From Fibrobacterota bacterium (GTDB lineage: Bacteria > Fibrobacterota > Fibrobacteria > UBA11236), in the NCBI GenBank assembly GCA_023249635.1, contig JAHFCH010000003.1, positions 36,617 through 100,616 of the forward strand: a stretch of 64,000 nt of DNA, given 5' to 3'. Under the pieces are notes generated by a model. That model did no database searches, was not told the DNA's origin, and saw only the letters and a program-made list of their open reading frames with translations. A program made the position numbers and the translations under genes. Shown here one piece after another: positions 1 through 64,000 of the stretch. Numbering within the stretch: the first letter of the stretch is position 1; each line of letters opens with the position of its first letter.

Positions 1-147
1 CTCCGCCTGTTCCCGCGAAAGCAGGATGCGGTAGCATTGGTTGAGGATGCGGGCGGAATAGGTTTCGTAAATCCAATGCAATCCCTCCAACCGACCCTCG
101 CGGAGCAGTTCCAGGCTTTTACCTTCGCTTCCGATCCAAAGCCTCAT
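1..147 (-). CDS. 5'-partial CDS, N-terminal ~49 aa of a putative ECF-type RNA polymerase sigma factor; the rest lies left of the window
   Basis: Reverse-strand ATG at 145..147 gives MRLWIGSEGKSLELLREGRLEGLHWIYETYSARILNQCYRILLSREQAE. The LL..G...A....Y..Y...I...........AE pattern resembles sigma-70 region 2 of ECF sigmas. Absent from the ORF track because under 60 aa lie in the window. Confidence 0.3.
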   Translation of the reverse strand, partial: MRLWIGSEGKSLELLREGRLEGLHWIYETYSARILNQCYRILLSREQAE

Positions 148-427
148 GGGGCCCCGGGACCGGAAGACGTCGAGTGGGTGTGCAGCGTCAAGTTCCCAAC
201 ATACTTATGCCTATTAGATTGTTCGCCCCGGCACCCGGTTCCACGTCGGGACCCGACCCAGGCCCCGTTATCGGAAAAAAGCATCTTTAGGGTTTTTTCC
301 GGGAGCCGATTTCCCGCACGAGACGGATTTCGATACGCTTCCGCTGGCCAATCCGCGGTTTTGGCCGGGGGCAAGGCGTTATCGACAGAATCAAACCCAT
401 TGCGGAGAGGGGACCGTCCGGTTAGAA

Positions 428-2179
428 TTGGGACTCGGGGAATCTTTCCCGGGTTTGGAGGCTTCCATGGGGGAACGGACCTTAACCGCGGCGCGCAAAT
501 CGGCGCTGGCCGTCTCGGCGACCGCCGCCCTGGCCGGGGATGCGGCTTTTTCCAAATACGCCAATCACGCTTTGCCCAAGCGGGCGGCCGTGGCCGCCGG
601 GCTCGAAGCCTATACGGGAACCTGGGACAAGCGCCACGCCGGCCATCTCCTGCGGCGCGCCCTCTTCGGTTTCACCGCGGCGGATTTGGACAAAGCGGTT
701 TCCCTTTCAGCCGCGGCCTGCGTGGACGCTTTGCTGGACGCGCCCGAAGTGGTCCCGGGCCTTCCATTATCGACGGATGCCAATGATCCGACGCCCATCG
801 GAACGTCGTGGACGGTTTCGGCCTACGATGGCAATTACAACGGCACGCGGCAACGCTCGCTCCAGAATTGGTGGATGGCGCTGCTCTCGGGCCAGGGTTT
901 CTCGGCGCGCGAGAAGATGAACGTCTTTTGGCATAATCATCTGGCCACCGAACTGGACGTGGTGGGGGACGCGCGTTACGCCTGGGTCCATCACCTGCTG
1001 CTTCGCAAAAATGCGCTCGGGAATTTCAAGAGCCTGATCATCGCCATCACCACCGACGCGGCCATGCTCAACTACCTGAACGGCGACAGCAATACCAACA
1101 CCAACCCCAACGAGAATTACGGCCGCGAACTGCAGGAACTGTTCACCATCGGCAAGGGCGTCGAGGTGGCGGCGGGCAATTACACCAACTACACCGAAGA
1201 GGACGTAAAGGCTACGGCCCGCGTGCTCACGGGCTGGCGCGACGTGCGCGAAGGCTCCACCTCGGAGTTCCTGGCCAACAAGCATGACGTCAAGGACAAG
1301 CTCTTTTCGGCGGCCTACGGGAACCAGACGATTACCGGCCGCAGCGGCGCCGATGCGGGAACCCTCGAGCTCAAGGATCTGGTGGACATGATCTTCGCCC
1401 AGGCGGAGACCGCCAAATACCTGTGCCGCAAGCTGTACCGCTTCTTCGTCTACTACGACATCGATGCCAGCGTGGAGGCCAACATCATCGCGCCCCTCGC
1501 GGACCAATTACAGAAGGGCGGTTTCGAGGTCAAGCCTGTGCTGGCCACGCTGTTCAAGAGCGCCCATTTCCAGGACACGCTCAATCAGGGCTGCCATATC
1601 AAGCCGCCCCTGGATCTCGTGATCGGCAGCCTGCGCCAACTAGGCATCGCCTTGCCTGATGGCGCCGATCCCCTGAAGCAGTATTCCCTGATGGCCGCCC
1701 TGGTGGGTGAAGCCGGCCGCATGCAACAGGAGATCGGCAATCCGCCCAACGTAGCGGGTTGGCCCGCGTACTACCAGTTGCCGGTGTTCTACGAAGTCTG
1801 GATCAACTCCGATACCCTGCCGCGCCGCATCCAATTCACCGACAAGCTGGCTTCGGCCAAGGGATACGGGTATTACACCGACAAGTCCTTCCTGGCCGCC
1901 GATGCGTTGGCCTTGGCCAAGGCCACCTCCAAACCCGGCACGGCCGAAACCATCGTGGCGGAATGGAGCGCGCTCCTCTTCCCCATCACCCTGACCGACG
2001 TGCAGTTGAAGTACCTGAAAGACGTACTGCTCAACGGGCTGCCGGATTACGAATGGGGCGTGGAGTGGGACGATTACGTGGCGGCCCCAACCGATGCGAC
2101 CAAGATCAAGCCGGTTGAGACGCGCCTGCGCGCCTTGCTAACAGCCATGCTGCAGTTGGCGGAGTATCAGCTATGCTGA
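428..2179 (+). CDS. DUF1800 family protein
   Basis: 583-aa ORF with FWHNHLAT / LNYLNG-type motifs typical of DUF1800. Its stop overlaps the start of the DUF1501 partner (ATGCTGA). The true start may be the internal Met at ~467 (MGERTLTAARKSALAVSATAALA). Confidence 0.75.
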   Translation: MGLGESFPGLEASMGERTLTAARKSALAVSATAALAGDAAFSKYANHALPKRAAVAAGLEAYTGTWDKRHAGHLLRRALFGFTAADLDKAVSLSAAACVDALLDAPEVVPGLPLSTDANDPTPIGTSWTVSAYDGNYNGTRQRSLQNWWMALLSGQGFSAREKMNVFWHNHLATELDVVGDARYAWVHHLLLRKNALGNFKSLIIAITTDAAMLNYLNGDSNTNTNPNENYGRELQELFTIGKGVEVAAGNYTNYTEEDVKATARVLTGWRDVREGSTSEFLANKHDVKDKLFSAAYGNQTITGRSGADAGTLELKDLVDMIFAQAETAKYLCRKLYRFFVYYDIDASVEANIIAPLADQLQKGGFEVKPVLATLFKSAHFQDTLNQGCHIKPPLDLVIGSLRQLGIALPDGADPLKQYSLMAALVGEAGRMQQEIGNPPNVAGWPAYYQLPVFYEVWINSDTLPRRIQFTDKLASAKGYGYYTDKSFLAADALALAKATSKPGTAETIVAEWSALLFPITLTDVQLKYLKDVLLNGLPDYEWGVEWDDYVAAPTDATKIKPVETRLRALLTAMLQLAEYQLC

Positions 2180-3750
2180 AGGGGAACGGTATGGACAGAC
2201 GCGATTTCCTCAAGCTCACATCGGCCGCGGTCCCATTGGCCGCCGCCGGCCCGGTCGCCCGCGCCTATGCCTCGCCGCTGGCATCGCTCGCCGCCATGGC
2301 GCCGCCTTCGGATCGGGTGCTGGTGGTGATCCGTCTCGATGGCGGCAACGACGGCCTGAACACCGTACTGCCGCTTGATCAGTACGCAAATCTGGCCAAG
2401 GCCCGCGCCAACATCCTCATTCCCGAGGCCAAGGCGGTCAAGCTGAACGCGGCGACGGGCCTGCACCCCTCGCTGGCGGGATTCGGCAAGATGTTCGCCG
2501 ATGGCCGTCTGCGCATCATCCAGGCGGTCGGCTATCCCAACCATAACCAGAGCCACTTCCGCTCCACGGACATCTGGTTCTCGGGCTCGGAATACAATCA
2601 GATCCTTTCCACGGGATGGCTCGGTCGCTACCTGGAGACGGTCTACCCCAATTACCCGGACGGCTATCCCAGCAAGGATTTCCCCGATCCCCCCGCGGTG
2701 CAGGTCGGATCCTCCCTGTATACCTTGCTGCAAGGCGCCGAGGTGCCCATGGGCATGGCCGTGGCCAGCGCCACCTCCATCTATTCCCTGGTGCCCGCCG
2801 GCACCGATATCGCGCCCAAGACCCCCGCGGGCCATGAACTCGAGTTCATCCGCCAGATGGCCACGGAGACCCAGAAATACGGTGAGTCCTTGAAGGCGGC
2901 GGTGGCGGCGGCGACCAATAAATCGACCCTGTATCCGGCCACGGGCAACAAGCTCTCGGATCAGCTCAAGGGCGTGGCCCGGCTGATCGCCGGAGGATTG
3001 CAGACCAAGGTCTACGTGGTTTCGTTGCGCGGCTTCGATACCCACGCCAACCAGGTGCTCGCGGCCGATGTGACCACGGGCGGCCATGCCAACCTGCTGA
3101 CGCAACTGAACGACGCCATCGTGGCCTTCCAGGACGATCTCAAACTGCTGGGCCTGGAGAACCGGGTGTTGGGCATGACCATGTCCGAGTTCGGGCGCCG
3201 CATCCTTTCCAACGCCTCCCTGGGCACCGATCACGGCACCTCGGCGCCGCTGTTCGTATGGGGAGCGGGGGTATCGGGCGGGTTACTGGGGGTCAATCCC
3301 ACCATTCCCGCCGCCGTCACGGTCAAGGACAATATCCCCATGCAGTACGACTACCGTTCCATCTACGCGACGTTGTTGCGGGATTGGCTGGGAGTGGGCG
3401 CGGCGGACCTGGCCAAGGTGATGCTGAAGGATTTCCCTTTCCTGCCCTTGGTGGGCACGCCCATCGTGCCCCGCGGCGAAGCGGCGGCCGGGGAAGGCCT
3501 GGAGCCGAATTTCCCGAATCCGTTCCGGGGCGCCACCACTTTGCGTTACCGCGTGCCGTCGGGAGAGCGGGTGCGCCTGCGCATTTTCGATACGCGCGGC
3601 GGGCTGGTGCGGGTGGTGGTGGACGGGTTCCACGCGCCGGGCAGCTACGCGCGTACGCTCGAGGCGGGGCGCATGGCGCCGGGAACCTATATCTGCCGCT
3701 TGGAAGTCGGGGAGCGTAGCTTCCAGCGACCGTTGGAAGTGATGCGTTGA
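2173..3750 (+). CDS. DUF1501 family (sulfatase-fold) protein with Tat signal and a C-terminal T9SS sorting domain
   Basis: N-terminal MDRRDFLKLTSAAVPLAAAG is a twin-arginine motif. VLVVIRLDGGNDGLNT is the DUF1501 core. The C-terminus EPNFPNPFRGATTLRYRVPSGERVRLRIFDTRGGLVRVV...GTYICRLEVG matches the Por/T9SS type-A CTD (NYPNPF...IYD..G). Confidence 0.8.
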   Translation: MLKGNGMDRRDFLKLTSAAVPLAAAGPVARAYASPLASLAAMAPPSDRVLVVIRLDGGNDGLNTVLPLDQYANLAKARANILIPEAKAVKLNAATGLHPSLAGFGKMFADGRLRIIQAVGYPNHNQSHFRSTDIWFSGSEYNQILSTGWLGRYLETVYPNYPDGYPSKDFPDPPAVQVGSSLYTLLQGAEVPMGMAVASATSIYSLVPAGTDIAPKTPAGHELEFIRQMATETQKYGESLKAAVAAATNKSTLYPATGNKLSDQLKGVARLIAGGLQTKVYVVSLRGFDTHANQVLAADVTTGGHANLLTQLNDAIVAFQDDLKLLGLENRVLGMTMSEFGRRILSNASLGTDHGTSAPLFVWGAGVSGGLLGVNPTIPAAVTVKDNIPMQYDYRSIYATLLRDWLGVGAADLAKVMLKDFPFLPLVGTPIVPRGEAAAGEGLEPNFPNPFRGATTLRYRVPSGERVRLRIFDTRGGLVRVVVDGFHAPGSYARTLEAGRMAPGTYICRLEVGERSFQRPLEVMR

Positions 3751-3763
3751 AGCCGGCCCGGGC

Positions 3764-4465
3764 CTAGCCGGCCGGGGCCGTGGTCTTGCTGACCCCGAGC
3801 CCGCGCGCCGCTGCCGTATGGCGCACGACGCGGTTGATGATGACGGCCGCCACCACGGTTGTGAGAATGGCCGTCGCCAATATCAGCCAGGTCCAAATCG
3901 AGATCTTCGAGGAATCCTCCAAAAAGCCTTTGCTGACATGCCCCACGTACAGGTAGAAGAAGATGTCCGGCGTCATGGCCAGGAAGGAGCTGAGCAGGTA
4001 TTTCCGGAAATCCATCTTGGGGATGGTGAAGAGGTAGTTGAGCAACGAGAACGGGAGTAAGGGGTTAAGGCGGATGAGGAAGACCAGAATGGGTCCGTGT
4101 TTGGAGACGGCTTCCAGGATGGATTCGAAGCGGGGATGCCCCACGCGCAATTCCTCGACCCGCTGGCGCCACAGCTTTTTCCCTACCGCGTAGGTGACCG
4201 CGATGGAAATGAGACCGGAAGCGGCGGCCAAAGCGTACCCCATCCAAAATCCGTATAGGGTACCCGCCATGAGGATGAGGCCGGAAATGGGGATGAAGAA
4301 GACCGCCGCCGCGACGAATACGGCGATGTAAGGAATGATGGCCAGCGGCCCCAGGGAACGGAACCATTCCACGGCGTCCTGGAGATGATCCTTCACGGGG
4401 TAATAGAAATTGAAAGCGATGGCTCCGATGACGAGCAAGGCTATCAGCAGGACTTTCGATTTCAT
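3764..4465 (-). CDS. TVP38/TMEM64 (DedA/SNARE-associated) family membrane protein
   Basis: Multi-TM protein MKSKVLLIALLVIGAIAF... with FIPISGLILMAG..FW and LIRLNPLLPFSLLNY motifs. Start taken at internal Met (MKSKVLL), not the ORF-track start at 4510. Confidence 0.7.
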   Translation of the reverse strand: MKSKVLLIALLVIGAIAFNFYYPVKDHLQDAVEWFRSLGPLAIIPYIAVFVAAAVFFIPISGLILMAGTLYGFWMGYALAAASGLISIAVTYAVGKKLWRQRVEELRVGHPRFESILEAVSKHGPILVFLIRLNPLLPFSLLNYLFTIPKMDFRKYLLSSFLAMTPDIFFYLYVGHVSKGFLEDSSKISIWTWLILATAILTTVVAAVIINRVVRHTAAARGLGVSKTTAPAG

Positions 4466-4630
4466 GATGCCTAAGATTCCGCCCCGCCCCCTGGATGGAT
4501 GTACGTTCATCCCATCCCGGCGGATTCCCCAATCTAATAAAAGCCTGGGAACCGGTTGGATTCGGGAGAGTTACGGGGAGGAAAGCGCCCGAATCCAGGG
4601 CCCTTGGCCCATCTTTGCTAAACTATCCCC

Positions 4631-5434
4631 ATGGACCTCCATCTCGTGCAAATGGCCATCGCCCATGGCAAACCGGAGCTGAACCGCGCCAAGGTTTCCG
4701 CGCTTACCGCGGCCCTCAAGCCCGGTAAACCCGCCCTGCTGGTCCTGCCGGAGCTGTTCAGTACGGGTTACCTGGAGGTTTCCTCCCCTGCGTCCATGCC
4801 GCCCGGCCTGGCCGAGGCCGATCGCCAATTCCTCTCCGGGCTTGCAGAACGCACGGGCGCTTGGGTGGCGGGTTCCACCGTGGAAACCGGCCCTGCCGGA
4901 GCCGACGGCAACTTGGGCTACCGCAATACCAGCCTGCTCTTCGGCCCGGATGGAAGCGAGCAAGCCGCATACCGCAAGGTGCACCCGTTCAGTTACGGGG
5001 GAGAAGATCGCCTGTTCGAACGGGGCCGCGAGATCGTGACCTTCACTATCGAGGGATGGGTGGTACAGCCGTCCATCTGCTACGATCTGCGCTTCCCGGA
5101 ATTGTACCGGGCGGGCAGTTCCCGCGGCGTGCATCTGATCCTGGTGCAGGCCAATTGGCCCGAGGCGCGCCATCTGCATTGGGAAACCCTGTTGCGGGCC
5201 CGCGCCATCGAGAATCAGGCCTACGTCGCCGGCGTCAACTGCGTCGGCACCCAGGGGGAGCTCCGCTTTGCCGGGGGCTCGGTGATCTTTTCGCCTAAAG
5301 GAGAAATCGTAGCCCAGGGGGATGCATCGGAATGCCTCGTGCGCGGCAAGATCGATCTCGAGACCTGTAAGCAATGGCGTAAGCATTTCCCGGCTTTGCG
5401 CGATCGGCTGCCGGGCGAGTTCTACGCTTCGTGA
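4631..5434 (+). CDS. carbon-nitrogen hydrolase family protein (nitrilase/omega-amidase-like)
   Basis: Catalytic triad context present: LLVLPELF (Glu), RKVHPF (Lys), SICYDLRFPE (Cys). 267 aa. Confidence 0.85.
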   Translation: MDLHLVQMAIAHGKPELNRAKVSALTAALKPGKPALLVLPELFSTGYLEVSSPASMPPGLAEADRQFLSGLAERTGAWVAGSTVETGPAGADGNLGYRNTSLLFGPDGSEQAAYRKVHPFSYGGEDRLFERGREIVTFTIEGWVVQPSICYDLRFPELYRAGSSRGVHLILVQANWPEARHLHWETLLRARAIENQAYVAGVNCVGTQGELRFAGGSVIFSPKGEIVAQGDASECLVRGKIDLETCKQWRKHFPALRDRLPGEFYAS

Positions 5435-5490
5435 TCCTTCCTCCGTAAAGTTCCACCCGTGAAACCCGCCACGTAATTACTTACTATTTC

Positions 5491-5955
5491 GTGCGCATGA
5501 AGATCGCCACGGAAGTCGCCCTGCAAGCCTCCCCTGACAAGATCTGGAATACCCTCACCGACTTCGCAGCCTATCCCGAATGGAATCGTTTCCTGAAGGC
5601 CGTGCGCGGCCAGGCCGCCCCGGATGCGGCGTTGGAAATGGACTTGCAATATTACGGCAAGTCGGTGGAGAAAAAGTCCGGCATCGTTACCGGATACATC
5701 CCGCCCAAGTATTTCAGCTGGATCTGGAACCACAAGTTCGGCGCCTGGTTCCTTTCCTGCGAGCACGTTTTCCGCATCAAGCAGCGCGAGGACGGGAAAG
5801 TCCTCTTCTACCAGGAAGTGTATTACACCGGCCTGGGGCTCCGTTTCCGCCGCCGGGACGTGGAGCATATGGTCAAGCTGTCCATCGACAAGCTGAATGA
5901 CGACCTGATACATCGATTATCCGAGGACGGGTCGGGCGTAAAAAAGACAGATTGA
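5491..5955 (+). CDS. SRPBCC (START/Bet v1/polyketide cyclase-like) family protein
   Basis: 154 aa. N-terminal EVALQASPDKIWNTLTDFAAYPEWNRFL is the typical SRPBCC opening helix-strand signature. Confidence 0.6.
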   Translation: MRMKIATEVALQASPDKIWNTLTDFAAYPEWNRFLKAVRGQAAPDAALEMDLQYYGKSVEKKSGIVTGYIPPKYFSWIWNHKFGAWFLSCEHVFRIKQREDGKVLFYQEVYYTGLGLRFRRRDVEHMVKLSIDKLNDDLIHRLSEDGSGVKKTD

Positions 5956-5979
5956 ATGGGATTCTACGTGGGGTGGAAT

Positions 5980-6390
5980 ATGCATGATTCGATCAAGACG
6001 GTATTGGTGGTGGAGGACGAGGACGCGGTGCGCGGCCTGTTGCGGACTTTGCTGCGGCTGGCCGGCTATTCCGTGCTTACCTGCAGCGATGGCGCGGAAG
6101 CCTTGGACTTGATGGCCGCGCGCGGCGGGGTCGTCCATCTGCTCATCACCGATATCAACCTGGGACCGGACATGGACGGCATCGAATTGGCCGAAGCCTT
6201 GCGGGCCGCGCAGACCGGCATGAAGGTGCTCTACATTTCCGGCCACGAGGAGCCGGATCGGCTCGCGCCTTCCCTGGCCTCGGGCTCCGCGCGCTTCCTG
6301 ATGAAGCCTTTCACTCCGGGCGCTTTCAGAGAGAGTACTTCCGCCCTGCTTGCCGAAGAAGCGCTCATTTCCCTGGGCTCGGCTTCTTGA
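5980..6390 (+). CDS. single-domain response regulator (CheY-like receiver)
   Basis: TVLVVEDEDAVRGLLRTLLRLAGY...LLITDINLGPDMDGIELAEALR...KVLYISGH...KPF is a canonical receiver domain. Start taken at internal Met (MHDSIK). Confidence 0.7.
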   Translation: MHDSIKTVLVVEDEDAVRGLLRTLLRLAGYSVLTCSDGAEALDLMAARGGVVHLLITDINLGPDMDGIELAEALRAAQTGMKVLYISGHEEPDRLAPSLASGSARFLMKPFTPGAFRESTSALLAEEALISLGSAS

Positions 6391-7087
6391 TTTTTACGCC
6401 GGCCTTCTTTCCGCCCGCCTGCTTTCCCCCCACTTTGGAAGACGCGGGTTTCTCTTTCATCGCGCCGTATTCCCACAGGTATTCCGGCGCGCCTTCCAGC
6501 TTCGCGGCATAACGCGCCATCACGAAGAAATAATCGCTCAAGCGATTCACGTATTTGATGACGCGGGGATCCACGCTTTCCTCCCGGGCCAAGCGCAGGA
6601 TTTCCCGCTCGGCGCGGCGGCATACCGCGCGGCATTGGTGCAGGGCGGCATTGGCCTCGGTGCCGCCCGGAAGCACGAAAGAATTCAGCGAGGGGAGGGA
6701 GGCTTGCATGGCGTCCATGGCCTTCTCCAGATCGGCGGAATCGGCATCGGAGATTTCCGGCATACCGGGATAGGCTTTTCCCGCCGGCGTCGCCAGGATG
6801 CTACCCGCATCGAAAAGGCGGTTCTGGGCCAGGCGTAGGCCCGCTTCCAGGGCGGCCCAAGCCGGGGCCGGGGCCTGGCCCTTGCGCTTGCCCTTCGCAT
6901 TCGGCTTGGCCTTGCCCGCCTTGGGCGCAATGACCGTGCGGGCCGAGCCCACCAGGCAGATCAGTTCGTCCACGGTACCGTAGCTTTCCAGTTTCCGGCA
7001 ATCCTTGTCCACGCGGGCGCCGCCGACCAAGGAGGTTTTTCCGCCGTCGCCGCCGCGGGTATAGACTCGGGTGATATGGATGGCCAT
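6365..7087 (-). CDS. PduO-type ATP:cob(I)alamin adenosyltransferase with lysine-rich insertion and C-terminal tail
   Basis: MAIHITRVYTRGGDGGKTSL is the PduO/MMAB-type signature, followed by RVIKYVNRLSDYFFVMARY. There is an inserted KAGKAKPNAKGKRKGQAPAPA segment and a C-terminal KVGGKQAGGKKAGVKIKKPSPGK tail. The 3' end overlaps the convergent receiver gene. Confidence 0.75.
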   Translation of the reverse strand: MAIHITRVYTRGGDGGKTSLVGGARVDKDCRKLESYGTVDELICLVGSARTVIAPKAGKAKPNAKGKRKGQAPAPAWAALEAGLRLAQNRLFDAGSILATPAGKAYPGMPEISDADSADLEKAMDAMQASLPSLNSFVLPGGTEANAALHQCRAVCRRAEREILRLAREESVDPRVIKYVNRLSDYFFVMARYAAKLEGAPEYLWEYGAMKEKPASSKVGGKQAGGKKAGVKIKKPSPGK

Positions 7088-7315
7088 GGGAACCTCCGGG
7101 GCGGGCGCCTGCATGGCGCGCGCGCTTTCGGCGGAGAATGTAGTCTATGCGGGCCCGCACGAAAAACCGGTCGGGATGGGACCGGCTGCGCATGATTTGA
7201 CCGCCGGAACTCCGACAGGCCCCTAGCGGAAAGGCCGAACCCGCGCGATTTCGGGCGCGGCGGGCTGGCACGGGGATTGCAATTGTATTGTTCCTCACCC
7301 CAGCGCGGAGATCGC

Positions 7316-8014
7316 ATGTCCTTTTCCCTGAGCCGAACTCCAGCGCTAATCCTGGGCGCTCTGCTTTTCGTATCCGCACTACCCCTGGCGGCCGCACCCG
7401 GTCTGGTCGCGGACAAGGATACGGTCATCGGCATCGAACTCCCGCATTGGGAGGACAAGACCCCCTGGGTGCCGGCCAACTACGTGCGGGTACGCAACGT
7501 TTCCAACCACCCGATCACCTTCGATTCACTGCGGAGCCTTGCCGACACCATTACCTATCGCGGATCGCGAACCGGGACGCCCCTCGATCTGGCTTTCGCG
7601 GTGCGCACCTATGCGGGCGGAATGCAAACGCGGGACTTCGTCCTGCGTTTCCGGCCCCCGATCCTATTCAGCTTGGCTGCGGGCGACTCGGCGGATATCG
7701 GCCTCTTCGAAATCGGCCGCTTCGGATTTCTGGTGAAGACATCGGCCGCGGAACGACGCTACGTTCCCGGAGCCGCCATCGTGCAACCCTTGGTGTTCAA
7801 ATGCGGTTCCGATTCGCTGGTAATTACCCTCAAGGCCACGGTCATGGAGGCATCCTACGGGAGCGGCATCGTGGCGCCGCAGGTCCGCGGAGCCTGGTCT
7901 ACCTCGGGAGTAACGGGATGGCGGGCGGATGGCAGGATGGCGCCGCGAGGGCGCCGCGAAGCCGGGATGGCGATTACGGAGCGGGAACCAGGGTCATTTT
8001 CCCGGAGGCCGTGA
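7316..8014 (+). CDS. hypothetical secreted protein
   Basis: Signal peptide MSFSLSRTPALILGALLFVSALPLAAAPG; no recognisable domain. The C-terminal ~13 codons overlap the convergent gene, so the true stop is uncertain. Confidence 0.4.
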   Translation: MSFSLSRTPALILGALLFVSALPLAAAPGLVADKDTVIGIELPHWEDKTPWVPANYVRVRNVSNHPITFDSLRSLADTITYRGSRTGTPLDLAFAVRTYAGGMQTRDFVLRFRPPILFSLAAGDSADIGLFEIGRFGFLVKTSAAERRYVPGAAIVQPLVFKCGSDSLVITLKATVMEASYGSGIVAPQVRGAWSTSGVTGWRADGRMAPRGRREAGMAITEREPGSFSRRP

Positions 8015-8867
8015 AATAGGCGGCCTCGCTTCCGGGAGGCAGACCTTCGCGGGTGAAGCGGACGCCGGACGCCGCGCCCGGCGACGGCGCCAGGAATAGC
8101 CCTGCACGCGGTTGCGCTGCCGATGCCTTCCCGCGGGCGGCGGGATGGATAACCGGCGTGACCGTCAAATCCATCACCTGCCAATTGCGCCATTGTACGT
8201 GGGCGCCTTCGATCTGCAGGCCCATGCGGCCTTTGATCATGGCTAGGTCGCCGCCCGACTTGAGCTTGGAAATGCGTAGCACCACCTTGCCGTTCACCTT
8301 CGCTTCCAGGCTGTCGCCGTTCACGTAAATCTCCCAGGCGTTCCATTCGCCCACTTTCTCCTGGGTCTCCTTGGTCACGAAATGGGTGCGGCCGCATCCG
8401 TATTGGCCCACCCCCGCGAGCGCCCCGCCGGTGGGGGAATAATTGAGTCCGCTGCCGGTGGTGTTGAACTTGCAATCCGTGGTCCAGATGCTGCCCACGT
8501 CCCCTTCCAGCATTTGCAGCTCGGGGCCCGAGGGCCAGTCGCCGCAGCTATGCTTGGTCAGATCGATGTTGTGGAGATAACCGCAATTGCCATGGCCGAT
8601 ATTCTTCCATTCCACGCGGGCGCGGTAATGCGTGTAGTCCTTGTCGGTGTACAGGTAGCCGCTGCCGCCCGTAACATCGATGACCTTGTCGGCGGCGACT
8701 ACCGTAACCGTGCCGTTACCGTGCTTCTTGAGGCCGGTTAGGTCGGTACCGTTGAAAACATCGGTCCAGGCGCCTTCCTGGGCCGTGGCCGGTAATGCGA
8801 ATGCGGAAACGAGCGCGGAAACCAGTGCGTAACGGAGAAAACCTTTTGGAACAGGACGGGAACGCAT
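7974..8867 (-). CDS. DUF1080 (3-keto-disaccharide hydrolase / LamG-like jelly-roll) family secreted protein
   Basis: Signal peptide MRSRPVPKGFLRYALVSALVSAFALPATAQ. GLQIEGAHVQWRNWQV is the DUF1080 C-terminal signature. Confidence 0.7.
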   Translation of the reverse strand: MRSRPVPKGFLRYALVSALVSAFALPATAQEGAWTDVFNGTDLTGLKKHGNGTVTVVAADKVIDVTGGSGYLYTDKDYTHYRARVEWKNIGHGNCGYLHNIDLTKHSCGDWPSGPELQMLEGDVGSIWTTDCKFNTTGSGLNYSPTGGALAGVGQYGCGRTHFVTKETQEKVGEWNAWEIYVNGDSLEAKVNGKVVLRISKLKSGGDLAMIKGRMGLQIEGAHVQWRNWQVMDLTVTPVIHPAARGKASAAQPRAGLFLAPSPGAASGVRFTREGLPPGSEAAYFTASGKMTLVPAP

Positions 8868-9200
8868 GCGGATACTCCTTTATCCCCCTTATGCATGGAA
8901 CGCCTAGATAATAACCGCCGTGGCCGTTTCTGCAAACCGGTTTTTCGGGGCCCGCAGGTCCGGCCGGACCCCGCACGCCGCCCGGGCCGTTTCCAGATTC
9001 CGTTCTCACCCTGAAAACCCGGGTGGCGAAATTCGCGCGTAGGGACGGTGTTTTGCGAAGCTTGGAACCGCGTTTTCTGGAAACGGCGGGCGCCGGCCCG
9101 GGACGCGGCATTAGGTTACCCCAGCGATTCCCGCCGCCAGGTGCATCGCATACGGCGGGATGCGGGCGGACCGAACGGACAAGAAGCCACCGAAGGAACC

Positions 9201-10028
9201 ATGATCGACGTTTACCAGTATCTGGATTACCGGAAGCTGCTCAAGGACCTTTACCAGGAACGGAAGACGGCCAACGCCAATTTCTCCTACCGGTACATCA
9301 GCCTCAAGACGGGCATCCGTTCCTCGGGCTATTTCGCCAACATCCTCTCCGGCAAGAGCAACATTTCGCTTAAGCTCGTGCTCAAGCTGTCGCAACTGTT
9401 CGGGCTCAAGCGCCCGGAAGCCGAGTATTTCGAATTGCTGGTGCTCTTCAACCAGTCCAAGACCCACGACGAGAAGAACCACCTTTTCGACCGCATCCTC
9501 AAGCTCAAGAAATCGAAGATCAAGACCCTGCTGCCCGAGTACCATGAGTACTTCGGCAACTGGTATTACGTGGTCATCCGCGAGCTGCTGGATTTCCATG
9601 CCTTCAGCGGGGATTACGACGAGCTGGCGCGGCGCCTGTCGCCGCCCATCACGCCCAAGGAAGCCGAACGCGCCATCACCGTGCTCGAGAACCTGGGATT
9701 GATCCAGAAGAACCCGAAAGGCGTTTACGAACGCCTGGATGCGCTGGTGACTACCGGCGAAGAGGTGCAATCCACCGCCATCGTCAACTTCCAGAAGCAG
9801 ACCTTGGATCTGGCCAAGCGCTCCTTCGATCTGGTGCCTAAGGAAGCCCGGGACATTTCCACGCTTACCGTGAGCATCTCCAGCAAGAATCTGCAACGCA
9901 TCCGCGAACGCATCCGCAACGTACGCCGCGAGATCCTGGAACTGGCCAAGGCCGATCCCTTTACGGATACGGTGTACCAGCTCGAGTTCCTGGCCTTCCC
10001 CGTGACCCAGCCCAAAGAAGGGCTATAA
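9201..10028 (+). CDS. TIGR02147-like protein (family first defined from Fibrobacter succinogenes paralogs)
   Basis: Start MIDVYQYLDYRKLLKDLYQERKTANANFSYRYISLKTGIRSSGYFANILSGKSNIS...EAEYFELLVLFNQSKTHDEK matches my memory of the TIGR02147 N-terminus (M..Y.DYR.FLKD.Y..RK....FS.R.FS.K.G..S.....V..GKRN.S). Start taken at internal Met, not the GTG at 9048. Confidence 0.6.
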   Translation: MIDVYQYLDYRKLLKDLYQERKTANANFSYRYISLKTGIRSSGYFANILSGKSNISLKLVLKLSQLFGLKRPEAEYFELLVLFNQSKTHDEKNHLFDRILKLKKSKIKTLLPEYHEYFGNWYYVVIRELLDFHAFSGDYDELARRLSPPITPKEAERAITVLENLGLIQKNPKGVYERLDALVTTGEEVQSTAIVNFQKQTLDLAKRSFDLVPKEARDISTLTVSISSKNLQRIRERIRNVRREILELAKADPFTDTVYQLEFLAFPVTQPKEGL

Positions 10029-10172
10029 GCATATGCCCGGCGGAACGACGCCGACGTAGCCTTGGGGTTACCCCGACGCTATCCGGCGGGGATGCCGGTT
10101 ATCACCGGTTTTCAGACGGAAAACGCTTTCTTCTTCCCCCGCCGCCGCCCGCATCAGTGCCCGGGGTACCTT

Positions 10173-11402
10173 ATGCCCATGTTGGAACGCACGGCAGGGG
10201 GGCTGGCGTCCGCGTTGGCAGTCGCCGTGATGCTCTGTGGGGCTACGGAAACGGTGCAAGCGGGCGTGCTCATCAAGGGCAGGGTACTGGAGCGGGCCAA
10301 TCTCGATCCCGTTCCCGGCGCGTCGGTTTCCCTCAAGTCCCTGGGGCTTTCGGCGCTCACGGATGCCAAGGGCGTCTTCAATCTCGTTTCGGGCGTGTCC
10401 GCCGTCCGGGAGTCCCCGCCTCTCGGGGAACACCCCACACCTTCCGGGCGGCGGGCTTCAGTGCATATCCGGCTCTATCCGGCGGGATCCCGCGGGATCG
10501 CGGGATCCCATGACGCCTCCGGGCGCGCATGGCCGGCGACAGCAGGTCCGGCTGCCGCCGGAGGGCTTTCCAAAGCCGCCGCCCCAGGTAGCGTTGAAGT
10601 TACCTGCGCGGGCCTGCTCGCGAAGCAGGTAGAGGCCGGCAAGGATACCCTCGATCTGGGGGATATCATCCTGGATTATCCAGCGCGTAAATTCGACCTG
10701 GGCGTGAAGCCCATCTACGGCGCCATCCCCCTCTTCGACGGGACCCGCGCCAAAATGGATGGGGGATGGGAACATTGGATGGGCACGTATCGCAAAACCA
10801 ACGGTTTAAGCCCCACGCCCCTGGTATGGAAATTCGTAGCGGATCCCGTGGATAGCGGTATGACCATGCAGACCTGTTGCCGCGCGCAATGGGGCGACGA
10901 AGATCTGGTGACCAAGCGGAAGTTCCGGGACTTCCAACTGCACGTGGAATTCAACCTGATCGCTCCGCGGGCGGGAACCACCGACCCGGCCAACAGCGGC
11001 GTGTACCTGCAAAGCCTGTACGAGATCCAGATCAAGGACGATTACGGCCTCGCAACATTGGGCAACCACGATATGGCCGGCATCCTCAACGAAGTCGCCG
11101 CGCCCGTGAATCTGGCGCGACCCAAGGGGCAATGGCAATCCTACGATATCACCTTCCGCGCGGCCCGTTTCCAGACCGGCGCCCGCAGCGAAAAGGCCCG
11201 ACTGACCTTGTACTGGAACGGCAAGCTGGTACACCGGGATAAGGAAACCGCCAACGAGCACAATACCGGCGTCAGCAGCGATTCCCTGACTGACGTTCCC
11301 CATGGCCTCAAGCTCCAAAGCGAAGGCCACGACGTCCGCTTCCGCAACGTGTGGATCAAGGAATTGGTCCTGACCCAACCCTCCACCGACCTGGGATTCT
11401 GA
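10173..11402 (+). CDS. secreted two-domain protein: carboxypeptidase-regulatory-like (CarbopepD_reg) domain plus DUF1080 domain
   Basis: Signal peptide MPMLERTAGGLASALAVAVMLCGA. VLIKGRVLERANLDPVPGASVSLKSLGLSALTDAKGVFNL is the CarbopepD_reg-like beta-sandwich. GLKLQSEGHDVRFRNVWIKEL is the DUF1080 signature. Paralog of 12827..14305. Confidence 0.7.
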   Translation: MPMLERTAGGLASALAVAVMLCGATETVQAGVLIKGRVLERANLDPVPGASVSLKSLGLSALTDAKGVFNLVSGVSAVRESPPLGEHPTPSGRRASVHIRLYPAGSRGIAGSHDASGRAWPATAGPAAAGGLSKAAAPGSVEVTCAGLLAKQVEAGKDTLDLGDIILDYPARKFDLGVKPIYGAIPLFDGTRAKMDGGWEHWMGTYRKTNGLSPTPLVWKFVADPVDSGMTMQTCCRAQWGDEDLVTKRKFRDFQLHVEFNLIAPRAGTTDPANSGVYLQSLYEIQIKDDYGLATLGNHDMAGILNEVAAPVNLARPKGQWQSYDITFRAARFQTGARSEKARLTLYWNGKLVHRDKETANEHNTGVSSDSLTDVPHGLKLQSEGHDVRFRNVWIKELVLTQPSTDLGF

Positions 11403-11442
11403 CCGATTTAGGGGGTTTCACCGCCCGCGCCAAAGGGGTACA

Positions 11443-12816
11443 ATGGGCCCGATGGCAATGACGCAGCCCGACATCGGCGCGCGGGTCAAGGCCCAGTACG
11501 AAGCCTTCCCGTATCCGCATTACCCCCTATGGATCCCGCTGGGATCGCAGGAAGCCTACGCCTCCAATTCCCTGTTCGCCGCCCGCCTGTCCGATCAGGG
11601 CGGAGGCAGTCCCGCCATACGGCGCGGAGTGGCTCCGCGGGTACTGCTGGCAGGGTGCGGCGACGTGTTCCCCTACATGGCGACTTTTTGGGAACCGCGG
11701 GCCCATCGGCTTACGGCCCTGGATCTTTCCGCCCGCAGCCTGCGGCGCGCCCGGCTGCGCTGCCTGCCGCGCCTGCGGGGAATCGAGTGGCGCCAGGGTA
11801 ACCTGGAAGATACGGAGGCGGATTTATCCGGCGATTGGTCGCATATCGACTGCTACGGCGTGCTGCACCATCTGGCCGACCCGGGTCGGGTACTGCGCCG
11901 TTTCGGAGCCCTGCTTGCGAGCGGGGGCACCGCGCGCATCATGGTCTACAATAGCGGGGCCCGCGCGTGGATCCGCCACCTGCAAAAGGCTTTCGGGCTT
12001 TTGGGGCTTACCGCTTTCGATCGCGGGGAGCGGGAAGCCGCCCGCGGTTTGCTGGATGCCTTGGCGGCCTTATCTCCCGGCCTGGCCGCCCGCTTCGCTC
12101 ACATGCCCGGGGACTCCTTCGCCAATCCAGCCCGCTTCGTGGATACCTTCCTGCACGCGCGGGAAGCCCGCCTGGGCGCATCCTACTGGCAGGGGGCCAT
12201 CGCGGCCGCGGGTTTGCGGGTGACGGGGCTGTTCGATCGCTACGGAGAGTTGGACGATCTGCCCAACCCCCTGCTGCGACCGCCTGCCCTGGCCGATTTG
12301 GAAGCGCGCATCTCTGACAGGCGCTTCGAGAATAATCTGGAACTGTACTTGGCCAAGCCGGGAACCGCCGGGGATGCGGGACCCGGGGCCATGCGCGCGT
12401 TACCCTCCCCGCAGGCCTGGAGGCCACCGCCCCGGGTCTGGTCGGGATTTCCGGAAATCGACGCGCTCACCCGCGGCCAACGGCGCCGCGTCTGGGCGCA
12501 TGGCATCGCCCGACTTTCCGGTTTGCCCGCCGCGCCGGCCGATGCCTGGGCGGGTATAATGCCGCCGCGCGCGTTGCAAAGGTTGGCGCGCCTGGGAGCG
12601 CTGTTCCCGGATGATTTCCGCAGCGCGGAGTTGCGGGCCTTGCTCATCGACCCGATGGAAGACTTCATGGAACCACCGGAAACCGTTGCCCCGGGAGCGG
12701 TGCGGCAGGATCGCGGCCTACGCGCGCGGGTAGAAGCCCTGCTCCGGGAACGCGGGCGCGATGGGAAGCTGCTGGAAGCGGTTATGCGCCGCCTGGACGC
12801 GGCGCAGCGGCCTTAG
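11443..12816 (+). CDS. class I SAM-dependent methyltransferase with a ~250-aa C-terminal extension of unknown function
   Basis: RVLLAGCGDV (motif I, GxGxG-like), LTALDLSARSL, and WSHIDCYGVLHHLADP (motif II/III region) fit the Rossmann methyltransferase fold. The C-terminal half has no recognisable domain. Confidence 0.6.
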   Translation: MGPMAMTQPDIGARVKAQYEAFPYPHYPLWIPLGSQEAYASNSLFAARLSDQGGGSPAIRRGVAPRVLLAGCGDVFPYMATFWEPRAHRLTALDLSARSLRRARLRCLPRLRGIEWRQGNLEDTEADLSGDWSHIDCYGVLHHLADPGRVLRRFGALLASGGTARIMVYNSGARAWIRHLQKAFGLLGLTAFDRGEREAARGLLDALAALSPGLAARFAHMPGDSFANPARFVDTFLHAREARLGASYWQGAIAAAGLRVTGLFDRYGELDDLPNPLLRPPALADLEARISDRRFENNLELYLAKPGTAGDAGPGAMRALPSPQAWRPPPRVWSGFPEIDALTRGQRRRVWAHGIARLSGLPAAPADAWAGIMPPRALQRLARLGALFPDDFRSAELRALLIDPMEDFMEPPETVAPGAVRQDRGLRARVEALLRERGRDGKLLEAVMRRLDAAQRP

Positions 12817-12826
12817 GCCCGTCCCA

Positions 12827-14305
12827 TCAGTAGCCGAGATTGGTTTCCGCCGTGGCCAGGTTCAGGTCCTTGGCCCAGATGTTCCGGTAACGAACGTCCG
12901 AGCCTTCGCTCTGGAGCTTGAGGCCGAACAAGGTGGGGCCCAGGGGTTCGCCGCTATGCTGGTCGGCCCCGATGCCCGTAGCGGAACCATGCGCCTGACG
13001 GTTCTTATGCACCTGCACCCCGTTCCACCATACCGAGATGAAGGCATCCTCGAGCTTCTTCCCGGCATTGTCGTAACGGGCCGACCGGAACGTGATATCG
13101 TAGGCCTGCCATTTGCCGTTGGGACGGTTCACGTTGGCGGTAGGCGCGTAATCGTCCACGATGCCGCCCAGATCATGGTTGCCGGGCAAGGTATTCTTGT
13201 CCTGGGAAAAGGCGCGCACCTGGATCTCGTAGCGGCTTTGCAGGTATACGCCGCTATTGTAATAGCCGGGCTTGCGCGGCGACTCGTCGATGGCGTCTCC
13301 GGCATTGGCGTTCTCGTTGGCGTCATATTCGCCCATGCCCATGAACTCGACGTGCAACTGCGCGTCGCCATGCGTCCTTATGGCCTGGATATCGTCGTAG
13401 CCCCATAGCTGGCTGCAGCAGGATTGCAGAGTGACCCGGTTGGTATCGGCCGGGAACTCAGGATCCTTGGCGATCTTGAATTGGTCCCGCGCCGCCGTGT
13501 ACTTCGCCAGTTCGGCGCCCGTTACCGCCGGGATCCAGTCCTTCCAATTCGCTTTCAGTTCGGCCTGCGCCGCGGCCTTGCCTTTGCCGCCGTCGAAAAG
13601 CACGTAGGCGCCGTAGATGGCCGGCGCGCCCACGTCCAGCTTGCGCGCCGGATAGTCGAGCACGATATCGCCCAGATCGGCATCGTCGGCGGCGAAGGCG
13701 ACGGTCTTCTTGAGCAACTTATCGCAGGTAACATCTACGTTACCTGACGCGGCCTTGGCCAGGGCGGCGACGGGGAGCGCCCGGGAACCTTGATCAGGAG
13801 CGCCGGAAGCGGTAGACCAATGCAGGCCCTCCGGCCCGCGCAGGCTGAGGATGCGCATCACCCAGGATGCCCCGCCGGTGGTGATGCGCGCGAAGCCCGA
13901 GAAATCCGTTCCCTTGGGAGGCAACACATCCATCCGGTTGACTCCCGCTTCGGCGGTCGCGTAAAGGCGATCGGAAACGGCTTGCCCGGACAGGCCGAAC
14001 AATTCCACCCGCACGCTTTGTCCCGGCGCGGCCGCTTCCACCCATAAGGCGCCATCGCGAAAGCGGGGCGCGGAAAGGGCGATCGGCACTCCTGAAAGGG
14101 CGGTAGCGGTTCCCGAGAGGGTGAACCGTCCCGCGGTGTCGGTAGTGGCCTTAAGGCTGCCTCCGGCGACTTGCACCAGGGCCCCGGGCACGGGCTTCAT
14201 GCCGGCCTTCTCCAATACGCGGCCCTTGAGGTTGTAAGTCTGTGAGTTCCCGAGGCCGAGGCCAAGACCAAAGAGGATCAATAGAGCGATACGAAGATGT
14301 GACAT
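12827..14305 (-). CDS. secreted CarbopepD_reg-like plus DUF1080 two-domain protein (paralog of 10173..11402)
   Basis: Signal MSHLRIALLILFGLGLGLGNS. LKGRVLEKAGMKPVPGALVQVAGGSLKATTDTAGRFTL and GLKLQSEGSDVRYRNIWAKDL match the domain order and near-identical C-terminus (TNLGY vs TDLGF) of the upstream paralog. Confidence 0.7.
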   Translation of the reverse strand: MSHLRIALLILFGLGLGLGNSQTYNLKGRVLEKAGMKPVPGALVQVAGGSLKATTDTAGRFTLSGTATALSGVPIALSAPRFRDGALWVEAAAPGQSVRVELFGLSGQAVSDRLYATAEAGVNRMDVLPPKGTDFSGFARITTGGASWVMRILSLRGPEGLHWSTASGAPDQGSRALPVAALAKAASGNVDVTCDKLLKKTVAFAADDADLGDIVLDYPARKLDVGAPAIYGAYVLFDGGKGKAAAQAELKANWKDWIPAVTGAELAKYTAARDQFKIAKDPEFPADTNRVTLQSCCSQLWGYDDIQAIRTHGDAQLHVEFMGMGEYDANENANAGDAIDESPRKPGYYNSGVYLQSRYEIQVRAFSQDKNTLPGNHDLGGIVDDYAPTANVNRPNGKWQAYDITFRSARYDNAGKKLEDAFISVWWNGVQVHKNRQAHGSATGIGADQHSGEPLGPTLFGLKLQSEGSDVRYRNIWAKDLNLATAETNLGY

Positions 14306-14320
14306 GCGGGAAAAGGTATC

Positions 14321-15214
14321 CTACCGGCCGGATACCAGAGCGGGTTTTCCCGCGCCGGGCGCGGCTTCCGCTTTCCATCCGAAAGCGGATTTCCCCGGCC
14401 ACCATCTGCCGGAGGCGAGCCAGCCCCCACAGGTAGGCTTGGCCGCCCGGGAGCCCTGTAACGGCAGGGCCTGCAGGGCGACCGAGGGCGGACCCGTACG
14501 GGTATAGATGCGCACGTAATCGACCTCGTACACGCCCGGCCAGGGTGTAGTGGCATCGGGAATTCCGATCCAACTGTCCCCGCCCACCATCAGCTCCAGG
14601 GCCCAGCACATCTCCATGCGCAATTGCGGCGCCACCGTCTTGTCGCGCAGCTTGACCACCCCGTCCACGTAGAAGATCAACTCGTCCGCGTTCCATTCCG
14701 TACCCAAGGTATGCCATTCGGTGGCCAGGTTGGTTCCGGTCCAGGCGCCGCCGGGCGCGGCGCTCGCGGTATGCAGGTACCAATAAGGATGGTTGGGCTC
14801 CTCGCCCCGGGTCTCGATGATGTCCAGCCAAGGCGGATAGCCCCCGCCCGCCTTGATGCCGGTCAGCTTGGCGGAGAAGCCCTTGCCGTTGGGAACCTTG
14901 ATGCGCGCTTCCATGTAGCCGTACATTTGGTGGAACTTGTTTTTGTTGTTGATGGCGGCGCCGGCGTAAGTCTTCCCCTGGCCCGCGCGTTTCTCCCCCA
15001 CCAGCTTCAAGCTGCCGTCGGAGAGGCGCACGTTGGCGGGATCGGGCCAACTGCCGGGGCCGGTCGCCTCGAGGGCGTAGCCGTTGTTCCACTTAGACGC
15101 GTCCAGGGTGGCGCCTTCGAACTCGTCCTGGAAGGTGAGCTTCCAGGCTGAATGGGCAGGGGGATCGGCCAGCAGCGGGGAGGCGGCGCAGGCGAGGGCG
15201 AGGAAACGTCTCAT
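14321..15214 (-). CDS. glycoside hydrolase family 16-like secreted protein (laminarinase fold; catalytic nucleophile possibly missing)
   Basis: Signal peptide. LTFQDEFEGATLDASKWN and GYMEARIKVP fit GH16. The expected GEIDIME block reads PPWLDIIE, where Trp appears to replace the first Glu. WPGVYEVDYVRIY is the typical C-terminal strand. Confidence 0.65.
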   Translation of the reverse strand: MRRFLALACAASPLLADPPAHSAWKLTFQDEFEGATLDASKWNNGYALEATGPGSWPDPANVRLSDGSLKLVGEKRAGQGKTYAGAAINNKNKFHQMYGYMEARIKVPNGKGFSAKLTGIKAGGGYPPWLDIIETRGEEPNHPYWYLHTASAAPGGAWTGTNLATEWHTLGTEWNADELIFYVDGVVKLRDKTVAPQLRMEMCWALELMVGGDSWIGIPDATTPWPGVYEVDYVRIYTRTGPPSVALQALPLQGSRAAKPTCGGWLASGRWWPGKSAFGWKAEAAPGAGKPALVSGR

Positions 15215-15230
15215 GCGGGTTACCTTGGGT

Positions 15231-17834
15231 TCAGGGGATCCAGGGCAGCGACGCGGAGGCCTTCCCCACCCCGTCCGCCGCGATTACCTGGTACATGCCC
15301 GCGGGAAGCGTGGCTCCCGCGGCGTCTCTTCCGTTCCAAACGATCTCATGCCCGCCCGGAGCGGACCCACCGCGCGCGGGGCGACTGCGTGCGGACCATA
15401 CCAAGCGGCCCCGGGAATCCAGCATGCGCACCAGGGCCTGCGGTCCCAAGCCTTCCAGGGCGATGCGCAGGGATCCGCCGATGCGCTGCAAGCGCAAGCG
15501 GCCCGCCGGTTCCGTAAGCGCCCGTCGCGCGATGCCGACCTTATGGATTTCGCCGTCATCCAATTGCTGCAGGAAGGCGACCAGTTGCGCCTTCTGCGAC
15601 GCGTTCAGTTGCGAAGTCTTGCCATGCTTGTCCCCGGCATTGGCGGCGCCGATCACGTCCATCAAGGTGGCGGCGCTTCCGTCATGCAGGTATGGCGGGG
15701 TATCCCAGATGCCTTTCAGGGTCGGCGTATCGAATCCCTGCAGGGTATCCTTGAGCCGATGGCCCGCCGACGGCTTGAGCGTGCCGACGTCGTGTACCAG
15801 GAATCCCTGGGGCGTAATGTGATCGGTGGAGGGCAACCCCGCCGCCGAGGGCATGGTGGCGGGGATGGGAAGGCGGCTATCGGTATACAGGGGCGGAATA
15901 TGACAGCGGGCGCATCCGGTTTCGGCACTGTTGAAGATGAGCTCGCCGGCCGCAGCCTCGGCGGTATAGGAGCCGTCGGCGCTCTTGTATGGGCTGGGAT
16001 TGACCTGGACCAGGCCTGCCACGTAGGCCGCGAGGGCGTCCAGGGAGGGCGAGACTCCCGCTTTGCGGTCGCCCAGGGTCTGGCTGCGCGTGCCCGCGTT
16101 GAAATCGGCGTCCGTCATGAAGCCCTTGCCTCCGAACGGCCCGCGCATGTCGTTCTCGAAATCCTGGATCTCGTCGAAGTTGGCGCTCCAATGCACCGGT
16201 CCGTGCGCCATGCCTCCGCGGCCGTTGAGCACCGTGGTACGGCGCAGGCCTTCGCCCCGATCGCTGAAATCCCAGACCCGTCCGTCGCTGCCGCCGTCCA
16301 AGTGGCATACCGCGCAGCTGATGTAGCCATTGAAACTCATCTGGGAATCGGCCGCGTTGTAGAAGATGCGTTTGCCTTGCAGCGCCTGGGGCGTCAGGGG
16401 CTCGAAGGCCGAGGTGGGGATGCTCCCCAGCGGACGCGATTGCACCGAGTCCTGGGCGATGGCGTCGCGATCATTGTACGGCGAAACGTCCCAGAGGGAA
16501 ACCGAGCGGCCCAGAAAGGCGTGCACGTAAAGGGTCTTGCTGCGGTTGTCCAAAGCCAGGCCGATAGGCGCGAGCCCCACCGCCTTGTTGCGCTCCAGCA
16601 CCGCGCCATGGTTGTAGGGATCGCGGGTCTGCCCCGAATTGGATCCTTCCAGGGACGAGAAGATCAGATCGCCCATGGCGTTGTACACCGAAGCCGAGGC
16701 CATGGAAGCATTGTCGAAATCGTTGCGCTCCCCGGGCAGGTCCACGTTATTCACGAGATCGAGGTACGCCAGGCCCGTGCGCGCGGTATTCTCCGCGATC
16801 AGATCGACCCCGCTCAGGTAACGGCCGCGTTGGGTATTATCCTTCACCGCCGAAATCAAAGCGCGGGTGCCGTCCGGTGAAATCACGATGGAGGCCAGGT
16901 AATTGAATACGCCTCCGCCCCCGGTCTCGGTATCGGGCGTGGTATCGTAGGCCAGGTTGAAGGTGCGGACCTTCGCGAAAGCGGCCGCATCGACCTCCCA
17001 GACCTCGGCGTGATCCGCCGGGGACATGAAGCGCGTGACCAGGATGCGCGCCCCGTCGCCGCTCACCGCCAGGGCCCGGGGCGCGGGTCCCAACGCGATC
17101 TGCCCCAGTATCGTGCGGGTTACGGGATCGATTCTCGCCAGTTTTCCCGATCCTTCCAGGGAAACGTAGGCCATGGTGCCCGCGGGATTGAATACGATGC
17201 CGTTGGGACGCGAACCGTAGCCCATCGCCAAGGTCGCGAGTACATGCCCATCCGCCGCGGCATGCACGGTGACGGTTCCCGAGCCCCGGTTGGCCGTCCA
17301 GATGCTGCCGTCCGGCGCCCGCGCCAGGGTGAACGGGGCGACACCGCTGGAGACCTCGAAAAGCAAGGTCTTGGCCCTGGCGTCGAGCGCGGCAATGGTG
17401 CCGTGATCGGGATTGGTGCACCATAGCCTGCCGGCCGCCGTATCCAATACGATGGTGGATGAATGGGTCGGGGCTATGGCGGTGGGACGGGTATGCACCG
17501 TGATGGGCAGGAAGGCGTTCACGAATTCGCCTTCGGCGTTCTTGACGTAGATGCTGGCCCGGTAATGCCCCGGCTGCCCATAGGCGTAGGCCGCGGAGGA
17601 TGCCTGGACGTAGGCGGTGGCGGCGCTGCTGTCCCCGAAGCGCCACCGGTAGGTGAGCGCCGGGCTTGCGGTGTCGTGCGCAGTAACGGTGAAACGAATG
17701 GTATCGCCCACGAAAGCATCGCTGGGAGAAGCCTCGGGTCCCGCGGTAATGACGGGGGCCGTCCAGGCCGGTACGGCGAGGAACAGGGCGGCCCAAAGAC
17801 GGAATAAAAGGCGCAAACGCATGGGACTCGGCAC
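15231..17834 (-). CDS. large secreted multidomain protein: PKD domain, beta-propeller (YVTN/NHL-like), di-heme cytochrome c peroxidase-like domain, T9SS C-terminal sorting domain
   Basis: Signal peptide MRLRLLFRLWAALFLAVPAWTA. PKD-like segment FVGDTIRFTVTAHDT...YRWRFGDSS. Repeated GSIWTANRGSGTVTV-type propeller blades. Two CxxCH heme motifs (CAVCHLDGGSDGRVWDF and CARCHIPPLYTD) ~125 aa apart, as in the CCP/MauG family. C-terminus VRMLDSRGRLV...WNGRDAAGATLPAGMYQVIA is a T9SS CTD. Confidence 0.7.
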   Translation of the reverse strand: MPSPMRLRLLFRLWAALFLAVPAWTAPVITAGPEASPSDAFVGDTIRFTVTAHDTASPALTYRWRFGDSSAATAYVQASSAAYAYGQPGHYRASIYVKNAEGEFVNAFLPITVHTRPTAIAPTHSSTIVLDTAAGRLWCTNPDHGTIAALDARAKTLLFEVSSGVAPFTLARAPDGSIWTANRGSGTVTVHAAADGHVLATLAMGYGSRPNGIVFNPAGTMAYVSLEGSGKLARIDPVTRTILGQIALGPAPRALAVSGDGARILVTRFMSPADHAEVWEVDAAAFAKVRTFNLAYDTTPDTETGGGGVFNYLASIVISPDGTRALISAVKDNTQRGRYLSGVDLIAENTARTGLAYLDLVNNVDLPGERNDFDNASMASASVYNAMGDLIFSSLEGSNSGQTRDPYNHGAVLERNKAVGLAPIGLALDNRSKTLYVHAFLGRSVSLWDVSPYNDRDAIAQDSVQSRPLGSIPTSAFEPLTPQALQGKRIFYNAADSQMSFNGYISCAVCHLDGGSDGRVWDFSDRGEGLRRTTVLNGRGGMAHGPVHWSANFDEIQDFENDMRGPFGGKGFMTDADFNAGTRSQTLGDRKAGVSPSLDALAAYVAGLVQVNPSPYKSADGSYTAEAAAGELIFNSAETGCARCHIPPLYTDSRLPIPATMPSAAGLPSTDHITPQGFLVHDVGTLKPSAGHRLKDTLQGFDTPTLKGIWDTPPYLHDGSAATLMDVIGAANAGDKHGKTSQLNASQKAQLVAFLQQLDDGEIHKVGIARRALTEPAGRLRLQRIGGSLRIALEGLGPQALVRMLDSRGRLVWSARSRPARGGSAPGGHEIVWNGRDAAGATLPAGMYQVIAADGVGKASASLPWIP

Positions 17835-17841
17835 CGCCGGA

Positions 17842-19620
17842 TCAACGGCCTTTCAAGAAAACGGCGCAGGACAAATCCGCCGATCCCGAAACCATTCGGG
17901 CGCGGTATATGCCCCGACCCAATCCTCCGGTCCGGCCCGCGTCCAGGGACCAACCCTGGGTGATGGCATCGGTATCGACGTCGATGCGCAGCCGCTCGCG
18001 GCCCGCCATGTCCGAGATCATCAAGCGGCCGACGCGGCCAATACCGGTGGGCGTACCCTGGAGGCGGAAGCTCAGACCGCCGCCGGGCGACGCATCCCCG
18101 GAAAGCCGGGCCTTGGCGCGCCAGGGACGGGGCGCGTTCACTCCCACAGAATTCACGTAGGCCCCGCCGTCCACCGTAGCCCCGGTCGCGAAGCGAAATC
18201 CGAATTCGCCGGCAATCGGGTTTCCTGTCCAATCCTTCACGCCTCCTGCGCGCACCACCACTTCATAGGTGGTATTGGCCTGTAGCGGTTGGTCGGGGGT
18301 GAAATTGACCACGCCCATGGTATGCCCGTACACGCCGCTGATGGGAGTCACGGATCCCTTGGCGTGTATGCTGATGTTCTCGGAGGTGAGGGTGCGGTTG
18401 TCGAGCTCTTCATCGAAGGCGATTCCGATGCGGGCGGTGGTGGCCAGGCGGGGTTCGCCGTTGGCGGGGTTTATGAACAATACCGAAGGCGCGATGCTGT
18501 CCGGGCGGGACTGGTGCACGAACAGGTTCGACTCATTGGCGGTGCCGTTGGTGCCGTCGCGCCCGGCGTCGCCGACCCAGAGCATATTGCCCATGGGGTA
18601 GCAATAGCGCGACGTATGCTTGTCCGGCATGATGGCGTGCAAGACCGTCTTGCGGGCCTTGATGTCGTACTTCACGAATTCGCCGTTGTTGATCTTGCCC
18701 CCGAACATGAAGCCGTTCTGGAAGCTCGCGTAGTCACCCATGCCGGCCACCACCTCGCGCCATTCCATGTTGATGGCTGTGGGATCACTGATGTCGAAGA
18801 AGCCGACCTCGCCCATGTTCTGCGGGCCGCTGGTCACCAGGTACTTGCCGTACATTTGCGAGGTGTACATGCTGGGTCCGGTCTTGACCGCGTCCAATAG
18901 CTTGGGGTTTTCCGGATCCTGCAGATCCCATGTCGAGACGCCGGCGAATTGATCGCCGCTGGTCACCACCAATATGTTGCCGATCACCTGGGTGCTGCCG
19001 GTGGTGAAGCCCAGGGTGCCCTGCACGCCCACCTGCTTGACGATATTTCCGCGCCCGGGGTTGGAATAATCCACGATGTACATGGGCGAACTGCGCGCGC
19101 TGGCATCGTCGTAACTGCGGGTGCTGTAAAAATACGGCCATTGGAAAGCCGGCCAAACCGATCCGTAGAAACCCGCGTTGGTACCCACCACCTTGGGATT
19201 GGCCGGGTCCTTGAGATCGAGCAAGGTGCCGCCGTCCATGATCATGGTGCCGGCGGTGGGGGTGGTATGATCGTCGCCCTGGCCGCTGAAGGTGAAGGTC
19301 TTGACCGTCTTGGGCGCGCGCGGATCGGCGATGTCCATGACGTCGATGCGGTTGCAGCGGTTGTTGAAGATGACCAGGTAGCCCTGGAACATCATGCCTT
19401 TGGGGACGCGCTCGGTGAGGCCTTGGAAGCGGCATACGCGCTTGCCGATTTCGTTTTCCGGGAAGGTTATCCTGGGGATGCCGCCGCCGAGTTGTTGGGC
19501 CTGGGCCCGCCCGGCCAAGGTTGCCGCCGCGGCCAGCATCGCCAGGGTGGCCGCGATATCTTTGATTGAACGCATTCGTCTTCTCCAGAGGAGCCCGGGC
19601 GACGCCCTGCTCCGCCCCAC
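17842..19620 (-). CDS. secreted LVIVD-repeat beta-propeller protein with Ig-like domain and T9SS C-terminal sorting domain
   Basis: Signal peptide AATLAMLAAAATLAGRAQA. Repeated YLVTSG / LVVTSGDQ motifs (LVIVD repeat). Ig-like segment PSVLFINPANGEPRLATTARIGIAFDEELD...TYEVVV. C-terminal LMISDMAGRERLRIDV...GIYRARMVSG matches a T9SS CTD. Confidence 0.6.
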   Translation of the reverse strand: MGRSRASPGLLWRRRMRSIKDIAATLAMLAAAATLAGRAQAQQLGGGIPRITFPENEIGKRVCRFQGLTERVPKGMMFQGYLVIFNNRCNRIDVMDIADPRAPKTVKTFTFSGQGDDHTTPTAGTMIMDGGTLLDLKDPANPKVVGTNAGFYGSVWPAFQWPYFYSTRSYDDASARSSPMYIVDYSNPGRGNIVKQVGVQGTLGFTTGSTQVIGNILVVTSGDQFAGVSTWDLQDPENPKLLDAVKTGPSMYTSQMYGKYLVTSGPQNMGEVGFFDISDPTAINMEWREVVAGMGDYASFQNGFMFGGKINNGEFVKYDIKARKTVLHAIMPDKHTSRYCYPMGNMLWVGDAGRDGTNGTANESNLFVHQSRPDSIAPSVLFINPANGEPRLATTARIGIAFDEELDNRTLTSENISIHAKGSVTPISGVYGHTMGVVNFTPDQPLQANTTYEVVVRAGGVKDWTGNPIAGEFGFRFATGATVDGGAYVNSVGVNAPRPWRAKARLSGDASPGGGLSFRLQGTPTGIGRVGRLMISDMAGRERLRIDVDTDAITQGWSLDAGRTGGLGRGIYRARMVSGSADLSCAVFLKGR

Positions 19621-19811
19621 CGAACCTGTTCTATACTACCGCGTGCCCGGCCCCGGGAGCATGGGTTAAGCTGAGGCCGGGGGCTTTCCGCTTTCGCCGG
19701 AAAACCGGACCGATGACCGAATTCCGCCTGGAAACGCGGGAGCCAGTCAAAAAAATCTCAAGCGGTTCCGCGGGGGACCCAAAGCCCGAAAACGGCGATG
19801 TAGCGGAGAGG

Positions 19812-20777
19812 TTACGGGGAGGGAAAGGTCGGAACGAAAGGTATCGCCGCCCGCGCCCGGCCCGCCGCATCGCGGGTGGCAAGGCCGATGGGGAACGCGG
19901 CATTCCGTCGGGAGGGAAGCAGCATGCCGATCAGGGAAGGAGGGGAGACAGCCAACCGGGATCCCTCCGCGCCCGCCAAGCGGAACTCGTCGAAATAGAC
20001 CACGCGGCGATCGACATCGGAATCTACGCCATTGTAGGTGGCCGTTTTCCAAGGCCATTTGTAAAGGCCGATATCGATGGCGGGCAGTTGCCCGTTGGGA
20101 TACCCCAAGCGGATACCGTGCAGATCGACGAGCTTCCGCGACGTCCCCAGCGAGTCCGTCTTCCAGACCTCCAATATGCCTCCCGCATCGGAAGGCGCGA
20201 GCTTCACATGGAACACCCAATCGACCCAACGCCCCGGCTCCTGCGGCCCGACGGGAAGATCGACGGTGCTCACGTCGGCATTGGAAGCCGGGTCGATGGC
20301 GGACCAGCGGTATTCCACCCCCAGCTTGCCGGCCTCGCAATACAGGCCCAGAATCGGCGAGGCGTCCGGATCGTTGTGGAGTTGGAAGATGAGTTCAGGC
20401 AACGGATCCACCTTCCAGGCATCCGGTCCGGTGCGCGGGAAGAAGGTACTGAAGCCGATCCAACGCTCATCGCTGCCGGTAAGGAAGCCGTCGGTTTTCC
20501 GGAACATGGCCCGATGGAATAATCCGCCTTGGGAACGGTCCATGATGAAGCGTGCGGAAGAGGCCCCCACGCGGGACTCTTGCGTAGCCAGCTCCCCGAT
20601 GCGGATGCCCCCGCCATCGATAGTATGGGTATACCAGGCCCAGGTGGCGTGGTCGGTTTCGAAATCGGAATGGAAGACGGATTGGGCGGGGACGGCGGAC
20701 GCGTATGTGAGAACCAGCGTCCAAGCGGTAATCCGGGCAAGAGGCGCGGAGTCGCGCGGTTTCGGCCAACTTGGCAT
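19812..20777 (-). CDS. secreted concanavalin-like jelly-roll protein, possibly PL7/alginate-lyase-2-like polysaccharide lyase
   Basis: Signal peptide MPSWPKPRDSAPLARITAWTLVLTYASAVPAQS (start taken at this Met, not the ORF-track start). IFQLHND and IGLYKWPW resemble the QIH and YFKAGVY blocks of alginate lyase 2. Weak call. Confidence 0.35.
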   Translation of the reverse strand: MPSWPKPRDSAPLARITAWTLVLTYASAVPAQSVFHSDFETDHATWAWYTHTIDGGGIRIGELATQESRVGASSARFIMDRSQGGLFHRAMFRKTDGFLTGSDERWIGFSTFFPRTGPDAWKVDPLPELIFQLHNDPDASPILGLYCEAGKLGVEYRWSAIDPASNADVSTVDLPVGPQEPGRWVDWVFHVKLAPSDAGGILEVWKTDSLGTSRKLVDLHGIRLGYPNGQLPAIDIGLYKWPWKTATYNGVDSDVDRRVVYFDEFRLAGAEGSRLAVSPPSLIGMLLPSRRNAAFPIGLATRDAAGRARAAIPFVPTFPSP

Positions 20778-20880
20778 TCCCCGAATGTACCGCGGTCCAT
20801 CTGCCTCCAAACGAGGAATCCGCCGGCGGCACCGTTTCCGCTTTTTCTCCAAATCCGGCCGTGCGTTCGTGCCGGGGGCC

Positions 20881-21723
20881 TCAATCCAGTAGCAGCAGCG
20901 GATCTTCCTTCCAGTCGGAAAGCTTGTGGTCTTTGTCGTTGAGCTTGGGGCCAAAGAACCTTTGGATGCTGCCCGTATCCGACGCGAAGGCATTGAGCGC
21001 CAACTTGTCGAAGATCGCCTTATCCGGGATCAGCCAGCCGTTCTCGAGTATCCCCGCATTTTTCAATCCCGCTTGGGCGACCGGAGCCGAGCCGCGGTTG
21101 CGCACGTAGACGTACACCTGGAAGCTGCCGGCGTTGGCGAAGAATTTCAGGGGCAAGCGTGCCTCATCCGCCCGATAGACCACATGCAAGGGATGCAGCA
21201 CCTTTTCCACCCCGCTCATTCCCTTCACCTTGATCGCCAGGAAACACGCCTTCGGTTTCAGGTAGTACCGCAGCCCAGCGACAGGGACTTCGGCATATCC
21301 GTTCTTTGCGAGCCATTGGTTTATTTCCGCGCCGGCATGGACATCCGTGATCTCGATGGGGATGATTTCATAATTCCCGACATGGACCGTGTCATGCACG
21401 ATGAACCGATCCGCCGACAAGCTCGCGATGCCCCGACTCTTCATTACCGGTTCGGTGGCGCGGAAAAGGGTTTCGAACATTTCGTCCTTCTCCTGGAAAT
21501 ATTTCGACGGCACCGAGGGCAAAGGGGTGACCCAGGCGAATTCCTTGGGAAGCGGCAAAGTCGATTGGACCTGTTGGTTCATGACCATGTGGATGTCCTG
21601 GCCGGATTTGAAGAAGAGGTATTCCTGGACCTTGCTGCCCAATTTCCCGGGATAGTCGCGGGGCGGATGCAGGCATGCGGCGCCGAGCGAGAAAGCGGAA
21701 GCGATGATAAGCGAAAACCCCAT
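20881..21723 (-). CDS. hypothetical secreted protein
   Basis: Signal peptide MGFSLIIASAFSLGAAC. 280 aa with no motif I can name. Tightly packed in the minus-strand run. Confidence 0.45.
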   Translation of the reverse strand: MGFSLIIASAFSLGAACLHPPRDYPGKLGSKVQEYLFFKSGQDIHMVMNQQVQSTLPLPKEFAWVTPLPSVPSKYFQEKDEMFETLFRATEPVMKSRGIASLSADRFIVHDTVHVGNYEIIPIEITDVHAGAEINQWLAKNGYAEVPVAGLRYYLKPKACFLAIKVKGMSGVEKVLHPLHVVYRADEARLPLKFFANAGSFQVYVYVRNRGSAPVAQAGLKNAGILENGWLIPDKAIFDKLALNAFASDTGSIQRFFGPKLNDKDHKLSDWKEDPLLLLD

Positions 21724-21735
21724 GGTGCGCATGCT

Positions 21736-23028
21736 TTACAACCCTTTCCGGAATCCGGCTAAACGCTCCACCGCCAGGGCCAAGGTCTCTTCCTTCTTGC
21801 AAAAGCAGAACCGCAGCTTATGGGCATGCGCGCCCATGCCCTTTGGCCCGCCTTTCGCCTTGTAGAACGAACTGCCCGGCACGGCCGCCACCTTGGTTTC
21901 CGCGACCAGGTAACGCGCGAGTTCCGTGTCGTCGCGGAACCGGCCCCGGCTTCCCTTGATTACGTCCGCTACGTCGGCCATCACGTAGTAGGCCCCGCGC
22001 GGCACATGGCAGCGGAAGCCCGCCGCCTCCAGCCCCGACACGATGAAATCGCGGCGCGTGCGGTAATGCTCCGCCAGATCCCGATAGAACTCCGGCCCCA
22101 ATCCCAGGGCCCCGCGCACGGCCTCCTGCAACGGCGTGGCCGCGCACACAGTCATGAAGTCGTGCACCTTGCGCAGCCCGTCAGTGATGGATTCATGGGC
22201 CACCGCCCAGCCTACGCGCCAGCCCGTGATTCCGTAGGTCTTGGAGGCGCTGCCGATCGTCACGGTGCGATCCTCCAAGCCGGCGATCGAGGCCGGGCTC
22301 ACGTGTACGGCCCCATCATAGAGGATATGCTCGTAGATCTCGTCCGAGAAAACCCGCGTGTTCCACTTTTGGCACAGCTTGGCGATCAGGACAAGTTCGT
22401 CCCGGGTGAAAACCTTGCCGGTGGGATTATGCGGCGTGCAGATCACGATGGCGGCTGTCTTGGGGCCGAATGCGCGCGCCAACTCCCGCTCATCGATGGA
22501 CCAATCCGGCTCGCGTAATGTCACGTAAACCGGCTTGGCCCCGCTGAGGTAGGCATCCGGATGGTAGTTCTCGTAGAACGGCTGGAAGAGGATGACTTCT
22601 TTGCCGGGATCGAGGGACGACATGAAAGCGCAAATCATGGCCTCGGTGGCGCCGCAGGTCACGGTAACGTTTTTGTCCGCATCCGCCTTGATCCCATTGT
22701 ACTCGCCAACCTTCTTGGCGATGGCTTGCCGTAATGCCGGCATGCCCCAGGTGACCGAGTATTGGTTGTAGTCCGCGTCCACGGCGGCGCGGGCAAGATC
22801 CTTAAGGACCGGGTCGCAGGGGAAATCGGGAAAGCCTTGGGCCAGGTTGACGGCGCCATGCAGATGGGCCATGCGCGTCTGCTCGCGGATGACCGACTCG
22901 GTGAAATCCCTCAGGCGCAAGGCCGGGACCATGGCGGCGAGTGCCGGGGCGGCTTTCGCCGACCGCTGGGATTTGGATTTGGAACTAGGCTTGGGCTTGG
23001 GCTTGGTCTTAGGCTTGGGCATCGGCAA
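21736..23028 (-). CDS. PLP-dependent aminotransferase class I/II (kynurenine/methionine aminotransferase-like) with Lys/Pro-rich N-terminal extension
   Basis: VNLAQGFPDFP, CTPHNPTGKVF and SASKTYGITGWRVGW (PLP lysine) are present. The N-terminus MPMPKPKTKPKPKPSSKSKSQRSAKAAPA is histone-H1-like; the true start could be the internal MVPALRL (~22932). Confidence 0.85.
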   Translation of the reverse strand: MPMPKPKTKPKPKPSSKSKSQRSAKAAPALAAMVPALRLRDFTESVIREQTRMAHLHGAVNLAQGFPDFPCDPVLKDLARAAVDADYNQYSVTWGMPALRQAIAKKVGEYNGIKADADKNVTVTCGATEAMICAFMSSLDPGKEVILFQPFYENYHPDAYLSGAKPVYVTLREPDWSIDERELARAFGPKTAAIVICTPHNPTGKVFTRDELVLIAKLCQKWNTRVFSDEIYEHILYDGAVHVSPASIAGLEDRTVTIGSASKTYGITGWRVGWAVAHESITDGLRKVHDFMTVCAATPLQEAVRGALGLGPEFYRDLAEHYRTRRDFIVSGLEAAGFRCHVPRGAYYVMADVADVIKGSRGRFRDDTELARYLVAETKVAAVPGSSFYKAKGGPKGMGAHAHKLRFCFCKKEETLALAVERLAGFRKGL

Positions 23029-23031
23029 AAG

Positions 23032-23721
23032 CTAATTCGCCGAAGGCCCTCCCCGGAGGCGTTCGAACCACAGGCAGAACGCCAGGCGGATCTGCGCCGA
23101 ATCGACCTGAGGCAAAGCGCGGGCATATTCCCACAGACCCAGCTTTATGAACTCGCCTTCCTCCGCCTTGCCGGTCTCCCCGCCTTCCAAGGCATGGTAG
23201 CGATCGCCCGGCAGCTCGAGGGTGCATCCGAAGAAATGGATGGCTTCGTCGTCGAGGCCCGGAGATGTGTAGAGGGGCTTGTCGCAGAGGGGGAAGAGCA
23301 GACCCGGCGCCACTTCCAGTCCGGTCTCCTCGGCAAGTTCCTTGACCGCGACTCCGAGGGGATCGTCCACGTCCTCGTCGAGCATGCCGGCGGGAAATTC
23401 CAGGGTATCGCCGCCATGGCCGATGCGGCGCTGCCGTAGCATCAGAAAGCGGCGCTCACCGGTATCCCCATTGACCACCTCGGTGACGATGACCACGGCA
23501 TGGCCGCGCAGCAAGGCGTACTTGGGCAGGGGGCGACCCTGGGGATCATCCACCCGGGTTTTGAGCAGGGCGAAGAGCAGGGAGCCGTCGCCTTTGGGAA
23601 GATCTGCGAGAACCTCGACGCTTTTCAGGCGGCAGCCATTGGCCGCGAGGTCCTTTTTCCAAGCCCGGTACTTGGGGGTCTTGAGCAATCGCTCCGATTC
23701 GCCGGGGAGGGATTCCGCCAT
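23032..23721 (-). CDS. NUDIX hydrolase
   Basis: Nudix box GHGGDTLEFPAGMLDEDVDDPLGVAVKELAEETGL (GX5EX7REUXEEXGU). Start ATG overlaps the upstream stop (ATGA). Confidence 0.8.
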   Translation of the reverse strand: MAESLPGESERLLKTPKYRAWKKDLAANGCRLKSVEVLADLPKGDGSLLFALLKTRVDDPQGRPLPKYALLRGHAVVIVTEVVNGDTGERRFLMLRQRRIGHGGDTLEFPAGMLDEDVDDPLGVAVKELAEETGLEVAPGLLFPLCDKPLYTSPGLDDEAIHFFGCTLELPGDRYHALEGGETGKAEEGEFIKLGLWEYARALPQVDSAQIRLAFCLWFERLRGGPSAN

Positions 23722-24218
23722 CAGCCGCCCGCGTGGTACTCCAGGCCCAACCCGACGCGGATGAGCATCTGGCCGTTGGGGCCGGCGAAGAAGGCGGGGA
23801 TGAAGGCGCCGTAGAAATCCAGGGAAGGCGTGGCTTTGAAGACCGCCATAACGTCGCCGCCGATGTCCACGTAGTTTTCGACGATCTTCGAGTAGCCGAT
23901 ATGCGGCCCAATGCGCAACCAGAAAGCCTGGTCGATCTTGGGCTTGTAATACGCACCCACATAGCCGCCGAATTCGTTGGCATTCGGGAAATTCTCGGTC
24001 TTTTTACGGAATCGCGAATAATTCCCATGAAGCCCCAGATCCCATCCGTCCGTGGCGGCCGCGATAAGGCCGAGCTCTCCGCCGATCCCGGCTTTGTAAT
24101 TCTCGTCGTAGATGGAGGCGCGCAGGCCCAGGTCCAGATTGAGAGGCGCGGGGAAAGCGGCCAACGGAGCCAGGCACAAGCAAGTGATGGAGGCCGCAAG
24201 GCGTCGGGGGTTCATCAT
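23721..24218 (-). CDS. small putative outer-membrane beta-barrel protein
   Basis: Only the C-terminal 165 aa of track ORF 23721..24866 look real. Signal peptide MMNPRRLAASITCLCLAPLAAFPAP is followed by alternating hydrophobic beta-strand pattern (GAYYKPKIDQAFWLRIGPHIGY...LIRVGLGLEYHAGG). Stop overlaps the NUDIX start. Confidence 0.45.
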   Translation of the reverse strand: MMNPRRLAASITCLCLAPLAAFPAPLNLDLGLRASIYDENYKAGIGGELGLIAAATDGWDLGLHGNYSRFRKKTENFPNANEFGGYVGAYYKPKIDQAFWLRIGPHIGYSKIVENYVDIGGDVMAVFKATPSLDFYGAFIPAFFAGPNGQMLIRVGLGLEYHAGG

Positions 24219-24399
24219 GTCAATCTCCTTAGGGGTCCAGGCTGCGCGGGGCATAAGCATACGCCGCGCAAGAAACCCAATATACCCCCTCCGGGAACTC
24301 CGCACAGCCCGCCCCCGGATGCGTAATCGCGACTGGGATTCCCGGACGGCCTCCCAAAACCGGCCACGAGCACCCTTGCCAGGGCCGCAGGGACGGCTT

Positions 24400-25299
24400 T
24401 CACTCCGGACCGGCCCAGTCCCGGGGCTTAAGGAAATACTCCGTGAGCCGGGCCTCGGGGCTTCCGGGCGCCGGCGTGAAGCCATAGGTCCACTTGGCCA
24501 GGGGCGGCATGGACATGAGGATGGATTCGGTGCGGCCCCCCGATTGCAGGCCGAAGAGCGTGCCGCGATCCCACAGCAAGTTGAATTCGACGTAGCGGGC
24601 GCGCCGGTACAGCTGGAAATCGCGCTGCGCCTCGGTAACGGGCGTGTTACGGCCGGCCAGGAAGGGGCGGTACAGGTCCGGAAAGGCGAGACCCAAGGCC
24701 TCCACCGTGGCGAAATCCTTTTCCCGATCCCCGCGCAAGTGATCGAAGAACAAGCCCCCCACCCCGCGCGGCTCGGCACGGTGCTTGAGGAAGAAGTATT
24801 CGTCGCAGGCTTTTTTCCATTCCGCATAATCCCGCCCCTGGCTCGCGCACAGGTCGCGCAAGGCACGATGGAAACCGATCACTTGCGACTCGACGGGATA
24901 ATAGGGAGTCAGGTCGACCCCGCCCCCGAACCACCAGGCTTCGCCGGCCTCGAAGTAGCGGATGTTCATGTGGATCGTGGGAACATGCGGGTTACGGGGG
25001 TGCATCACCAGGCTGACGCCGGTGGCGTAGAAGGGCGTGCCCGGCGGGATCTTGAATTGCGTCGCCGCCGAGGGGGGAAGCGAATTCCCCGTGATGGCGG
25101 AGAATCCCACTCCGCCTTTTTCCAGCCAAGGGCCGTCATCCCAGGTGCGCGTGATGCCGCCGCCGGATCCGGTAGCGTAGTTCCAGGCATCCTCGCGGTA
25201 GGGTCCGTCCTCGCCGGAGAGGAACGCGCAGATGGCGTCCTGTACCCCCCGAAACGCGGCGGTGACGCTGTCCTTGTCCATGCCCCGGGCCTGCGTCAT
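24400..25299 (-). CDS. hemF: oxygen-dependent coproporphyrinogen III oxidase
   Basis: Near-collinear with HemF signatures: HMNIRYFE, WWFGGGVDLTPYYP, GVGGLFFD, NFQLYRRARYVEFNLLWDRGTLFGLQSGGRTESILMSMPPL. Confidence 0.9.
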   Translation of the reverse strand: MTQARGMDKDSVTAAFRGVQDAICAFLSGEDGPYREDAWNYATGSGGGITRTWDDGPWLEKGGVGFSAITGNSLPPSAATQFKIPPGTPFYATGVSLVMHPRNPHVPTIHMNIRYFEAGEAWWFGGGVDLTPYYPVESQVIGFHRALRDLCASQGRDYAEWKKACDEYFFLKHRAEPRGVGGLFFDHLRGDREKDFATVEALGLAFPDLYRPFLAGRNTPVTEAQRDFQLYRRARYVEFNLLWDRGTLFGLQSGGRTESILMSMPPLAKWTYGFTPAPGSPEARLTEYFLKPRDWAGPE

Positions 25300-25357
25300 A
25301 CGGAAGCCAAGGTAGGAATTTTTCTATTTTCCAGGCCGAGGCAGAAAAGGCGGACGC

Positions 25358-26236
25358 ATGGGCGGATTTCTCTATTGGTGGCAGCATATCCCCGCGCATA
25401 TGGATCCCGTGCTCATCAACCTGGGGCCCCTCCGCATCCAGTGGTACGGCCTCATGTATATCGTAGCCTTCACGGCCACGTATTTCCTGGCGCGCGCCCG
25501 CTGCCACCGGGAAGATCGTTTCCGGGTCTACGATGACGAGTTCCTCAAGAACATTTTGACTTACGCCTTCATTGGCGTCCTGGCCGGCGGACGGCTGGGC
25601 TACGTGCTCTTCTACAACCTGCATTACTACGCCCTGCATCCCTTCGAAGTCATCCTCCCTTTCGGCTTCCACGGCGGATTCCATTTTACGGGCATCTCGG
25701 GCATGTCTTACCATGGCGGGGTCACCGGCGCCATCGTCGGCAGCTACCTGTTCAGCAAGCGCTACAAAGCCGATTTCTGGAACCTGAGCGATCTCTTCGC
25801 CCCCGTCATCCCCCTTGGCTACACCTTCGGCCGTCTAGGCAATTTCATCAACGGCGAGCTCTGGGGCCGCATCACGGATCATCCCATTGGTATGTACTTC
25901 CCGCTTTCCCCGGATCCCACCCTGCTCCGCCATCCCTCGCAACTATATGAAGCCTTCTTCGAAGGGATTTTCCTCTTCGTGGTCTTCCTGGTCCTGCGCC
26001 GTATGCGCCTCCCCAAGGGCTCCATGCTCCCTGGGTATATCTTCGGGTACGGGTTCGTCCGCTTCTTCATCGAATTCTTCCGGGAACCGGACAAGCACCT
26101 GGGATTCGTGCTGCTGGGCCGTTTCTCCCGGGGCCAAGAGCTCTGCGCCTTCATGATGGCCTTCGCCATCGGCCTGTTCCTATGGTTGGCATTGCGCAAA
26201 CCCGTAGCGGAACCGGCCCAAGCAAGCGTCCCATAA
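25358..26236 (+). CDS. lgt: prolipoprotein diacylglyceryl transferase
   Basis: Lgt signature GRLGNFINGELWGR, plus IQWYGLMY and YHGG. Polytopic membrane protein. Confidence 0.9.
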   Translation: MGGFLYWWQHIPAHMDPVLINLGPLRIQWYGLMYIVAFTATYFLARARCHREDRFRVYDDEFLKNILTYAFIGVLAGGRLGYVLFYNLHYYALHPFEVILPFGFHGGFHFTGISGMSYHGGVTGAIVGSYLFSKRYKADFWNLSDLFAPVIPLGYTFGRLGNFINGELWGRITDHPIGMYFPLSPDPTLLRHPSQLYEAFFEGIFLFVVFLVLRRMRLPKGSMLPGYIFGYGFVRFFIEFFREPDKHLGFVLLGRFSRGQELCAFMMAFAIGLFLWLALRKPVAEPAQASVP

Positions 26237-26283
26237 CCGCGCCGGCATCTCCGCCGGTCCGCAAGACCGGAAGGATATCCTCC

Positions 26284-27243
26284 ATGCCAGACCTCGCCGC
26301 CACGCCGCGAAATCACCCCGCCTCCGCCCGCCTGGCCCTCCTGCTCACCGGCTTGGCGCTATGCACTATCGGCTGCACGGGTCCGCGCTCCATGCTCAAT
26401 TCCCCGGAGGTGACCGCCAAGGGGCACTGGCGCGCCGGGGGTAACATGGATGTCAACCTCCCCACCCAGACCGCGGACGCTCTTGAGGACGGGATCAACC
26501 ATGGGATCAACATGCTGGTAGGCAGGCTCGACGGCAAGGACACCGCTTCCATCGCCGCCGATAGCCTGAACCCGTTGACCCGGGCCCTGGTAGCCTATTC
26601 CCTGGATCCCATCGGTCCGCAAACCGGCGTGTTCATACGCTACGGATTCCTTTCCCGCTGGGACGCGGGCTACCGCCTGGCGGGGGCCGCCCATACCTTC
26701 GACGTGCGCTATCAATTCCTGGGACCGGTGGCGGCGGGGCCGCGCGATGCATCCGCGAATGATTCACCTTCGGAATGGCAAGGCAGCGCGGGCATCCAAT
26801 ACAGCCAGCAAAGCTATGACCTGCCCTCGGTGGTGGGGCTGGACAAGCTTCAGGAACTCCTGCAATTCGAGTTCAAGCGCAAGGATATCATGGTTCCCGT
26901 GGCCTTCGGCAAACCCTGGGGGAAACAGGGACGTTACGGGGGATTCGGTATCGGGGGCATGTACAACCTGAGCTTGATTTCCTATGGCGCCGGCAACAAG
27001 AAGCTGCTGGAAAGGCTGCCCGACGGGACCACCCGGGCCTTCAAGCGGGTGGAAGGCGAGAAGAAGATTTCCTCTTACGGGGGATTCGCGAATCTTCGCT
27101 TGGGGTACAAGTACGTCTACTTGCTCGGATCAGCGAACGTGTATTATCAGAACTACGGGAAGTACGAGCTGTTCGGGGGCCAGACCACGGAACTCAAGGG
27201 CTGGACTTTCATCCCGGCGCTGGGGCTGGAATTCAGGATCTGA
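26284..27243 (+). CDS. hypothetical lipoprotein (possible outer-membrane protein)
   Basis: Lipobox LLLTGLALCTIGCTG after internal Met MPDLAATPRNHP (start at 26284, not the track's 26182). C-terminal beta-rich region ending GWTFIPALGLEFRI. Confidence 0.5.
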   Translation: MPDLAATPRNHPASARLALLLTGLALCTIGCTGPRSMLNSPEVTAKGHWRAGGNMDVNLPTQTADALEDGINHGINMLVGRLDGKDTASIAADSLNPLTRALVAYSLDPIGPQTGVFIRYGFLSRWDAGYRLAGAAHTFDVRYQFLGPVAAGPRDASANDSPSEWQGSAGIQYSQQSYDLPSVVGLDKLQELLQFEFKRKDIMVPVAFGKPWGKQGRYGGFGIGGMYNLSLISYGAGNKKLLERLPDGTTRAFKRVEGEKKISSYGGFANLRLGYKYVYLLGSANVYYQNYGKYELFGGQTTELKGWTFIPALGLEFRI

Positions 27244-27330
27244 TCGGAGCCATTTTTCCTCAGTGGCTTTCCCGGTTCGGTATCCACCAGATGGACGGAC
27301 TCGCCGCTCGCGCGGGGATGACCAACGCGC

Positions 27331-27879
27331 TTAGCCGGACGTTTCCGCAATCGAATGGGACGGTTCAGGCGCAAGCTTGGTGTACTCGGCGCGTACCACA
27401 ACGGTACCGGCGATCAGATCATGGATTGCACGCCGCTTCTCGTTCATGAACATGGTCAGGATTTCCAGGAGCAGCCAGGCTTCCCTTCGGAAAGAAACCA
27501 GCGGAGCGATGACGGCGGTAACGTAGCGGGGAGAGTATCCCCAATCATTCCGCAAGTGCATGTACCAACCCACGCCGACCAGCCACAAGGCGACCATTCC
27601 GATCTCACGTTTGCAGGATTGCAACAGGCTGATTGGGCCTTCCGTGGCATAGTCCACCACATCCAGGCCCAGGATCCTTTTGCCGGGAGTGCCCGCAAAG
27701 CGCCAGGTAAGCACGATGACGTAAAGTAGCTGCAGAATGCCAGCGGCGTAGATCTTGCCATCGGGAAAAGTTTCCGGTAGGTATTCCAGCGGGACCGCCA
27801 GCACGGACAGGCAAGCGGCATCGATCCAGGCGGCGAAGAATCGGCGCCAACCCGTGCGGTATTTTTCCATGTATTCCAT
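27331..27879 (-). CDS. RDD family membrane protein
   Basis: C-terminal 182 aa of track ORF 27331..28491, starting MEYMEKYRTGWRRFFAAWIDAACLSVLAV (RDD signature: W/RR.F.A..ID), then 3 TM segments. Start overlaps the upstream stop (TAATG). Confidence 0.65.
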   Translation of the reverse strand: MEYMEKYRTGWRRFFAAWIDAACLSVLAVPLEYLPETFPDGKIYAAGILQLLYVIVLTWRFAGTPGKRILGLDVVDYATEGPISLLQSCKREIGMVALWLVGVGWYMHLRNDWGYSPRYVTAVIAPLVSFRREAWLLLEILTMFMNEKRRAIHDLIAGTVVVRAEYTKLAPEPSHSIAETSG

Positions 27880-28424
27880 TACACGCCCTTCTTTTCCCGT
27901 ACGGGGCCATGAAACGGCTCCCGCTCCATCTGGTTGAAGCTCCGTGCCGTTCCCCAAGCGAACAACTTCTCGAACAGCGGGAGCGCCCAATGCCCGCGCA
28001 CCTTCTCCAGGAAGAAATCCTCGTGGGTCTTCTCCACCCGTGCCATTTCGCGGATGCACTCCAGTTCTTCCGACATGCCTTGTTCCGCCGCCAGCCGCTC
28101 CAGCACCACGTACTCTTCCGCATTGCCGCTTTCGAGGCGGCCCGCGAAATACATGGGCAGGAACCATCCGATCAAATGGCACGAAAGGGAGATTGCTTTT
28201 CCGATGCATGCGAATTTGAATTCCAGGAAAGGCGATGGCCGCTCTCCCAAGGCCGAGAGCATGCGGCCGAGGTGTTCGCGGTGGGCCCATTCCTCGTATT
28301 CGATGCGGCGCAGGTCGCGCTTCTCCCCGGCATCGCGGACGGATGCGGCGTGGCCTTGATAGGCGAAGGCCGCGGCGCGTTCCGCCGAATAGGCGAGCCG
28401 CAAAAGGCTGATCAACGGGGTCAT
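27879..28424 (-). CDS. ferritin-like (di-iron carboxylate) domain protein
   Basis: Start at internal Met MTPLISLL. EX2H motifs EYEEWAH and EMARVEKTHE, flanked by helices (AYSAERAAAFAYQGHA, NAEEYVVLERLAAEQG), typical of the ferritin/rubrerythrin/COQ7-like four-helix bundle. Confidence 0.55.
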   Translation of the reverse strand: MTPLISLLRLAYSAERAAAFAYQGHAASVRDAGEKRDLRRIEYEEWAHREHLGRMLSALGERPSPFLEFKFACIGKAISLSCHLIGWFLPMYFAGRLESGNAEEYVVLERLAAEQGMSEELECIREMARVEKTHEDFFLEKVRGHWALPLFEKLFAWGTARSFNQMEREPFHGPVREKKGV

Positions 28425-28565
28425 GAAAACTTTCTCCAAGGCGCATCCGAAAAGGTAACAATGACGGACCCGGCCCGGCCTGGCACCGCAAAAACCATCA
28501 ATCATTAAGCGATACCAACTTTACATTGAAAACCGGGTCGGGGAAAAATAGTTTTCGGGCGGACG

Positions 28566-30491
28566 TTGGCCTCCGTATCGGACGTTATGCAGGGGAATTC
28601 AAAAAGCGTATGCGAGCGCGCCTGGGGGGCCTTTTATGGCGCATGCCTGGCCGCCTCGCTCTGCCTCACCGCCTGCGCCCCCACCCATCCGCCCCGGCCT
28701 CCCGAAGGCTTCTCCTCCTATGGTCCCGGCGAGGGCCGCGACCCCGTCGACCTGCTGGCCGACTCGGTGTGGTGGGAAGCGAATACCCGGCGCGACGTAA
28801 ATTCATTGGAACAGCGCCAGGTCTCCTGGTACCGGGTCAACCATCGCAATCCCCCCCTGGCCGAGACTGTGGAGATTTTCGAGGATGAAACCACGGAAAA
28901 GGATCTACGCATCCGCGTGGACGCCTTCGCTCCGGACGGCAGCCGCTGGTCCGCCGACCCCATCCGATTCACCCGGGCCCGGGCGCGCATCGATGGGTAC
29001 TTCACCAGCAACCAATTCCGCCACGCCGCGCGTATTCCCGGCTATCGCGAGGGCATGCTCATCCGCGTGGAAGCGCATCGCACCATCGTGCGACCGGAGT
29101 TCCGCGGGGGAGAGCCCTTACGCGGAGCCTTCGCCTGCCGCACGCGCTTCGCATCGTTCCGGGCCCCGGAGGGCACCGCCTATTCCGCCGGCGTAGTGAA
29201 TCCCGAAGGCCTGCCGCTGCGCATGGAAGGCGATTCGGGTCCGGGATGGCGGGAAATCCGCGTCACCGCGGACGGCCTGGCCCCCATGCCCGCCTTGGGT
29301 CAGCCGGCCCCGGAGGGCGGGTATTCCGCTTTACGCTTCTCCGTGCCCCCGCAAGGCCCGCGCTCCTGGGACTGGAGCCGTCTAGGGGATCATTACCTGG
29401 GCATGATCGGGAAGGATGCCGAGGGCGACGCGCAGGTGCGCAAGGCCGCGTCCGGACTCACCGGCGGGGACCCCGAGTCCCTGGCCCGCTCCGCCTTCCG
29501 CCTGGTGCAGTCACGGGTACGCTACCTGGCCGACGAAGAACGCATGAACGCCTATGTACCGCGCGCCCCTGGCCGCGTGCTCGCCAACGGCTACGGGGAT
29601 TGCAAGGAAATGGCCAACCTGATGCGCGCCTTGCTGGCGGCCCGCGGCGTGGCGGCGGATCTGGCGCTGTCCCAACCGGCCGATGCCGCACCGCTTTCCA
29701 ACGCCTACCCCTCACTGGCCGATTTCAACCACATGGTACTCTCGCTCGCGCAGCCGGACGGTTCCCGGCTCTGGTTCGATCCCACCGTAGGCGCCGCCGG
29801 TCCGCCGGAATCCTACCTGCCCCTGCTCGCCCGGGAAACCTTGTTGCTTAGGCCCGGGGGCTCCGCCCCGGATTCCGTGCGGCCCGCTCCCGGCTACCGT
29901 AACCGGGCCGTTACCGTATCGCGGCTGGGACCGGAACGCGGGGGCCATTGGATCCTGCGGGGCGAGATCGGGCTCAAGGGCAAGGCCGCTTTCGATCTCA
30001 ACCAGGAACTGCGCTTCCGCCACCCGGGTCCCGCCGAGGCGCGCGCCGCGGTGCGGGCCTTCCTGGCGCGCAGCTTCGGCATCCAGGCTTCGGAATGGGA
30101 ATGGTCCTCGCCGTCACCCGATAGCGCGCGCATCGCCTACGCCATGCCCGCCGATGCCATGCTGGTGACCCTGGCCACCGGGGGCATCAAACTGGATGCG
30201 CCAACGCTGATGGGGCTGGGATCGGGGCTACGCGATGCGGGTCCGGAAGCGGGACGCAGCTTGCCCGCTTTCGAGCAGGAGGATTTATGGATCCTGCCGC
30301 CGGGCTACCGCCAATGGGAGACGCGCGGGTTCGCCCGCGAAGGAGCCACGGGCGAATGGCAATCTTCCGACGGCGGGGCGCGGCGCGCATTCCGTTGCAC
30401 GGCCCGAACCTGGAAGGCCGGAGATCAGGCCGGCCTGGACGGCTTCCTCGACGCTTTGACCGGCTTCACCCTGGCCTCGGTGTGGCAGTGA
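28566..30491 (+). CDS. DUF3857 domain plus transglutaminase-like cysteine protease domain lipoprotein
   Basis: Lipobox CLAASLCLTACAP. Transglutaminase core GYGDCKEMANLMRALLAARGVAADLAL (Cys), FNHMVLSL (His), WFDPT (Asp). The N-terminal ~250 aa resemble DUF3857. True start may be the Met at ~28587. Confidence 0.7.
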   Translation: MASVSDVMQGNSKSVCERAWGAFYGACLAASLCLTACAPTHPPRPPEGFSSYGPGEGRDPVDLLADSVWWEANTRRDVNSLEQRQVSWYRVNHRNPPLAETVEIFEDETTEKDLRIRVDAFAPDGSRWSADPIRFTRARARIDGYFTSNQFRHAARIPGYREGMLIRVEAHRTIVRPEFRGGEPLRGAFACRTRFASFRAPEGTAYSAGVVNPEGLPLRMEGDSGPGWREIRVTADGLAPMPALGQPAPEGGYSALRFSVPPQGPRSWDWSRLGDHYLGMIGKDAEGDAQVRKAASGLTGGDPESLARSAFRLVQSRVRYLADEERMNAYVPRAPGRVLANGYGDCKEMANLMRALLAARGVAADLALSQPADAAPLSNAYPSLADFNHMVLSLAQPDGSRLWFDPTVGAAGPPESYLPLLARETLLLRPGGSAPDSVRPAPGYRNRAVTVSRLGPERGGHWILRGEIGLKGKAAFDLNQELRFRHPGPAEARAAVRAFLARSFGIQASEWEWSSPSPDSARIAYAMPADAMLVTLATGGIKLDAPTLMGLGSGLRDAGPEAGRSLPAFEQEDLWILPPGYRQWETRGFAREGATGEWQSSDGGARRAFRCTARTWKAGDQAGLDGFLDALTGFTLASVWQ

Positions 30492-30492
30492 A

Positions 30493-32430
30493 ATGAAGCT
30501 TCCCCGCTCAGTCCTGCCGCTCGCCGGCGTGCTGCTCTCCCTGTTGCTGGCCGGCTGCGCGGCCCTGCGACCCGCGGGCGCGCCCTGGTATCGCGAAGTG
30601 GCATTCGCGCCTCCCGAGCTGGAAGCCGATTGGGCCCGCTATCACTGGTACGTCGCCGACGTGAAATACGATTTCCGCACCCGGGACGCGGACGAAGACG
30701 GCTACCATGGCCCGCTCTCGTACGCGGATATCTATCTGGTGGTCAAGGCCCTCACCGAAGAAGGCTCCCAAATCGGCACGCTCAACATCCCCTATTGGAA
30801 CCAGAACATCCATTCCATGGATGTGGTACTGCTCGATTCGGCGGGGGCCAAGGTGCCCGTGGATCAAGCCGCCGTGCTCGCCACCTACCGCGAGAAGGGC
30901 GCCGTGGTGCTCCCGCGCGTGACCCGCGGCAGCGTGGTGGCCTTGCATATCCGCCAGGGACCGTTCATGGTACTCGACTATTGGGAATACCCGATGCAGG
31001 GGCTGGTACCCACCTTTAACAGCCGCTTCCGCTTCGCCTACCCAAAACGCCTGCGTTACTCCTGGCGCGGCTATAATGGCCTGGCCGATCCCATTGCGGA
31101 CACCAGCCGTAACGGCTTGGTTACCCTGACCTGGCAGGCGGGGCGCATTCCGCCTCTCGACGATGTACCCTTCCTCGATCCCGCCGGGGCCCGTCCGCGG
31201 CTGGCCATCACCAGCGCCAACGGCGCGCTGGGACAGGGCTTTCCGGATTGGAAGACGGTGGCCGATTTCCGCTCCAAGGAACACTTCGCGGCCAGCGGTC
31301 CCGCCCATGCGGCCAAGGCGCGGGCCTTGGCCCAGGAGCTGACCGCGGGCGCGGCCGGCGATAGCGCCAAGGCCGATATCCTGCTTACCTGGGTGCAGGA
31401 CAATGTGGGCTGGGATCCCGAAGCCAAGCCCTCCCGGGAACCCGATGAGGTGGCCGAACTTCGGCAAGGCGACCTGTGGCAATTGTCGGCGCTCCTGCGC
31501 GAGATGTTCGAAGCGGCAGGGCTGGAAAGCGAAATCATCCTTACCCGCGGCCGGGACCAGGGCGGTTTCGATCCCTATATGGTCACGCCCAATGCGGCCT
31601 GGGAACCGGTGGTATCGGTGCGCGTGGACGGCCGGGAGTGGGCGGCCATGCCCCATGCGCGGTCTTACGGCCTGGGCGACTATCCCGCCACCCTGTACGG
31701 ACTCCATGGGCTTTCCCTGCGCAGCCGCGGCTGCCGTCTGCTCCCCGCCCCGCGTTACCCCGCCGCCGTGGTGCGCATCGATCAGGAACCCCAGCTCACC
31801 CAGCAGCGCGAGCGCCCCGTCTCCGTGACGCTGGACGGCCCCTGGGCCGGCATGGCCCGCACCGACTGGTACGATGGGCATTGGCCCGACCTGGCGGCCT
31901 TCTGCCGCTCCTTCCTTACCGATCTCGGATTCTCGGCCCCCATCCTCACCTGCTCGGAGCGCGATATGCAGGCGCGCAATCGTCCGTTGGTGCTCGACCT
32001 GACGGTAGAGGGCGGCGGCGCCTTCGCGGAACGCGGAGGCGTACGGCAGGCCGCCTACGCCAATCTCTTCTCGCGACCGGCGTGGTTCTACGACAGCGCC
32101 CGGAGCGACGCCTATTATTTCCCCTTTGCCCAGGTGCGGCGCGAAACCGCCGTATTCCACCCCGCGGCCGGTTCCCGCTTGGAACTGGAAACGCATTGCT
32201 CGGAATCCCGGGACGCGCTTCCGCGCGTGACCTGTCTTCGTCAAGATGGCGTGGATAGCGTAGCATTCACGCGGGAGACGCGCTTCCCCGCGGGCCGCGT
32301 GGAGGCGCAAGAGTTGCGCGATCGGCAGCGGGCTTTGGCGGATCTGGACGGGCTGAGGGATGTGCGCGCGACGCTGAAGCCGGTGCCGCCGTCGCGTCCG
32401 GGCGGTCTGGTTACCCGGCTGCCGGAATAA
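30493..32430 (+). CDS. DUF3857/DUF3858-like lipoprotein (partner of the transglutaminase-like protein)
   Basis: Lipobox LSLLLAGCAAL. 645 aa. Starts 1 nt after the upstream stop (TGAAATG). Same pairing architecture as Bacteroidota DUF3857/transglutaminase gene pairs. Confidence 0.55.
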   Translation: MKLPRSVLPLAGVLLSLLLAGCAALRPAGAPWYREVAFAPPELEADWARYHWYVADVKYDFRTRDADEDGYHGPLSYADIYLVVKALTEEGSQIGTLNIPYWNQNIHSMDVVLLDSAGAKVPVDQAAVLATYREKGAVVLPRVTRGSVVALHIRQGPFMVLDYWEYPMQGLVPTFNSRFRFAYPKRLRYSWRGYNGLADPIADTSRNGLVTLTWQAGRIPPLDDVPFLDPAGARPRLAITSANGALGQGFPDWKTVADFRSKEHFAASGPAHAAKARALAQELTAGAAGDSAKADILLTWVQDNVGWDPEAKPSREPDEVAELRQGDLWQLSALLREMFEAAGLESEIILTRGRDQGGFDPYMVTPNAAWEPVVSVRVDGREWAAMPHARSYGLGDYPATLYGLHGLSLRSRGCRLLPAPRYPAAVVRIDQEPQLTQQRERPVSVTLDGPWAGMARTDWYDGHWPDLAAFCRSFLTDLGFSAPILTCSERDMQARNRPLVLDLTVEGGGAFAERGGVRQAAYANLFSRPAWFYDSARSDAYYFPFAQVRRETAVFHPAAGSRLELETHCSESRDALPRVTCLRQDGVDSVAFTRETRFPAGRVEAQELRDRQRALADLDGLRDVRATLKPVPPSRPGGLVTRLPE

Positions 32431-33544
32431 CGACTGCCGCGGCTTGCGGCGCCCGATTCCGCTTCAAGGCACGGTTGCCCAACTGGCCGCATGCCGCCAT
32501 TGCATCCTTCCCCTTGGTCCCCCGGACGCGGCAGTACTGTCCCGCCTCCATCAGCCAATGGAAGAAATCCGCCGTATCGGTCTTGTCGGGCCGGGCGAAG
32601 GGCGAGTCGAGGCGGGGGTTGTACGGGATCAGGTTCACGCAGGCCTTGAGGCCCTTCAGGTATTCCGCTACCTCCAGCGCATGCGCGCGGGTATCGTTTA
32701 CGCCCTTTATCAGCACGTACTCCATGAACAGGAAATCGCCGCGCCGGGCCAGCGGAAAATCCAGCAGGGCGGCCTTGAGTTCGGCCAGCGGCCATTGCCG
32801 GTTGATGGGCATGATGCGCGAACGCACTTCGTCGTTGGGAGCGTTGAGGCTCACCGCCAGGCGAAGGCGGGAGAAGCCTTCGGGGGGCGGCTGGGCGGCC
32901 AGGGCCGCCAAACGACGGATGCCGTCCACATGCCCGACGGTGGAAATGGTTATCGAGGATTGCCCGATGTTGAGACCACGTTGATCGGAAAGGATGCGCA
33001 CCGCCTGCAGCACGTTGTCCAGGTTGTCCATCGGTTCGCCCATGCCCATGAACACCACGTTCTCGATGGGCTCCTTGAGCACATGCCGGGCCACCATCAC
33101 CTGGGCGACGATTTCCCCCGCATCCAGGCTGCGCAGGTAGCCCATCTGGGCCGTCTCGCAGAAGGTGCAGCCCATCTTGCAGCCCACCTGGGAAGAGACG
33201 CACAGGGACTTGTATTGGCGCATGGGGATAATGACGGATTCGCATTCGTAGCCGTCCCGCAGCTTGAGCAGGAACTTGTACGTCTCGCCATCGCCGGAGC
33301 GACCGGAGATTTCCGGCAGGCTATAGGCGAAGGCATCGCGGACCTTGGCGGCCAGAGAGGGGTTGGCGGCGAATTCCGGGAGCGGACCGGGATCGTCGGC
33401 GCCGCGCCGGTAGAGGGATCGGAAGAGGGCGCCCGCGTGGTATTCCCCTTTGCCGAAGCGGCGCGCGAACTCGGCGGTCAGGCCGGCGTAGTCGTAGCGG
33501 AGGATATCGTCGGGGCCGGTAAGGGCCGCGGGGGCGGAAGACAT
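32411..33544 (-). CDS. rlmN: 23S rRNA (adenine2503-C2)-methyltransferase, radical SAM (RlmN/Cfr family)
   Basis: Radical-SAM cluster motif CVSSQVGCKMGCTFCETAQMG (CxxxCxxC), plus FMGMGEPMDN and the conserved GIRRLA...NAPND blocks of RlmN. Confidence 0.85.
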   Translation of the reverse strand: MSSAPAALTGPDDILRYDYAGLTAEFARRFGKGEYHAGALFRSLYRRGADDPGPLPEFAANPSLAAKVRDAFAYSLPEISGRSGDGETYKFLLKLRDGYECESVIIPMRQYKSLCVSSQVGCKMGCTFCETAQMGYLRSLDAGEIVAQVMVARHVLKEPIENVVFMGMGEPMDNLDNVLQAVRILSDQRGLNIGQSSITISTVGHVDGIRRLAALAAQPPPEGFSRLRLAVSLNAPNDEVRSRIMPINRQWPLAELKAALLDFPLARRGDFLFMEYVLIKGVNDTRAHALEVAEYLKGLKACVNLIPYNPRLDSPFARPDKTDTADFFHWLMEAGQYCRVRGTKGKDAMAACGQLGNRALKRNRAPQAAAVVIPAAG

Positions 33545-33605
33545 CTTCCTGATCTACCTAAATCCGCCGCGCCTTCCGAATGCGCCCGGTTGGGGATTTT
33601 GGGGG

Positions 33606-34313
33606 TCAGGCATCCAGGGTAAACGGCGTGAAGCGGGTCTTGCGATCGTAGAAGTCTTCGCTCTCGGCCCGCTTGAGAAAGCCAACCACCCGGTAGGTCA
33701 CCGGCGTCATCACCACTTCCCACCCGGTCTTGAGGAAGTACTGCATCACCGTCACCTTTAATACGTCCCCGGTGGCCCAGATGCCGGCGAAGGCGATGAA
33801 GTAGAACAGGGACGAGTCCACGGCTTCGCCGACCAAGGTCGAGCCGATGGTGCGCACCCATAGCCATTTTCCTTCGGTGCGGATCTTGAGCTTGGCCAGC
33901 ACGAAACTGTTGGCGAAGCTGCCGGACCAGAAGGCGATCATGGAACCCGCCGCGATTCGCCAGGCATTGCCGAAAACGCCTTCCAACTGACCCTGGTACG
34001 ACTTCATCCAATCGCTCTGCGCGGCGGGCAGATGTACCACCACCCAGGCCATGAGGGATGCGAAGGCCAAGGCGCCGAAGCCCGCCCATACCACGCGGCG
34101 GTCCCGCGCGTAGCCGTACACCTCGGTGAGGATATCCCCAAAGATATACGAGATAGGGAAGAATAGGACCCCGGCCCCGAAGGTCACGGTTCCCAGAATG
34201 GGAAAGGTCACGGTTGCCTGCTTGGCCGCGCCGATGAAATTGGAGCAAAGGAGCACGGTCACGAAGGCGGCCATCACCAGGTCGTAGTATTTGTAGGTAC
34301 GGTGTTTATCCAT
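33606..34313 (-). CDS. yhhQ: queuosine precursor transporter (YhhQ / VUT family, DUF165)
   Basis: YDLVMAAFVTVLLCSNFIGAAK...FPISYIFGDILTEVYGY...VWAGFGA are characteristic of YhhQ/VUT. 6 TM. Confidence 0.75.
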   Translation of the reverse strand: MDKHRTYKYYDLVMAAFVTVLLCSNFIGAAKQATVTFPILGTVTFGAGVLFFPISYIFGDILTEVYGYARDRRVVWAGFGALAFASLMAWVVVHLPAAQSDWMKSYQGQLEGVFGNAWRIAAGSMIAFWSGSFANSFVLAKLKIRTEGKWLWVRTIGSTLVGEAVDSSLFYFIAFAGIWATGDVLKVTVMQYFLKTGWEVVMTPVTYRVVGFLKRAESEDFYDRKTRFTPFTLDA

Positions 34314-34341
34314 GGACTCTCTCTGTGGTCGTTGCTTCGTT

Positions 34342-34430
34342 AGGTTTAAGGTTAAAGGTTTAAGGTAGGTAGGTCTCGTAGGCCCGGTCGGGTCGCCCCC
34401 TTAAACCTTAGACCTTAGACCTTAAACCTT
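34342..34430. repeat. intergenic long imperfect hairpin whose two arms are tandem 7-nt repeats (AGGTTTA-like / CCTTARA x4)
   Basis: Left arm aggtttaaggttaaaggtttaaggtaggtagg (34342..34373). Right arm ccttaaaccttagaccttagaccttaaacctt (34399..34430). Outer 10 bp pair perfectly. GC-rich loop tctcgtaggcccggtcgggtcgccc. Lies between the rnhA stop and the yhhQ start. AT-rich in a high-GC genome. Confidence 0.6.
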
Positions 34431-34439
34431 TCTTCGTTT

Positions 34440-34904
34440 TCACCCATACCCCTCATCCACCGCCAGCTCCGCTCCCGCCGCCGCCGCATTCGCGAGTTCG
34501 TCGCAGCGTTCGTTCTCGGGGACTCCCGAATGGCCTTTGACCCAGGCGAAGCGCACGTCGTGGCGCGAGCACAGGTCCAGCAGGCGTTCCCATAGATCGG
34601 GATTCATGGCCATCTGCTTATCGGGTTTGCGCCAGCCGTTGCGTTTCCACTTCTGGGCCCAGCCCTTCTCCACGGCGTCGACCACGTATTTGGAATCGGA
34701 GTGGAGCAGCACGCGGCTGCGGGCCTTAAGGGCTTCCAGGCCGGCGATGGCGCCCATCAACTCCATGCGGTTGTTGGTGGTGCGCTTGTAGCCGGCGCTC
34801 AGTTCCTTGCGGTTGTCCTTGTACAGGAGCACGGTGCCGTAGCCGCCGGGGCCGGGATTGCCGAGGCAGGCGCCGTCGGCATAGATCGTGATGAGTTCAT
34901 CCAC
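34440..34904 (-). CDS. rnhA: ribonuclease HI
   Basis: [44 protein letters not shown]...NERCDELA match the RNase H catalytic DEDD context. Confidence 0.9.
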
Positions 34905-34931
34905 CCCTGAAAAGCTAGAAAATCAGGCCCC

Positions 34932-35639
34932 TCAACCCCACTTCACGCGCGCGATGCCGGGGCAGGCGGTGAGGTTCTCGACCACTTGGCGTGAAAGCGA
35001 TATGACGTCGTTGCGGCGCATCTTCACGTCGCAATGCAAGGTGCGGCAGTTGCCCGCCACATCGTAGTCGAGGGCGATGCGCTGTATGCGCACGCCGGCG
35101 TCTTCCAGCTTCTTGCGGATCTCATCATCGCTGATTCCGTTCAGTCCCAGCACCACGGTCACGGTGCAGTAATAGTCCTTCTTGACATGCGCCTCCATAT
35201 GCGGCATCGCATAGAGCGCGAAGGTGGCGATGCCTGTGCCGATAACGCCGATGGCGATATGCCCGCTGCCGAAGGCGAGTCCGAGGATGGTGATGAACCA
35301 CAGCACCGCCGCCGTGGTCACGCCGCGCACCAAGGTGCCCTGGCGTATGATGGCTCCCGCACCCAGGAAGCCGATGCCCGTAAGGATGCCGGCCGCCAGG
35401 CGGGCCCGGTCGGGACGCATCATTCCGGCGGCCTGGTTGAAGCTTTCGCGGTAGAAATCCTCGGAGAGGATCATGGCCAGGCACGAAGCCACGCACGCCA
35501 AGATGGTGGTTTTGAGCCCCGCGGCCCGTCCATGGCTTTCCCGCTCCAGCCCTAAGACCAAACCGGCCGCCATCGCAAAACCTATCCGAATCAACACATC
35601 TTTGAGGTCCAAAGCCGTAACGGGATTCAAAATCGCCAT
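34932..35639 (-). CDS. MgtC/SapB family membrane protein
   Basis: IRIGFAMAAGLVLGLERE...GLKT signature of MgtC, with the C-terminal ACT-like soluble domain. Start at internal Met MAILNP (35639), not the track's 35798. Confidence 0.8.
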   Translation of the reverse strand: MAILNPVTALDLKDVLIRIGFAMAAGLVLGLERESHGRAAGLKTTILACVASCLAMILSEDFYRESFNQAAGMMRPDRARLAAGILTGIGFLGAGAIIRQGTLVRGVTTAAVLWFITILGLAFGSGHIAIGVIGTGIATFALYAMPHMEAHVKKDYYCTVTVVLGLNGISDDEIRKKLEDAGVRIQRIALDYDVAGNCRTLHCDVKMRRNDVISLSRQVVENLTACPGIARVKWG

Positions 35640-35736
35640 CCTTTCCTCAGGTAACCTTGATTTTAAGCCTCCCCGCGACGGAAAACAACCACCCGAGGTC
35701 CCGGTTCCGGATAAAAAAATCTGAAAAATAGTTGCA

Positions 35737-36330
35737 TTGGGACTTGCCCCGCAAAAATGGTGTAATGGTAAAATGGTGGCGGAGGAGAAACTCCCCATGA
35801 AGATGCCAGCACATATTTCCCCGTGGTTGAACGATGAAGAACTTGCGGCCTGGGTGCGCGAAGCGCCAACCCAGGATGCCTACAAAAAGAGGCTGGCCAT
35901 CTGGCTGACTCGCCGCGGTCCGTTCCACGCGCATAAGGTTTCCGAACTGTTGCAGGTTTCCAAGCAGGCCGTGTGGCTTTGGATCAAGCAATACAACCAG
36001 GGCGGCCCGGACAGCCTGGACCGCAAGGGCCGGGGCGGCCGCCGCCGGGCCTATCTCTCCCTGGACCAGGAGCGCGCCTTGGTGGAGCGCCTGCAATCCC
36101 AGGTCGCGAAGGGCCAGGCCCGTAAGGCCAAGGAGCTCCTTCCCGAAGTGCTCGAGGCGGTGGGACAGAACGTGTCCGTCGCTTACGTGTACCGCTTGAT
36201 GCAGCGGCATGAACGCCGTCGAGGGCCCTCGGCCGCCAAACCCATGCGTAAGTTGGACGGCGAAACCGAAATGTCCCCCATACCGGTACAGCCCGGTACG
36301 GGCATGCCGGTCCAGAATCCGGTTGCCTGA
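35737..36330 (+). CDS. helix-turn-helix domain protein resembling the N-terminal HTH part of IS630-family transposases (no DDE domain)
   Basis: LLQVSKQAVWLWIKQYNQGGPDSLDRKGRGGRRRAYLSLDQERALVE resembles the winged-HTH of IS630/Tc1 OrfA (VS..TVYRW..RY...G...L.DR.RSGRP..L). No catalytic domain follows. Start ambiguous (M1, M13, M21 or M23). Confidence 0.45.
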   Translation: MGLAPQKWCNGKMVAEEKLPMKMPAHISPWLNDEELAAWVREAPTQDAYKKRLAIWLTRRGPFHAHKVSELLQVSKQAVWLWIKQYNQGGPDSLDRKGRGGRRRAYLSLDQERALVERLQSQVAKGQARKAKELLPEVLEAVGQNVSVAYVYRLMQRHERRRGPSAAKPMRKLDGETEMSPIPVQPGTGMPVQNPVA

Positions 36331-36575
36331 TCCGGAAAAATCCGTTTTCCCCTCTTGATCCACCGTCGTGGGGTTTTACGCCCCGCGATGGCGATCCTTC
36401 CACACCTGTTAACCTGCCGGTAACGGCCATCCGCATGTTTCCCCCGCCCTGGGAGCCCCGCTCCTGTTAGGCTGCGCGCCGCCCGCATTATTTACCCTTG
36501 TTTGCCCCATCTATGTTGGATCGTGTTCAACGTGACGAATCACTTACGAATTGATCACTCCGGATTTCAGGCGCG

Positions 36576-36591
36576 AAACGCATTTGCGTTT
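36576..36591. promoter_or_regulatory. 7-2-7 inverted repeat AAACGCA-TT-TGCGTTT followed by TATATATAT, ~70 bp upstream of the UbiA-family gene
   Basis: Perfect inverted repeat read directly; an AT-rich -10-like tract follows immediately. Candidate operator plus promoter. Confidence 0.3.
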
Positions 36592-36658
36592 ATATATATT
36601 CCCGCAAAGAACACAGGGCGAACGGTCGCGCCCTGCATCGCATTCCGGAGGGAACCTT

Positions 36659-37543
36659 ATGCATTCCATCAAAGCGCACATGCGGGAGTTGAAAGCGCCT
36701 TTCGTCCTCATCTATCTCTCGCTGATGGGCTTCCTGTGCATCTATTCCGTACAGCGTTACCTGCACCTTCGCTTCGAGCCGATGAGCTGCCTCAGCTTCA
36801 TGGGTATCATCTTCGGCGTGTATACCCTCAACCGCTTCACGGATACGGCCGAGGACTTCACCAACGATATCGGCCGCCTGCTCTTTTTCCAACGCAAGCG
36901 CAGCTTCCTCGCCATCGCAATCCTGTCCTTGGCCGCGAGCATGGGCTTCCTGCTGTGGGCCGAAAAGCTGAATTGGATGCATTGCCTGCTGCTCGCAATG
37001 GGTTTCGCCTATTCCTACCGCGTGGTTCCCTGGTTCGATCGGGCCAGCGGTTTCCAGCTCCTGCGCATCAAGGAAATGACCTTCCTCAAGAACCTATCGG
37101 TCTCGTTCCTGTGGGGCGCCGCGGTCTTCGTGGTGCCCATCGCCTATTCCGGGATCGTCGCTTTCGACCATAAGATGGTCTGGCTGCTGGCTTCGGGTCT
37201 CTTCGTCAGCACTTTCAACAACACCCTATTCGACGATATCCTCGACGAAGCCGGTGATCGCGTCGCGGGCATCAAGACCCTGCCCACCACCTGGGGCGTG
37301 CGCCGCTCCGAGTTCATGCTCATGGCCCTGGATCTGGTTTGGCTGGGCGCGGTAGCGGCGCTGTATTCAGCGCGCCACGTCGATGGCGCCCACGCCCTAT
37401 TCCTGGCGTTCTTGGGCATATACCCGTTCTTCTACCTGGTTCCGCATCTCCGCACCAAAACCAATAAGGGTTGGATCGACCTTCTGGCCGAAACCGATTT
37501 GCTGTTTTTCGCGGTGGGAATGCTCTTGCTCAGCTTCCGCTGA
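36659..37543 (+). CDS. UbiA-family prenyltransferase
   Basis: First Asp-rich motif NRFTDTAEDFTND and second FDDILDEAGDRVAGIKTLP, with ~8 TM segments. Start at internal ATG 36659 (MHSIKAHMREL). Confidence 0.75.
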   Translation: MHSIKAHMRELKAPFVLIYLSLMGFLCIYSVQRYLHLRFEPMSCLSFMGIIFGVYTLNRFTDTAEDFTNDIGRLLFFQRKRSFLAIAILSLAASMGFLLWAEKLNWMHCLLLAMGFAYSYRVVPWFDRASGFQLLRIKEMTFLKNLSVSFLWGAAVFVVPIAYSGIVAFDHKMVWLLASGLFVSTFNNTLFDDILDEAGDRVAGIKTLPTTWGVRRSEFMLMALDLVWLGAVAALYSARHVDGAHALFLAFLGIYPFFYLVPHLRTKTNKGWIDLLAETDLLFFAVGMLLLSFR

Positions 37544-37544
37544 G

Positions 37545-39329
37545 TCACCTGGCCAGGTGGTACTGGCGCTCTTTGATGCGGCCGCGGGGGCCGCTCTTCC
37601 GCAACATCCGGTTCAACACGTATTCTTCCGAGAAGATTTCCGGCCGGTTGCCCCGCCCGTGATCCAATACGTAGACGTTGCGCGCATGGTGCGAGACCAG
37701 GCATAGCTGCGGGAACATTGCCAAGCGGGTGAACTTTTCCGCCATGGTGCGTGCGCTGACCAATACCGTGACCAGATCGGGATTGAACTCCGGTCCTTCG
37801 AGATCTTCCACGCTCTGCACGATGCTCGGATTGACGCGGATGTTCTGGAACACGCGGATCAGATCGGGCATATTGTCCATGCCGTCCTTGACCACCACTA
37901 TCGGATGCTTCTGCGTCGCGTCCTCGTCCAGGTTCTGGGCGTATACCGGAAAGGTCATGATGAGCTTGAGGCCATGCTCGCCTTTCTTGGCGAGGTTCTT
38001 GGAGTAGGCGCTGATGCGGCCGCCATGGCTTTCCACGATGGTACGGGTTATCGACATGCCGAGACCCGTGCCGCCGTTGGCTTTTTTCGTGGTATAGAAG
38101 GCCTTGAACAGGCTTTCCAACTGCTCCTTGTCGCAGCCCACGCCGTTGTCTTCCACGCTCGCGAGGATCAGGGTATCGGTCGTGGATACCCGGATGCGGA
38201 TGTTGACGGCGTCGCCGCCCACGGCTTCGAAGCTGTTGTTGAAGATGTTTACGAACACCTGTTCCAGCTTGCCCCAATCCCCATGCATGAACCAATCCCG
38301 TTCGAGGCCGGTAAGCGTAAACGCGGCGCGGCGCGAAGGGTAATGCTTATCAATGGTCCCCTTGATCAGTTCGGCCAGGTTCACCGGATGCTTTTCGCGC
38401 AGCACCTCGGTGCGCGAGAGCTTGAGGATGTCGTCGCTGAAATCGGTGAGTCGCTCCACGGAGGTGACGATGTTCTTCACGATTTCCTTACCCTTATGGG
38501 ATAAGGCCTCGACCTCCTGGAGGATCTGCGCGTTGCCCGCGATCATGAACATGTAGTTCTTGATCTCGTGGTTGATGATGGCGGTCGATTCCCCCAACTG
38601 CTTGAGAGCGGTCACCTGCTCCAAGTCCCGGTAGGCCGTTTCCAGCTTGTCGAAATTCGTCTGGCGCTCGCGCAGGATCATCAGGAAGCGTTCGGCGAAG
38701 ATGAGCGATGCCATGATGCCGAAGGCGAGCACGCCCAACACCGTGAAGCTGGTGAGGATCTGCTTCATCATCCCCATCAGGATGCCGATGTCTGCGAGGC
38801 CGCCTAGGATAAGGATCGCGAAACCGAACAGGTGGAACCGCAGGATGCGTTTCTCCGGCGCAGCGCATTTGTTGATGCGTTTGAGAATCACGTAATGGGC
38901 GGTGAAGATGTAGAAGACCACGTAGGGCAGGAAGGCCAGGTAGTATCCGAGGGTGGTGACGACCTTACCGCCCTCCGCGACAATCATCAGGCTGCTCTGG
39001 AAGGCCGCAGCGAGCAGGGAACTCACCGTGATCAGGAAAGGGATGGTTCGTAGCAGCGGGGAATTGGTGAGGATGCAGAGGTACCACAGGGAGAAGGGAA
39101 TGAAGATGCACGCGATGCCGTGATAGGCCCGCTGCCAGAAGACGTTTTGCGCCAGAGTCGCCGCGTAAGGAATTTGCCAGATATCGATGGCCGTCATCGC
39201 GCAGAGCAGGATTAAGGAAACACCGAAAAAGCGGAAACTTCTGTCGAAGTGGGTGCGGAGGTCAAGCAGAATGAACAGCAGGCCGACTGCGAAAAGAAAA
39301 GAGCAAATCACCTGCAACAGTACGTTCAC
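37545..39329 (-). CDS. sensor histidine kinase with polytopic N-terminal membrane sensor domain
   Basis: ~6 TM N-terminus. HisKA-like H box ESTAIINHEIKNYMFMIAG. HATPase_c DNGVGCDKEQLESLFKAFYTTKKANGGTGLGMSI. Extra ~120-aa C-terminal region. Codon usage looks less GC-rich than its surroundings. Confidence 0.8.
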   Translation of the reverse strand: MNVLLQVICSFLFAVGLLFILLDLRTHFDRSFRFFGVSLILLCAMTAIDIWQIPYAATLAQNVFWQRAYHGIACIFIPFSLWYLCILTNSPLLRTIPFLITVSSLLAAAFQSSLMIVAEGGKVVTTLGYYLAFLPYVVFYIFTAHYVILKRINKCAAPEKRILRFHLFGFAILILGGLADIGILMGMMKQILTSFTVLGVLAFGIMASLIFAERFLMILRERQTNFDKLETAYRDLEQVTALKQLGESTAIINHEIKNYMFMIAGNAQILQEVEALSHKGKEIVKNIVTSVERLTDFSDDILKLSRTEVLREKHPVNLAELIKGTIDKHYPSRRAAFTLTGLERDWFMHGDWGKLEQVFVNIFNNSFEAVGGDAVNIRIRVSTTDTLILASVEDNGVGCDKEQLESLFKAFYTTKKANGGTGLGMSITRTIVESHGGRISAYSKNLAKKGEHGLKLIMTFPVYAQNLDEDATQKHPIVVVKDGMDNMPDLIRVFQNIRVNPSIVQSVEDLEGPEFNPDLVTVLVSARTMAEKFTRLAMFPQLCLVSHHARNVYVLDHGRGNRPEIFSEEYVLNRMLRKSGPRGRIKERQYHLAR

Positions 39330-39353
39330 CGTGGGACCCTAACCTGGAAGAGA

Positions 39354-39430
39354 GGAGGTCGTCTGTTGATAACCTGGGGAATACTACTATGCAAGTTGTT
39401 GATACGTCAAGGGACAAGCTGTTGATAGCT
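39354..39430. promoter_or_regulatory. three perfect TGTTGATA direct repeats (plus one TATTGATA) and a GATAGCTAT element upstream of the histidine kinase gene
   Basis: TGTTGATA at 39354, 39387 and 39410. GATAGCTAT at 39414..39422. Sits 25-90 bp upstream of the kinase start (39329) in an AT-rich tract. Confidence 0.3.
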
Positions 39431-39441
39431 ATTGATAAGCA

Positions 39442-39945
39442 TCAAATAGCACTAGCATCTGTAAGTATCGCCGCTTCTTGTAAGGGCTGCTCAAGCAGAA
39501 CTTTCAGTTTTTCGAAACTGCGTTTCATTTGCCCGCGAAAGGCCCATGCAGAGATGGATTTCAGGAAAATGAAAACGCCGCCAGGAGTGATATCGGCACT
39601 GTATTTCAAACATGTGCCATCGGCCGTGGTTTCGAGCCGGAATTCCTCACGGTAGGCATTGTTGCCCGCTTTGCCTTGATTGCGAAAACCCGCGTCGGGT
39701 TCCAGGGAAATGATTTCGGAATAATCGACAAGGGAATTCCAGAGCAGGAATTTGTGCACGGTTTTGATGCGCGTGCCTTTTTTCCACGGCCCGGCATCCA
39801 ATTGTTGGATGGAGGCGATGCCTTCCTGCCAGCGGGCGAAATTCCGCACGTCGGTAAGGAAGGCGAAGACCTCGGCAGGCGATCGACGGATGGAAACCTC
39901 CAGCCGGATGGCTACGGCGTTCGCGGCTTGTGCTGCTTGTGGCAT
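39442..39945 (-). CDS. SRPBCC (polyketide cyclase/dehydrase-like) family protein
   Basis: VFAFLTDVRNFARWQEGIASIQ opening and overall ~165-aa architecture of Polyketide_cyc2-like proteins. Start uncertain; overlaps the downstream JmjC gene end. Confidence 0.55.
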   Translation of the reverse strand: MPQAAQAANAVAIRLEVSIRRSPAEVFAFLTDVRNFARWQEGIASIQQLDAGPWKKGTRIKTVHKFLLWNSLVDYSEIISLEPDAGFRNQGKAGNNAYREEFRLETTADGTCLKYSADITPGGVFIFLKSISAWAFRGQMKRSFEKLKVLLEQPLQEAAILTDASAI

Positions 39946-40757
39946 GCGCAATTCCCTTTCCGGTAAAGCCCCGCAAGATGCAAAGCGTGTTTGACCGCGC
40001 CGGGCAAACCGCGCAGCAACGTGTCATCAATGCCGAAGCCGAAGCAGCTCACCGAAATGGAAGTTTCCAATCCCAGCACATCGTGCCACCAACCGCGCGG
40101 GGTGAACAACGTGTCGCCTGCCGATACCACGACCTTGGTCCCCATCGCCCTGGAGAAAAGGGGATGGCGGGCCGCATCGGGATTGCGCGCATCCACTTCG
40201 GAAAGGACCGAACCGATATCGTATTTGCGGCCCGGGTAAAGCCAGGCGGATTGCGCCGGCGGATACAGGGTGAATTCCTTGGAGCCATGGAATACGGAGA
40301 AAAGATTATCGGCGATATCGTAGTGCAGGCCGGTATAAGAACCGGCCGGGCCGATCCAGCCCACCGGGAATTTGAGCCGGCCGCGCCAGTACGAGAAATC
40401 CACGTCGGCGCGGAGCTCCGGGAAGGCGGCGAAGAGATCGAAGTAGGCCAGATAAGGCAGGCCCTCGGCGACGGCGACATTCCCTTCCGCCCCACCCCCT
40501 TCGCGAAGATGCCGCATGTACTTCCCCAGATCCCATTCCGAGTACCGAGGGGTTTCCTGCAATACGTTTCCGTATTCGATACGCACGGTCTTATGGGCGC
40601 CGATACGTTCGAAGTAGCCGGGAGTCCATTTGGCCAGGGCCGGCCAGGATTCGAGCAGGCCGGTGAGTATCACGGGTTTGCGGGCCGGAAGGATTTCCGC
40701 CAGAAACCGGCGGCGATCAGGTTTGTGGATGCGGTCGATTTCATCCATTAGGGCCAT
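39912..40757 (-). CDS. JmjC/cupin-like (Cupin_8) 2-oxoglutarate/Fe(II) oxygenase family protein
   Basis: HYDIADNLFSVFHGSKEFTLYPP...WWHDV contains the HxD...H iron-binding cupin motifs of JmjC-domain hydroxylases. Confidence 0.65.
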   Translation of the reverse strand: MALMDEIDRIHKPDRRRFLAEILPARKPVILTGLLESWPALAKWTPGYFERIGAHKTVRIEYGNVLQETPRYSEWDLGKYMRHLREGGGAEGNVAVAEGLPYLAYFDLFAAFPELRADVDFSYWRGRLKFPVGWIGPAGSYTGLHYDIADNLFSVFHGSKEFTLYPPAQSAWLYPGRKYDIGSVLSEVDARNPDAARHPLFSRAMGTKVVVSAGDTLFTPRGWWHDVLGLETSISVSCFGFGIDDTLLRGLPGAVKHALHLAGLYRKGNCACHKQHKPRTP

Positions 40758-40767
40758 GGGTGGAAAA

Positions 40768-40777
40768 GATAGCTATC
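40768..40777. promoter_or_regulatory. perfect 10-bp palindrome GATAGCTATC in the divergent JmjC / LuxR-regulator promoter region
   Basis: Read directly. The same GATAGCTAT core occurs upstream of the histidine kinase at 39414..39422. Confidence 0.35.
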
Positions 40778-40848
40778 ATTTTTTTACCTTTTCCTGATTT
40801 CAGGCCGTCAATCCCTAGGTACTTCCAAGGCAATTCCAAGGTAAACCG

Positions 40849-41499
40849 ATGAGCTCCGAGCACAGGGTTTCAATCGTCATGGTCGAGGACAATCTCGACC
40901 TGGCGCAGACCATCCAAGATTTCCTATCGACCGAGCCCGGTCTGGAAGTCGTACACGTAGCCCACGATACCAAGGGGTTCCAACTGGCCGTGGCCGATCT
41001 GCTCCCCGAAATGGCCCTGATCGATATCAACCTCGATACCCCCAGGGCCGGCCTGGACCTCCTGCTGTGGCTAAGGAAGCTCTATCCCGTGGTCCAACCG
41101 GTCATCATGACCGTGAACCAGGGGGATGTCCTGGAAGCCTACCAGGCAGGCGCCCGCGGTTATGTGCTGAAAACGAGCCTGGAAATCCTCGCGCCTACCC
41201 TGCTCGATGTAAGTCAGGGGAAACTCATCATCCCTCCCCAAGTGGGGGAACTCTACGTAAAACAGGTCGCCGCTTCGGCGGAACTCTGGAAGAAATCCGT
41301 CGAGCTGGAGCGTTTTTCCGATCGGGAAAAGGAGATCCTGCGGCACCTCCGCGCCGGGATGCGGCGGGAGGATATCGGCGACAAGCTGAGCATTTCCTTC
41401 TTCACCGTACGCCGGCATATCCAGAATATGCTGGAAAAAACCGGAGAGCCTACCGTTAAGGCCATCCTGGAAAAATTCGGAGAGGTACTCGGCGGTTAG
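40849..41499 (+). CDS. two-component response regulator, NarL/FixJ (LuxR) family
   Basis: Receiver domain (IVMVEDN, ALIDINLD, PVIMTV). LuxR-type HTH FSDREKEILRHLRAGMRREDIGDKLSISFFTVRRHIQNMLEKTG. Confidence 0.85.
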   Translation: MSSEHRVSIVMVEDNLDLAQTIQDFLSTEPGLEVVHVAHDTKGFQLAVADLLPEMALIDINLDTPRAGLDLLLWLRKLYPVVQPVIMTVNQGDVLEAYQAGARGYVLKTSLEILAPTLLDVSQGKLIIPPQVGELYVKQVAASAELWKKSVELERFSDREKEILRHLRAGMRREDIGDKLSISFFTVRRHIQNMLEKTGEPTVKAILEKFGEVLGG

Positions 41500-41704
41500 G
41501 TCCCTTTCGCGGGTATTTGGCCCTGCGAGGAAATTTGGCCGTCCAGTTAGGGCCGAAAGGGAGGCCGAACGCCTTTCCCTCTCCGAGAACAGAACTTAAT
41601 GCCCCCCAGACGTCCTGGAAACACCATCCTGCGTGGTGCTTTACCCCTCCCTTAAGCCCTCCCCCAAGTTGGATTTTGTCCGGATTTAGTTAACGTATCA
41701 CCCC

Positions 41705-42013
41705 ATGCTGGTCAACGCCGTGACCGTCTACGTTAAGCCGGAGCATATCGCCGATTTCATCGCAGCCTCCATGGAAAACCATGCCGGGTCGCGCCAGGAA
41801 TCCGGCAATTTCCGCTTCGACGTGTTGCAATCATCCGACGATCCTGCCCGCTTCTTGTTGTACGAAGTGTTCGCCTCGCAGGCAGCCGTAGAAGAGCATC
41901 GCAAGACGGCTCACTACCTAGCTTGGAAGACCAAGGTGGAACCCTGGATGGCCAAGCCCCGGGAACCGCGTTGGCATACTATCGTCGCCCCGACGGATCC
42001 CGCTTCATGGTGA
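41705..42013 (+). CDS. antibiotic biosynthesis monooxygenase (ABM)/YgiN-like family protein
   Basis: 102 aa. MLVNAVTVYVKPEHIADFIAA...FRFDVLQS...FLLYEVFASQAAVEEHRKTAHY is the ABM ferredoxin-like fold signature. Confidence 0.7.
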   Translation: MLVNAVTVYVKPEHIADFIAASMENHAGSRQESGNFRFDVLQSSDDPARFLLYEVFASQAAVEEHRKTAHYLAWKTKVEPWMAKPREPRWHTIVAPTDPASW

Positions 42014-43188
42014 TGGCCGCCTTCTCATCCGCTCGCATCCCGCCCGTCTACTTCGGAGCGGGGCGGCTGGCGGAACTTCCCCGCATCGCATCGGCATTTG
42101 GCAAGGAAATCCTGCTCATCACCGGCGCGACTTCGCTCGCGGCCGGGGGCCGCCTGGAACGCGTACTCGCCTCCTTGCGCGAAGCGGGCCTGCGCCCCCA
42201 TCGCATCATCATCGATGCGGAGCCGTCCACGGCCTTCATCGACGAAACCTGCGCCGCCCTGCGCAGCCGCGCGTTCCAGGTGGTGATCGGCATCGGCGGC
42301 GGCAGCGTCATCGACGGCGCCAAGGCCATCTCGGCCATGCTGCCCCATTCCAACAGCGTGCTCGATCATCTGGAAGACGTAGGCCGCAACGTGCCGCATA
42401 GCGGCAAGAAGATCCCCTACGTAGCCGTGCCTACCACTTCGGGCACCGGCGGCGAGATGACCAAGAACGCGGTGCTGAGCATGGTCGGCCCGGAGGGTTA
42501 TAAGAAATCCCTCCGCCACGACAACCTCATCCCCGATGCCGTTATCGTGGATCCGGAGCTGATGACCACCTGTCCTCCGCATATCACGGCCGCCTGCGGC
42601 ATGGATGCCTTCACGCAATTGCTCGAGCCCTATCTTTCGCCCATCGCATCGCCCTTGACCGACGCCCTGGCCTGGAGCGGCCTGCAGCAGGCCCGCGAGA
42701 ACCTGGTTCCGGCCTGCACCGATCGCGGGGCGGATATCGGCATACGCGCCGGCCTGGCCTACGCATCCATGCTTTCGGGAGTGGCCCTGGCCAACGCCGG
42801 ATTGGGCATCGTGCATGGCCTGGCCTCCCCTATCGGCGGGTTCTTTCCCATTCCCCACGGCGTGGTGTGCGGCACCCTGGTGGCCTCGGCCACGGAGGCC
42901 AACATCGCCGCCCTGCGTCGGCGGCGCGAGAATCCCGCCGCCTTGGCCAAGTACGCCAAGGTGGGCGTGCTATTCGGCGGCGCGCCGGAAAACGGCGAAG
43001 CCTGGAATTGCGATTACCTGGTGGAACGCCTGCAGGCGTGGACCGACACCCTGGGGCTGGCGCGCCTTTCCAGCTACGGTATCGGCGCGGGCGATTTCGA
43101 CCGCATCATCGCCAAGACCAGCAACCGCCACAATCCGGTCAACCTCGAGCCCGACGATTTGCGCGCGCTGCTCGCACGGCGCCTGTGA
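42007..43188 (+). CDS. iron-containing (group III) alcohol dehydrogenase family protein
   Basis: GIGGGSVIDGAKAI (NAD(P)-binding GGGS motif), plus the His cluster GLGIVHGLASPIGG...PHGVVCG typical of Fe-ADH. Start ATG 42007 overlaps the ABM stop (ATGGTGA). Confidence 0.85.
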   Translation: MVMAAFSSARIPPVYFGAGRLAELPRIASAFGKEILLITGATSLAAGGRLERVLASLREAGLRPHRIIIDAEPSTAFIDETCAALRSRAFQVVIGIGGGSVIDGAKAISAMLPHSNSVLDHLEDVGRNVPHSGKKIPYVAVPTTSGTGGEMTKNAVLSMVGPEGYKKSLRHDNLIPDAVIVDPELMTTCPPHITAACGMDAFTQLLEPYLSPIASPLTDALAWSGLQQARENLVPACTDRGADIGIRAGLAYASMLSGVALANAGLGIVHGLASPIGGFFPIPHGVVCGTLVASATEANIAALRRRRENPAALAKYAKVGVLFGGAPENGEAWNCDYLVERLQAWTDTLGLARLSSYGIGAGDFDRIIAKTSNRHNPVNLEPDDLRALLARRL

Positions 43189-43955
43189 TCCGCAAACCCC
43201 GCAAACCCGCAAAGCCAGGTAAGGACGCCCGCCGTAACTCCAAGGTTACTCCCCGCAACGCGGGCGATAAAGGCGATCCCGAAAGCAAGGTAAAGGAACG
43301 CCGGTCTTTCGCGCAGAAGCGGCCCAAACCGCAAAAAGGTCCGGTCCGCCCGGAGGTGCCCCCGAGGCTTCGCTATCTGCTTTTCCATAAGCCCTACGCG
43401 GTGCTCAGCCAATTCACCCCCGAAGGCGGCAAGGCCTGCCTCAAGGATTTCATCAACGTACCGGGTATCTACGCGTGCGGCCGCTTGGATTGGGACAGCG
43501 AAGGATTGTTGCTCCTGACCAACGACGGCGATTTCAACCACAGCGTTGCGGCGCCCGGTAGCAAGCTTCCCAAAACCTATTGGGTGCAGGTGGAAGGCAC
43601 GCCCGATGCCGCCGCCCTCGAATCCTTGCGCAAAGGCGTGCTCATCGAAGGCCGCGCCACCCTGCCCGCCCGTGCCGAGCGCTTCCCCGCCGGCGACGCT
43701 CTGCTCCCGCGCAGCGTCCCCATCCGCGAGCGGAAAAACATCCCCGCCCCCTGGTTGCGGCTTACCCTGATCGAAGGCCGCAATCGGCAGGTGCGCAAGA
43801 TGACCGCGGCCGTGGGCCATCCCACCTTACGCCTCATCCGCCACTCCATTGGTCCTTTCACGCTTGAGGGGCTGGAACCGGGACGCTGGCGCGAGCTCAG
43901 CGCAGAGGAAATCCGCTCCAAAATGTCTACCTTTCCCCTCCGTCCCCGAACATGA
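43185..43955 (+). CDS. rluE: rRNA pseudouridine synthase, RluE/RsuA family, with basic N-terminal extension; putative GTG start
   Basis: LFHKPYAVLSQFT, GRLDWDSEGLLLLTNDG (catalytic Asp), TYWVQVEG, GRNRQVRKM. The Lys/Arg-rich N-terminus resembles E. coli RluE. No in-frame ATG lies upstream of the conserved core, so GTG 43185 (overlapping the ADH TGA as GTGA) is proposed. Confidence 0.6.
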   Translation: MIRKPRKPAKPGKDARRNSKVTPRNAGDKGDPESKVKERRSFAQKRPKPQKGPVRPEVPPRLRYLLFHKPYAVLSQFTPEGGKACLKDFINVPGIYACGRLDWDSEGLLLLTNDGDFNHSVAAPGSKLPKTYWVQVEGTPDAAALESLRKGVLIEGRATLPARAERFPAGDALLPRSVPIRERKNIPAPWLRLTLIEGRNRQVRKMTAAVGHPTLRLIRHSIGPFTLEGLEPGRWRELSAEEIRSKMSTFPLRPRT

Positions 43956-43975
43956 TCCTGCCAGGAGGTTCTGCC

Positions 43976-45286
43976 ATGCGGCTCGCCCTGTCCACCCTCT
44001 CCCTGTTGTGGGCCTTGCCCGCTGCCAGCCTCGCCGCCGGCGAAACCGCGCCGGCCCCTTCGGCGGCTGCGCCCGCCCCGGTAGTTGCGCCCGTGCCCGC
44101 TAAAGAAGTCATCGATACCGCCGATGCTCCCGCAGCCGCGGTTCCCGTCGCTGCCGCCCCGGATACGGGTACCGTCGCCAAGACCGACTCCGCCGCGCCC
44201 GCCTCGGCCGCCCAGGAACCCGTGCCCCTGGAGATCCGCAACGCGTACCTGGCTCACCTGGACCTCACCGGTACGGTCCAGCTCAAAGCCTTCTACCACA
44301 ACTTCGCCGCCGAAAAGGATGCGGACAAGCGCCTGAGCTTCCAATTGCGGCGCTTCGAATTCGGCCTGGAAGCGTCCTTCAACACCCACTCGGGCTTCAA
44401 GGGCGTAATGCTTCTGGATGGGGCCAACAAGAACTTCGGCGTGAACGATGCTTATCTGTACTACCGCGTGAACGACCTGGTCGGATTCAAAGGCGGTAAA
44501 ATGCGCCGCCCGTTCTCGCAGGAGTCCCTGCAATCGGCTCGCGGCCTGTATACCATTGAGCGCGGCGAGCTCTACTTCGATTTCCTCGCCAACACCACCG
44601 GCTACGCCTACTACGACCTCGGCGCCCTGGCCTACGGCGGCTTCGAAGAGGACGGCATGAGCCTGGGCTATGAACTCGGCGTCTTCAACGGCAAGCAGAA
44701 CGACGATGCGGCCAAGGATTATTCCGGCCAGCAGGACGAGAAGACGGACAAGGGCTTTAAAGCCAAGGACGTGGTCTTCCGCGTGAACGCTTCGCCGTTC
44801 AAGGCCCTCAAGGTGGAAGGCGCGGTATCGACCAAGGCGGCCGAAAACGTTTCCAACCCGGCGGATTTCGGCTATGCGGTCAACACCGCATATCAGTTGG
44901 GGGCCGATTTCCATTACGATAAGCTGCGCCTGCTGGGCGAAGCCGCCTGGGGAGACAACCATAAGAAGCAGGATTCCAAGATTATCGACGGCAGCGTCCT
45001 CTTCTTCACCTTCTATACGGCGGCGGTCTGGCGCGAAGACTACAGCCGCGGGCGCGCCAGCGAACTGGTGCTGAAGATGGAAGGTCTCGATCCCGATTTC
45101 GAACCCGGTACGGGCGAAGGCGCGCCCAATGACGGCAAGCTTCGCTACACGCTGGGATGCAATTACTTCTTCACGCCCACCATCAGCATCATGGCGGATT
45201 ACGCCGCGCTGCAGCCCATCACCAAGGTGGCGGGCGAGGACAAGCTCACCCACGACTTCGATGTCATGTGGCGGATGAGCTTCTGA
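43976..45286 (+). CDS. putative outer-membrane porin (OprO/OprP-like beta-barrel) with Ala/Pro-rich N-terminal linker
   Basis: Signal peptide MRLALSTLSLLWALPAASLAAG. Ala/Pro-rich linker. ~350-aa beta-rich region with alternating aromatic/hydrophobic residues, ending in terminal Phe (MWRMSF), typical of OM beta-barrels. Confidence 0.5.
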   Translation: MRLALSTLSLLWALPAASLAAGETAPAPSAAAPAPVVAPVPAKEVIDTADAPAAAVPVAAAPDTGTVAKTDSAAPASAAQEPVPLEIRNAYLAHLDLTGTVQLKAFYHNFAAEKDADKRLSFQLRRFEFGLEASFNTHSGFKGVMLLDGANKNFGVNDAYLYYRVNDLVGFKGGKMRRPFSQESLQSARGLYTIERGELYFDFLANTTGYAYYDLGALAYGGFEEDGMSLGYELGVFNGKQNDDAAKDYSGQQDEKTDKGFKAKDVVFRVNASPFKALKVEGAVSTKAAENVSNPADFGYAVNTAYQLGADFHYDKLRLLGEAAWGDNHKKQDSKIIDGSVLFFTFYTAAVWREDYSRGRASELVLKMEGLDPDFEPGTGEGAPNDGKLRYTLGCNYFFTPTISIMADYAALQPITKVAGEDKLTHDFDVMWRMSF

Positions 45287-46121
45287 TCCAGTGGGCGCGC
45301 TTCTCGGCGTAGCCCAGGTAGGACAGTGCCAGCGAAGGCGTAAAGCGGAAGCGGAAATCCGGCGGGACCCGACGGGTCGCCAGCAGTTTCCAGAATGCCC
45401 GGCTCGCGACCACGGGGCGCATCCCCAGCATGCGGCGCGGCGCCAACCCGGCCTCCGCGCACATGCCTTCCAATTCACCCGGTTTGATGAAAAGCGGCAA
45501 TACATGCATATGCCGGGGCGTATTCCGCACGAACCATTCCACACCCTTGATGATGATGAGCCAGGCCAGGGGATTGCGGTTGAAGGTGTGGAAGAAGAAC
45601 AGCCCGCCCGGGCGCAGCACGCGCGCGGCTTCGGCCACCACGCGTCCCGGGGCGCTGACATGCTCCAGGAAATCCAAGGCGCACACCGCATCGAAACATC
45701 CGTCCGGGAAAGGTAACCTGTACGCGTCGGCGGCGAGGTAACCCCGGCCGGGCCCCCCCGGCGCCACCCTCAGGCTGCCCAAGGAAAGGTCGGCCCCCAT
45801 GACGGTATGGCCGCGGTCGGCCAATTCGCGGGAAAGGAATCCCGCCCCGCACCCGATGTCGAGCACGCGGCCGGGACCCCCGTCCCATGCCTCGCGCAAG
45901 CGCTTGGCGATCCAAGGATGCTTGAGTGCGCCCTCGGCGCGCAACAGGGCCACCGGATCGTCGTAGGCTTCGTGCCAACGCGCGCCCAATCCATCGTAGA
46001 AGCCGTTATTGACCAGGGCGCGATCGGAAACGCCGCTGGCGTCGCTACGGACCGAATCGCGGTCCGCGCTTGCCCGGAAAGAGTCGCTCAGTGGCGTGCG
46101 ATGCGCAAGGACGGTTTCCAT
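45264..46121 (-). CDS. class I SAM-dependent methyltransferase (UbiG-like)
   Basis: VLDIGCGAGFLSRELADRGHTVMGADLS (motif I and post-I acidic residue) and GCFDAVCALDFLEHV (motif II). Start at internal Met METVLAHRT (46121). Confidence 0.7.
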   Translation of the reverse strand: METVLAHRTPLSDSFRASADRDSVRSDASGVSDRALVNNGFYDGLGARWHEAYDDPVALLRAEGALKHPWIAKRLREAWDGGPGRVLDIGCGAGFLSRELADRGHTVMGADLSLGSLRVAPGGPGRGYLAADAYRLPFPDGCFDAVCALDFLEHVSAPGRVVAEAARVLRPGGLFFFHTFNRNPLAWLIIIKGVEWFVRNTPRHMHVLPLFIKPGELEGMCAEAGLAPRRMLGMRPVVASRAFWKLLATRRVPPDFRFRFTPSLALSYLGYAEKRAHWIRSSSAT

Positions 46122-46588
46122 GGTCCATTCCAGAAGAGAAGTTGCCAGATCGCGAACACGATGGTGAGCCCCAGCTGCACCGCCAAGAAGCGGCCGAACA
46201 GGGACCGGCCCGTAGCATCGGCGGCGAAGGAGATGCCGGGCCATAGATCAGCGAAGGCCCATGCCCCCACCAAACCCAGTAATACGGGATGCAGCAGGAA
46301 CAGGCAGGCATGCAGCCAACATTCCGCGCCGGAGCAATCGCGGGCGTGCACCCATTCGTCCTTGGTGACGAACGCGCTGGAACCCAACGCGGCGGCGGCA
46401 TACATCATCGCGCCGGAAGCAGTCACGGGCAGGCGCACCGCCAAGCCATAGCACAACAATACGCTCAAGGTATCCAGGGGATGGCCCCAGCGCTCCCATG
46501 CGCCCAGGCCCCGGCGCACGTGCATGGTCTCGTCGGCCAGCATCAGACCAGCGTGCAGGACGAAGGGAATAAGCGCCAACCGCCACAT
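46088..46588 (-). CDS. small integral membrane protein, unknown function (part of the type III PKS operon)
   Basis: C-terminal 166 aa of track ORF 46088..46735, starting MWRLALIPFVLHAGLMLA. ~4 predicted TM helices. Start 3 nt downstream of the PKS stop. Confidence 0.45.
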   Translation of the reverse strand: MWRLALIPFVLHAGLMLADETMHVRRGLGAWERWGHPLDTLSVLLCYGLAVRLPVTASGAMMYAAAALGSSAFVTKDEWVHARDCSGAECWLHACLFLLHPVLLGLVGAWAFADLWPGISFAADATGRSLFGRFLAVQLGLTIVFAIWQLLFWNGPWKPSLRIARH

Positions 46589-46590
46589 GT

Positions 46591-47913
46591 TCAGGCCTTT
46601 CGGAGCATGGTGCCGTAAATGGTCAGTCCCGGCCCAAAGGCCAGGCTGGTGATCAGGGTTCCGGGCTTGACCGAAGCATCGGCCAGCATCCCCGCCCATA
46701 CGTGCGGCAAGGTGGCGGATGACATGTTGCCGCAAGCTTTGAGCACCGCACGGCTGGCGGCCACCTGCGCGGGTTTCAGTTCCAGCATCCCCGCAACCCT
46801 ATCGATGATACGCGGGCCGCCGGGATGGATGGCGAACAACCCGCGCCCCAGGGCTTCCGCGGGATTGGTACCCGTACGTTCGTACAAGCGCTCGATAAAT
46901 TCACCCAAGGCGCCGGCGATCATGTCGGGCACTTCCCGCGCCAACAGGATGCGCATGCCATGATCCCCCAACTGCCAACCGATGGCATCCAGGGTATCGG
47001 GCACGATTTCCTCATGCACCCCGAGGAAGCGCAGACCGGGAGCATCGTCCTCGTTGCGGATGCTATAGCGGATGTGCCCGTCGGCGAAAAGGCTTTGCAC
47101 TACCAGCTGTTCGGGCATGTGTTGGGAGGGGTTCAGATGCAGGGAACAGAACTCGGTATGCACGATATCGACCCGGCCGCCCTTACGGGCTTGCGAGGCG
47201 ACTGCGGGACCGGCACCGCCATCGCGGCGCGCCCAGCCGGGCCCGGCGGAATTACCGGCAGGGGAAACCCTTGGAGATGCCAGGAAGGCGGTAGCCATGC
47301 GCAAGGCGGGCATGGAGGCGTAGCAACCCATGTGGTAGGCGTGGACCACTCCAGTGCGCCCGCGCCAACCCTTTGCGGCCACCAGCTTTTGGGCCGCGCT
47401 GGGCGCGACATAACCCGTGCAGGAAACGTGGATCAACTCATCCGGCGGCTCCTGGTCCTGGGACTCCCAGGAAATGGGGGCACCGTCGGCATCCTGGGCG
47501 CGCCCCGGCCTCGCCTCGGCGGCGACCGCGGCGGCGGCGCTGCCGTTCTCCGCACCGGGATAGAAGGCCGCGAAAGCCCGATCGGCCACCTCCTGAAAGG
47601 CTTGCATGCGCACCCCCATGCCGGCCCCGTTGGCATCCCTCCCCACGTCGAAAATCCGCATGCGTTCCCAATCCTGATGGATGAAATCATCCATGTCGAA
47701 ACCCCGATAGGCCAGGTTCTCGGGATTGCACCCGTAACGGGAAACCAGGCGTTCCATCCGCCCCCGAAAAACGGCCTCATCAAATTCCGGACCGCTAATG
47801 CCCGCCTCGGCATGGGCATGGGCCGAGGCCAGCCAACGCACCGCCGCGTCGTGCGCGCCCAAGTGCTTGGGCCTCAATATGCGGAAGTCCCCAATCAGGC
47901 AATCAACAGACAT
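46591..47913 (-). CDS. type III polyketide synthase (chalcone/stilbene synthase superfamily)
   Basis: Active-site Cys context HMGCYASM, IHPGGPRIID (His region) and C-terminal LAFGPGLT (Asn/GFGPG loop) match type III PKS. Two low-complexity insertions (GAENGSAAAAVAAEARPGRAQDADGAP...; PRVSPAGNSAGPGWARRDGGAGPAVA). Confidence 0.8.
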   Translation of the reverse strand: MSVDCLIGDFRILRPKHLGAHDAAVRWLASAHAHAEAGISGPEFDEAVFRGRMERLVSRYGCNPENLAYRGFDMDDFIHQDWERMRIFDVGRDANGAGMGVRMQAFQEVADRAFAAFYPGAENGSAAAAVAAEARPGRAQDADGAPISWESQDQEPPDELIHVSCTGYVAPSAAQKLVAAKGWRGRTGVVHAYHMGCYASMPALRMATAFLASPRVSPAGNSAGPGWARRDGGAGPAVASQARKGGRVDIVHTEFCSLHLNPSQHMPEQLVVQSLFADGHIRYSIRNEDDAPGLRFLGVHEEIVPDTLDAIGWQLGDHGMRILLAREVPDMIAGALGEFIERLYERTGTNPAEALGRGLFAIHPGGPRIIDRVAGMLELKPAQVAASRAVLKACGNMSSATLPHVWAGMLADASVKPGTLITSLAFGPGLTIYGTMLRKA

Positions 47914-48016
47914 GGCGGTTCCTCCCGGGATTTTCGATCGGGGGGAAGATAAAGAAAAAGCCCGGCGGGACGCCAGGCTTTTATGGGAGAGAATGTCCGC
48001 GGTTGCGGGAGGCTAT

Positions 48017-48979
48017 TCAGCGCGAATAGAAGAACTTGCCCAGTACGCGGTTGCCCGATTGGACGAAGTACACGCCCGTCGGGGCATCAGCGCCCACGGC
48101 GGTCTTGCCGTTCCACTGGTACAGATAGCCCGTCTGGTGCAGACTGGCGACTTTATTGCCCATCATCCCGTAAAGGCTCAACGGCTCGCTACCCGAAACG
48201 TTCGCTCCTGCTTTGATGAGTACCATGCCACCGTTTTGGCTGGCCTGGAACCCGCTCTGGGATGCCTTGGCCGATTTGATGCCGGAAATGGGCGTGGGCA
48301 GCGAATCGTACATCAGTTTGACTAGCTGAACGGTGAAATCCACCTTCTGGGTATCGCTGTTTCCGTAATCCTTCCAGGTATCCAGCAGCACTTTCACAAG
48401 GGCCGCAGAATCGGGATGGCTGGTTAGCTCGGGGTAGAAATGCGTGAAGCTGCCTTTGGAAGCGCCGGTCGTGCTGTAAAGCGTGCGTTTCATGGTGGCA
48501 TTCCCATACCACATGACCAGCATCGGCTTGTCCTTGAACTTACCAATGGCATCGTACAAAGCAACGGTATCGCCGTTCACCTTGGATGCGAATCCGAACC
48601 AGTATTCGTTCCAGCCCGGCTTCTTGAACATGAATTCGCCATCATTGATCTTCAGGAAGTAATCGCTGGTGGGCGCAGAAGTAAAAGCTTTGGCCGCCTT
48701 CTTACGGGTCGCGAAGGTCACTTCCTTCTTTACCCAGGTATCGCAGGTGCCGCTGCCGTTCCAATCGGTAATCATCTTGTATTCGGTGGTATCGTGCAGC
48801 AAGGTCACAGCCCCCATGGGCTTGTCGACCTTGGTGCCGGCCGCCGCATGCATGGTACCCTGCGCGTTACCCGTGAGGATATACTGGGTGCCCTCCTGCA
48901 TGTGGTAGGACTGTTCGCAGACTTTGGCACCTGCCCAAGTCGCCACGCAAAGACCGGTTAGGACGATGATTTTGTTCAT
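48017..48979 (-). CDS. secreted protein of unknown function with T9SS C-terminal sorting domain
   Basis: Signal peptide MNKIIVLTGLCVATWAGA. C-terminus SLYGMMGNKVASLHQ...TGVYFVQSGNRVLGKFFYSR matches the Por/T9SS CTD. Lys-rich; codon usage looks more AT-rich than neighbours. Confidence 0.55.
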   Translation of the reverse strand: MNKIIVLTGLCVATWAGAKVCEQSYHMQEGTQYILTGNAQGTMHAAAGTKVDKPMGAVTLLHDTTEYKMITDWNGSGTCDTWVKKEVTFATRKKAAKAFTSAPTSDYFLKINDGEFMFKKPGWNEYWFGFASKVNGDTVALYDAIGKFKDKPMLVMWYGNATMKRTLYSTTGASKGSFTHFYPELTSHPDSAALVKVLLDTWKDYGNSDTQKVDFTVQLVKLMYDSLPTPISGIKSAKASQSGFQASQNGGMVLIKAGANVSGSEPLSLYGMMGNKVASLHQTGYLYQWNGKTAVGADAPTGVYFVQSGNRVLGKFFYSR

Positions 48980-49159
48980 ATTCGGTACCTTTTAATCTAG
49001 GCGAAAAAACCCAGGCCGCAATCCTATTATCATTAATTTGTAGTTTTTCTGCATGTTTTTGCTCTCTTTGATGCAAGGAGCATCGACTCCGGAAAAAGCG
49101 CGAAACCGTTGGGTTTCCCCTGAATTAGGGACTTTCCGGCGTCTGGCTGGAGCGCCGCG

Positions 49160-50374
49160 TTGAGCAAACCCCGCATCCTCTACATTTCCTCCACTTACAG
49201 CCGTGACGAAAACGACAACCAGAATCCCTGGATGATCGACACCATCCGGCAGCTGAGCCGGGCGGGCTACGCCATCGAAGTGTTGGCCCCGGCCTATAAA
49301 GGGCTGAAAAGCCATACGGTCGGCGGGGTAACCGTCCATCGCTTCCGCTATTTCTTCGCCGGGAGGGAGACCCTTACCCATGATCAAGGGGCCCCGAACA
49401 AGATCCGGGGCAGCCTACTGATCAAGCTCCTGTTCTTCCCCTACCTCTTCTTCGGGACCTTGGCCGCCATGCGCGTCGCGCGTCGGGGCCGCTACGATTT
49501 CATCCACTGCCATTGGCCCTTTCCCCACGGTCTCATGGGCTGGGCCGCCTGCCTGGCGGCGCCCAACCGTCCCCGTCTCATCCTGCATTTCCACGGCGCC
49601 TGCCTTTTGCTCGCGGCCAAGTTCAAGCCCATCGCGCCCTTGCTCCGCTTCTGCGTGCGCCGCGCCCACGGCATCGTCTCCAACTCGCGCTTTACCGCCG
49701 GGATGGTGGAAAAGCTGCTGCCCGCCCTGCCTGTAAAACAATGGATCATCGCGTTCGGATCGCCGCTCTCCGGGGATCCGCTTCCCCCTGCCCGCAATCC
49801 CGTCAAACTCATCCTGACTGTGGGTCGCGTGGTGGAACGCAAAGGCATCGCTTACCTGCTGCGCGCGCTGCCCGCGATTTCCGCGGTCATGGACGCCAAG
49901 GTGGCCATCGTGGGCAAGGGCGATCCCAAGGTGGAAGCCGACCTGCGCGCAGTAACCGAGGAGTTACGCCTGGGGGGCCGCGTCGTGTTCGCGGGCAAGG
50001 TGCCCGAGGCCGATCTCATCCGCTGGTACCAGGACTGCGACGTGTTCTGCCTGCCCGCCATCGTGGATTCCCAGGGCGAGACCGAAGGCCTGGGAGTGGT
50101 GCTTCTCGAAGCCCTCAATTACGCGCGACCGGTGGTGGCTTCCAACGTGGGAGGCATCCCGGACATCGTCCGCCATGGGGAGACGGGTCTGCTGTGCCCG
50201 GAGAAGGATCCGCAGGCCTTGGCCACCGCCATCCTGGAATTGCTGCGCGATCCGGAACGGGCAAACCGCCTGGGACGGCAGGGTCATGCCCTGGTGCGTA
50301 CGGAGTTCTCCTGGGAACATGTGGTGGGGCAATGGGAAGCCTTCTACGCCGAAGCTTCCGGTCCCCCTATTTAA
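49160..50374 (+). CDS. glycosyltransferase family 4 (GT-B, Glycos_transf_1)
   Basis: C-terminal GT4 motifs: FCLPAIVDSQGETEGLGVVLLEALNYARPVVASNVGGIPDIV (EX7E). Apparent TTG start (LSKPR...); no upstream in-frame ATG. Confidence 0.8.
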   Translation: MSKPRILYISSTYSRDENDNQNPWMIDTIRQLSRAGYAIEVLAPAYKGLKSHTVGGVTVHRFRYFFAGRETLTHDQGAPNKIRGSLLIKLLFFPYLFFGTLAAMRVARRGRYDFIHCHWPFPHGLMGWAACLAAPNRPRLILHFHGACLLLAAKFKPIAPLLRFCVRRAHGIVSNSRFTAGMVEKLLPALPVKQWIIAFGSPLSGDPLPPARNPVKLILTVGRVVERKGIAYLLRALPAISAVMDAKVAIVGKGDPKVEADLRAVTEELRLGGRVVFAGKVPEADLIRWYQDCDVFCLPAIVDSQGETEGLGVVLLEALNYARPVVASNVGGIPDIVRHGETGLLCPEKDPQALATAILELLRDPERANRLGRQGHALVRTEFSWEHVVGQWEAFYAEASGPPI

Positions 50375-50909
50375 GGGGATGCAGCCCGTAAGCCATCCGC
50401 ACTTCCCTGGCCTTGGCCCACACCGCCTTGTCCGCCTTGAGAAAGCGCGTGAGCGCCGAAGCCGTGCAGCCCAACGCCGCGGCGGCAGGGGCCGATTGGC
50501 CGCGCCGGCTTTCCAGCGCATACAAGGCCCTGAGGGCGAAACGCGGGAAATCGGCATGGGCGGGATTGGCGGCCGCCCGGAAGGCCGGGCCTTCGGCAAG
50601 CTTGGCGAGATCACCGATATCGGCGGACTCCCCGGTACCTTCCAGGTTACTCCCGGGTTCGATGGCCTCCAGGGCCAGGCTCAAGCGCAGGCGCGCCAAG
50701 GCTTCCCCGACATTGCGGGCCGAGGCCCGCGAATCCACGCATTCGCCCGTGAGGCCAGAGGCCGCATGGCTCAGGCGCACGCCGCTATAGACGCGATTGC
50801 GCTTCTGCCCCCCGGGTCCGGAGCCCTGGAAGCGCGATTGCCTGCATTGCTTGAGCAGGGCGTCGGGATCGAGGGCGAGCCAGGTCCAGGCTGCGGCGGG
50901 GGTGATCAT
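50367..50909 (-). CDS. RF-1 (GGQ) domain peptidyl-tRNA hydrolase family protein (ArfB/PrfH-like), atypical
   Basis: GSGPGGQKRNRVYSGVRLSH...GECVDSRASARNVGEALARLRLSL parallels the release-factor block SGAGGQHVNKTDSAVRLTH...QCQDERSQHKNK...L. 180 aa with no other RF domains. Confidence 0.6.
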   Translation of the reverse strand: MITPAAAWTWLALDPDALLKQCRQSRFQGSGPGGQKRNRVYSGVRLSHAASGLTGECVDSRASARNVGEALARLRLSLALEAIEPGSNLEGTGESADIGDLAKLAEGPAFRAAANPAHADFPRFALRALYALESRRGQSAPAAAALGCTASALTRFLKADKAVWAKAREVRMAYGLHPLK

Positions 50910-50946
50910 GGCGAAGCGAATATAGCAAGGAGCCGGGAACGCGCGC

Positions 50947-52698
50947 TCAGGTCGCGGCGGCGGAATGCGGGTCAGCGACCGTGGGAGGGCCGTCGATCAC
51001 GTCGCGTAATTTGCGGACCAAGGCGGCGGGGCTGAAAGGCTTGCCCAGGAAAGTGGCGCTCTTGTGGATCACCCCGTGACGGATGATGGCATCGTCAGTG
51101 CTTCCGGACATATATCACCTTCAGTCCCGGTTTCCGCGCCAACATCCGTTCGGAGAGTTCACGTCCGCTCATTCCCTTCATCACCACGTCGGTGAGTAGC
51201 AGATCGATAACACCGACGTGGCTTTCCACCGCGGCCATGGCCTCGGCGCCGGAGGCGGCTTCCACCACGTTATAGTCATGGGAAAGCAGGGCCTGCGCGA
51301 TCAGCCGTCGTACCATGTCCTCGTCCTCGACCAGAAGTACGGTTTCCCGCTTGGCCTCCGCGACATGGGCGGGACCGGCGACGGTTTCCGCGTCGCTTTC
51401 CTGTTCACTGGCTGTAGGAGCGGAAGCGGCGGGCAAGGACACCGTGAAGACGGTCCCCTCTCCCTGTCCGCTCGTAACTGATAAGTTACCCCCGGCGCCT
51501 TTCACGATGCCGTAAACGGTCGACAGGCCCAGGCCGGTCCCCTGCCCCGCCGGCTTGGTGGTGAAGAAGGGCTCGAACAGGTGCGACTTGATGTCTTCGT
51601 CCATGCCTATGCCCGTGTCCACGACCGTGAGCCTTACGTAGCGGCCGGGCCGCACCGGGAACAAAGCGCCCGCATGCCCCGGCCCCAAGCGTACATTGGC
51701 GGTACGGATGGTGAGGCTGCCCCCGGTGGGCATGGCGTCCCGGGCGTTGATGGCCAAGTCGAGGAAGCGGCTGGCCGGGACCTGGCGGCGGCTGAAGATG
51801 AGCAATTGCCGGGTCAGCGAAGCGGCCCGTTCGCCTGCGCGGCGATTCTCGTGCACGGTTTCCTGGATCGGATGCCCGTTGCCCAGGGATTTGGAAAGCA
51901 GTTCGGAATAGCCGTTGATGGCGGTGAGCAGGTTGTTGAAATCGTACGCCACCGCGCCGGCCAACCGCCCTACCGCTTCCATCTTCTGGGACTGGCGCAA
52001 TTGCAGCTCGCTTTGCTTCAGGGCGCCTTCGGCGCGCTTGCGATCGGTGGTATCCATCGCTAACCCGATCACGCCGCCTTAGGAAAGGTTGGGCGAGAGC
52101 CAGATCTCGCGAACGCGTTTGCGCGCGCCCATTCCGCTTTCGAATTCGCAATGCACGGTTTCGCCGCGCAGTACGCGCTCCAGGAAGATGGCCGTGTCGG
52201 GCCATTCCGCTTGCGCCTGGACCATGCGGCCCTCCGAGCCGCGCGATTCCAGGATGCGGCCCTGCTTGTCCATGCGGCACCCGACCACGGGCAGGTTCTC
52301 TAAGAGCAGCTCGAGCATATGCCCCTTGGCATCAAGATCAGATCCCGCTGATCCCGCCGCCCCAGCTGCGCCCGGTTCCGGGGTCGCGGATCCGGCCCCG
52401 GGGCAACCAGGTCAAGGCGATGGGCATCCGGCTCGCGTCGTCCGGTGCGGAACTCCACCTTGATTCCCATCCCACCTTCGTCGACCAACGCCTGGGCGAA
52501 GCAAGCCCGCACGCCATTGCGATAATCGGGGTGCAGGCGATCGAGGAAGAGTCCGGGAGCGGGTACCGCCAGGCCCATCAGGCGCAGGGCCGCGGGATTC
52601 GAATACAGGGTGAACCCCTCGGCATCGAGGAGCGCTATGCCATCGGCACTACGCTCCAGCAATTCCTCCGGGGACGGAAAAGCGCGTCCGGAATGCAT
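50947..52698 (-). pseudogene. disrupted hybrid sensor kinase (PAS-PAS-HisKA-HATPase_c-REC)
   Basis: PAS1 in track ORF 52300..52698. Probable frameshift in a C/G run (~52350..52412) into the PAS2 frame (MLELLLENLPVVGCRMDKQGRILE). In-frame TAA at 52079..52081 between ...REIWLSPNLS and [17 protein letters not shown] (PAS to HisKA linker). HisKA/HATPase intact in ORF 51095..52072. The receiver domain shifts frame within an ATATAT tract (51110..51115), so ...LKVIYVRKH* stops while the +1 frame continues MSGSTDDAIIRHGVIHKSATFLGKPFSPAAL..., the canonical receiver C-terminus, to a TGA at 50947. Confidence 0.55.
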
Positions 52699-52762
52699 CG
52701 CCCGGGAATAAAGCTATAGGGGCAAACCCGGGCAAGGAATAGACCTTGCCTGGCGTGTGGGG

Positions 52763-53980
52763 CTATTTGCCCAATTCGCGCACATACGCCATCAAAGGGG
52801 CGAATTCCTCGTCTTTGATGATGCCCTGGAAAGACGGCATCTTGGTCATAGGCTTGAAGGAGGAAGGATTCTTGATCCAGGCCTGCAGGGAGGAATCGGC
52901 GGGGAAATCCCGTTTGGCCAAGGTCAGATCGCCTATCCCCACTCCGGTCTCTGTATGGCAGGCCACGCATCCGTATTTATGGTAGATGGCCTTTCCGTCG
53001 CTCAAGGCCGCGCCGGTCAGGTCCGGGAAATTGCGATCAAGCGGATGCCCGAGAGCCGGTACCGTGCGTAGGTAGGCGTAGATGGCCCGCAACTCGGACT
53101 CGGTAAGCTCGGAGTATTTGACCATGGGATAGCGCAGAATGCGGCCGTCCGGGCGCATACCTCCGTGCAGCGCCTTCACGAAATCGTCCTCGCTCCATTT
53201 ACCGATGCCCGTCTCCGCATCCGGCGTCAGGTTGGCCGTAACGATCATGTTACCCCCGAGGTCCGGCATCAGGTTTCCGCCGCCCATGAACAGGTACGAC
53301 TTCTCGGGTTCGAACTGTTTCATTTTCTTGAAGTCGCCCGAATGGCAGGGCCAGCAATCGAAAGCCTCGACGGCCAGGTATCGGCCCCACTTCACCTTAT
53401 CGGTGGTGTCCGGGGCGGGAATGGGATGATCGGGATAGGGATAGGGTTTGAAGGCCACATGGGACAGGAACTTGGCCAGGAAGGTGGGTTCGGACTCCTT
53501 GTCCGGGGTGGGATCCGCCAAGACCAGGGAATCGTCCGAGCGCAGGAACGCGATGATGGAAAGGATGTCTTCGTCCTGGATGCCGTGCAACTTGATCATC
53601 CACGGCGGGGTATACTTGCCGTCGCGGCGGATGCCGGTGCGCAACATGTAGGCGATTTCGCCGTCGGACCATCCGCCTATGCCCACGTTCTTGTCGTGGG
53701 TCAGGTTTTTGGAATAGGCCACGCCGAATTCCGGCGGCAGATCGGGCAGGCGATGGCCGGTAAGGCGTCCGGTCTTGGTGTCGAGATGGCACTGGCTGCA
53801 CAACAAGTTCGCGATGAGTTTACCGCGTTCCACGCGTTGGGGAGTGATCTCGACCTTGAGATCAGGCGGCTTGGTGGGGTAATGGGGGATGCCGTCGATG
53901 GCGACGAAGGCCGCGAAGCCGCCCGCCGCCAGCAGGATGAGGAGGATCAAACCGCCGAGGATTTTGAAGAACAGCTTCAT
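52763..53980 (-). CDS. membrane-anchored tri-heme c-type cytochrome
   Basis: N-terminal TM anchor MKLFFKILGGLILLILLAAGGFAAFVAI. Three CxxCH heme motifs: CSQCH, CWPCH, CVACH. Confidence 0.75.
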   Translation of the reverse strand: MKLFFKILGGLILLILLAAGGFAAFVAIDGIPHYPTKPPDLKVEITPQRVERGKLIANLLCSQCHLDTKTGRLTGHRLPDLPPEFGVAYSKNLTHDKNVGIGGWSDGEIAYMLRTGIRRDGKYTPPWMIKLHGIQDEDILSIIAFLRSDDSLVLADPTPDKESEPTFLAKFLSHVAFKPYPYPDHPIPAPDTTDKVKWGRYLAVEAFDCWPCHSGDFKKMKQFEPEKSYLFMGGGNLMPDLGGNMIVTANLTPDAETGIGKWSEDDFVKALHGGMRPDGRILRYPMVKYSELTESELRAIYAYLRTVPALGHPLDRNFPDLTGAALSDGKAIYHKYGCVACHTETGVGIGDLTLAKRDFPADSSLQAWIKNPSSFKPMTKMPSFQGIIKDEEFAPLMAYVRELGK

Positions 53981-54057
53981 GCGTCGCGCTCCTTGGGAAG
54001 GGGAACCGGCCCTCGCTGAAGGACCGGTTGCGCCCGATGTCGCCGAAAGTCTAGAAA

Positions 54058-54483
54058 TTATGCGTGCGCGGGCGCAGGGATGGCGCCGATCTGTTGCATC
54101 AGACCCATGAAGTCGGCGTTCACATTGATGGAAACGAGCTTGCCGTCACGATAGGTATCGATGCTGGCGAACTTCATTTCCACGCTCTTGCCGCTGGCAG
54201 GCACTCCCATGAATTCGCCCTTATGGGTACCCCGGAAGGTACCCACCCGGACCACCTTGTCGCCTTCGGCGATCAGGTCTTCCAGATCATGGCGGAACTT
54301 GGGGAAAGCCGCGGCGAACATGGTACAGAAGCCCTTGAACGCCTCCAGGTCCATGGCAGGCTGATTGCCCGCGACCATGTGGAAATCCGGAGCGGCATGT
54401 TCTTCAATCAGGGCGAAGGTGCCTTCGTCAATCTGGGCCAGGCCGCGGCGGGAAAGGGATTTGTTGATTTCTTGCTGGGTCAT
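54058..54483 (-). CDS. SnoaL-like/ester cyclase (NTF2-like fold) family protein
   Basis: 141 aa. Pattern FHMVAGNQPAMDLEAFKGFCTMFAAAFPKFRHDLEDLIAEGDKVVRVGTFRGTHKGEFMG...GKSV is typical of the predicted ester cyclase family. Confidence 0.65.
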   Translation of the reverse strand: MTQQEINKSLSRRGLAQIDEGTFALIEEHAAPDFHMVAGNQPAMDLEAFKGFCTMFAAAFPKFRHDLEDLIAEGDKVVRVGTFRGTHKGEFMGVPASGKSVEMKFASIDTYRDGKLVSINVNADFMGLMQQIGAIPAPAHA

Positions 54484-54594
54484 CGGGGTGTCCTCCTGGG
54501 CCCGGGCATCGGGCCTATGGAAGAAAGATATCGCCCGCGGCAGGGAGCCTCATCGGGCGATCGCCCTATTTTGCGGTAGCGTCCGGGGGGGCGG

Positions 54595-56196
54595 TCAGCG
54601 ATCGAGAAGCCCATGCTCAACCGCATACAGCGCAGCCGCGGCGCGGGTGGAAGCCCCGATCTTGGCGTAGATATGCTGGATATGATGGCCGACGGTCTTG
54701 GCCGAAATGCACAAGGCGTTCCCGGTCTGCTTATTGGAAAGGCCCCGGGCCATCAGGCGCAGGACTTCGATTTCGCGGGCGCTGAGATCGGCCGCGGCTT
54801 TCCCCGGAGCCCGGCCGGGCGCGGGCGCATGGCCGGCGGTCTCCAAGACCGCCTCCACCGCGGTCGCATCCAGCCTGCCCGACTTCGCTTCCCGGCGCAA
54901 TTCCTCCGCGGCCGCCGCAGCCGTCAGGGCCTTACGATGGGGCCGGTCTTCGCGCATGGCCTGGTACGTGTCCGCGGCAGCCAACAGACGCGCCGCCATT
55001 GGCAGGTTGGCTCCGGCAGCCCGCTTATGGTATCCCGAACCGTCCAGCCTTTCATGATGTAAAGCGGCCAACCCGGAAAGTCGCGCCAGCGCGGGCGACC
55101 TCGCCAGTATCCGTTCCGTGAAGTAGGGGTGCATGCGCACCCGTTCCCATTCGCCTTCGTCGAGAGCCCTGGGCTTGCCCCAGATGCCCGCTGAAACCCC
55201 GACCCGGCCGATATCCTGCAGCCAGGCCGCGCGTTTTACGTCCCTCGCTTCGTCCGGCGTAAGTCCCGCGCGCGCCGCCGCTCCCGTGACCAGTGAGGCC
55301 ACGGCGCGGGAATGCCCGAGTACGTAGGGAGATTTGAAATCGGTGAAGTCGGAGATGGCGATCAGGGCCTCATCCAACCGGTCGGCGGCGATGCGCGCCT
55401 TGGTCCCGGGCTCGGCCGCGAGCACGGCATCCCACACCGAAGGCACCGCCAACGGCGCCATCAGGGCCTCGGCATCCTTCAGGAAAAGCGCGGCCAGATC
55501 CGGATCGTACATGCCGCCCGCGCGCCTGCCTACCGCTTCCAGCACCGCGGGTTTGCCCCCGGCGCTGAACAGGGTGGCCGCGTCTTGGGCCAGATGCACG
55601 ACGCGCACTTCAAGGGCGATGGCGTTGCCCTTAAGCTCACTGGGCGTGCCTTTCCCATCCCAACGGCTGTAGATCTGGCGGAACAATAGGGGAAGGCCGG
55701 GATCGATGGCGAGCCGCTCCGCCAGCCGCTCGGCCACTTCGCAATGCGACATGTGGTTCTCGCGCTTCAACGCCTGCCCTCCCGCCATCAACTTGGCGAG
55801 GATGGCGATGCGTTGCGGCAGGGGCTTATCCTTTGCCACCACCGTGAACAAGAACCGCAAGGCTTCCGCGGGATTCTCCAGATCGAGCTCGAAACCCTCA
55901 GCCATGCCCAGATCGCCGCCGAAATCCCGCGCCGCCGCGGCCGAGGTGGAGGTGCATCCGATATGCCGGAGCAAGGCGAGGTAGTACAGGTTGCGGCGAC
56001 GGGCGGGTTCGAGCCCGGCGGCTTCGCCCAGGCGCATGGCCATCAGGCAGGATCGCAGCATCCACTCCATGGGCATCCCCACGCCCAGATCGATTGCGAA
56101 GGAAAGCGAAGCGATCAACTCCGCCATGCGCATGGAATCGTCGCGGGAGGGAGCGGTAGGCGGGACGGCCGGGGCTGCGCTATCGCCCGGGGTCAT
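54595..56196 (-). CDS. transcriptional regulator with tandem HD-type domains (second one HD-GYP-like) and C-terminal LuxR HTH
   Basis: HSRAVASLVTG...AAWLQDIGRV (HD...LHDIGK-like) and HHERLDGSGYHK (HHExxDGxGY-H, an HD-GYP-like variant). The N-terminal domain has a degenerate LLRHIGC. C-terminal LSAREIEVLRLMARGLSNKQTGNALCISAKTVGHHIQHIYAKIG is a LuxR HTH. Start placed at the Met whose ATG overlaps the upstream stop (ATGA); the track's N-terminal 123 aa are low-complexity. Confidence 0.65.
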   Translation of the reverse strand: MTPGDSAAPAVPPTAPSRDDSMRMAELIASLSFAIDLGVGMPMEWMLRSCLMAMRLGEAAGLEPARRRNLYYLALLRHIGCTSTSAAAARDFGGDLGMAEGFELDLENPAEALRFLFTVVAKDKPLPQRIAILAKLMAGGQALKRENHMSHCEVAERLAERLAIDPGLPLLFRQIYSRWDGKGTPSELKGNAIALEVRVVHLAQDAATLFSAGGKPAVLEAVGRRAGGMYDPDLAALFLKDAEALMAPLAVPSVWDAVLAAEPGTKARIAADRLDEALIAISDFTDFKSPYVLGHSRAVASLVTGAAARAGLTPDEARDVKRAAWLQDIGRVGVSAGIWGKPRALDEGEWERVRMHPYFTERILARSPALARLSGLAALHHERLDGSGYHKRAAGANLPMAARLLAAADTYQAMREDRPHRKALTAAAAAEELRREAKSGRLDATAVEAVLETAGHAPAPGRAPGKAAADLSAREIEVLRLMARGLSNKQTGNALCISAKTVGHHIQHIYAKIGASTRAAAALYAVEHGLLDR

Positions 56197-57704
56197 GGGG
56201 CCCGCGGGGTCCGGAAACGCGCTGGCAGCAGGCCGCGCAGTTCGGCGGGCCGGAGCATCCCCGTCACGAAAGGCAGCAGCCAGAAGGCGGCCAGGGGTCC
56301 CAGGCGCATGCTCCACGTAAAGCGTTCGGGTTCCATCTGTACGCCCGTTCCGAAGGCCCAACCGGCCGCCAGCCAGCCGAGCAGTGGGAGCATACGCGGC
56401 CAGCGGATGGCGATGGGGAAGAGTTGCTGGCTTTTGCGGGTGATCAAAACAGCGATCACAAGGTAACATACGATGGCGGTGAGCGTCGCTCCCCACAGGC
56501 CCAGCGCCGGGATGAGCAGGAAATTCCCCGCCAGGGTCACGACCACTCCCGCGCCGTTTATCCACATCAGGTGCCGGGTCTGCTTGGCAAGGTAAAGACC
56601 CAGGGTGAAATTCACGACCCAGGCCTGGGCCAGGTAGGCCAGCAGCACGCCGGGAACGATTTCAAGCCCGGGCCAATAGGCAGGGGCGATGAGAGGACGG
56701 CCGGCGATGGGCAGGGCGACGAGCTTATCGAGGAAGGCCATCAGGGTAACGGCCGCGTAACCTACGGCGGTGAGGAAATAAAACAACACGCGTCCGAACA
56801 GGTCCGCGGCGTCCGCGTCCTTGTGGCGCTGCTGGAAGAAAGGCTGCCAGGCCATGCGGTACATCTGTACCAGCAGCAATCCGAACACGCCCAGCTTCCA
56901 CGCGGCCGAGAAGATGCCCGCCAGTTGCAGCACGTCGTAGCCGCGCCCCGGGTACAAGCGCTCGATGTCTTCGGGCTTGATCATGCGCATGAATACGCGC
57001 CCCGCCATCTCGTTGACGATGCCATAAAGCCCCGCCGGCACCAGGGGCAGGCCGAAGCGGAGCAGCGAGGCGAACACCTCGCGCCGCGGGGCCGAGAACG
57101 CATTGCGGCCCAGCACCGGGATCTGCGCCAGGACGGTAAGCGCGCTGGCGACCAGGTTGGCGAGGAAGACGCCCTCCAGCCCCATGCGCCATTTGAGCAC
57201 GAAGACCAGATTGGCCGCGATGTTCACCGCCACGTTACCCAAGCGCAAGGCCGCGAACCGAGTGGGCCGATGCTCCAACCGCAGATGGGCGAAAGGGACC
57301 ACCGTCAGGGTGTCAAGCACGAGGATGGCGGCGGAATAGTAGAAGAGGGACCGGCTGGCGGCGGGGATGAGGAACAGCTTCGCCAGGGGCCCGGTCACCA
57401 CCAGCAACGGCAGGGAGAACAGCATCGATCCGACGGCCTGCCCCCAGAAAGCGCTCGCGAACAACCGCTTGCGCCCGGCCGTATCGGCATCGTTCGCCAA
57501 CCGGAGGTAGGCCGAGTCGAACCCGAATTGGTAGACGATGTTGAGGAACGCGATCATGGCGAACAGAATGTTCTGGATGCCGAAATCGGAGGGCAGCAGC
57601 ACGTGGGTGTAGAAAGGGACCAGGAGGAAATTGAGGAAGCGGCTGGCGATGGAGGAAACGCCGTAGATCAGGGATTCCTTCGCGAGGGCGCGGATGCGGC
57701 TCAA
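56193..57704 (-). CDS. MOP-superfamily polysaccharide biosynthesis/flippase protein (Wzx-like)
   Basis: 503 aa with ~14 TM segments. N-terminal LAKESLIYGVSSIASRFLNFLLVPFYTHVL is typical of Polysacc_synt (Wzx/MurJ-like) proteins. Confidence 0.7.
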   Translation of the reverse strand: MSRIRALAKESLIYGVSSIASRFLNFLLVPFYTHVLLPSDFGIQNILFAMIAFLNIVYQFGFDSAYLRLANDADTAGRKRLFASAFWGQAVGSMLFSLPLLVVTGPLAKLFLIPAASRSLFYYSAAILVLDTLTVVPFAHLRLEHRPTRFAALRLGNVAVNIAANLVFVLKWRMGLEGVFLANLVASALTVLAQIPVLGRNAFSAPRREVFASLLRFGLPLVPAGLYGIVNEMAGRVFMRMIKPEDIERLYPGRGYDVLQLAGIFSAAWKLGVFGLLLVQMYRMAWQPFFQQRHKDADAADLFGRVLFYFLTAVGYAAVTLMAFLDKLVALPIAGRPLIAPAYWPGLEIVPGVLLAYLAQAWVVNFTLGLYLAKQTRHLMWINGAGVVVTLAGNFLLIPALGLWGATLTAIVCYLVIAVLITRKSQQLFPIAIRWPRMLPLLGWLAAGWAFGTGVQMEPERFTWSMRLGPLAAFWLLPFVTGMLRPAELRGLLPARFRTPRAP

Positions 57705-57759
57705 GAGTCCGCCGTGGTCTGTACTTCGTTCGTCGGGCGTACAGCGCGAAGCGCGCCTA

Positions 57760-57870
57760 GGCGTCGGGCGTCGGGCGTAAAGAAAAGAGTTCTCGGGAAG
57801 GAGTTGTAGTGAATTGCGGCGGCTGCCGCCCTTTTCTTTACGCCCGACGCCCGACGCCCGACGCCCGACG
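57760..57870. repeat. intergenic 28-bp perfect-stem hairpin built from tandem heptamer repeats (GCGTCGG / ACGCCCG x4) with a 43-nt loop
   Basis: 57762..57787 cgtcgggcgtcgggcgtaaagaaaag is the exact reverse complement of 57831..57856. Pairing extends to 28 bp. The right arm continues as (ACGCCCG)4 to 57870. An extra cgtcgggcgta copy lies at ~57731. The loop contains the sub-hairpin ggcggctgccgcc. Located between the phosphoesterase stop and the flippase start. Confidence 0.65.
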
Positions 57871-57893
57871 ATACGCTCATAGATCCGGAAAGC

Positions 57894-58625
57894 TTATCGG
57901 CCTTCCGACAACCTGTTAATCAGGAATTCCGCGAAGCCGCTCTTCTTCATCGCGGCTTGCGTCTTGGAAATGTCGTAGGCCACGCGGATCACTTCCACGG
58001 ACATCTTCTCCGTGTCGCACAAGCACCACGAGGCGAGCGGATTGCGATCGCGGGGCTGGCCCACGCTCCCATCGTTCACCAGGATGCGCTGATTGGGCTC
58101 CAGGGTGTAGATAAGGCTTTCCGAGACCTTGAAGGATTGCTCGCCTTCCATGATCACGATAATGGGCCAATGGGTATGGCCGATGAAGCAGATCTTCTCG
58201 GTGAAAAAGGAAAAGGCGTCCACGGCATCATCGAGGCTGGAGACGTATTTCCAATCGGCCGGGGACCAGGGGCTGGCATGCACGAAGAGCAGCGGCGGTT
58301 CCGAGACCATGTAGGGAAGCTTGGAGAAGAATTCGATGGAGGCCGGGGTGAGTACCTTGCTGGTCCACTCGATGGCCTTCTGGGCGTTGTAATTGTTCCA
58401 ACCCTCGGCGGACTCGCGGCCGATGGCCACGCTGTCATGATTCCCAAGGATGGTGATATCGCTGTTCTCGGCGACGAGTTCTACGCACTCGTTGGGAAAG
58501 GGACCGTACCCGACGATGTCCCCCAGGCATACGCGCTTCTCAACGCCCAAGCGCTTCATCGACTCAAGCACGCGTTGCAGCGCTTCAAGGTTGCCGTGTA
58601 TGTCCGAGTAGATCCCGTACTTCAT
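57894..58625 (-). CDS. metallophosphoesterase (calcineurin-like, YfcE/MJ0936-type)
   Basis: Motifs IYSDIHGN, GDIVGYG, GNHD, GHTH in canonical order. Start at internal Met MKYGIYSDIHGN. Confidence 0.8.
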   Translation of the reverse strand: MKYGIYSDIHGNLEALQRVLESMKRLGVEKRVCLGDIVGYGPFPNECVELVAENSDITILGNHDSVAIGRESAEGWNNYNAQKAIEWTSKVLTPASIEFFSKLPYMVSEPPLLFVHASPWSPADWKYVSSLDDAVDAFSFFTEKICFIGHTHWPIIVIMEGEQSFKVSESLIYTLEPNQRILVNDGSVGQPRDRNPLASWCLCDTEKMSVEVIRVAYDISKTQAAMKKSGFAEFLINRLSEGR

Positions 58626-58692
58626 ACGATCCAATTATATCCAAAATATCCAAAAAGCCGCCGAAGCGGGCGCCTCAACGCCAAAACTAGCA

Positions 58693-61467
58693 TTATTTGG
58701 CCGGGGAAACGTCGGGCTTGAGGGAGAGATCGGTCGACTTGCCGGCCAGCGCCGAGGTCGGATCGTCCCAAGCGGCGCCCGCGGTACGGTCCGGATCCTG
58801 GGCGCAACGGAACCCGACTTTGAAGTTACGGAAGCCCGGCCGATTGTTATAGCGGGCGGTGAGGCTGAGGGATCCCGATTCGCTGTACCAGCTCGCACCG
58901 CGGATAACCTTGGCGGTACCGGCGCCTGGGCCCTTGGGATGGTCCACCTCGACCTGGCTGTAGTCTCCGTACCAGTCCTGCACCCATTCGAACACGTTGC
59001 CGGCCATATCGTATAGACCCCAGCCGTTCGGTTTCTTTGAGCCCACCTTCTGGGTACGATTCTCGGAATTGTCCCGGTACCAAGCGTAATCCTTCGGACT
59101 CTCGACGCCCCAATAGAAGGTGGACGCGCTGCCGGCGCGGGCCGCGTATTCCCATTCCGCTTCGGTAGGCAAACGACCCCCGGTTTCGCGGCAGAAGGCA
59201 TCGGCCTCTTCCCAGGTCACCCGATCCACGGGCAGGCTGTCCTGCAGGCGGTAGGAGGGATTGCGTCCCGTGAACTTCTCGAACTCGGTCTGGGTCACTT
59301 CGTACTTGCCGAGGAAAAGCGGACCCACCTTAACGAGGCGGCCATCGTCGCGGCGGTAGCTGCCTTTGGGAACGAATACCAGCGGATAGTAGGCCGGGAT
59401 GCCCTTGGGAGGTTGCGGCAGCACGGGCTCCAGGCTCTTGGTGGAAAAGGAGCGGACCGGGCCTTCGCTATGATCGAGGCCATCGCTCGCGATCACCTTC
59501 CAGTAGTAGGTGGTACCGGGCTTGAGATCGGAAATGGACAACACCGAATCGATCAGATTGCCGGCCCGTAACACCAGGGGCGGGAATTTGGTGTCCAGAT
59601 ACACGGAGTATTGCACCTTGGCGCCCGCATCGGGATCGCCACCCTTCCAGGAGAGCAACAGGGGCACGGAATCCGGGACCAAAGCGCCGGAATCGGGGAA
59701 AGCCGCGAGCGGCATGAAGGGTGGGCGATTGGCTGCCGGGGAATTGAAGACCACGCCTTCGGGCGGGAAGGGTGCGCCGTAGCCGAACGCGTTGACGCCA
59801 ATGGCGCGGAAGCGGTACTGGCTGCTGGGCTTTAACCCGGCCAAACGGATTTTCGGGACCGGAGCCCGGTCGAGTACGGTCTCCCAGGGTCCTGAGCCCA
59901 GGCGCTGTTGAACGAGGTAATAATCCGAGCGCGGGAAGGTTTGGCATTGCAAGGCCACGCGGTTGCTATCGGACAGTTTCAGGAACAAGGTGCCTTCGCG
60001 CGGGGGCGAGAGCACGGTCTGTTCGCGATTGAACAGGAGGAAATTGCGCAATGAGGAAGGGCCCGTGAAGTTGGTCCGGGTTTCCATGAAGATGTTTGCG
60101 CCCAAGGTCAGTTCCTTGTTGCCGATGCCGTAGACCCGCGTTTCGCCGGTGGCGGCCGTGAAGGCGCGCGAGGAGAGTGTCAAAGCGGAGGATTCCGCGG
60201 CGGGAACCGGAGAGGGGACCAAGGCCAATGCGGCGCCCGATCCGGGGGCGACCCAGCTTTGCCCAGGACCCGCGGAACCGCCGGGACCGCCGGGACCGGT
60301 CATGGACGCCATCCCGGGAGCGGTCACGGCCGGCGCGGATGCGAAGCGGGCGTAAGGTTCGAAGGTGAAGACCGGGCCCTGTACGCCTTCGAGCAGCATT
60401 TCGATGCGGGGCTTCAAGGCGACATTCACTTCGCCGTTGCCCCACAGGTTCTGGAGGGATTTGTTGGCCCAAGTCATCTTGTTCTCGGCCAGCGGCCGCC
60501 ATTGGCCGTCGCGGTAGCCCAGTTCGCCTTTGATGGAATTGCGGATACGGAAATCGGCTTGGGCCGAGAATACGTCCCCGGCATTGCGCGCCTCGATACG
60601 GAGGAAGGGACGGTTCTGCATGCGCAGGAAAAGCCCGGAGCCCAAAGGCAGCAGCATGGGGGATTTGCCGGGCAGTTCTTCCTCGAATTCGAACTCGCCT
60701 TTGCCCGCCACCGTGGCGTTGAGATTGGCCATCACTTCGCAATCGCCGTTCACCTGGAAATTGAAGAGCTCGACCTTGCCGTTGCGCACCTGGATGCGGC
60801 CGGTTACCACAGGCTGGAAAAGCACCTGGGCCGACTTGATACCGATATCCAGACGTCCGAAGGCAGAGGCGGCTTCACCTGTCCCGTCTTCAAGGCGGGT
60901 TGCGAGCAGACCCGTCAAGTCTTGGGATTGATGCAGATCGCCAAGGGCTTGGTTCATATCCAGCCGGGATTTGAAAGAAATATCGCAATCCTGTACGGCA
61001 TCCGGTAAATCCGCTTCTTCGGTCTTCAGCAGCCAGCGCCGTCCCAGAGAGCCGGGTTGCGGTTGCGGATCAACCTCCACCACCTTGCGCAGCAATCCGC
61101 CGAAAGCGGTATCGGCCAATACATTGCCAATCTGCGGTAGCACGCCCGTAGGCAACTCCAGGATCATGCTGCCGGGGGTGGGAGCGTATTCGATGATTTT
61201 GCCCTGCCCGGGCAGGGTGAGGTCGAGGAAGCCCGCGGTAAAGCGCGTGGGCGCAGCCCCCAACTCCTCGACGAAGATGGCGTTCTCGATCTCGTAGCCT
61301 TCCACCCGGATCTTGGAGAGATCCGGCGATTGCACGGAATCGTCGAAGGTGATGACGAGGGTACGCTGGCCCACTGCGGCATTCTCGACCTGGATCTGCC
61401 CCAACGCAAAAGCGCCGGAGCTGAAGCCCGCCGTGAAAAGCACCGCATGCCGTAATCGCGCGTACAT
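58693..61467 (-). CDS. large secreted protein with fibronectin type III domains and a C-terminal FGE-sulfatase (SUMF1/formylglycine-generating-enzyme-like) domain
   Basis: Signal-like N-terminus. FN3 segments (PSSQYRFRAIGVNAFGYGAPFPPEG; LKPGTTYYWKVIASDG). C-terminal FGE-sulfatase domain: GKYEVTQTEFEKFTGRNPS...VDRVTWEEADAFCRETGGRLPTEAEWEYAARAG...GWGLYDMAGNVFEWVQDWY...RGASW...FRCAQD. Confidence 0.7.
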   Translation of the reverse strand: MYARLRHAVLFTAGFSSGAFALGQIQVENAAVGQRTLVITFDDSVQSPDLSKIRVEGYEIENAIFVEELGAAPTRFTAGFLDLTLPGQGKIIEYAPTPGSMILELPTGVLPQIGNVLADTAFGGLLRKVVEVDPQPQPGSLGRRWLLKTEEADLPDAVQDCDISFKSRLDMNQALGDLHQSQDLTGLLATRLEDGTGEAASAFGRLDIGIKSAQVLFQPVVTGRIQVRNGKVELFNFQVNGDCEVMANLNATVAGKGEFEFEEELPGKSPMLLPLGSGLFLRMQNRPFLRIEARNAGDVFSAQADFRIRNSIKGELGYRDGQWRPLAENKMTWANKSLQNLWGNGEVNVALKPRIEMLLEGVQGPVFTFEPYARFASAPAVTAPGMASMTGPGGPGGSAGPGQSWVAPGSGAALALVPSPVPAAESSALTLSSRAFTAATGETRVYGIGNKELTLGANIFMETRTNFTGPSSLRNFLLFNREQTVLSPPREGTLFLKLSDSNRVALQCQTFPRSDYYLVQQRLGSGPWETVLDRAPVPKIRLAGLKPSSQYRFRAIGVNAFGYGAPFPPEGVVFNSPAANRPPFMPLAAFPDSGALVPDSVPLLLSWKGGDPDAGAKVQYSVYLDTKFPPLVLRAGNLIDSVLSISDLKPGTTYYWKVIASDGLDHSEGPVRSFSTKSLEPVLPQPPKGIPAYYPLVFVPKGSYRRDDGRLVKVGPLFLGKYEVTQTEFEKFTGRNPSYRLQDSLPVDRVTWEEADAFCRETGGRLPTEAEWEYAARAGSASTFYWGVESPKDYAWYRDNSENRTQKVGSKKPNGWGLYDMAGNVFEWVQDWYGDYSQVEVDHPKGPGAGTAKVIRGASWYSESGSLSLTARYNNRPGFRNFKVGFRCAQDPDRTAGAAWDDPTSALAGKSTDLSLKPDVSPAK

Positions 61468-61970
61468 CAGCGAACCTTGGTGATGACTTTCTTCAGGGCG
61501 ACCTTACCGTTGATGCGCAGGGTGAGAAACTTGATTCCGTTCACATCAGCATCTTTCATGAGAACGGGACGCAGGGGATAAATGCCTTGCGCCAGGGTCC
61601 CGTCGAGGAGCGTGGCCACTTTCTTACCGTAAAAGTCCATTACCACGAGCTCCACGTAACTCTGGGTGGGCAAAGTCAGCGTCACCTGGACGCCCCCTTT
61701 GCCGAAGTTGCGCACCAACATGTTCAGCTTGAGTGCGTTGTCCTGGACTTTCGGCGCTTCCGTTTTCTGGGAGGTGCCCAAGTCGAGCTTGGTTTCCAGG
61801 TCCCGGGTCTCGCCTTTGGCGTTGGTCAGCTCCGGTACGCGGATCTGGATGGTTTCGGCGCGAAGCGGCTCACGTAGACGCAATATTATTTTCTGTTTAC
61901 CGGCGGACGATTGGGAAAACAGGACCATGAGGGTCGCGAAGACTCCGAGCCACGCGCTTTTATTTTTCAT
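61467..61970 (-). CDS. small secreted protein with T9SS C-terminal sorting domain
   Basis: Signal peptide MKNKSAWLGVFATLMVLFSQSSAG. C-terminus SYVELVVMDFYGKKVATLLDGTLAQGIYPLRP...NGIKFLTLRINGKVALKKVITKVR fits the Por/T9SS CTD pattern. Stop overlaps the downstream start (ATGA). Confidence 0.5.
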   Translation of the reverse strand: MKNKSAWLGVFATLMVLFSQSSAGKQKIILRLREPLRAETIQIRVPELTNAKGETRDLETKLDLGTSQKTEAPKVQDNALKLNMLVRNFGKGGVQVTLTLPTQSYVELVVMDFYGKKVATLLDGTLAQGIYPLRPVLMKDADVNGIKFLTLRINGKVALKKVITKVR

Positions 61971-62393
61971 GTTTTTCCCGATTCGCCGGATAGTCCGTTT
62001 GTAAAAAATACCGGCGATCCACGCTCTGCAATAGACCCCACGACAGGGGGACCAAAAAGTCCCTCTAACTATAGCGTTTTTTGCTTCGTGGCGCCCGCTA
62101 AAATTCCTGTCCTCTCCCCCGAAAATCCCCAGTAATCAGGGTATTTCCACATAGTCTCTTTTCGGGACCAAAGTGAAACCGGGAACCTTCCTTTTTTGCT
62201 TCAATGGCACCTTCATTGCTCTGTCACCCTGGAACCCGGAGTATCGGAAAAAAATGGGACACTACCTGACGTTCTGTCGTATACTGGCTCGGCTAACGAT
62301 TCGTCTGATAAGAATTGTCAAAGTTGAGGTCAAAGTCACTATCTTTCCACCAGTAACTTTTACCGGCCACCATCGCGGTATTGGATCGCGCAT

Positions 62394-63938
62394 ATGAGTA
62401 ACACATCCTGGAGCCAACCAAGGCCCCCCTTCGAAGGCAAGTCCGCCACGCGGCTGAATCCTGCCCCTAAATCGGCCGAGGACCGCGTTATCCGCGAACC
62501 CGGTACGGAAACCCTTCGCGTGCATAGTTCATCGCGGCTGGTTACCCTTAAAAATTACCAGCAGATCCTGACCTCGTTGCAGGTCTGCGCCGACGCGATC
62601 ACCATCGTCCTCAGTTTCCTGGCTGGATATTATCTGTGGTCCGTTGTCGGCCCCATGATCGCCATCGACCTGTACGAACCGGAGTCCATCTACCGGTATT
62701 ATTCCTTCCTGGGCGTCACCCTGGTTACCTCTCTGGTCGGACTGGAAGTCCATGGCCTGTACCAGCCGCAGCGCAGCCTCATGAACGTGCGCGAGTTCGA
62801 GTTGGTGCTCATGACCTGGGGCAAAGCCTGCCTGTTCACCCTGGGCATCATGTTCCTTGCCCATCAGCTCTATTTCAGCCGCGGTATTTTCGTACTCACC
62901 TGGGTATGCATGCTCTGCTTCATGCTGGTGCAACGGTACGGCTTCTTCAAGTTCAACAATTACCTGCGCCGCAAAGGTTTCGTGGAGACCACGGCGCTTA
63001 TCTTCGGCGCCGGAGTGGTGGGCCGCAAGCTGATGGAAAAATTCCGGCAGTCGCCCAAGCTCGGCTACCATGTGGCCGGCTTCATCGATGACAACAGCGC
63101 CCTTTCCGGCAAGGCAGTCCTGGGCGCGCCCGTATTGGGCGATTTCACCAACCTGCGGGATACCATCCGCGCCACGGGCGCGACCAAGCTTTTCATCGCC
63201 CTGCCCCAGGTGCCTTCCAAGGTCGTGGTCGATATCATGAATGTGTGCCGGGAAACCGGCTGCGAGTTCCAGATTGTACCCTCGCTGTACGATATCGTTA
63301 TCCAGCGCGTGAAAATCACCGAGGTGGAAGGCATCCCTCTCATCGGGATGACGGAACCCAAGTATTCCTTCAAGACCGCGGTAACCAAGCGGTGCTTCGA
63401 CATTGTCGCCTCCCTCATTCTGCTGGCGCTGCTGGCGCCGTTGCTGCTGACCCTGGCTTTGATCGTAAAGCTTTCCAGCAAGGGGCCCGTCTTCTTCATA
63501 CAGAAGCGCGTGGGCCAGCACGGCAATCGGTTCCGCTTCTTCAAATTCCGGTCCATGTACGTGGACACCCCGGTCTATGCCGTGACCCCCCAGTCCGGTA
63601 ATGACCCCCGCATCACGCCCATCGGCCGCTTCCTGCGCCGCAGCTCCCTGGACGAATTGCCCCAGCTGTTCAACGTCATCGCCGGAAATATGAGCTTGGT
63701 GGGCCCACGGCCCGAAATGCCGTTCATCGTGAGTCAGTACAACGATCTGCACAAGCAGCGGCTGAACGTGAAGCCCGGCATCACCGGCTTATGGCAGATC
63801 AGTGCCGACCGTAAGATCGCCATCCATGAGAACATGGATTACGACATGTACTACATCAACAACCAAAGCTTCCTGCTCGACCTGGTGATTCTGGCGAAGA
63901 CCATCACCAGCTGCCTGAAAGGCATCGGCGCTTACTAA
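62394..63938 (+). CDS. wbaP: undecaprenyl-phosphate hexose-1-phosphate transferase (WbaP-like polyprenyl glycosylphosphotransferase)
   Basis: N-terminal 4-5 TM segments, a central Rossmann-like domain, and the C-terminal bacterial sugar transferase domain KRCFDIVASLILLALLAPLLL...KGPVFFIQKRVGQHGNRFRFFKFRSMY...SLDELPQLFNVIAGNMSLVGPRP. Confidence 0.85.
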   Translation: MSNTSWSQPRPPFEGKSATRLNPAPKSAEDRVIREPGTETLRVHSSSRLVTLKNYQQILTSLQVCADAITIVLSFLAGYYLWSVVGPMIAIDLYEPESIYRYYSFLGVTLVTSLVGLEVHGLYQPQRSLMNVREFELVLMTWGKACLFTLGIMFLAHQLYFSRGIFVLTWVCMLCFMLVQRYGFFKFNNYLRRKGFVETTALIFGAGVVGRKLMEKFRQSPKLGYHVAGFIDDNSALSGKAVLGAPVLGDFTNLRDTIRATGATKLFIALPQVPSKVVVDIMNVCRETGCEFQIVPSLYDIVIQRVKITEVEGIPLIGMTEPKYSFKTAVTKRCFDIVASLILLALLAPLLLTLALIVKLSSKGPVFFIQKRVGQHGNRFRFFKFRSMYVDTPVYAVTPQSGNDPRITPIGRFLRRSSLDELPQLFNVIAGNMSLVGPRPEMPFIVSQYNDLHKQRLNVKPGITGLWQISADRKIAIHENMDYDMYYINNQSFLLDLVILAKTITSCLKGIGAY

Positions 63939-64000
63939 GGTTTAAAGCCTGAAGCCTCGGCGGCTTCCGGAATCGATAATGGAAAAGGCCCGCTGCCAAG

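Follow-up and report, generated by a model that had tools for sequence, protein, structure and literature searches.

In the available description of fused beta-gamma homologues of hydrazine synthase (HZS) from outside the anammox bacteria, a seven-bladed YVTN-type propeller is followed by a di-haem domain like that of cytochrome c peroxidase (CCP) with two CXXCH motifs, a Trp stands at the gamma-His144 position, and the proteins are widely spread among phyla, Bacteroidota included, (Hagglund et al. 2025, PMC12758564; structure 5C2V, chains B and C). The di-haem CCP/MauG/RoxA superfamily (PF03150, PF21419) is characterized by two c-type haems with a conserved Trp between them and a PY(L/F)HDG motif, and oxidation chemistry that depends on H2O2 or O2 is expected. 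DUF1080 proteins, secreted or periplasmic, occur in the oxidation-elimination-hydration clusters Alistipes AL1-5 and Bacteroides BT2156-2160, acting as 3-keto-alpha-glucoside lyases and 3-keto-2-hydroxyglucal hydratases in a pathway that requires Gfo/Idh/MocA oxidoreductases and a TIM-barrel lyase (bioRxiv 10.1101/2024.03.25.586180). In fungi, copper-radical oxidases operate as tandem partners of a secreted haem peroxidase (Bissaro et al. 2022, PMC9770985), and use of type IX secretion (the T9SS) has been proposed for Fibrobacter glycanases (Raut et al. 2019, PMC6851124).

The window, a 64-kb stretch of Fibrobacterota DNA, contains ten consecutive minus-strand genes at 12827-25299, as described in the initial annotation; the neighbouring DUF1080 paralogues and methyltransferase were likewise all present. 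The features are as follows.

7974-8867, minus strand: third DUF1080 paralogue, single-domain, secreted (Pfam 3e-24)
9201-10028: TIGR02147/DUF4423 gene preceding the next paralogue (TIGR02147 2.7e-81)
10173-11402, plus strand: convergent CarbopepD_reg + DUF1080 paralogue (Pfam 1.7e-29)
11443-12816, plus strand: SAM-methyltransferase-domain protein, 457 aa, between the paralogues (Pfam Methyltransf_12/23/11/25)
12827-14305, minus strand: CarbopepD_reg + DUF1080/3keto-disac_hyd protein, 492 aa, last gene of a tight four-gene run (Pfam 1.1e-19)
12872-13372, minus strand: its DUF1080/3-keto-disaccharide-hydrolase-family domain
14093-14230, minus strand: its CarbopepD_reg domain
14321-15214, minus strand: GH16-fold protein (Pfam Glyco_hydro_16 4.5e-10)
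15231-17834, minus strand: core gene 2, PKD/YVTN-propeller/di-haem protein with signal peptide (Pfam and NCBIfam)
15234-15473, minus strand: its FlgD_ig-like C-terminal domain
15552-16382, minus strand: its di-haem CCP/MauG/HZS-gamma-like domain (Pfam RoxA-like_Cyt-c/CCP_MauG)
15900-15914, minus strand: haem motif CARCH (CXXCH)
16302-16316, minus strand: haem motif CAVCH (CXXCH)
~16425-17468, minus strand: its YVTN beta-propeller
17526-17762, minus strand: its PKD domain
17842-19575, minus strand: core gene 1, LVIVD-propeller/Big_5 protein (signal peptide, propeller, Big_5, C-terminal beta-sandwich)
17845-18123, minus strand: its predicted C-terminal beta-sandwich with DxxGR/GxYxxR motifs
18184-18501, minus strand: its Big_5 Ig-like domain (Pfam 7e-21)
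~18496-19458, minus strand: its LVIVD-type seven-bladed beta-propeller
19812-20777, minus strand: PF14099 jelly-roll Polysacc_lyase protein, 236 nt upstream of the core (Pfam 1.7e-21)
20881-21732, minus strand: DUF2330-like protein, secreted or of lipoprotein type, lying 3 nt downstream of the aminotransferase gene
21736-23028, minus strand: class I/II aminotransferase (Pfam Aminotran_1_2)
23032-23721, minus strand: NUDIX protein (Pfam)
23721-24218, minus strand: OMP gene, encoding a small conserved signal-peptide protein, 165 aa
24400-25299, minus strand: hemF (Pfam Coprogen_oxidas)

Pfam searches matched DUF1080 (three proteins), GH16, PKD/propeller/di-haem, Big_5, aminotransferase, NUDIX and hemF. 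The initial annotation was partly confirmed: the genes and domains stood, as did a secreted carbohydrate-fold and redox cluster with three DUF1080 paralogues, while the spacing, the T9SS C-terminal domains and a single sugar-degrading operon did not, and GH16-like activity was weakened. Signal peptides had been assigned to the first five proteins of the run; judged by eye, signal-peptide-like N-termini are visible in the first six.

The 12.5-kb run is best read as a mosaic in which three or more units adjoin, not one sugar-degrading operon. Uniformly tight spacing of 3-16 nt with a single ~190-nt gap had been reported; when the starts with the best support are used, the intervals are in order 15, 16, 7-19, 236, 28-103, 3, 3-9, -1 and ~94-180 nt. 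The gaps of 236, ~180 and 28-103 nt break the run at two or three places instead of one. The transcription units are predicted from gene spacing. The full explanation favoured here, namely a mosaic with a split di-haem core, clade-specific additions and an extracellular oxidative mechanism, is held with somewhat better than even confidence.

The hemF, OMP, NUDIX and aminotransferase block, together with lgt, was conserved in all relatives at 51-82% identity, and the gaps after hemF were ~94-186 nt in window and relatives alike. These four genes are housekeeping neighbours kept by synteny, outside the secreted module. The OMP product, previously called an outer-membrane barrel, had no significant family match. 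Of the two genes between block and core, the supposed PL7-like protein is indeed a jelly-roll lyase, matching the related family PF14099 rather than PL7; no homologue was found among 88 loci, and a PDB sequence search gave no match. The hypothetical secreted protein at 20881-21732 had no Pfam match itself, is DUF2330-like by its relatives (PF10092) and was missing from the syntenic relatives. Both genes are recent, lineage-specific insertions. With the housekeeping genes set apart by gaps and these two absent from relatives, a single ten-gene unit was not upheld.

The annotated PKD/propeller/di-haem and LVIVD-propeller proteins were both confirmed, the LVIVD propeller being adjoined by the Big_5 domain. 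Comparison of loci showed that this core of two nearly abutting adjacent genes corresponds, in split form, to an extracellular protein that is widespread as a single chain. Relatives of the di-haem protein number at least 588 in species-representative genomes, and of 86 loci that contain a di-haem homologue, 70 contain an LVIVD/Big_5 homologue as well. In the set of 83 non-redundant loci, the latter is encoded N-terminally within the same ORF, with the order preserved, at 53, and by a separate gene directly upstream at nine. The fused proteins, from many phyla, are 1200-2350 aa long and often bear lectin or cellulose-binding modules; domains seen in other phyla include Laminin_G_3, CBM_3, ricin-B, AbfB, legume-lectin and ConA-like ones; further di-haem relatives have CBM2, CBM6 and CBM35. 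Of five tested loci that lack LVIVD, four have a Glyoxal_oxid_N + Kelch + GO-like_E_set module at the same position instead, and this oxidase-like module also occurs in P0034, P0038, P0040 and P0041. The two modules are not homologous, the LVIVD propeller showed similarity to no enzyme, and no CXXCH motif is present in the core gene 1 product. Relatives with the oxidase-like module fused to the di-haem domain offer a functional analogy to the fungal tandem of H2O2-producing oxidase and haem peroxidase, which differs in its peroxidase fold, separate proteins and eukaryotic host (PMC9770985); the window, by contrast, contains an LVIVD propeller instead of an oxidase module.

For the GH16-like protein, the fold was supported by Pfam Glyco_hydro_16 but the catalytic nucleophile is missing, with PPWLDIIE (14813-14830) in place of PPEIDxxE. 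The position was assigned to W129 in blastp alignments and to a gap before L-D-I-I-E in PDB alignments to beta-1,3-glucanases. It is W or L in 5/5 orthologues, whereas PPE[IVL]DxxE was seen in nearly all of the best 150 GH16 representatives. The protein is likely to be non-hydrolytic and apparently inactive; it has a conserved basic C-terminal tail. The window resembles the Fibrobacter succinogenes system in phylum, secreted carbohydrate-fold proteins, basic C-terminal extensions and absence of Sus-like transport genes (no SusC/D genes were found in the 64-kb window), but those enzymes are canonical hydrolases (PMC6851124).

Six related assemblies of Fibrobacterota retain the order Big_5 - di-haem - GH16-like (- DUF1080), with 55-79% identity, and as judged from sequence comparison the association of GH16-like and DUF1080 genes with the core is restricted to a single clade of this phylum. 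The whole 20-kb neighbourhood is collinear among these relatives, housekeeping genes included, and conservation of the GH16-like and DUF1080 genes beside the core may therefore reflect inheritance rather than function. There is accordingly some chance, though a minor one, that the two-gene core alone is functional and that the GH16-like, DUF1080 and remaining proteins are unrelated secreted proteins in an order inherited within one clade. Consistent with this, no recurrent neighbour other than the fusion partner was found at 80 di-haem loci of other lineages, no GH16-like or DUF1080 gene adjoins a paralogous Big_5/di-haem pair (L010) of the same relative genome, the flanking housekeeping genes are equally syntenic, and the spacing between the DUF1080 and GH16-like genes is 158-205 nt in relatives versus 15 nt in the window. 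Against it, the GH16-like gene is separated by 16 nt from the di-haem gene (in relatives, anything between an overlap of 4 nt and a gap of 89 nt) and kept its position in 6/6 related assemblies while neighbouring genes were swapped, the loss of its nucleophile is peculiar to precisely this group of orthologues, and ConA-like lectin domains occur in the same chain of fused relatives.

It is improbable that the ten genes are co-expressed as a single locus, which would be a novel type of polysaccharide utilization locus with enzymes exported by the T9SS, in which the di-haem protein helps to make 3-keto-glycosides that DUF1080 proteins cleave. Same-strand orientation throughout, several junctions of 3-16 nt, three DUF1080 paralogues beside a GH16-fold protein and a PF14099 lyase, a PQQ-type GSDH sugar dehydrogenase between the DUF1080 paralogues in relatives, the FlgD_ig-like tail of the di-haem protein and the T9SS use proposed for Fibrobacter glycanases (PMC6851124) would all fit. 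The three larger gaps, the four housekeeping genes, the two genes missing from all relatives and the lost GH16-like nucleophile do not. The 492-aa DUF1080 protein matched PDB 4qhz (E 1.9e-10), and DUF1080 enzymes, annotated as 3-keto-glycoside hydrolases that usually act with sugar oxidoreductases, are described as 3-keto-glucoside lyases/hydratases instead of hydrolases (bioRxiv 10.1101/2024.03.25.586180); neither the Gfo/Idh/MocA oxidoreductase nor the TIM-barrel lyase of the characterized pathway was found in the 64-kb window. The AL1-5 and BT2156-2160 clusters, which need those oxidoreductases and a sugar-phosphate-isomerase-like lyase, have no haem protein or GH16-like gene, unlike the window. 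The proposed link between DUF1080 and di-haem proteins also failed outside this Fibrobacterota clade: among 86 di-haem loci, DUF1080 lay within 10 kb only in close relatives and L070.

Two Por/T9SS C-terminal domains had been annotated, but no TIGR04183 or PF18962 match was obtained for proteins of the run, isolated C-termini included, up to E=10, unlike the F. succinogenes glycanase tails, which match TIGR04183 (PMC6851124). A FlgD_ig-like C-terminus was seen in the di-haem protein alone (29.5 bits for the isolated tail, cut-off 27), which weakly matches PorZ and PorU tails; the Big_5 protein tail had no match in HMM searches and shows only a predicted beta-sandwich with DxxGR and GxYxxR motifs. 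An hhalign comparison with a bona fide Por_Secre_tail gave no significant match, and no T9SS core gene was found in the 64-kb window. One Aquimarina di-haem homologue ends in a true Por_Secre_tail. T9SS export of the two core proteins is plausible. The GH16-like and DUF1080 proteins have signal peptides but no recognizable T9SS tail, and might remain periplasmic while the core pair goes outside.

Under the favoured mosaic explanation, both core proteins would leave the cytoplasm by Sec, probably followed by type IX secretion, and would pair up at the cell surface in the way that a single chain joins them in fused relatives. The haem domain may oxidize a propeller-held substrate using H2O2 (or O2), on or near polysaccharide material, with the ConA-fold proteins (pseudo-GH16, DUF1080) as putative glycan-binding or keto-sugar-processing accessories. 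An extracellular oxidative, glycan-associated role of the core is plausible.

At sequence level, the di-haem domain was shown to be a member of the bacterial CCP/MauG/HZS-gamma superfamily, and the propeller and di-haem part to be a fused beta-gamma HZS homologue. Residues 495-757 matched 5c2v_C (HZS gamma; E 8.4e-21) and the protein matched the CCP 3o5c (E 2e-6), while the best PDB fold for the YVTN propeller was 5c2v_B (HZS beta; E 1.3e-16, TM 0.78); the haem domain is low-confidence in the AF2 model. The whole-protein CCP_MauG score was 19.5 against a Pfam cut-off of 25.6 bits, and NCBIfam hydrazine_BC scored 87.6 bits, far under its 1250-bit cut-off. W545 aligns to gamma-His144, keeping the peroxidase-type Trp between the haems, and Ala aligns to the HZS-specific gamma-Cys165, in agreement with the available description of non-anammox homologues (PMC12758564). 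Relative to that description, the window protein lacks a nearby alpha-subunit homologue and the third covalent Cys, carries PKD and FlgD_ig-like domains, belongs to a subgroup decorated with lectins and CBMs, and has as constant partner the LVIVD-propeller/Big_5 protein, which is not among the features discussed there. The PY(L/F)HDG motif is present. Compared with CCP, MauG and RoxA, the protein is fused to propellers, is putatively exported past the periplasm, and, as judged from the alignment, appears to have His (HGKTS) rather than Met or Tyr as sixth ligand of the second haem.

Detoxification of H2O2 is common among CCP-family enzymes. A role of the pair unrelated to glycans, in extracellular peroxide detoxification, electron transfer or nitrogen-oxide chemistry (NO to hydroxylamine), is nonetheless very doubtful: HZS gamma and beta are the closest solved structures and the available text gives no function for homologues outside anammox bacteria (PMC12758564), but the HZS signature residues are replaced (Ala for Cys165 and Trp for His144), NCBIfam scoring falls far short of the cut-off, no alpha-subunit homologue is present, the partner has no haem motif, and repeated CBM, lectin and copper-radical-oxidase-like fusions are hard to square with a detoxifying or respiratory cytochrome.

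Upstream of the run, no homologue of the 457-aa methyltransferase was found at L002, L004, L087 or L088; its position in relatives holds GSDH, as in several, or nothing. The paralogue at 10173-11402 is 37% identical to the 492-aa protein (E 1e-67), and an orthologue of the single-domain paralogue at 7974-8867 was found in L088 and a JGI relative.

The window has a G+C content of ~63%, and third-position G+C revealed one clear coding frame throughout, with start codons picked from signal peptides and orthologue lengths. The ten minus-strand genes which the initial annotation had taken to suggest a secreted oxidative glycan-degradation locus were present at 12827-25299, and most of its domain calls were borne out by Pfam and NCBIfam searches. 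The neighbours it had named upstream (a DUF1080 gene, a convergent CarbopepD_reg+DUF1080 paralogue and a methyltransferase between the paralogues) were likewise as described.

Genes of the 12827-25299 run and its upstream neighbours
7974-8867, DUF1080 gene of the upstream group
9201-10028, plus-strand unit, TIGR02147/DUF4423 gene
10173-11402, plus strand, convergent CarbopepD_reg+DUF1080 paralogue
11443-12816, 457-aa methyltransferase between the two CarbopepD_reg+DUF1080 paralogues
12827-14305, minus strand, CarbopepD_reg + DUF1080 protein of 492 aa (Pfam)
14321-15214, minus strand, GH16-fold protein (Pfam)
15231-17834, minus strand, PKD + YVTN propeller + di-haem domain (two CXXCH) + FlgD_ig-like tail
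17842-19575, minus strand, propeller + Big_5 protein (Pfam)
19812-20777, minus strand, PF14099 polysaccharide-lyase family protein (Pfam)
20881-21732, minus strand, protein lacking its own Pfam match, DUF2330 in relatives
21736-23028, minus strand, aminotransferase (Pfam)
23032-23721, minus strand, NUDIX protein (Pfam)
23721-24218, minus strand, 165-aa signal-peptide protein (OMP)
24400-25299, minus strand, hemF (Pfam)

From the 12827 end onward, the junctions between these ten genes measured 15, 16, 7-19, 236, 28-103, 3, 3-9, -1 and ~94-180 nt. Several were as tight as the 3-16 nt initially claimed, but the uniform tightness with a single break was not observed, given the gaps of 236, 28-103 and ~94-180 nt. 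On these gap sizes the run therefore has breaks ahead of the Big_5 gene and behind hemF, and perhaps a third ahead of the lyase. A promoter and terminator scan of 12600-25500 returned fewer sites than in shuffled sequences and none in the intergenic gaps, and carries no information in this phylum; neither Rfam nor a tRNA scan gave any match in the window.

The neighbourhood was compared across six related assemblies labelled 'Fibrobacteres bacterium' (55-79% identity). The order lgt, hemF, OMP, NUDIX, aminotransferase, gap, Big_5, di-haem, GH16-like was common to all six, with a gap of about 210-570 nt between aminotransferase and Big_5 in the relatives, and a CarbopepD_reg-DUF1080 gene followed the GH16-like gene in five of the six. 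The opposite strand in these relatives carried a second CarbopepD_reg-DUF1080 gene and the DUF4423 gene, in many cases along with a DUF2341/Laminin_G_3 protein. None of the six assemblies had the methyltransferase, the PF14099 lyase or the DUF2330-like gene. With the breaks in spacing and the absence of the lyase and DUF2330-like gene from relatives, the extent proposed for a single ten-gene unit was wrong. The segment 19812-21732, comprising these two genes, looks like a local insertion. Its G+C is slightly lower (0.60), GCA_028287465.1 encodes a homologue of the DUF2330-like protein on a different contig, and PDB sequence searches with both proteins gave no match.

At the position held by the methyltransferase in the window, between the convergent DUF1080 paralogues, three of the six relatives encoded a PQQ-type glucose/sorbosone dehydrogenase (GSDH, PF07995; locus L002 18186-19589, locus L087 15641-17035 and a JGI 3300050046 contig), to which the window methyltransferase (457 aa, 11443-12816) is unrelated. 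The TIGR02147 ('Fsuc_second')/DUF4423 protein at 9201-10028 (match 2.7e-81) heads a plus-strand unit with the DUF1080 paralogue and is a possible regulator. No other gene in the region is as well conserved (86-89% identity in relatives). Identity to the relatives was 55-76% for the module proteins vs 51-82% for the flanking housekeeping proteins, and this similar divergence fits vertical inheritance within a collinear region. Given collinearity of the whole neighbourhood, the link of the GH16-like and DUF1080 genes to the Big_5 and di-haem genes could be one of inheritance only. A second Big_5 and di-haem gene pair, 44% identical and lacking GH16-like or DUF1080 neighbours, was found at locus L010 (JAQBPN010000058.1), in the genome that also holds locus L088.

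The Big_5 and di-haem genes, hereafter the core pair, were linked far beyond this clade. At least 588 di-haem relatives were counted in a pattern scan with one genome per species, and the best 80 loci were retrieved, including Verrucomicrobiota, Planctomycetota, Myxococcota, Bacteroidota, Proteobacteria and Fibrobacterota. In tblastn searches with all window proteins, an LVIVD/Big_5 homologue was detected in 70 of 86 loci. Among 83 non-redundant loci, in 53 it was part of the same ORF, in frame and on the N-terminal side of the PKD/propeller/di-haem region, and in 9 it formed a separate gene directly upstream. At the level of gene architecture, these counts show that the two window genes are one functional unit split in two. 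Outside the close relatives, tblastn found no homologue of the GH16-like gene or of any other window gene among the 86 loci, except for DUF1080 in one further locus, and all-against-all clustering of neighbours across the 80 loci yielded no other recurrent neighbour of the di-haem gene. An ABC ATPase was considered as a conserved partner, but it occurred in only nine loci and was judged incidental.

For the di-haem domain, the closest solved structure by sequence was the gamma subunit of hydrazine synthase (HZS; 5c2v_C, E 8.4e-21, residues 495-757), followed by MbnH-type enzymes and cytochrome c peroxidases, and in structure the modelled propeller matched HZS beta best (5c2v_B, TM 0.78). The AF2 model was poor in the haem domain, with pLDDT <50 at 497-553 and 643-710. 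These sequence and model matches place the protein among the fused HZS beta-gamma homologues, which are reported to be widespread outside anammox bacteria and to have no known function there (PMC12758564).

A hydrazine-synthase function was nevertheless rejected, since the signature residues are absent. In the HMMER alignment to 5c2v_C, an Ala lies opposite the Cys of RVCG (gamma-Cys165) and Trp545 lies opposite gamma-His144; in hydrazine synthase, gamma-Cys165 forms a third covalent haem link and gamma-His144 lies near haem gamma-I (PMC12758564). The non-anammox beta-gamma homologues (PMC12758564) and the window protein are alike in having Trp for gamma-His144 and in missing the extra covalent Cys. 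The score against the hydrazine synthase equivalog NF052342 (NCBIfam) was 87.6 bits vs a cut-off of 1250. No homologue of the HZS alpha subunit was found, the partner Big_5 gene has neither a CXXCH motif nor a match in PDB sequence searches, and Pfam detected no other cytochrome gene among the genes neighbouring the core pair. The two CXXCH motifs of the di-haem protein (CAVCH at 503 and CARCH at 637) are about 130 residues apart, and H544, W545 and H713-D714-G715 were invariant in 16 homologues. The Trp that the CCP/MauG superfamily conserves between its two haem domains is present, as is the PYxHDG motif; PF21419 (RoxA-like_Cyt-c) passed its threshold (30.5 vs 26.7), and PF03150 (CCP/MauG) fell below its gathering score (19.5 vs 25.6 bits). 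On its sequence features, the protein should be filed as a predicted di-haem enzyme of the CCP/MauG superfamily rather than as a hydrazine synthase. Our literature search found no characterised member of the LVIVD/YVTN-propeller plus peroxidase family.

The fused relatives frequently carry additional modules. In Aquimarina, Chthoniobacter, Acidovorax, Pseudomonadales and KSB1, one to three Laminin_G_3 (ConA-like) domains were found between Big_5 and PKD, and the C-terminus carried CBM_3, a ricin-B lectin, an extra PKD or Ig domain, or DUF5060, with a bona fide Por_Secre_tail in the Aquimarina protein. CBM2, CBM6 or CBM35 occurred in other homologues. For loci without the LVIVD module, four of the five tested (Paracidovorax wautersii, a Methylophilaceae MAG, a gammaproteobacterial MAG and a Verrucomicrobiia MAG) had Glyoxal_oxid_N, Kelch and GO-like_E_set domains, a copper-radical oxidase architecture, at that N-terminal site, with AbfB, legume-lectin or He_PIG domains after them. 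Profile comparison with hhalign found no homology between LVIVD/Big_5 and the oxidase-like module of a relative; their likeness is that each is a propeller followed by an Ig-like domain.

The GH16 fold of the protein adjoining the core pair was supported by PF00722 (39.7 bits vs a cut-off of 22) and by matches to 39 GH16 chains in the PDB (best 5e-16), and this part of the initial call stands; its certainty over GH16 activity does not, as the nucleophile is missing. In the alignment to beta-1,3-glucanases, W-L-D-I-I-E lies opposite E-I-D-I-M-E, the catalytic motif E-x-D-x(1,2)-E with its nucleophile Glu is absent from the window protein, and the nucleophile position is W or L in all five orthologues. 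For the best 150 representatives in a search of 1.8 billion clusters, PPE[IVL]DxxE was kept in nearly all, and only the orthologue cluster had lost the nucleophile. The motif comparison indicates that the protein is most likely not a Koshland hydrolase. Common to the orthologues is a basic C-terminal extension bearing a conserved G.LA.GRWW.G motif (window ~14321-14420); the extension gave no HMM match and recalls the 'basic terminal domains' of Fibrobacter enzymes.

DUF1080 (PF06439) was detected in three window proteins (3e-24, 1.7e-29 and 1.1e-19), and the 10173-11402 paralogue is 37% identical to the 492-aa paralogue. The initial annotation regarded such proteins as 3-keto-glycoside hydrolases; members of the family have instead been shown to be 3-keto-glucoside lyases and hydratases (bioRxiv 10.1101/2024.03.25.586180). 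Clusters for oxidation, elimination and hydration need one or more Gfo/Idh/MocA oxidoreductases and a sugar-phosphate-isomerase-like TIM-barrel lyase (bioRxiv 10.1101/2024.03.25.586180), and Pfam found neither among the 50 window proteins, which are every GC3-called ORF of at least ~170 aa, a dozen shorter ORFs lying outside the scan. The proposed logic of DUF1080 paired with a haem protein was wrong in that the association is not general and no sugar oxidoreductase is among these window proteins. A Sus-like PUL was rejected on the absence of SusC/D: the window contains no TonB-dependent receptor or SusD gene, and its only Sus-like signal consists of 40-residue CarbopepD_reg matches.

For the two T9SS C-terminal domains claimed for the locus, HMM searches gave no confirmation. 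The last 100 residues of the di-haem protein matched FlgD_ig (29.5 vs a threshold of 27 bits), with weak matches to PorZ (2e-7) and PorU C-terminal domains, but Por_Secre_tail (TIGR04183/PF18962) gave no match up to E=10 with full proteins or isolated tails, and the certainty of the assignment was unwarranted. The Big_5 protein tail had no HMM match; residues 490-574 form a predicted beta-sandwich, with DxxGR and GxYRAR motifs conserved in orthologues. Comparisons of the two tails with each other and with the Aquimarina Por_Secre_tail were not significant in hhalign, BLASTP of one tail against the other gave no match, and no T9SS core genes (porK-N, sprA/sov, porU/V) were found within the 64-kb window. 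T9SS export has been proposed for Fibrobacter glycanases (PMC6851124), and for the core proteins it is plausible from the predicted tail fold. In both groups of CarbopepD_reg+DUF1080 paralogues the proteins close with a conserved ...T[ND]x G[YF]-stop, so that the final residue is aromatic (window 12827-12850 and 11379-11402), as seen in the window and in the orthologues at loci L002, L004, L087 and L088; this ending could be a sorting or beta-signal-like tail.

The locus holds a member of the CCP/MauG/HZS-gamma superfamily inside a clade-specific secreted-protein cluster. Its main value is one of correction, and it is not a novel ten-gene PUL; the idea of a secreted, carbohydrate-associated redox cluster was right in spirit, but not in its extent, its DUF1080-haem logic or its certainty over T9SS and GH16. 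The core pair is a split two-gene unit with Sec signal peptides, two c-type haem motifs, the peroxidase-type Trp and predicted C-terminal Ig-like tails; it shows clade-specific coupling to nucleophile-less GH16 and DUF1080 proteins, and its relatives have glycan-binding and oxidase modules. The two proteins would be exported to the cell surface, probably via T9SS, would associate there, and may use H2O2 or O2 for an oxidation on or close to polysaccharides. From the relatives fused to an oxidase module, an oxidase/peroxidase tandem seems possible, for which a fungal alcohol-oxidase/peroxidase pair is an analogue (PMC9770985). The GH16-like protein would be a partner that binds glycans, the DUF1080 proteins could process oxidised sugars, and GSDH could be a source of oxidant in relatives. 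A broader reading, offered tentatively and in our view improbable, is that the core pair and its single-chain relatives are bacterial oxidative enzymes of a new extracellular class, directed at polysaccharide-rich material. The N-terminal propeller/Ig module would then be swappable with a copper-radical-oxidase module and would supply or present oxidant or substrate, and the di-haem domain would be the peroxidase/oxygenase; in the Fibrobacterota clade the enzyme would be split and, with nucleophile-less GH16 and DUF1080 lyase/hydratases, would cleave glycosidic bonds through a mechanism that depends on oxidation and is not of the Koshland type.

Of most interest is the family itself: giant, secreted di-haem proteins, widespread but uncharacterised, with modular partners, kin to HZS beta-gamma, repeatedly fused to carbohydrate-binding modules and in some lineages to a glyoxal/galactose-oxidase-like module. 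If these are extracellular oxidative enzymes on plant or algal cell walls, they would represent a haem-based branch of bacterial oxidative biomass conversion and would also place the evolutionary precursors of hydrazine synthase in a functional setting. In Fibrobacterota the natural split yields two halves that can be expressed separately, and the conserved GH16-fold protein without a nucleophile is a candidate partner for glycan targeting.

Elsewhere in the window, a type III polyketide synthase (Chal_sti_synt) adjoins a SAM methyltransferase at 45264-47913, with a UbiA prenyltransferase farther upstream (36551-37543), and together these genes are possibly a small cluster for lipid or phenolic biosynthesis. 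A DUF1800 and DUF1501 gene pair, a combination common in Planctomycetota and Verrucomicrobiota, lies at 428-3750. Only the last 80 residues of a 405-aa protein (52763-53980) match a cytochrome c domain, its N-terminal 320 residues having no Pfam match. A 924-aa protein at 58693-61467 combines an FGE-sulfatase (formylglycine-generating-enzyme-like) domain with fn3, and two neighbouring transglutaminase-like proteins of about 640 aa each are encoded at 28566-32430.

Follow-up and report, generated by a model that had tools for sequence, protein, structure and literature searches.

Hairpins with inverted heptamer arrays as arms: a class of intergenic elements in Fibrobacterota defined by design rather than sequence

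Simple-sequence repeats with a 7-nt unit are over-represented in bacteria, an excess that has been attributed to polymerase slippage (PMC4692102; PMC4679880). Among repeats with units of 5-11 nt, period 7 dominates, and slippage is blamed here, too, in the account of Mrazek et al. (2007) given by these two papers (PMC4679880; PMC4692102). The cyanobacterial STRR and GGGGAYT repeats and the TAACTGA repeats of the Beggiatoaceae, for instance, are intergenic heptanucleotide repeats. In Xanthomonas campestris and X. axonopodis, about 70-75 pairs of intergenic GGGAATC arrays per genome are inverted relative to each other, with 2 to ~5 units per array (Rehm et al., 2015; PMC4692102). Each pair consists of two convergent arrays, the G-rich one followed by the C-rich one, which could form a stem-loop. 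The pairs lie mainly between co-directional genes, at most 50 nt from a stop or start codon, and are mostly transcribed; their gene context is conserved between species, while length and sequence vary (PMC4692102). Pairs of inverted heptamer arrays are thus already known as a kind. Nevertheless, this excess, in many bacteria the greatest among long simple-sequence repeats, and the inverted pairing in Xanthomonas are both without a demonstrated cause or function. A functional role has been described for a related object in Haemophilus influenzae, where a long hairpin in the 5'-UTR of hmw1A and hmw2A, with an (ATCTTTC)n array as one arm, is cut by RNase III and needed for changes in repeat number (Rapun-Araiz et al., 2025; PMC12721329). 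A literature search on repeats in Fibrobacteres found nothing.

Here we describe two hairpins, E1 and E2, in a 64-kb stretch of DNA from an uncultured Fibrobacterota, referred to as the window in the following. E1 is an imperfect inverted repeat at 34342-34430 with arms that are 88% complementary. On the plus strand, TRF finds a left array at 34342-34366 (AGGTTTA, period 7, 3.6 copies, 88% matches), reading AGGTTTA AGGTTAA AGGTTTA AGGT, and a right array at 34399-34430 (CCTTAAA, period 7, 4.6 copies, 92% matches), reading CCTTAAA CCTTAGA CCTTAGA CCTTAAA CCTT. On the transcribed minus strand, the latter is the 5' arm (AAGGTYT x4.6), which pairs with the CCTTWAA heptamers of the 3' arm at 34342-34366. 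An inverted-repeat search yields two registers, 6-7 nt apart and each 88% complementary (34342-34366/34405-34429 and 34342-34365/34399-34422). An initial sequence-only reading, which had described tandem heptamers as arms and a stem able to slip between registers, was right on both counts. The G+C content of the arms is ~32-38%, in a window of ~62%; the 25 nt between them (34374-34398), described in that reading as a GC-rich loop, indeed reach 76%. The central region (34367-34398) contains the small hairpin CCCGGTCGGG at 34383-34392, which RNAfold predicts as an inner stem on both strands, and has no further copy in the window beyond matches with 3 mismatches.

E1 lies between two genes on the minus strand, as had been proposed: it begins 9 nt past the stop codon of rnhA (34440-34904; RNase H, 154 aa; PF00075 on the source contig) and ends 28 nt ahead of the ATG of yhhQ (33606-34313; 235 aa), which, by PF02592 and its homologues, encodes a queuosine-precursor transporter of the Vut_1 family. 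Two AACGAAG words, which are direct repeats of each other, adjoin the hairpin on its 5' side at 34432-34438 (as AACGAAGAA) and on its 3' side at 34335-34341 (as AACGAAGCA). The minus strand 3' of the stem reads AACGAAGCAACG, without a U-tract. Outside the hairpin, at 34314-34334, follows the native yhhQ leader CAACGACCACAGAGAGAGTCC. Uliginosibacterium (L046) has an exact match to 16 nt of this leader (ACCACAGAGAGAGTCC) ahead of its yhhQ, at the equivalent position. Two further, independent assemblies (L001 and L002) contain E1 without a single base change or any variation in heptamer copy number; therefore, it is not an assembly artefact. The remaining relatives share only ~73-83% DNA identity.

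The second hairpin, E2, had been placed at 57760-57870 as an element of the same design, and proved slightly larger, spanning 57726-57872, with GGCGTCG units. Its core is a perfect 28-nt inverted repeat (57760-57787/57831-57858), with arrays of GGCGTCG x2.7 and ACGCCCG x4.4 that pair in three registers at 100%. On the transcribed minus strand, the 5' arm (57831-57872; TRF 57840-57870, period 7, 100%) consists of CGTCGGG x4 followed by CGTAAAGAAAAG and comprises four GGG tracts at 4-nt spacing. The 43-nt loop (57788-57830), which holds a GC mini-hairpin (GCGGCGGCTGCCGCC, 57816-57830), leads to the inner part of the 3' arm (57760-57787), CTTTTCTTTACG followed by CCCGACG x2. This arm is interrupted by 20 nt (57740-57759), present once in the window and carrying the mini-hairpin GCGCGCTTCGCGC, beyond which a further unit, CGCCCGACGAACG (57726-57739), pairs with the outermost 5' unit in the minimum-free-energy structure. 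Another AACGAAG word marks the 3' boundary (57724-57730), and the minus strand 3' of E2 reads AACGAAGTACAG, again without a U-tract. Upstream lies a metallophosphoesterase gene (57894-58634, minus strand; Metallophos Pfam hits in its orthologues) and downstream, on the same strand, a gene for a Wzx-like polysaccharide flippase (56193-57704; Polysacc_synt, PF01943 and PF13440). Look-ups for the metallophosphoesterase and for P0001 returned nothing on record.

E1 and E2 take the first two places among the inverted repeats of the entire window, and their arrays are its only period-7 arrays with at least 2.5 clean copies. Measured against dinucleotide shuffles, the transcribed strand of E2 folds with a z-score of -8.9 (plus strand, -7.4). 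The minus-strand transcript of E1, the folding of which had been suggested as a check, does fold (-39.9 kcal/mol), but with a z-score of only -1.9 it is just marginally better than its shuffles; the plus strand reaches -48.8 kcal/mol and a z-score of -4.1. This asymmetry is not limited to E1: in four of five operon-internal elements (E1 and those in the relatives L096, L083 and L097), it is the antisense RNA that has the better fold, and the stem mismatches are A.C on the mRNA. A sense-strand RNA stem selected through G.U wobble is thereby rejected, the asymmetry being the opposite: it is unlike the prediction from selection on an mRNA stem and fits a process at the DNA level or a neutral element. 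The two hairpins of locus L013 (L013a and L013b), by contrast, fold much better on the strand with a U-rich tail.

In total, we found seven heptamer-armed hairpins in ~317 kb of Fibrobacterota DNA: two in the window, two in L013 and one each in L083, L096 and L097. A further contig, L095, begins inside an eighth, truncated copy. Their repeat units differ (AAGGTTT, CGTCGGG, RGTCGGG, NTAGGGG, GAAATNN and GTGGATA), while the G-rich array is the 5' arm in all seven. Nearly all clean heptamer arrays in the Fibrobacterota loci are one half of an inverted pair, and three of the five longest inverted repeats, in the set compiled before the last four loci were added, are heptamer-armed. Of 107 inverted repeats in 1.2 Mb of non-Fibrobacterota (Betaproteobacterial) loci, not one has arms with a period of 7. 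Accordingly, these hairpins are a lineage-specific class, defined by design and not by sequence; the earlier argument, by which recurrence of the design speaks for a class or mechanism and against chance, is supported by the five further examples in related Fibrobacterota. Assemblers break at such hairpins, as seen in L095, a contig with an end inside one, and they are therefore under-counted in metagenome-assembled genomes.

The histories of the two elements differ. None of the six relatives that share the rnhA-yhhQ gene order has E1 at this locus; their spacers measure 14-100 nt (14-15 nt in L003 and L005). It had been reasoned that, among other conditions, a lack of conservation in relatives would mark the element as probably fortuitous; this describes E1, but is too strict a rule, given that E2 is conserved. 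The spacer between phosphoesterase and flippase genes, 189 nt long in the window, measures only 6 nt in L094 and gives way to an overlap of the two genes in L086; in other lineages, the same spacer contains clear homologues of E2 with an altered repeat unit. In L096, the A-tract GTAAAGAAAAGGGCGG is identical at 16 of 16 positions, the GGGCGG beside it is kept, and the T-tract, the interrupted 3' arm and the last unit are also common. The 5' arm and inner stem are identical to L096 at 40 of 45 positions, versus ~73% in the flanking coding DNA. L095 and L096 have interruptions of the 3' arm homologous to that of E2, and L097 has a mini-hairpin homologous to the one within it. At the variable position of the unit, the window shows C:G, and L096 shows A:U and G:C in matching order. 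From these alignments, we judge that E2 is old: deep lineages have kept it at the same locus, and its arms co-vary. The arm type at this locus is discordant with the host tree, both unit types occurring in both flippase clades.

A hint at how such arrays arise comes from their position. In E1, L083, L013a and L013b, the arrays start 0-9 nt past a stop codon, and some units resemble the end of the neighbouring gene: GTCGGGN and TTAGGGG both resemble ...TTGTCGGAAGGCCGTTAG, and in L013b, GGGGTAG is followed by GTGGGTAG, again with a likeness between unit and gene end. This likeness was seen post hoc and consists of 5-6-nt matches that are individually weak (estimated at ~0.03-0.14 each), but arrays at stop codons that resemble the gene end suggest a possible mode of birth. 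Seeding in situ from gene ends would explain the occurrence of both unit types in both flippase clades.

Compared with the described systems, the Fibrobacterota hairpins are closest to the Xanthomonas pairs: they, too, are intergenic 7-nt tandem arrays of at least two units, convergent and with the G-rich arm first. Yet Xanthomonas uses one unit genome-wide (GGGNATC, ~180 arrays) with the potential to form G-quadruplexes (at least four G3 tracts), whereas in Fibrobacterota, a different phylum, each locus has its own unit; E2 has four GGG tracts, E1 only GG, and the units of E1 and L013a are A+T-rich without G4 potential. The co-variation of arms between lineages, seen here, is not addressed for Xanthomonas (PMC4692102). 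Unlike the Fibrobacterota arrays, which are mostly inverted pairs, heptamer repeats in general are mostly direct, with only one of ~170 TAACTGA sets inverted and few of the Nostoc sets paired. As in the hmw hairpin, a heptamer array forms a hairpin arm in an untranslated region, the transcription of which we infer in our case from the operon context. In hmw, however, only one arm is an array and the other a G-rich region, the hairpin lies in a 5'-UTR after a promoter, and phase variation is proven, whereas in E1 and E2, known here from sequence alone, both arms are arrays and the position is operon-internal.

How these elements came about and what they do can be explained in several ways. Palindrome families of the REP or Correia type are high-copy, with a conserved sequence, a TA duplication or, at the foot of a 20-40-nt REP hairpin, a GTAG/CGTC tag, and a cognate transposase, which for REP is a RAYT. 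E1 and E2 might be such miniature, non-autonomous palindromes (MITE-, REP- or REPIN-like), moved in trans by a transposase, which we consider unlikely; just as unlikely, in our view, is the corresponding assignment of the arrays as terminal inverted repeats and of AACGAAG as a target-site duplication or preferred target. An insertion would explain the absence of E1 from six syntenic relatives along with its AACGAAG flanks, and both elements do have terminal inverted repeats, directly adjoined in E1 by AACGAAGAA and AACGAAGCA. Three of the four AACGAAG words in the whole window touch E1 or E2, a 9-nt direct repeat without mismatches (CGGTCTTTC) brackets the L097 hairpin, loop lengths of 30-90 nt are usual for MITEs but not for terminators, and the arm type at the E2 locus is out of step with the host tree. 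On the other hand, neither the window nor the ~1.5 Mb of loci compared contains another copy of an arm, core, mini-hairpin or tail, or a related autonomous element, and the different unit at each locus argues against a single mobile family as well as against a sequence-specific binding protein. Among the window genes annotated directly or by synteny, none encodes a DDE or Y1 transposase or a RAYT, and the sole transposase-like gene encodes an HTH-only protein with a conserved position in relatives. The potential REP tags, three GTAG words on the plus strand of the E1 centre and CGTC in the E2 unit, have no defined foot position. REP-like recurrence of the core mini-hairpins was set aside, as no extra copies turned up in the window or the loci compared. 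Target-site duplications are doubtful as well: of the flanking direct repeats (E1, 7/7 or 8/9; L097, 9/9; others, none), those of E1 are within chance length (P = 0.21 for 7 or more) and only those of L097 marginally exceed it (P = 0.027 for 9 or more); moreover, lineages do not share the same direct repeats at the E2 locus. The idea of a common 3' tail uniting E1 and E2 in one mobile family was dropped. This AACGAAGYAMMGACCACRG tail is identical at 15 of 19 positions between the two, the best match in the window, but equal or better chance matches are present in 1.5 Mb, and 16 nt of the E1 tail are identical to the betaproteobacterial yhhQ leader, which identifies most of it as native leader. 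An nhmmer profile from five tails retrieved no new members, and an unconstrained local alignment of E1 and E2 was not significant. Of this idea, only the AACGAAG coincidence is left.

Intrinsic terminators combine a short G+C-rich stem, a loop of 3-8 nt and a U-tract immediately 3' of the stem. E1 has arms of 32-38% G+C and a loop of 25-38 nt, E2 a loop of 43 nt, and both are devoid of a U-tract on the transcribed strand, bearing out the sequence-only reading for E1; a terminator scan of 30000-40000 did not report E1. Conceivably, the hairpins function on the plus strand, which is opposite to the flanking genes, and terminate or insulate against antisense transcription: the plus-strand RNA of E1 folds better and is followed by a U-rich tract (UUUCUUCGUUUUC), the plus strand of E2 carries GCGGCGGCTGCCGCC followed by CTTTTCTTT, and in L013a and L013b, the strand that has G.U pairs and a U-rich tail resembles a terminator. 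We regard this as very unlikely, since the E1 loop is well above those of terminators, the outer stem of E2 has no U-tract on either strand, and upstream of E1 and E2, the plus strand shows neither a gene nor a promoter-like site. A known RNA family or riboswitch was likewise rejected. Upstream of yhhQ, a preQ1 riboswitch would be expected, but an Rfam scan of this region in L046 gave nothing; the whole window had no match at gathering score, and permissive scans returned sub-threshold hits without meaning, lncRNA/sRNA noise for E1 and generic long-hairpin miRNA precursors for E2. Distinctly unlikely, too, is a phase-variable 5'-UTR regulator in which the heptamer number sets downstream expression, as in contingency loci, or a G-quadruplex/hairpin switch; for the latter, with a G-rich 5' arm that either folds as G4 or pairs with the C-rich arm, our estimate is the same. 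The G-rich array is the 5' arm in all seven hairpins, with exactly four GGG tracts and 4-nt loops in E2, and L096, L083 and L097 keep at least four G-tracts despite the change of unit. The heptamers of Xanthomonas and Nostoc, for which four units are the preferred number, form G4 in vitro (PMC4692102), the gene downstream of E2 encodes a surface-polysaccharide flippase, a typical target of phase variation, and hmw provides a precedent. However, G4 potential is not class-wide, as E1 has only GG tracts and L013a none, a three-tetrad G4 should lose out to a perfect 28-bp duplex, yhhQ is no contingency gene, and E1 is identical in three assemblies; in Xanthomonas, Rehm et al. found no regulatory role for the heptamers (PMC4692102). 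The strict 7-nt period could also suit an array of binding sites, as had been proposed. Proteins that read such a period are the ring-shaped RNA-binding HutP, which recognizes UAG-N4 repeats, and the NarL type, with heptamer sites on DNA. UAG recurs each 7 nt on the sense strand in L083 and L097, and a gene for a NarL-family regulator lies ~6 kb from E1. Yet the link to NarL and HutP is one of resemblance only, the units differ at each locus and abut without helical phasing, and no candidate binding protein is linked to the loci, which makes this most improbable and leaves the earlier proposal unsupported. Finally, a fortuitous low-complexity tract or assembly artefact is effectively refuted: E1 is single, unconserved at its locus and weak in its sense-strand z-score, but no inverted repeat of the window outranks E1 and E2, three assemblies agree on every base of E1, E2 has homologues across lineages, and the design recurs in five other independent assemblies while being absent from 1.2 Mb of control DNA.

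We therefore favour, tentatively and with somewhat less than even confidence, a palindromic heptamer microsatellite that grew by slippage and is transcribed within the operon as a long stem-loop without a U-tract, probably as an RNA processing or stability hairpin. This function is the most plausible one left among those first considered. We observed directly the anatomy of the hairpins, their lineage distribution and homology, the co-variation of the arms and the lack of a place in known families. The origin by slippage and template switching, like any function at the RNA level, is our interpretation. In E1 and E2, two inverted arrays of a 7-nt unit surround a core of 30-90 nt with a small G+C-rich hairpin. 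A 7-mer at or just past the stop codon of the upstream gene would have been amplified by slipped-strand mispairing, and an inverted copy of the array made by intrastrand template switching. As all registers of both arrays could pair, further slippage would be favoured, and templated correction between the arms might keep them complementary while the unit drifts, in a form of concerted evolution. The spacers of E1 and E2 are tiny in some relatives, or the genes overlap, and the elements would therefore be transcribed inside an operon. The mRNA would then carry a stem-loop of 22 to 40 bp without a U-tract, which should terminate inefficiently, be an obstacle to 3'-exonucleases and offer a target to an RNase specific for double strands, such as RNase III, although no RNase III gene was seen within the 64-kb window. 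Thereby, the hairpin would uncouple stability and translation of the upstream and downstream cistrons. REP/BIME, REPIN and the Correia/NEMIS MITEs of Neisseria are co-transcribed palindromes whose stem-loops are cleaved by RNase III or lend stability to the mRNA upstream, and by analogy, E1 and E2 would most plausibly work like REP/BIME or Correia/NEMIS stem-loops. In L013, where the genes are convergent, the same design with a U-rich tract would act as a terminator.

A broader claim, possible but doubtful at present, is that a lineage-wide, sequence-independent process repeatedly makes palindromic heptamer microsatellites at gene 3' ends, through amplification of a stop-proximal 7-mer, an inverted copy, concerted arms and turnover of the unit. 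If true, the products would form a class of structural elements united by design, whatever their sequence, and the process could underlie the unexplained GGGAATC pairs of Xanthomonas as well as the general excess of heptamers in bacteria. The G-rich-arm-first polarity would then point to a directional mechanism, coupled to replication or transcription. At the orthologous E2 spacer, a hairpin has persisted across deep lineages while its unit changed, both arms together. If confirmed, these loci would offer a tractable natural series for the birth and upkeep of palindromic microsatellites, which would also bear on a role in operon-internal RNA processing or insulation.

Between rnhA and yhhQ lies the first of two heptamer hairpins in the window, E1 (34342-34430), whose surrounding region 34340-34432 reads ttAGGTTTAAGGTTAAAGGTTTAAGGTaggtaggtctcgtaggcccggtcgggtcgcccCCTTAAACCTTAGACCTTAGACCTTAAACCTTt on the plus strand. 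Tandem Repeats Finder places period-7 arrays at 34342-34366 and 34399-34430, and an inverted-repeat search recovered two registers in which they pair, each with 88% complementarity. The arms are A+T-rich (32-38% G+C, against 62% for the window), and the core, with 76% G+C, contains a mini-hairpin, CCCGGTCGGG. The RNase H gene upstream ends at 34440 and the Vut_1/YhhQ gene downstream starts at 34313, both on the minus strand; no U-rich stretch follows 3' of the stem on this transcribed strand. The sequence-only reading had described E1 as an inverted repeat of A+T-rich heptamer arrays with a slippable stem, without a U-tract and flanked by genes on the same strand, and the analysis bears this out. 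The fold z-scores are -4.1 for the plus and -1.9 for the transcribed minus strand, and two further assemblies carry an identical E1.

The same reading had proposed a second element of like design near 57760, and this too holds: E2 (57726-57872), in the spacer between genes for a metallophosphoesterase and a Wzx-like flippase, both on the minus strand, contains a perfect 28-nt inverted repeat (57760-57787/57831-57858). Its arrays, GGCGTCG/CGACGCC, pair in three perfect registers, with an additional outer unit past a 20-nt interruption, and its fold z-scores are -8.9 (minus strand) and -7.4 (plus strand). At 57816-57839, the plus strand reads GCGGCGGCTGCCGCC and then CTTTTCTTT, which resembles a canonical intrinsic terminator directed opposite to the flanking genes; in the homologous locus L096, both the A-tract that corresponds to it on the gene strand and the adjoining GGGCGG are conserved. 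No inverted repeat in the window ranks above E1 and E2, which also contain its sole clean heptamer arrays; they are real, beyond chance. The window also harbors a hexamer array (GGCTTG x5.5, with a 24-nt period also scored) at 22973-23020, where the aminotransferase ORF 21736-23028 begins; the array is probably a coding repeat.

We scanned all fetched loci for tandem arrays accompanied, at most 200 nt away, by a second array of the reverse-complemented unit. Among these loci, period-7 matches were confined to Fibrobacterota DNA: beyond the two in the window, hairpins were detected in L013 (2857-2953 and 12476-12600, hereafter L013a and L013b), L083 (10738-10886), L096 (9765-9944) and L097 (2285-2399). 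Betaproteobacterial loci totalling 1.2 Mb yielded 107 inverted repeats, none with period-7 arms. The unit sequence differs at each locus, so that the recurrence of the design with unrelated sequence, as originally proposed, is confirmed. As L083, L096 and L097 were fetched as E2 orthologues and are a biased sample for density, the unbiased figures are two hairpins in 64 kb (window), two in 21 kb (L013) and none in ~180 kb of other relatives. The closest YhhQ and flippase relatives come from metagenome-assembled genomes labelled Fibrobacterota, Fibrobacteria or Fibrobacteres, and the window encodes a DUF4423 protein. One 1.7-kb contig, L095, opens inside a truncated E2-type element (positions 1-78); assembly apparently breaks at heptamer hairpins, and such elements would therefore be under-represented in metagenome-assembled genomes. 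Two other palindromes depart from the period of seven: a perfect 19-nt inverted repeat with octamer arms (TTGCTGTG / CAACACAA) at L013 1362-1451, whose loop contains a G+C-rich mini-hairpin and which has the heptamer-hairpin design with reversed G/C polarity, and a nested palindrome of ~200 nt with non-periodic arms (GCGCTCGCTCGCGCGGGGTTGGGGC ... GCCCCAACCCCGCGCGAGCGAGCGC) upstream of a Porin_O_P gene at L091 10895-11100.

Neither E1 nor E2 matched an Rfam family, and the Rfam scans found no preQ1 riboswitch. On the strand of the flanking genes, neither element is a canonical terminator; nothing U-rich comes after the E1 stem there. A textbook terminator, AAAGGCCCGCTGGAAAGCGGGCCTTTTT, does follow an A-rich, roughly 7-nt-periodic stretch at L083 4562-4650, and canonical U-tract terminators are therefore in use elsewhere in these organisms. 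For the suggested REP/MITE-like element, there is no evidence of a dispersed family: no arm, core or mini-hairpin has a second copy in the window or the fetched loci, and the window contains no transposase gene. Flanking direct repeats are within chance expectation, with a 9-mer in L097 as a marginal exception. The 3' tail that E1 and E2 seemed to share was rejected, both against a larger background and because the E1 tail proved to be the yhhQ leader. Of only four AACGAAG words in the window, three adjoin the two hairpins (34335-34341, 34432-34438 and 57724-57730, all on the minus strand), and CGAAG-like words lie beside the homologous elements of L096 and L092 as well as at the end of the upstream phosphoesterase gene; target duplication, a template-switch re-entry point and coincidence are all candidates. 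On the plus strand, 35737-36330 encodes a 197-aa protein with HTH_23/HTH_29/HTH_32 domains only, resembling an IS630-type transposase reduced to its DNA-binding half, with no catalytic domain; as its position is conserved across L003-L008, the protein is probably a domesticated regulator.

The two loci have different histories. E1 is of recent origin in the window lineage, because the hairpin is missing from all six relatives that retain rnhA-yhhQ synteny (L003, L004, L005, L006, L008 and L013); in L003 and L005 the spacer is 14-15 nt, with a purine-rich ribosome-binding site. In L004, an A-rich direct array of about five GGAAAAT-like heptamers (9965-9987) occupies the spacer and extends into the yhhQ start codon; it has no inverted partner and may represent a precursor of E1. 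Between E1 and the ATG, 21 nt make up the native yhhQ leader, ACCACAGAGAGAGTCC, of which 16 nt are identical to the leader at L046 9966-9981 (Uliginosibacterium sediminicola). The window YhhQ (gene and leader 33606-34334, minus strand) shares 73-81% identity with proteins from Burkholderiales and Rhodocyclales. The yhhQ gene and leader look horizontally exchanged; alternatively, some of the 'Burkholderiales' or 'Clostridia' contigs (L007, L010, L011) may be mis-binned.

The phosphoesterase and flippase genes overlap in L086, and the spacer between them measures 6 nt (L094), 37 nt (L098) or 106 nt (L092); in the loci with a heptamer hairpin (window, L083, L096 and L097), it is 170-259 nt long. 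Judged by alignment, E2 and the L096 hairpin are plainly homologous: they share four NGTCGGG units, an identical GTAAAGAAAAGGGCGG, the T-tract and a 3' arm broken before ...CTGTA with a last unit C(G/T)CCCGAC, and 40 of 45 positions of 5' arm and inner stem are identical, compared with ~73% in the flanking coding DNA. At the variable unit position, C pairs with G in the window, whereas L096 has A:U and G:C pairs that follow the same order in both arms. At this one locus, the comparison shows persistence of the hairpin with co-variation of its arms. L083 and L097 have NTAGGGG units in place of the GTCGGG type; each type occurs in both major flippase clades of a neighbour-joining tree, in which L096 is sister to L083. 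Adjacent words in the conserved end of the upstream gene (...TTGTCGGAAGGCCGTTAG) are similar to the two units, and arrays start 0-9 nt past the stop codon in E1, L083, L013a and L013b. This suggests that a 7-mer close to the stop codon may have been amplified locally and repeatedly; the matching words are short, and the resemblance was spotted post hoc.

The closest described match are the inverted GGGAATC heptamer pairs of Xanthomonas, for which no function is known either (PMC4692102). They share geometry, polarity and gene context with the Fibrobacterota hairpins, which differ in their host phylum, in units specific to each locus and in certain A+T-rich arms incapable of forming G4. Heptamer repeats in general are attributed to slippage (PMC4692102, PMC4679880).

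What these operon-internal spacers contain are long, register-degenerate palindromes of heptamer arrays. We propose, tentatively and with slightly less than even confidence, a partly supported mechanism in which the arrays would be made and resized by slipped-strand mispairing, and the inverted copy created, and then kept matched, by intrastrand template switching. The antisense RNA is more stable than the sense RNA in four of the five operon-internal elements; the mRNA stem can therefore not be claimed as the target of selection, and an explanation of the palindromes at the DNA level, or as neutral, would fit this asymmetry. In the proposed action, the operon mRNA would bear a stem of 22-40 bp that lacks a U-tract. 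Comparable stems shield upstream mRNA from 3' exonucleases or undergo RNase III cleavage, and by analogy the stems of E1 and E2 may do likewise; among heptamer repeats, the 5'-UTR of H. influenzae hmw (PMC12721329) is the best-documented case. Where the design occurs between convergent genes in L013, a U-rich tract comes after the stem and folding is far better on the strand that carries it; there, the hairpin would act as a transcription terminator.

Follow-up and report, generated by a model that had tools for sequence, protein, structure and literature searches.

Repeat boxes around the promoter of a sensor kinase gene, and a linked NarL-type regulator, in an uncultivated Fibrobacteria bacterium

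NarL/FixJ-family response regulators combine a receiver (REC) domain with a GerE domain, and the kinases NarX, VraS, LiaS and DesK possess HisKA_3 domains. NarL-family proteins more often bind inverted repeats, whereas OmpR/PhoB-type regulators are more typically associated with direct repeats at 10-11 bp. PhoP/Pho-box promoters carry hexamer direct repeats that have an 11-bp period and overlap the -35 element; the enterobacterial PhoP box reads (T/G)GTTTA-N5-(T/G)GTTTA. Here we compare with these systems a locus within a 64-kb stretch of DNA (the window) from a Fibrobacterota metagenome-assembled genome (MAG).

Two-component genes and their neighbours

The locus is an ordinary sensor-kinase/regulator neighbourhood of an uncultivated Fibrobacteria bacterium. 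Its genes were correctly named in a preliminary description as a kinase, an SRPBCC gene, a JmjC-like gene and a NarL/LuxR-type regulator, all of which hold by Pfam (Table 1); the JmjC-like gene belongs to Cupin_8, and its product scored below the cut-offs of the Pfam JmjC models. The Cupin_8 gene, with its ATG at 40757, overlaps the SRPBCC start by 34 nt.

The kinase has six predicted TM helices preceding a DHp-CA core (Pfam HisKA and HATPase_c) with H254 in the H-box INHEIKNY and a catalytic ATPase domain, and a C-terminal receiver-like domain (residues about 474-575) that lacks the acceptor Asp. The six-TM N-terminal bundle before the core is shared with polytopic 7TMR-DISM / HisKA_7TM-like kinases, and the tail is similar to those of hybrid kinases with pseudo-receivers such as CikA. 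Some kinase homologues match PF16927 or PF07695; the window kinase itself matched none of the 7TM Pfam models. Its H-box is of the AtoS/ZraS/NtrB (HisKA) type, unlike the HisKA_3 domains of NarX, VraS, LiaS and DesK. The full-length family appears to be restricted to Fibrobacterota, its members always facing a UbiA-family gene in convergent orientation.

The regulator retains the REC acidic pocket (E13, D14), the acceptor D59, T88 and K108, as well as the GerE helix-turn-helix, as in other NarL/FixJ-family members, and aligns over its full length to VraR (5hev), NarL (1a04) and DevR (3c3w), the closest solved structures. Its partial matches to the NCBIfam equivalogs MadR and NarL score 81 and 79 bits, far under the respective cut-offs of 300 and 250, and it therefore has no orthologue among characterised regulators.

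In the window, the kinase and regulator genes do not lie next to each other and are not co-transcribed. Among Fibrobacteria relatives, the orthologue of the regulator stays in place 1-8 kb upstream of that of the kinase, and in four loci (L048, L044, L042 and L052) it divergently adjoins a row of tandem paralogous kinases of the same architecture that ends in this kinase. The ancestral order was likely RR<>HKp1-HKp2-HK, and in the present lineage the two paralogous kinases would have been replaced by the Cupin_8-SRPBCC pair. Because of this ancestral layout, the regulator and the kinase are probably partners, a reading with moderate support that is independent of the sequence word discussed below.

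A suggestion that the module had been acquired is mistaken as regards the kinase. With 0.82, its GC3 is above the window median of 0.77, its low overall GC is explained by a GC2 of 0.36, as expected of a membrane protein, and its orthologues adjoin UbiA throughout the phylum with synteny preserved. The suggestion remains plausible for the other two genes, which occupy a variable slot: among the loci compared, the SRPBCC gene (GC3 0.59) was found only in the window, the P0002 contig, L002, L047 and L014, and the Cupin_8 gene only in the window, the P0002 contig, L002 and L047.

Promoter and repeat boxes of the kinase gene

The kinase gene is preceded by TTGACG-18-TAGTAT, the sole sigma-70-like site in the 4.6 kb between 37300 and 41900; the -10 column reads TAGTAT, TACTAT or TAATAT in orthologues. 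Transcription would start near 39374, leaving a leader of about 45 nt. This start rests on a consensus scan, and the box positions in Table 1 are given relative to it.

Table 1. Coordinates of the genes and promoter-associated features of the locus (box positions relative to the inferred kinase start; scores from a weight-matrix scan)
Feature	Position	Strand	Description
Sensor histidine kinase gene	37545..39329	-	594 aa; GTG start
Box A3	39364..39371	-	TATCAACA (TGTTGATA on +); about +4 to +11; 16.3 bits
-10 hexamer TAGTAT	39381..39386	-	18-nt spacer; consensus scan
Box A2	39397..39404	-	TATCAACA; about -30 to -23; 17.8 bits
-35 hexamer TTGACG	39405..39410	-	Kinase's own promoter; TTGAC invariant in six orthologous promoters
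Box A1	39420..39427	-	TATCAACA; about -53 to -46; 18.2 bits
Box A0	39430..39437	-	TATCAATA, one mismatch; about -63 to -56; 15.8 bits
Upstream element GCTATTTGAT	39441..39450	-	Conserved; overlaps SRPBCC stop codon
SRPBCC (Polyketide_cyc2) gene	39442..39945	-	167 aa; Pfam; low GC3
Cupin_8 (JmjC-like) gene	39912..40757	-	281 aa; Pfam Cupin_8 E=1.3e-39
Palindrome GATAGCTATC	40768..40777		10 nt upstream of Cupin_8 ATG; window-specific, unconserved
ATTTTTTTACC, 17-nt gap, CGTCAA	40778..40811	+	Conserved; upstream of regulator gene
NarL/VraR-like response regulator gene	40849..41499	+	216 aa; Pfam Response_reg + GerE

Three perfect direct repeats had been reported in this promoter, and indeed the 64-kb window contains exactly three copies of TGTTGATA, always on the + strand (boxes A3, A2 and A1). 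Box A0 is a further copy that departs from these at one base, TATTGATA as read on the + strand, and the start-to-start spacing of the four is 33, 23 and 10. When the 112 bp between the kinase and SRPBCC genes were dinucleotide-shuffled, any 8-mer reached three or more copies in just 2/20000 trials, and the repeat array is therefore real. The earlier argument that such AT-rich words are improbable in a high-GC background is overstated, because both intergenic regions are locally AT-rich (GC of 46% and 43%). In a positional weight matrix (PWM) scan of the 64 kb, the four boxes (consensus yTRTCAACAg on the kinase strand) are the sole strong matches at 15.8-18.2 bits, the next best being a 13.2-bit match inside a coding region.

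The boxes flank and overlap the promoter: two of them precede the -35 hexamer, a third sits in the spacer, abutting that hexamer, and the last falls just past the inferred start. Aligned with L047, L002, L014, L001 and L003, the window shows boxes, -35 and -10 as invariant islands between variable spacers and a variable leader. T.TCAACAG of box A3 is invariant across the six loci, and the position of box A0 is less well conserved among orthologues. This alignment also has invariant columns at GCTATTTGAT, and the element is retained even where the SRPBCC gene is missing. More widely, every orthologue with a kinase identity of 43% or more has either the boxes or an inverted form, TGTTGA-N5-TGTTGA, upstream of it; the inverted form overlaps the -35 hexamer in L004, L008/L042, L010 and L048. 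Of all 7-mers in the regions preceding the kinase orthologues, TATCAAC and ATCAACA show the strongest enrichment, and no box clusters were found away from these promoters in about 470 kb scanned across every locus.

These observations point to four phased 8-bp boxes, at spacings of 10/23/33 bp around a sigma-70-type promoter, as a putative operator array through which a sequence-specific DNA-binding protein would set kinase expression. The upstream pair would occupy activator positions, and the spacer and +4 boxes repressor positions. Alternatively, the repeats might be relics of local duplication, or -35-like TTGA words of an AT-rich spacer. The core does contain TTGA, resembling a -35 half-site, the second copy in the inverted-form loci is itself the -35 hexamer TTGAAT, and close relatives (75-79% kinase identity) could retain promoter sequence merely through short divergence time. 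The argument that the boxes are functional relies chiefly on L016 and L006, together with the inverted-form loci. We nevertheless consider such a lack of role very unlikely: the boxes are better conserved than the intervening sequence, the motif survives changes of orientation, number and position down to 44-47% kinase identity (the array in L016 is kept at 44%), comparable clusters are absent elsewhere in the scanned sequence, and the shuffling test argues against chance.

It is very unlikely that the boxes are DnaA-type sites coupling kinase expression to the replication initiator. Box A3, as TTATCAACA, is one mismatch from TTATCCACA, and canonical TTWTNCACA precedes the kinase in L004 (-109), L009 (-121) and L016 (-56), being in L004 and L009 the sole such site in about 13.8 kb; one-mismatch variants occur in L002, L005 and L047. 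However, known DnaA boxes conserve the base that is mismatched in box A3, the canonical box is present in only 3/17 loci (its consensus may not be this phylum's box type), and nothing in the GC-skew profile points to an origin here.

The neighbouring NarL-type regulator is a tentative candidate for the box-binding protein. If it were the kinase's cognate partner, its phosphorylated form could bind the TRTCAACA boxes and autoregulate kinase expression. The linkage of regulator and kinase in all 14 loci with at least 55% kinase identity and enough upstream sequence, except L003, is in line with this, as are the divergent arrangement beside the paralogous-kinase row in L048, L044, L042 and L052 and the lack of a second receiver-domain regulator in the block. 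However, L003, where the regulator is gone from its slot, and L016, with no regulator within 10 kb, both retain the boxes. In addition, the kinase DHp domain is not of the HisKA_3 type that partners of NarL-family regulators usually have, and 10-11 bp direct repeats better fit OmpR/PhoB-type regulators. No conserved boxes were found in the regulator-proximal intergenic regions of any locus examined, although two-component systems usually autoregulate there. Binding of the boxes by this regulator is therefore possible but doubtful. The missing boxes at the regulator's own divergent promoter also count against the operator reading itself.

A palindrome beside the regulator gene

The preliminary description had linked kinase and regulator through a shared GATAGCTAT(C) motif, read as the regulator's site at both the kinase and the divergent promoters and defining a four-gene regulon. 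At the kinase promoter, GATAGCTAT lies at 39424-39432, rather than at 39414-39422 as first reported, and is the junction of boxes A0 and A1 (TGTTGATA-GC-TATTGATA). None of the kinase promoters of L047, L002, L014, L001 and L003 contains the word, and its counterpart there is, for example, GATAGAAT in L047 and a GACAAGCAT-type sequence in L002 and L014. The perfect 10-bp palindrome GATAGCTATC does exist between the Cupin_8 and regulator genes. At the equivalent place it is absent from L002, L047, L048/L053, L051 and L052, although L002 and L047 share the gene order of the window; the position reads GATAGTAGTA in L053 and L051 and GATCGTAGTA in L052, so that GATAG recurs in the former two and GATCG in the latter.

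The word really common to both intergenic regions is the 10-mer TGATAGCTAT. A 10-mer is shared in 1.2% of shuffles of these two regions and by 31/300 pairs of intergenic regions within the window, and the sharing is therefore not beyond chance. The common 10-mer, the perfect palindrome and the recurring GATAG speak for the four-gene regulon, which we nonetheless regard as extremely unlikely: orthologous-locus comparison already largely refutes it, and its Cupin_8 and SRPBCC members are replaceable occupants of the slot. The shared word is a coincidence of sequence, and the partnership stays plausible from the conserved linkage, not through the palindrome.

The palindrome adjoins a conserved element that precedes the regulator gene. 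The T-run with ACC is present in 13/15 regulator loci, 8 of which have a 17-nt gap to CGTC, CGTT, CGAT or TGTC, and the ATTTTTTTACC 13-mer is unique in the window. This T-run-ACC-N17-CGTC arrangement is a candidate ECF-sigma-type promoter.

Comparison with known promoter architectures

Taken as a whole, the locus is likely best explained by a sigma-70-type kinase promoter with operator boxes, a chance palindrome, and a vertically inherited two-component neighbourhood whose kinase and regulator are probable partners. PhoP/Pho-box systems differ from it in several respects. The window block encodes no OmpR/PhoB-family regulator, the sensor part of PhoQ is unrelated to that of the window kinase, and the boxes in the window are oriented opposite to the PhoP box, with 10/23/33 spacing, and reach into the promoter spacer and past +1. 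Two points of resemblance make a tentative lead: the geometry of the PhoP box is matched by TGTTGA-N5-TGTTGA in the kinase promoters of L048, L004, L042 and L010, where the second TGTTGA copy forms the -35 hexamer, and a gene for MgtC is found at a distance of three genes.

Gene content and conservation of the neighborhood

The region is an ordinary two-component neighborhood with a real, conserved array of short boxes at the kinase promoter. Positions 37300-41800 of the window hold four genes (see the table), with ABM and Fe-ADH at one end and UbiA, an IS630-like HTH gene and MgtC at the other. The histidine kinase and the response regulator are on opposite strands, and two unrelated genes occupy the 1.5 kb that separates them; kinase and regulator are thus neither adjacent nor a co-transcribed pair. 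Since the kinase homologs come from MAGs named Fibrobacteres, Fibrobacterota, Fibrobacteria and Chitinivibrionales, the window is attributed to an uncultivated Fibrobacterota bacterium.

Features of the region (gene and polyketide synthase positions are window coordinates; box positions are counted from the predicted kinase transcription start at ~39374, the promoter being placed by consensus only)
Feature	Position	Strand	Basis or remark
Histidine kinase, 594 aa, GTG start	37545-39329	-	HisKA and HATPase_c matches
SRPBCC/Polyketide_cyc2 gene, 167 aa	39442-39945	-	Pfam family
Cupin_8 gene, 281 aa	39912-40757	-	Cupin_8 match; JmjC models under cut-off
REC+GerE response regulator, 216 aa	40849-41499	+	Response_reg and GerE domains
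Type III polyketide synthase (Chal_sti_synt)	46591-47913, approximate	-	coordinates converted from gene table
Box A0	about -63 to -56	kinase strand	upstream of -35 hexamer
Box A1	about -53 to -46	kinase strand	upstream of -35 hexamer
Box A2	about -30 to -23	kinase strand	within spacer, abutting -35 hexamer
Box A3	about +4 to +11	kinase strand	shortly downstream of start

The HisKA match of the kinase is barely above its threshold (PF00512, 28.0 bits against a cut-off of 26.9), and the catalytic ATP-binding domain is matched at 8.9e-20 (PF02518). The phospho-acceptor H254 in the H-box INHEIKNY is invariant across 66 homologs, and the residues of the N, G1, F and G2 boxes (N361/N365, D394-G396-G398, F408/F411, G422-L423-G424) are invariant as well. 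Six TM helices and a long DHp helix are seen in the AF2 model (pLDDT 80), together with the catalytic domain and an alpha/beta domain at the C terminus; the cytoplasmic part is put at residues ~230-594. Judged by these domains, the protein is a predicted class I histidine kinase (HisKA plus HATPase_c). The Cupin_8 gene scores 137 bits with Cupin_8, 18.9 with JmjC (gathering score 24) and 21.7 with JmjC_2 (22). The best NCBIfam match of the SRPBCC gene, far under its cut-off, is the Rv0910-type toxin family.

The GTDB genome scan yielded 36 orthologous kinase loci, and more were added by contig look-ups. A metagenome scan with the regulator contributed five usable orthologous loci and no more. 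In almost every Fibrobacterota locus (L001-L036), down to 35% kinase identity, the kinase and a UbiA-family prenyltransferase gene are convergent; in the window the stretch concerned is 34932-37543. Within the Fibrobacteria clade the block reads Porin_O_P, PseudoU synthase, Fe-ADH, ABM, regulator, a variable slot, kinase, UbiA, HTH, MgtC, RNase H, Vut_1 and radical SAM, and the HTH protein after UbiA is a conserved IS630-like protein of about 180 aa. The slot holds Cupin_8 and SRPBCC genes in the window, the P0002 contig of a near relative, L002 and L047; SRPBCC alone in L014; a methyltransferase in L001; an Rce1-like and an uncharacterized gene in L009; two or three kinase paralogs of like architecture in L048, L044, L042 and L052; and GT87 and HAD-UbiA genes in L003, where the regulator is gone. 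Kinase and UbiA thus form a stable scaffold, to which the regulator belongs at a place further upstream, and the slot cargo is exchanged.

Although the intervening genes vary, co-localization is kept across relatives: the regulator lies 1-8 kb upstream of the kinase ortholog in the window, the P0002 contig and 12 related loci (L001, L002, L004, L007, L009, L014, L042, L044, L047, L048, L050, L052), has been lost from L003, and is absent in L013 and L016. Where the regulator is divergent from tandem paralogous kinases that end in the kinase ortholog, this layout supports a probable functional link of the regulator with the kinase family. The tandem 6-TM paralogs (L048 6428-9828, L044 2463-7672, L042 4370-7884, and L052) share 21-31% identity with the window kinase. 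Loss of the phospho-acceptor His from the second paralog in L044 (SEEIRGY) and L042 (VKEIQNH) suggests that these two proteins are pseudokinases. The DHp specificity residues of the kinase and its paralogs are similar, a comparison that is not decisive.

The preliminary description had proposed that the module may have been acquired. For the kinase this does not hold: its GC3 of 0.82 exceeds the window median of 0.77, and its orthologs are convergent with UbiA phylum-wide; its low overall GC is due to the second codon position (GC2 0.36), as suits a membrane protein. The proposal is plausible for the Cupin_8-SRPBCC pair, which is limited to the nearest relatives and looks like the only lineage-specific arrival. 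The GC3 of the SRPBCC gene, 0.59, is the lowest among credible genes of that part of the window.

Beyond Porin_O_P, a conserved cluster at about 45260-50374, present in L047 and L048 too, comprises a type III polyketide synthase, a methyltransferase, a GT4 glycosyltransferase and two small uncharacterized genes, and is a possible lipid cluster of the alkylresorcinol or alkylpyrone type.

The box array at the kinase promoter

The three TGTTGATA direct repeats reported for the kinase promoter were all found; they are the only copies in the 64 kb and fall inside 64 bp (starts 39364, 39397 and 39420). A fourth copy, TATTGATA, begins at 39430, so that the copies are spaced by 33, 23 and 10 bp. The array is significant, because only 2 of 20000 dinucleotide shuffles of the 112-bp kinase/SRPBCC intergenic region contain any 8-mer three or more times. 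On the kinase strand the boxes read TATCAACA. A position-weight matrix built from the copies finds four strong sites in the whole window (15.8-18.2 bits); the next-best site, at 13.2 bits, lies within a coding region.

The sole sigma-70-like site within 37300-41900 is on the kinase strand, with TTGACG (39410-39405) and TAGTAT (39386-39381) separated by an 18-nt spacer, and predicts that transcription starts at about 39374 on the minus strand. The terminator scan detected none between SRPBCC and the kinase, and read-through into the kinase from upstream genes is possible. Scanning the window against Rfam and for tRNAs gave no match, and thus no RNA element in either intergenic region.

When the promoters of the window, L047, L002, L014, L001 and L003 are aligned, A1, the -35 hexamer, A2, the -10 hexamer and A3 emerge as invariant islands, as does the upstream GCTATTTGAT; the bases between the islands and the leader are variable. 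On the complete chromosome L016, where the kinase is only 44% identical, CTATCAACA, TATCAATA and CTATCAACA occur upstream of the promoter with spacings of 19 and 11 bp. An inverted core, TGTTGA-N5-TGTTGA, is found in L004, L008/L042, L010 and L048, its second copy being the -35 hexamer TTGAAT. The most enriched 7-mers upstream of kinase orthologs are TATCAAC and ATCAACA. At a kinase identity of at least 43%, the 160 bp upstream contain one or more core hexamers in every locus and two or three in most; below 43%, nearly all loci are without it. The TRTCAACA boxes are thus conserved at orthologous promoters, more so than the flanking sequence.

In each locus the clustering of cores is confined to the kinase upstream region, and neither the 64-kb window nor ~400 kb from related loci revealed a second box cluster. 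The matrix finds no site in the regulator/Cupin_8 intergenic region, and matrix and core-hexamer scans upstream of the regulator, the paralogous kinases, MgtC, the HTH gene and UbiA revealed no boxes. We provisionally regard the boxes as a dedicated, clade-specific candidate operator rather than a generic promoter word. That the repeats are non-functional seems very improbable, given that the motif is kept while its orientation and position change.

The palindrome and the word shared by the two intergenic regions

The regulator had been tied to the kinase through a motif supposedly shared by their promoters. Its palindrome, GATAGCTATC, is indeed present at 40768-40777. The matching core in the kinase promoter, GATAGCTAT, also exists, at 39424-39432, ten bases from the place claimed for it, and is the seam of two neighboring boxes (TGTTGATA-GC-TATTGATA). 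At the A0/A1 seam L047 has GATAGAAT, and L002 and L014 have sequences like GACAAGCAT.

The word truly common to both intergenic regions is the 10-mer TGATAGCTAT. It is not significant, because 1.2% of shuffles of the kinase and regulator/Cupin_8 intergenic pair produce a common 10-mer, and 31 of 300 pairs among the 25 intergenic regions of the window have one; as a link between regulator and kinase the shared motif shows no excess over chance. Motifs of the GATAGCTATC type were not found in the kinase promoters of L047, L002, L014, L001 and L003, nor was the palindrome found in the regulator/Cupin_8 intergenic regions of L002 and L047, which have the gene order of the window. At its position upstream of the Cupin_8 gene, L053 and L051 carry GATAGTAGTA and L052 carries GATCGTAGTA. 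The comparison does not point to a regulon built on a shared GATAGCTATC operator, and the palindrome link is coincidental. A role of GATAGCTATC as a mini-terminator ahead of a T-run was also rejected (stem of only 3 bp, loop of 4 nt). The tempting motif link is thereby corrected as spurious, a correction of small wider consequence.

Candidate readings of the boxes and relation to known systems

Binding of the TRTCAACA boxes by the NarL-type regulator is possible but doubtful. The layout of regulator and tandem kinases is no proof of it, because the regulator's own divergent intergenic region is boxless in every locus, L003 and L016 retain boxes without a linked regulator, and the DHp domain of the kinase is of the AtoS/ZraS-like HisKA type rather than HisKA_3. 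Another candidate binder, the conserved HTH protein of IS630-like type encoded between UbiA and MgtC, was rejected because it is absent from L046/L016, where the boxes are still there.

We give hardly any credence to the boxes being of DnaA-box type, even though TTATCAACA differs from TTATCCACA by one mismatch and canonical DnaA boxes precede the kinase start by 56-121 nt in L004, L009 and L016. These canonical boxes (TGTGGATAA, TTATCCACA and TTTTCCACA; about 5892 in L004, 5880 in L009 and 5945 in L016) are unique within about 13.8 kb in two of the three loci, and L002, L005 and L047 have one-mismatch variants. A dnaA gene that could define the DnaA box of the phylum was sought in the window and the related-locus sequence, and none was found.

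A broader scenario, which we hold to be improbable, makes the phased TGTTGA/TCAACA boxes either the signature operator of a Fibrobacteria-specific signaling module or a DnaA-box-like cluster tying kinase expression to replication. In such a module a single NarL-type regulator would be the common target of as many as three or four paralogous 6-TM kinases, whose receiver tails lack the Asp and some of which lack the phospho-His, and the last kinase would have its own box array as a separate gate.

As a dedicated candidate operator, the four TRTCAACA boxes around a consensus-placed promoter offer a candidate cis-element for an uncultivated Fibrobacteria lineage. A literature search on Fibrobacter two-component promoters found nothing relevant, and if a box-binding protein is found, the boxes would be among the first regulatory sites defined in the phylum.

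Upstream of the regulator gene itself a different element, ATTTTTTTACC(TT), is conserved in 13 of 15 regulator loci (the window, 40778-40811 on the plus strand, with L001, L002, L004, L007, L009, L014, L044 and L049-L053), 8 to 129 nt from the start codon. In 8 of these 13 loci CGTC-like bases follow ATTTTTTTACC after exactly 17 nt, a geometry that we take to resemble the -35/-10 pair of a candidate ECF-sigma promoter. In the window these bases are CGTCAA (40806-40811), and a plus-strand transcription start is predicted some 7-10 nt beyond them.

All NCBIfam equivalog scores of the regulator are far under their cut-offs, so that no orthology to a characterized member (NarL, MadR, VraR or others) was found. 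Its receiver domain (PF00072, 3.5e-11) has, from the translation, the acidic pocket E13 and D14, the acceptor D59, T88 and K108, and a GerE/LuxR helix-turn-helix occupies residues 156-197 (PF00196, 1.4e-9). These features fit the NarL/FixJ (LuxR-type) response regulators, and the protein is alignable over its full length with VraR, NarL and DevR.
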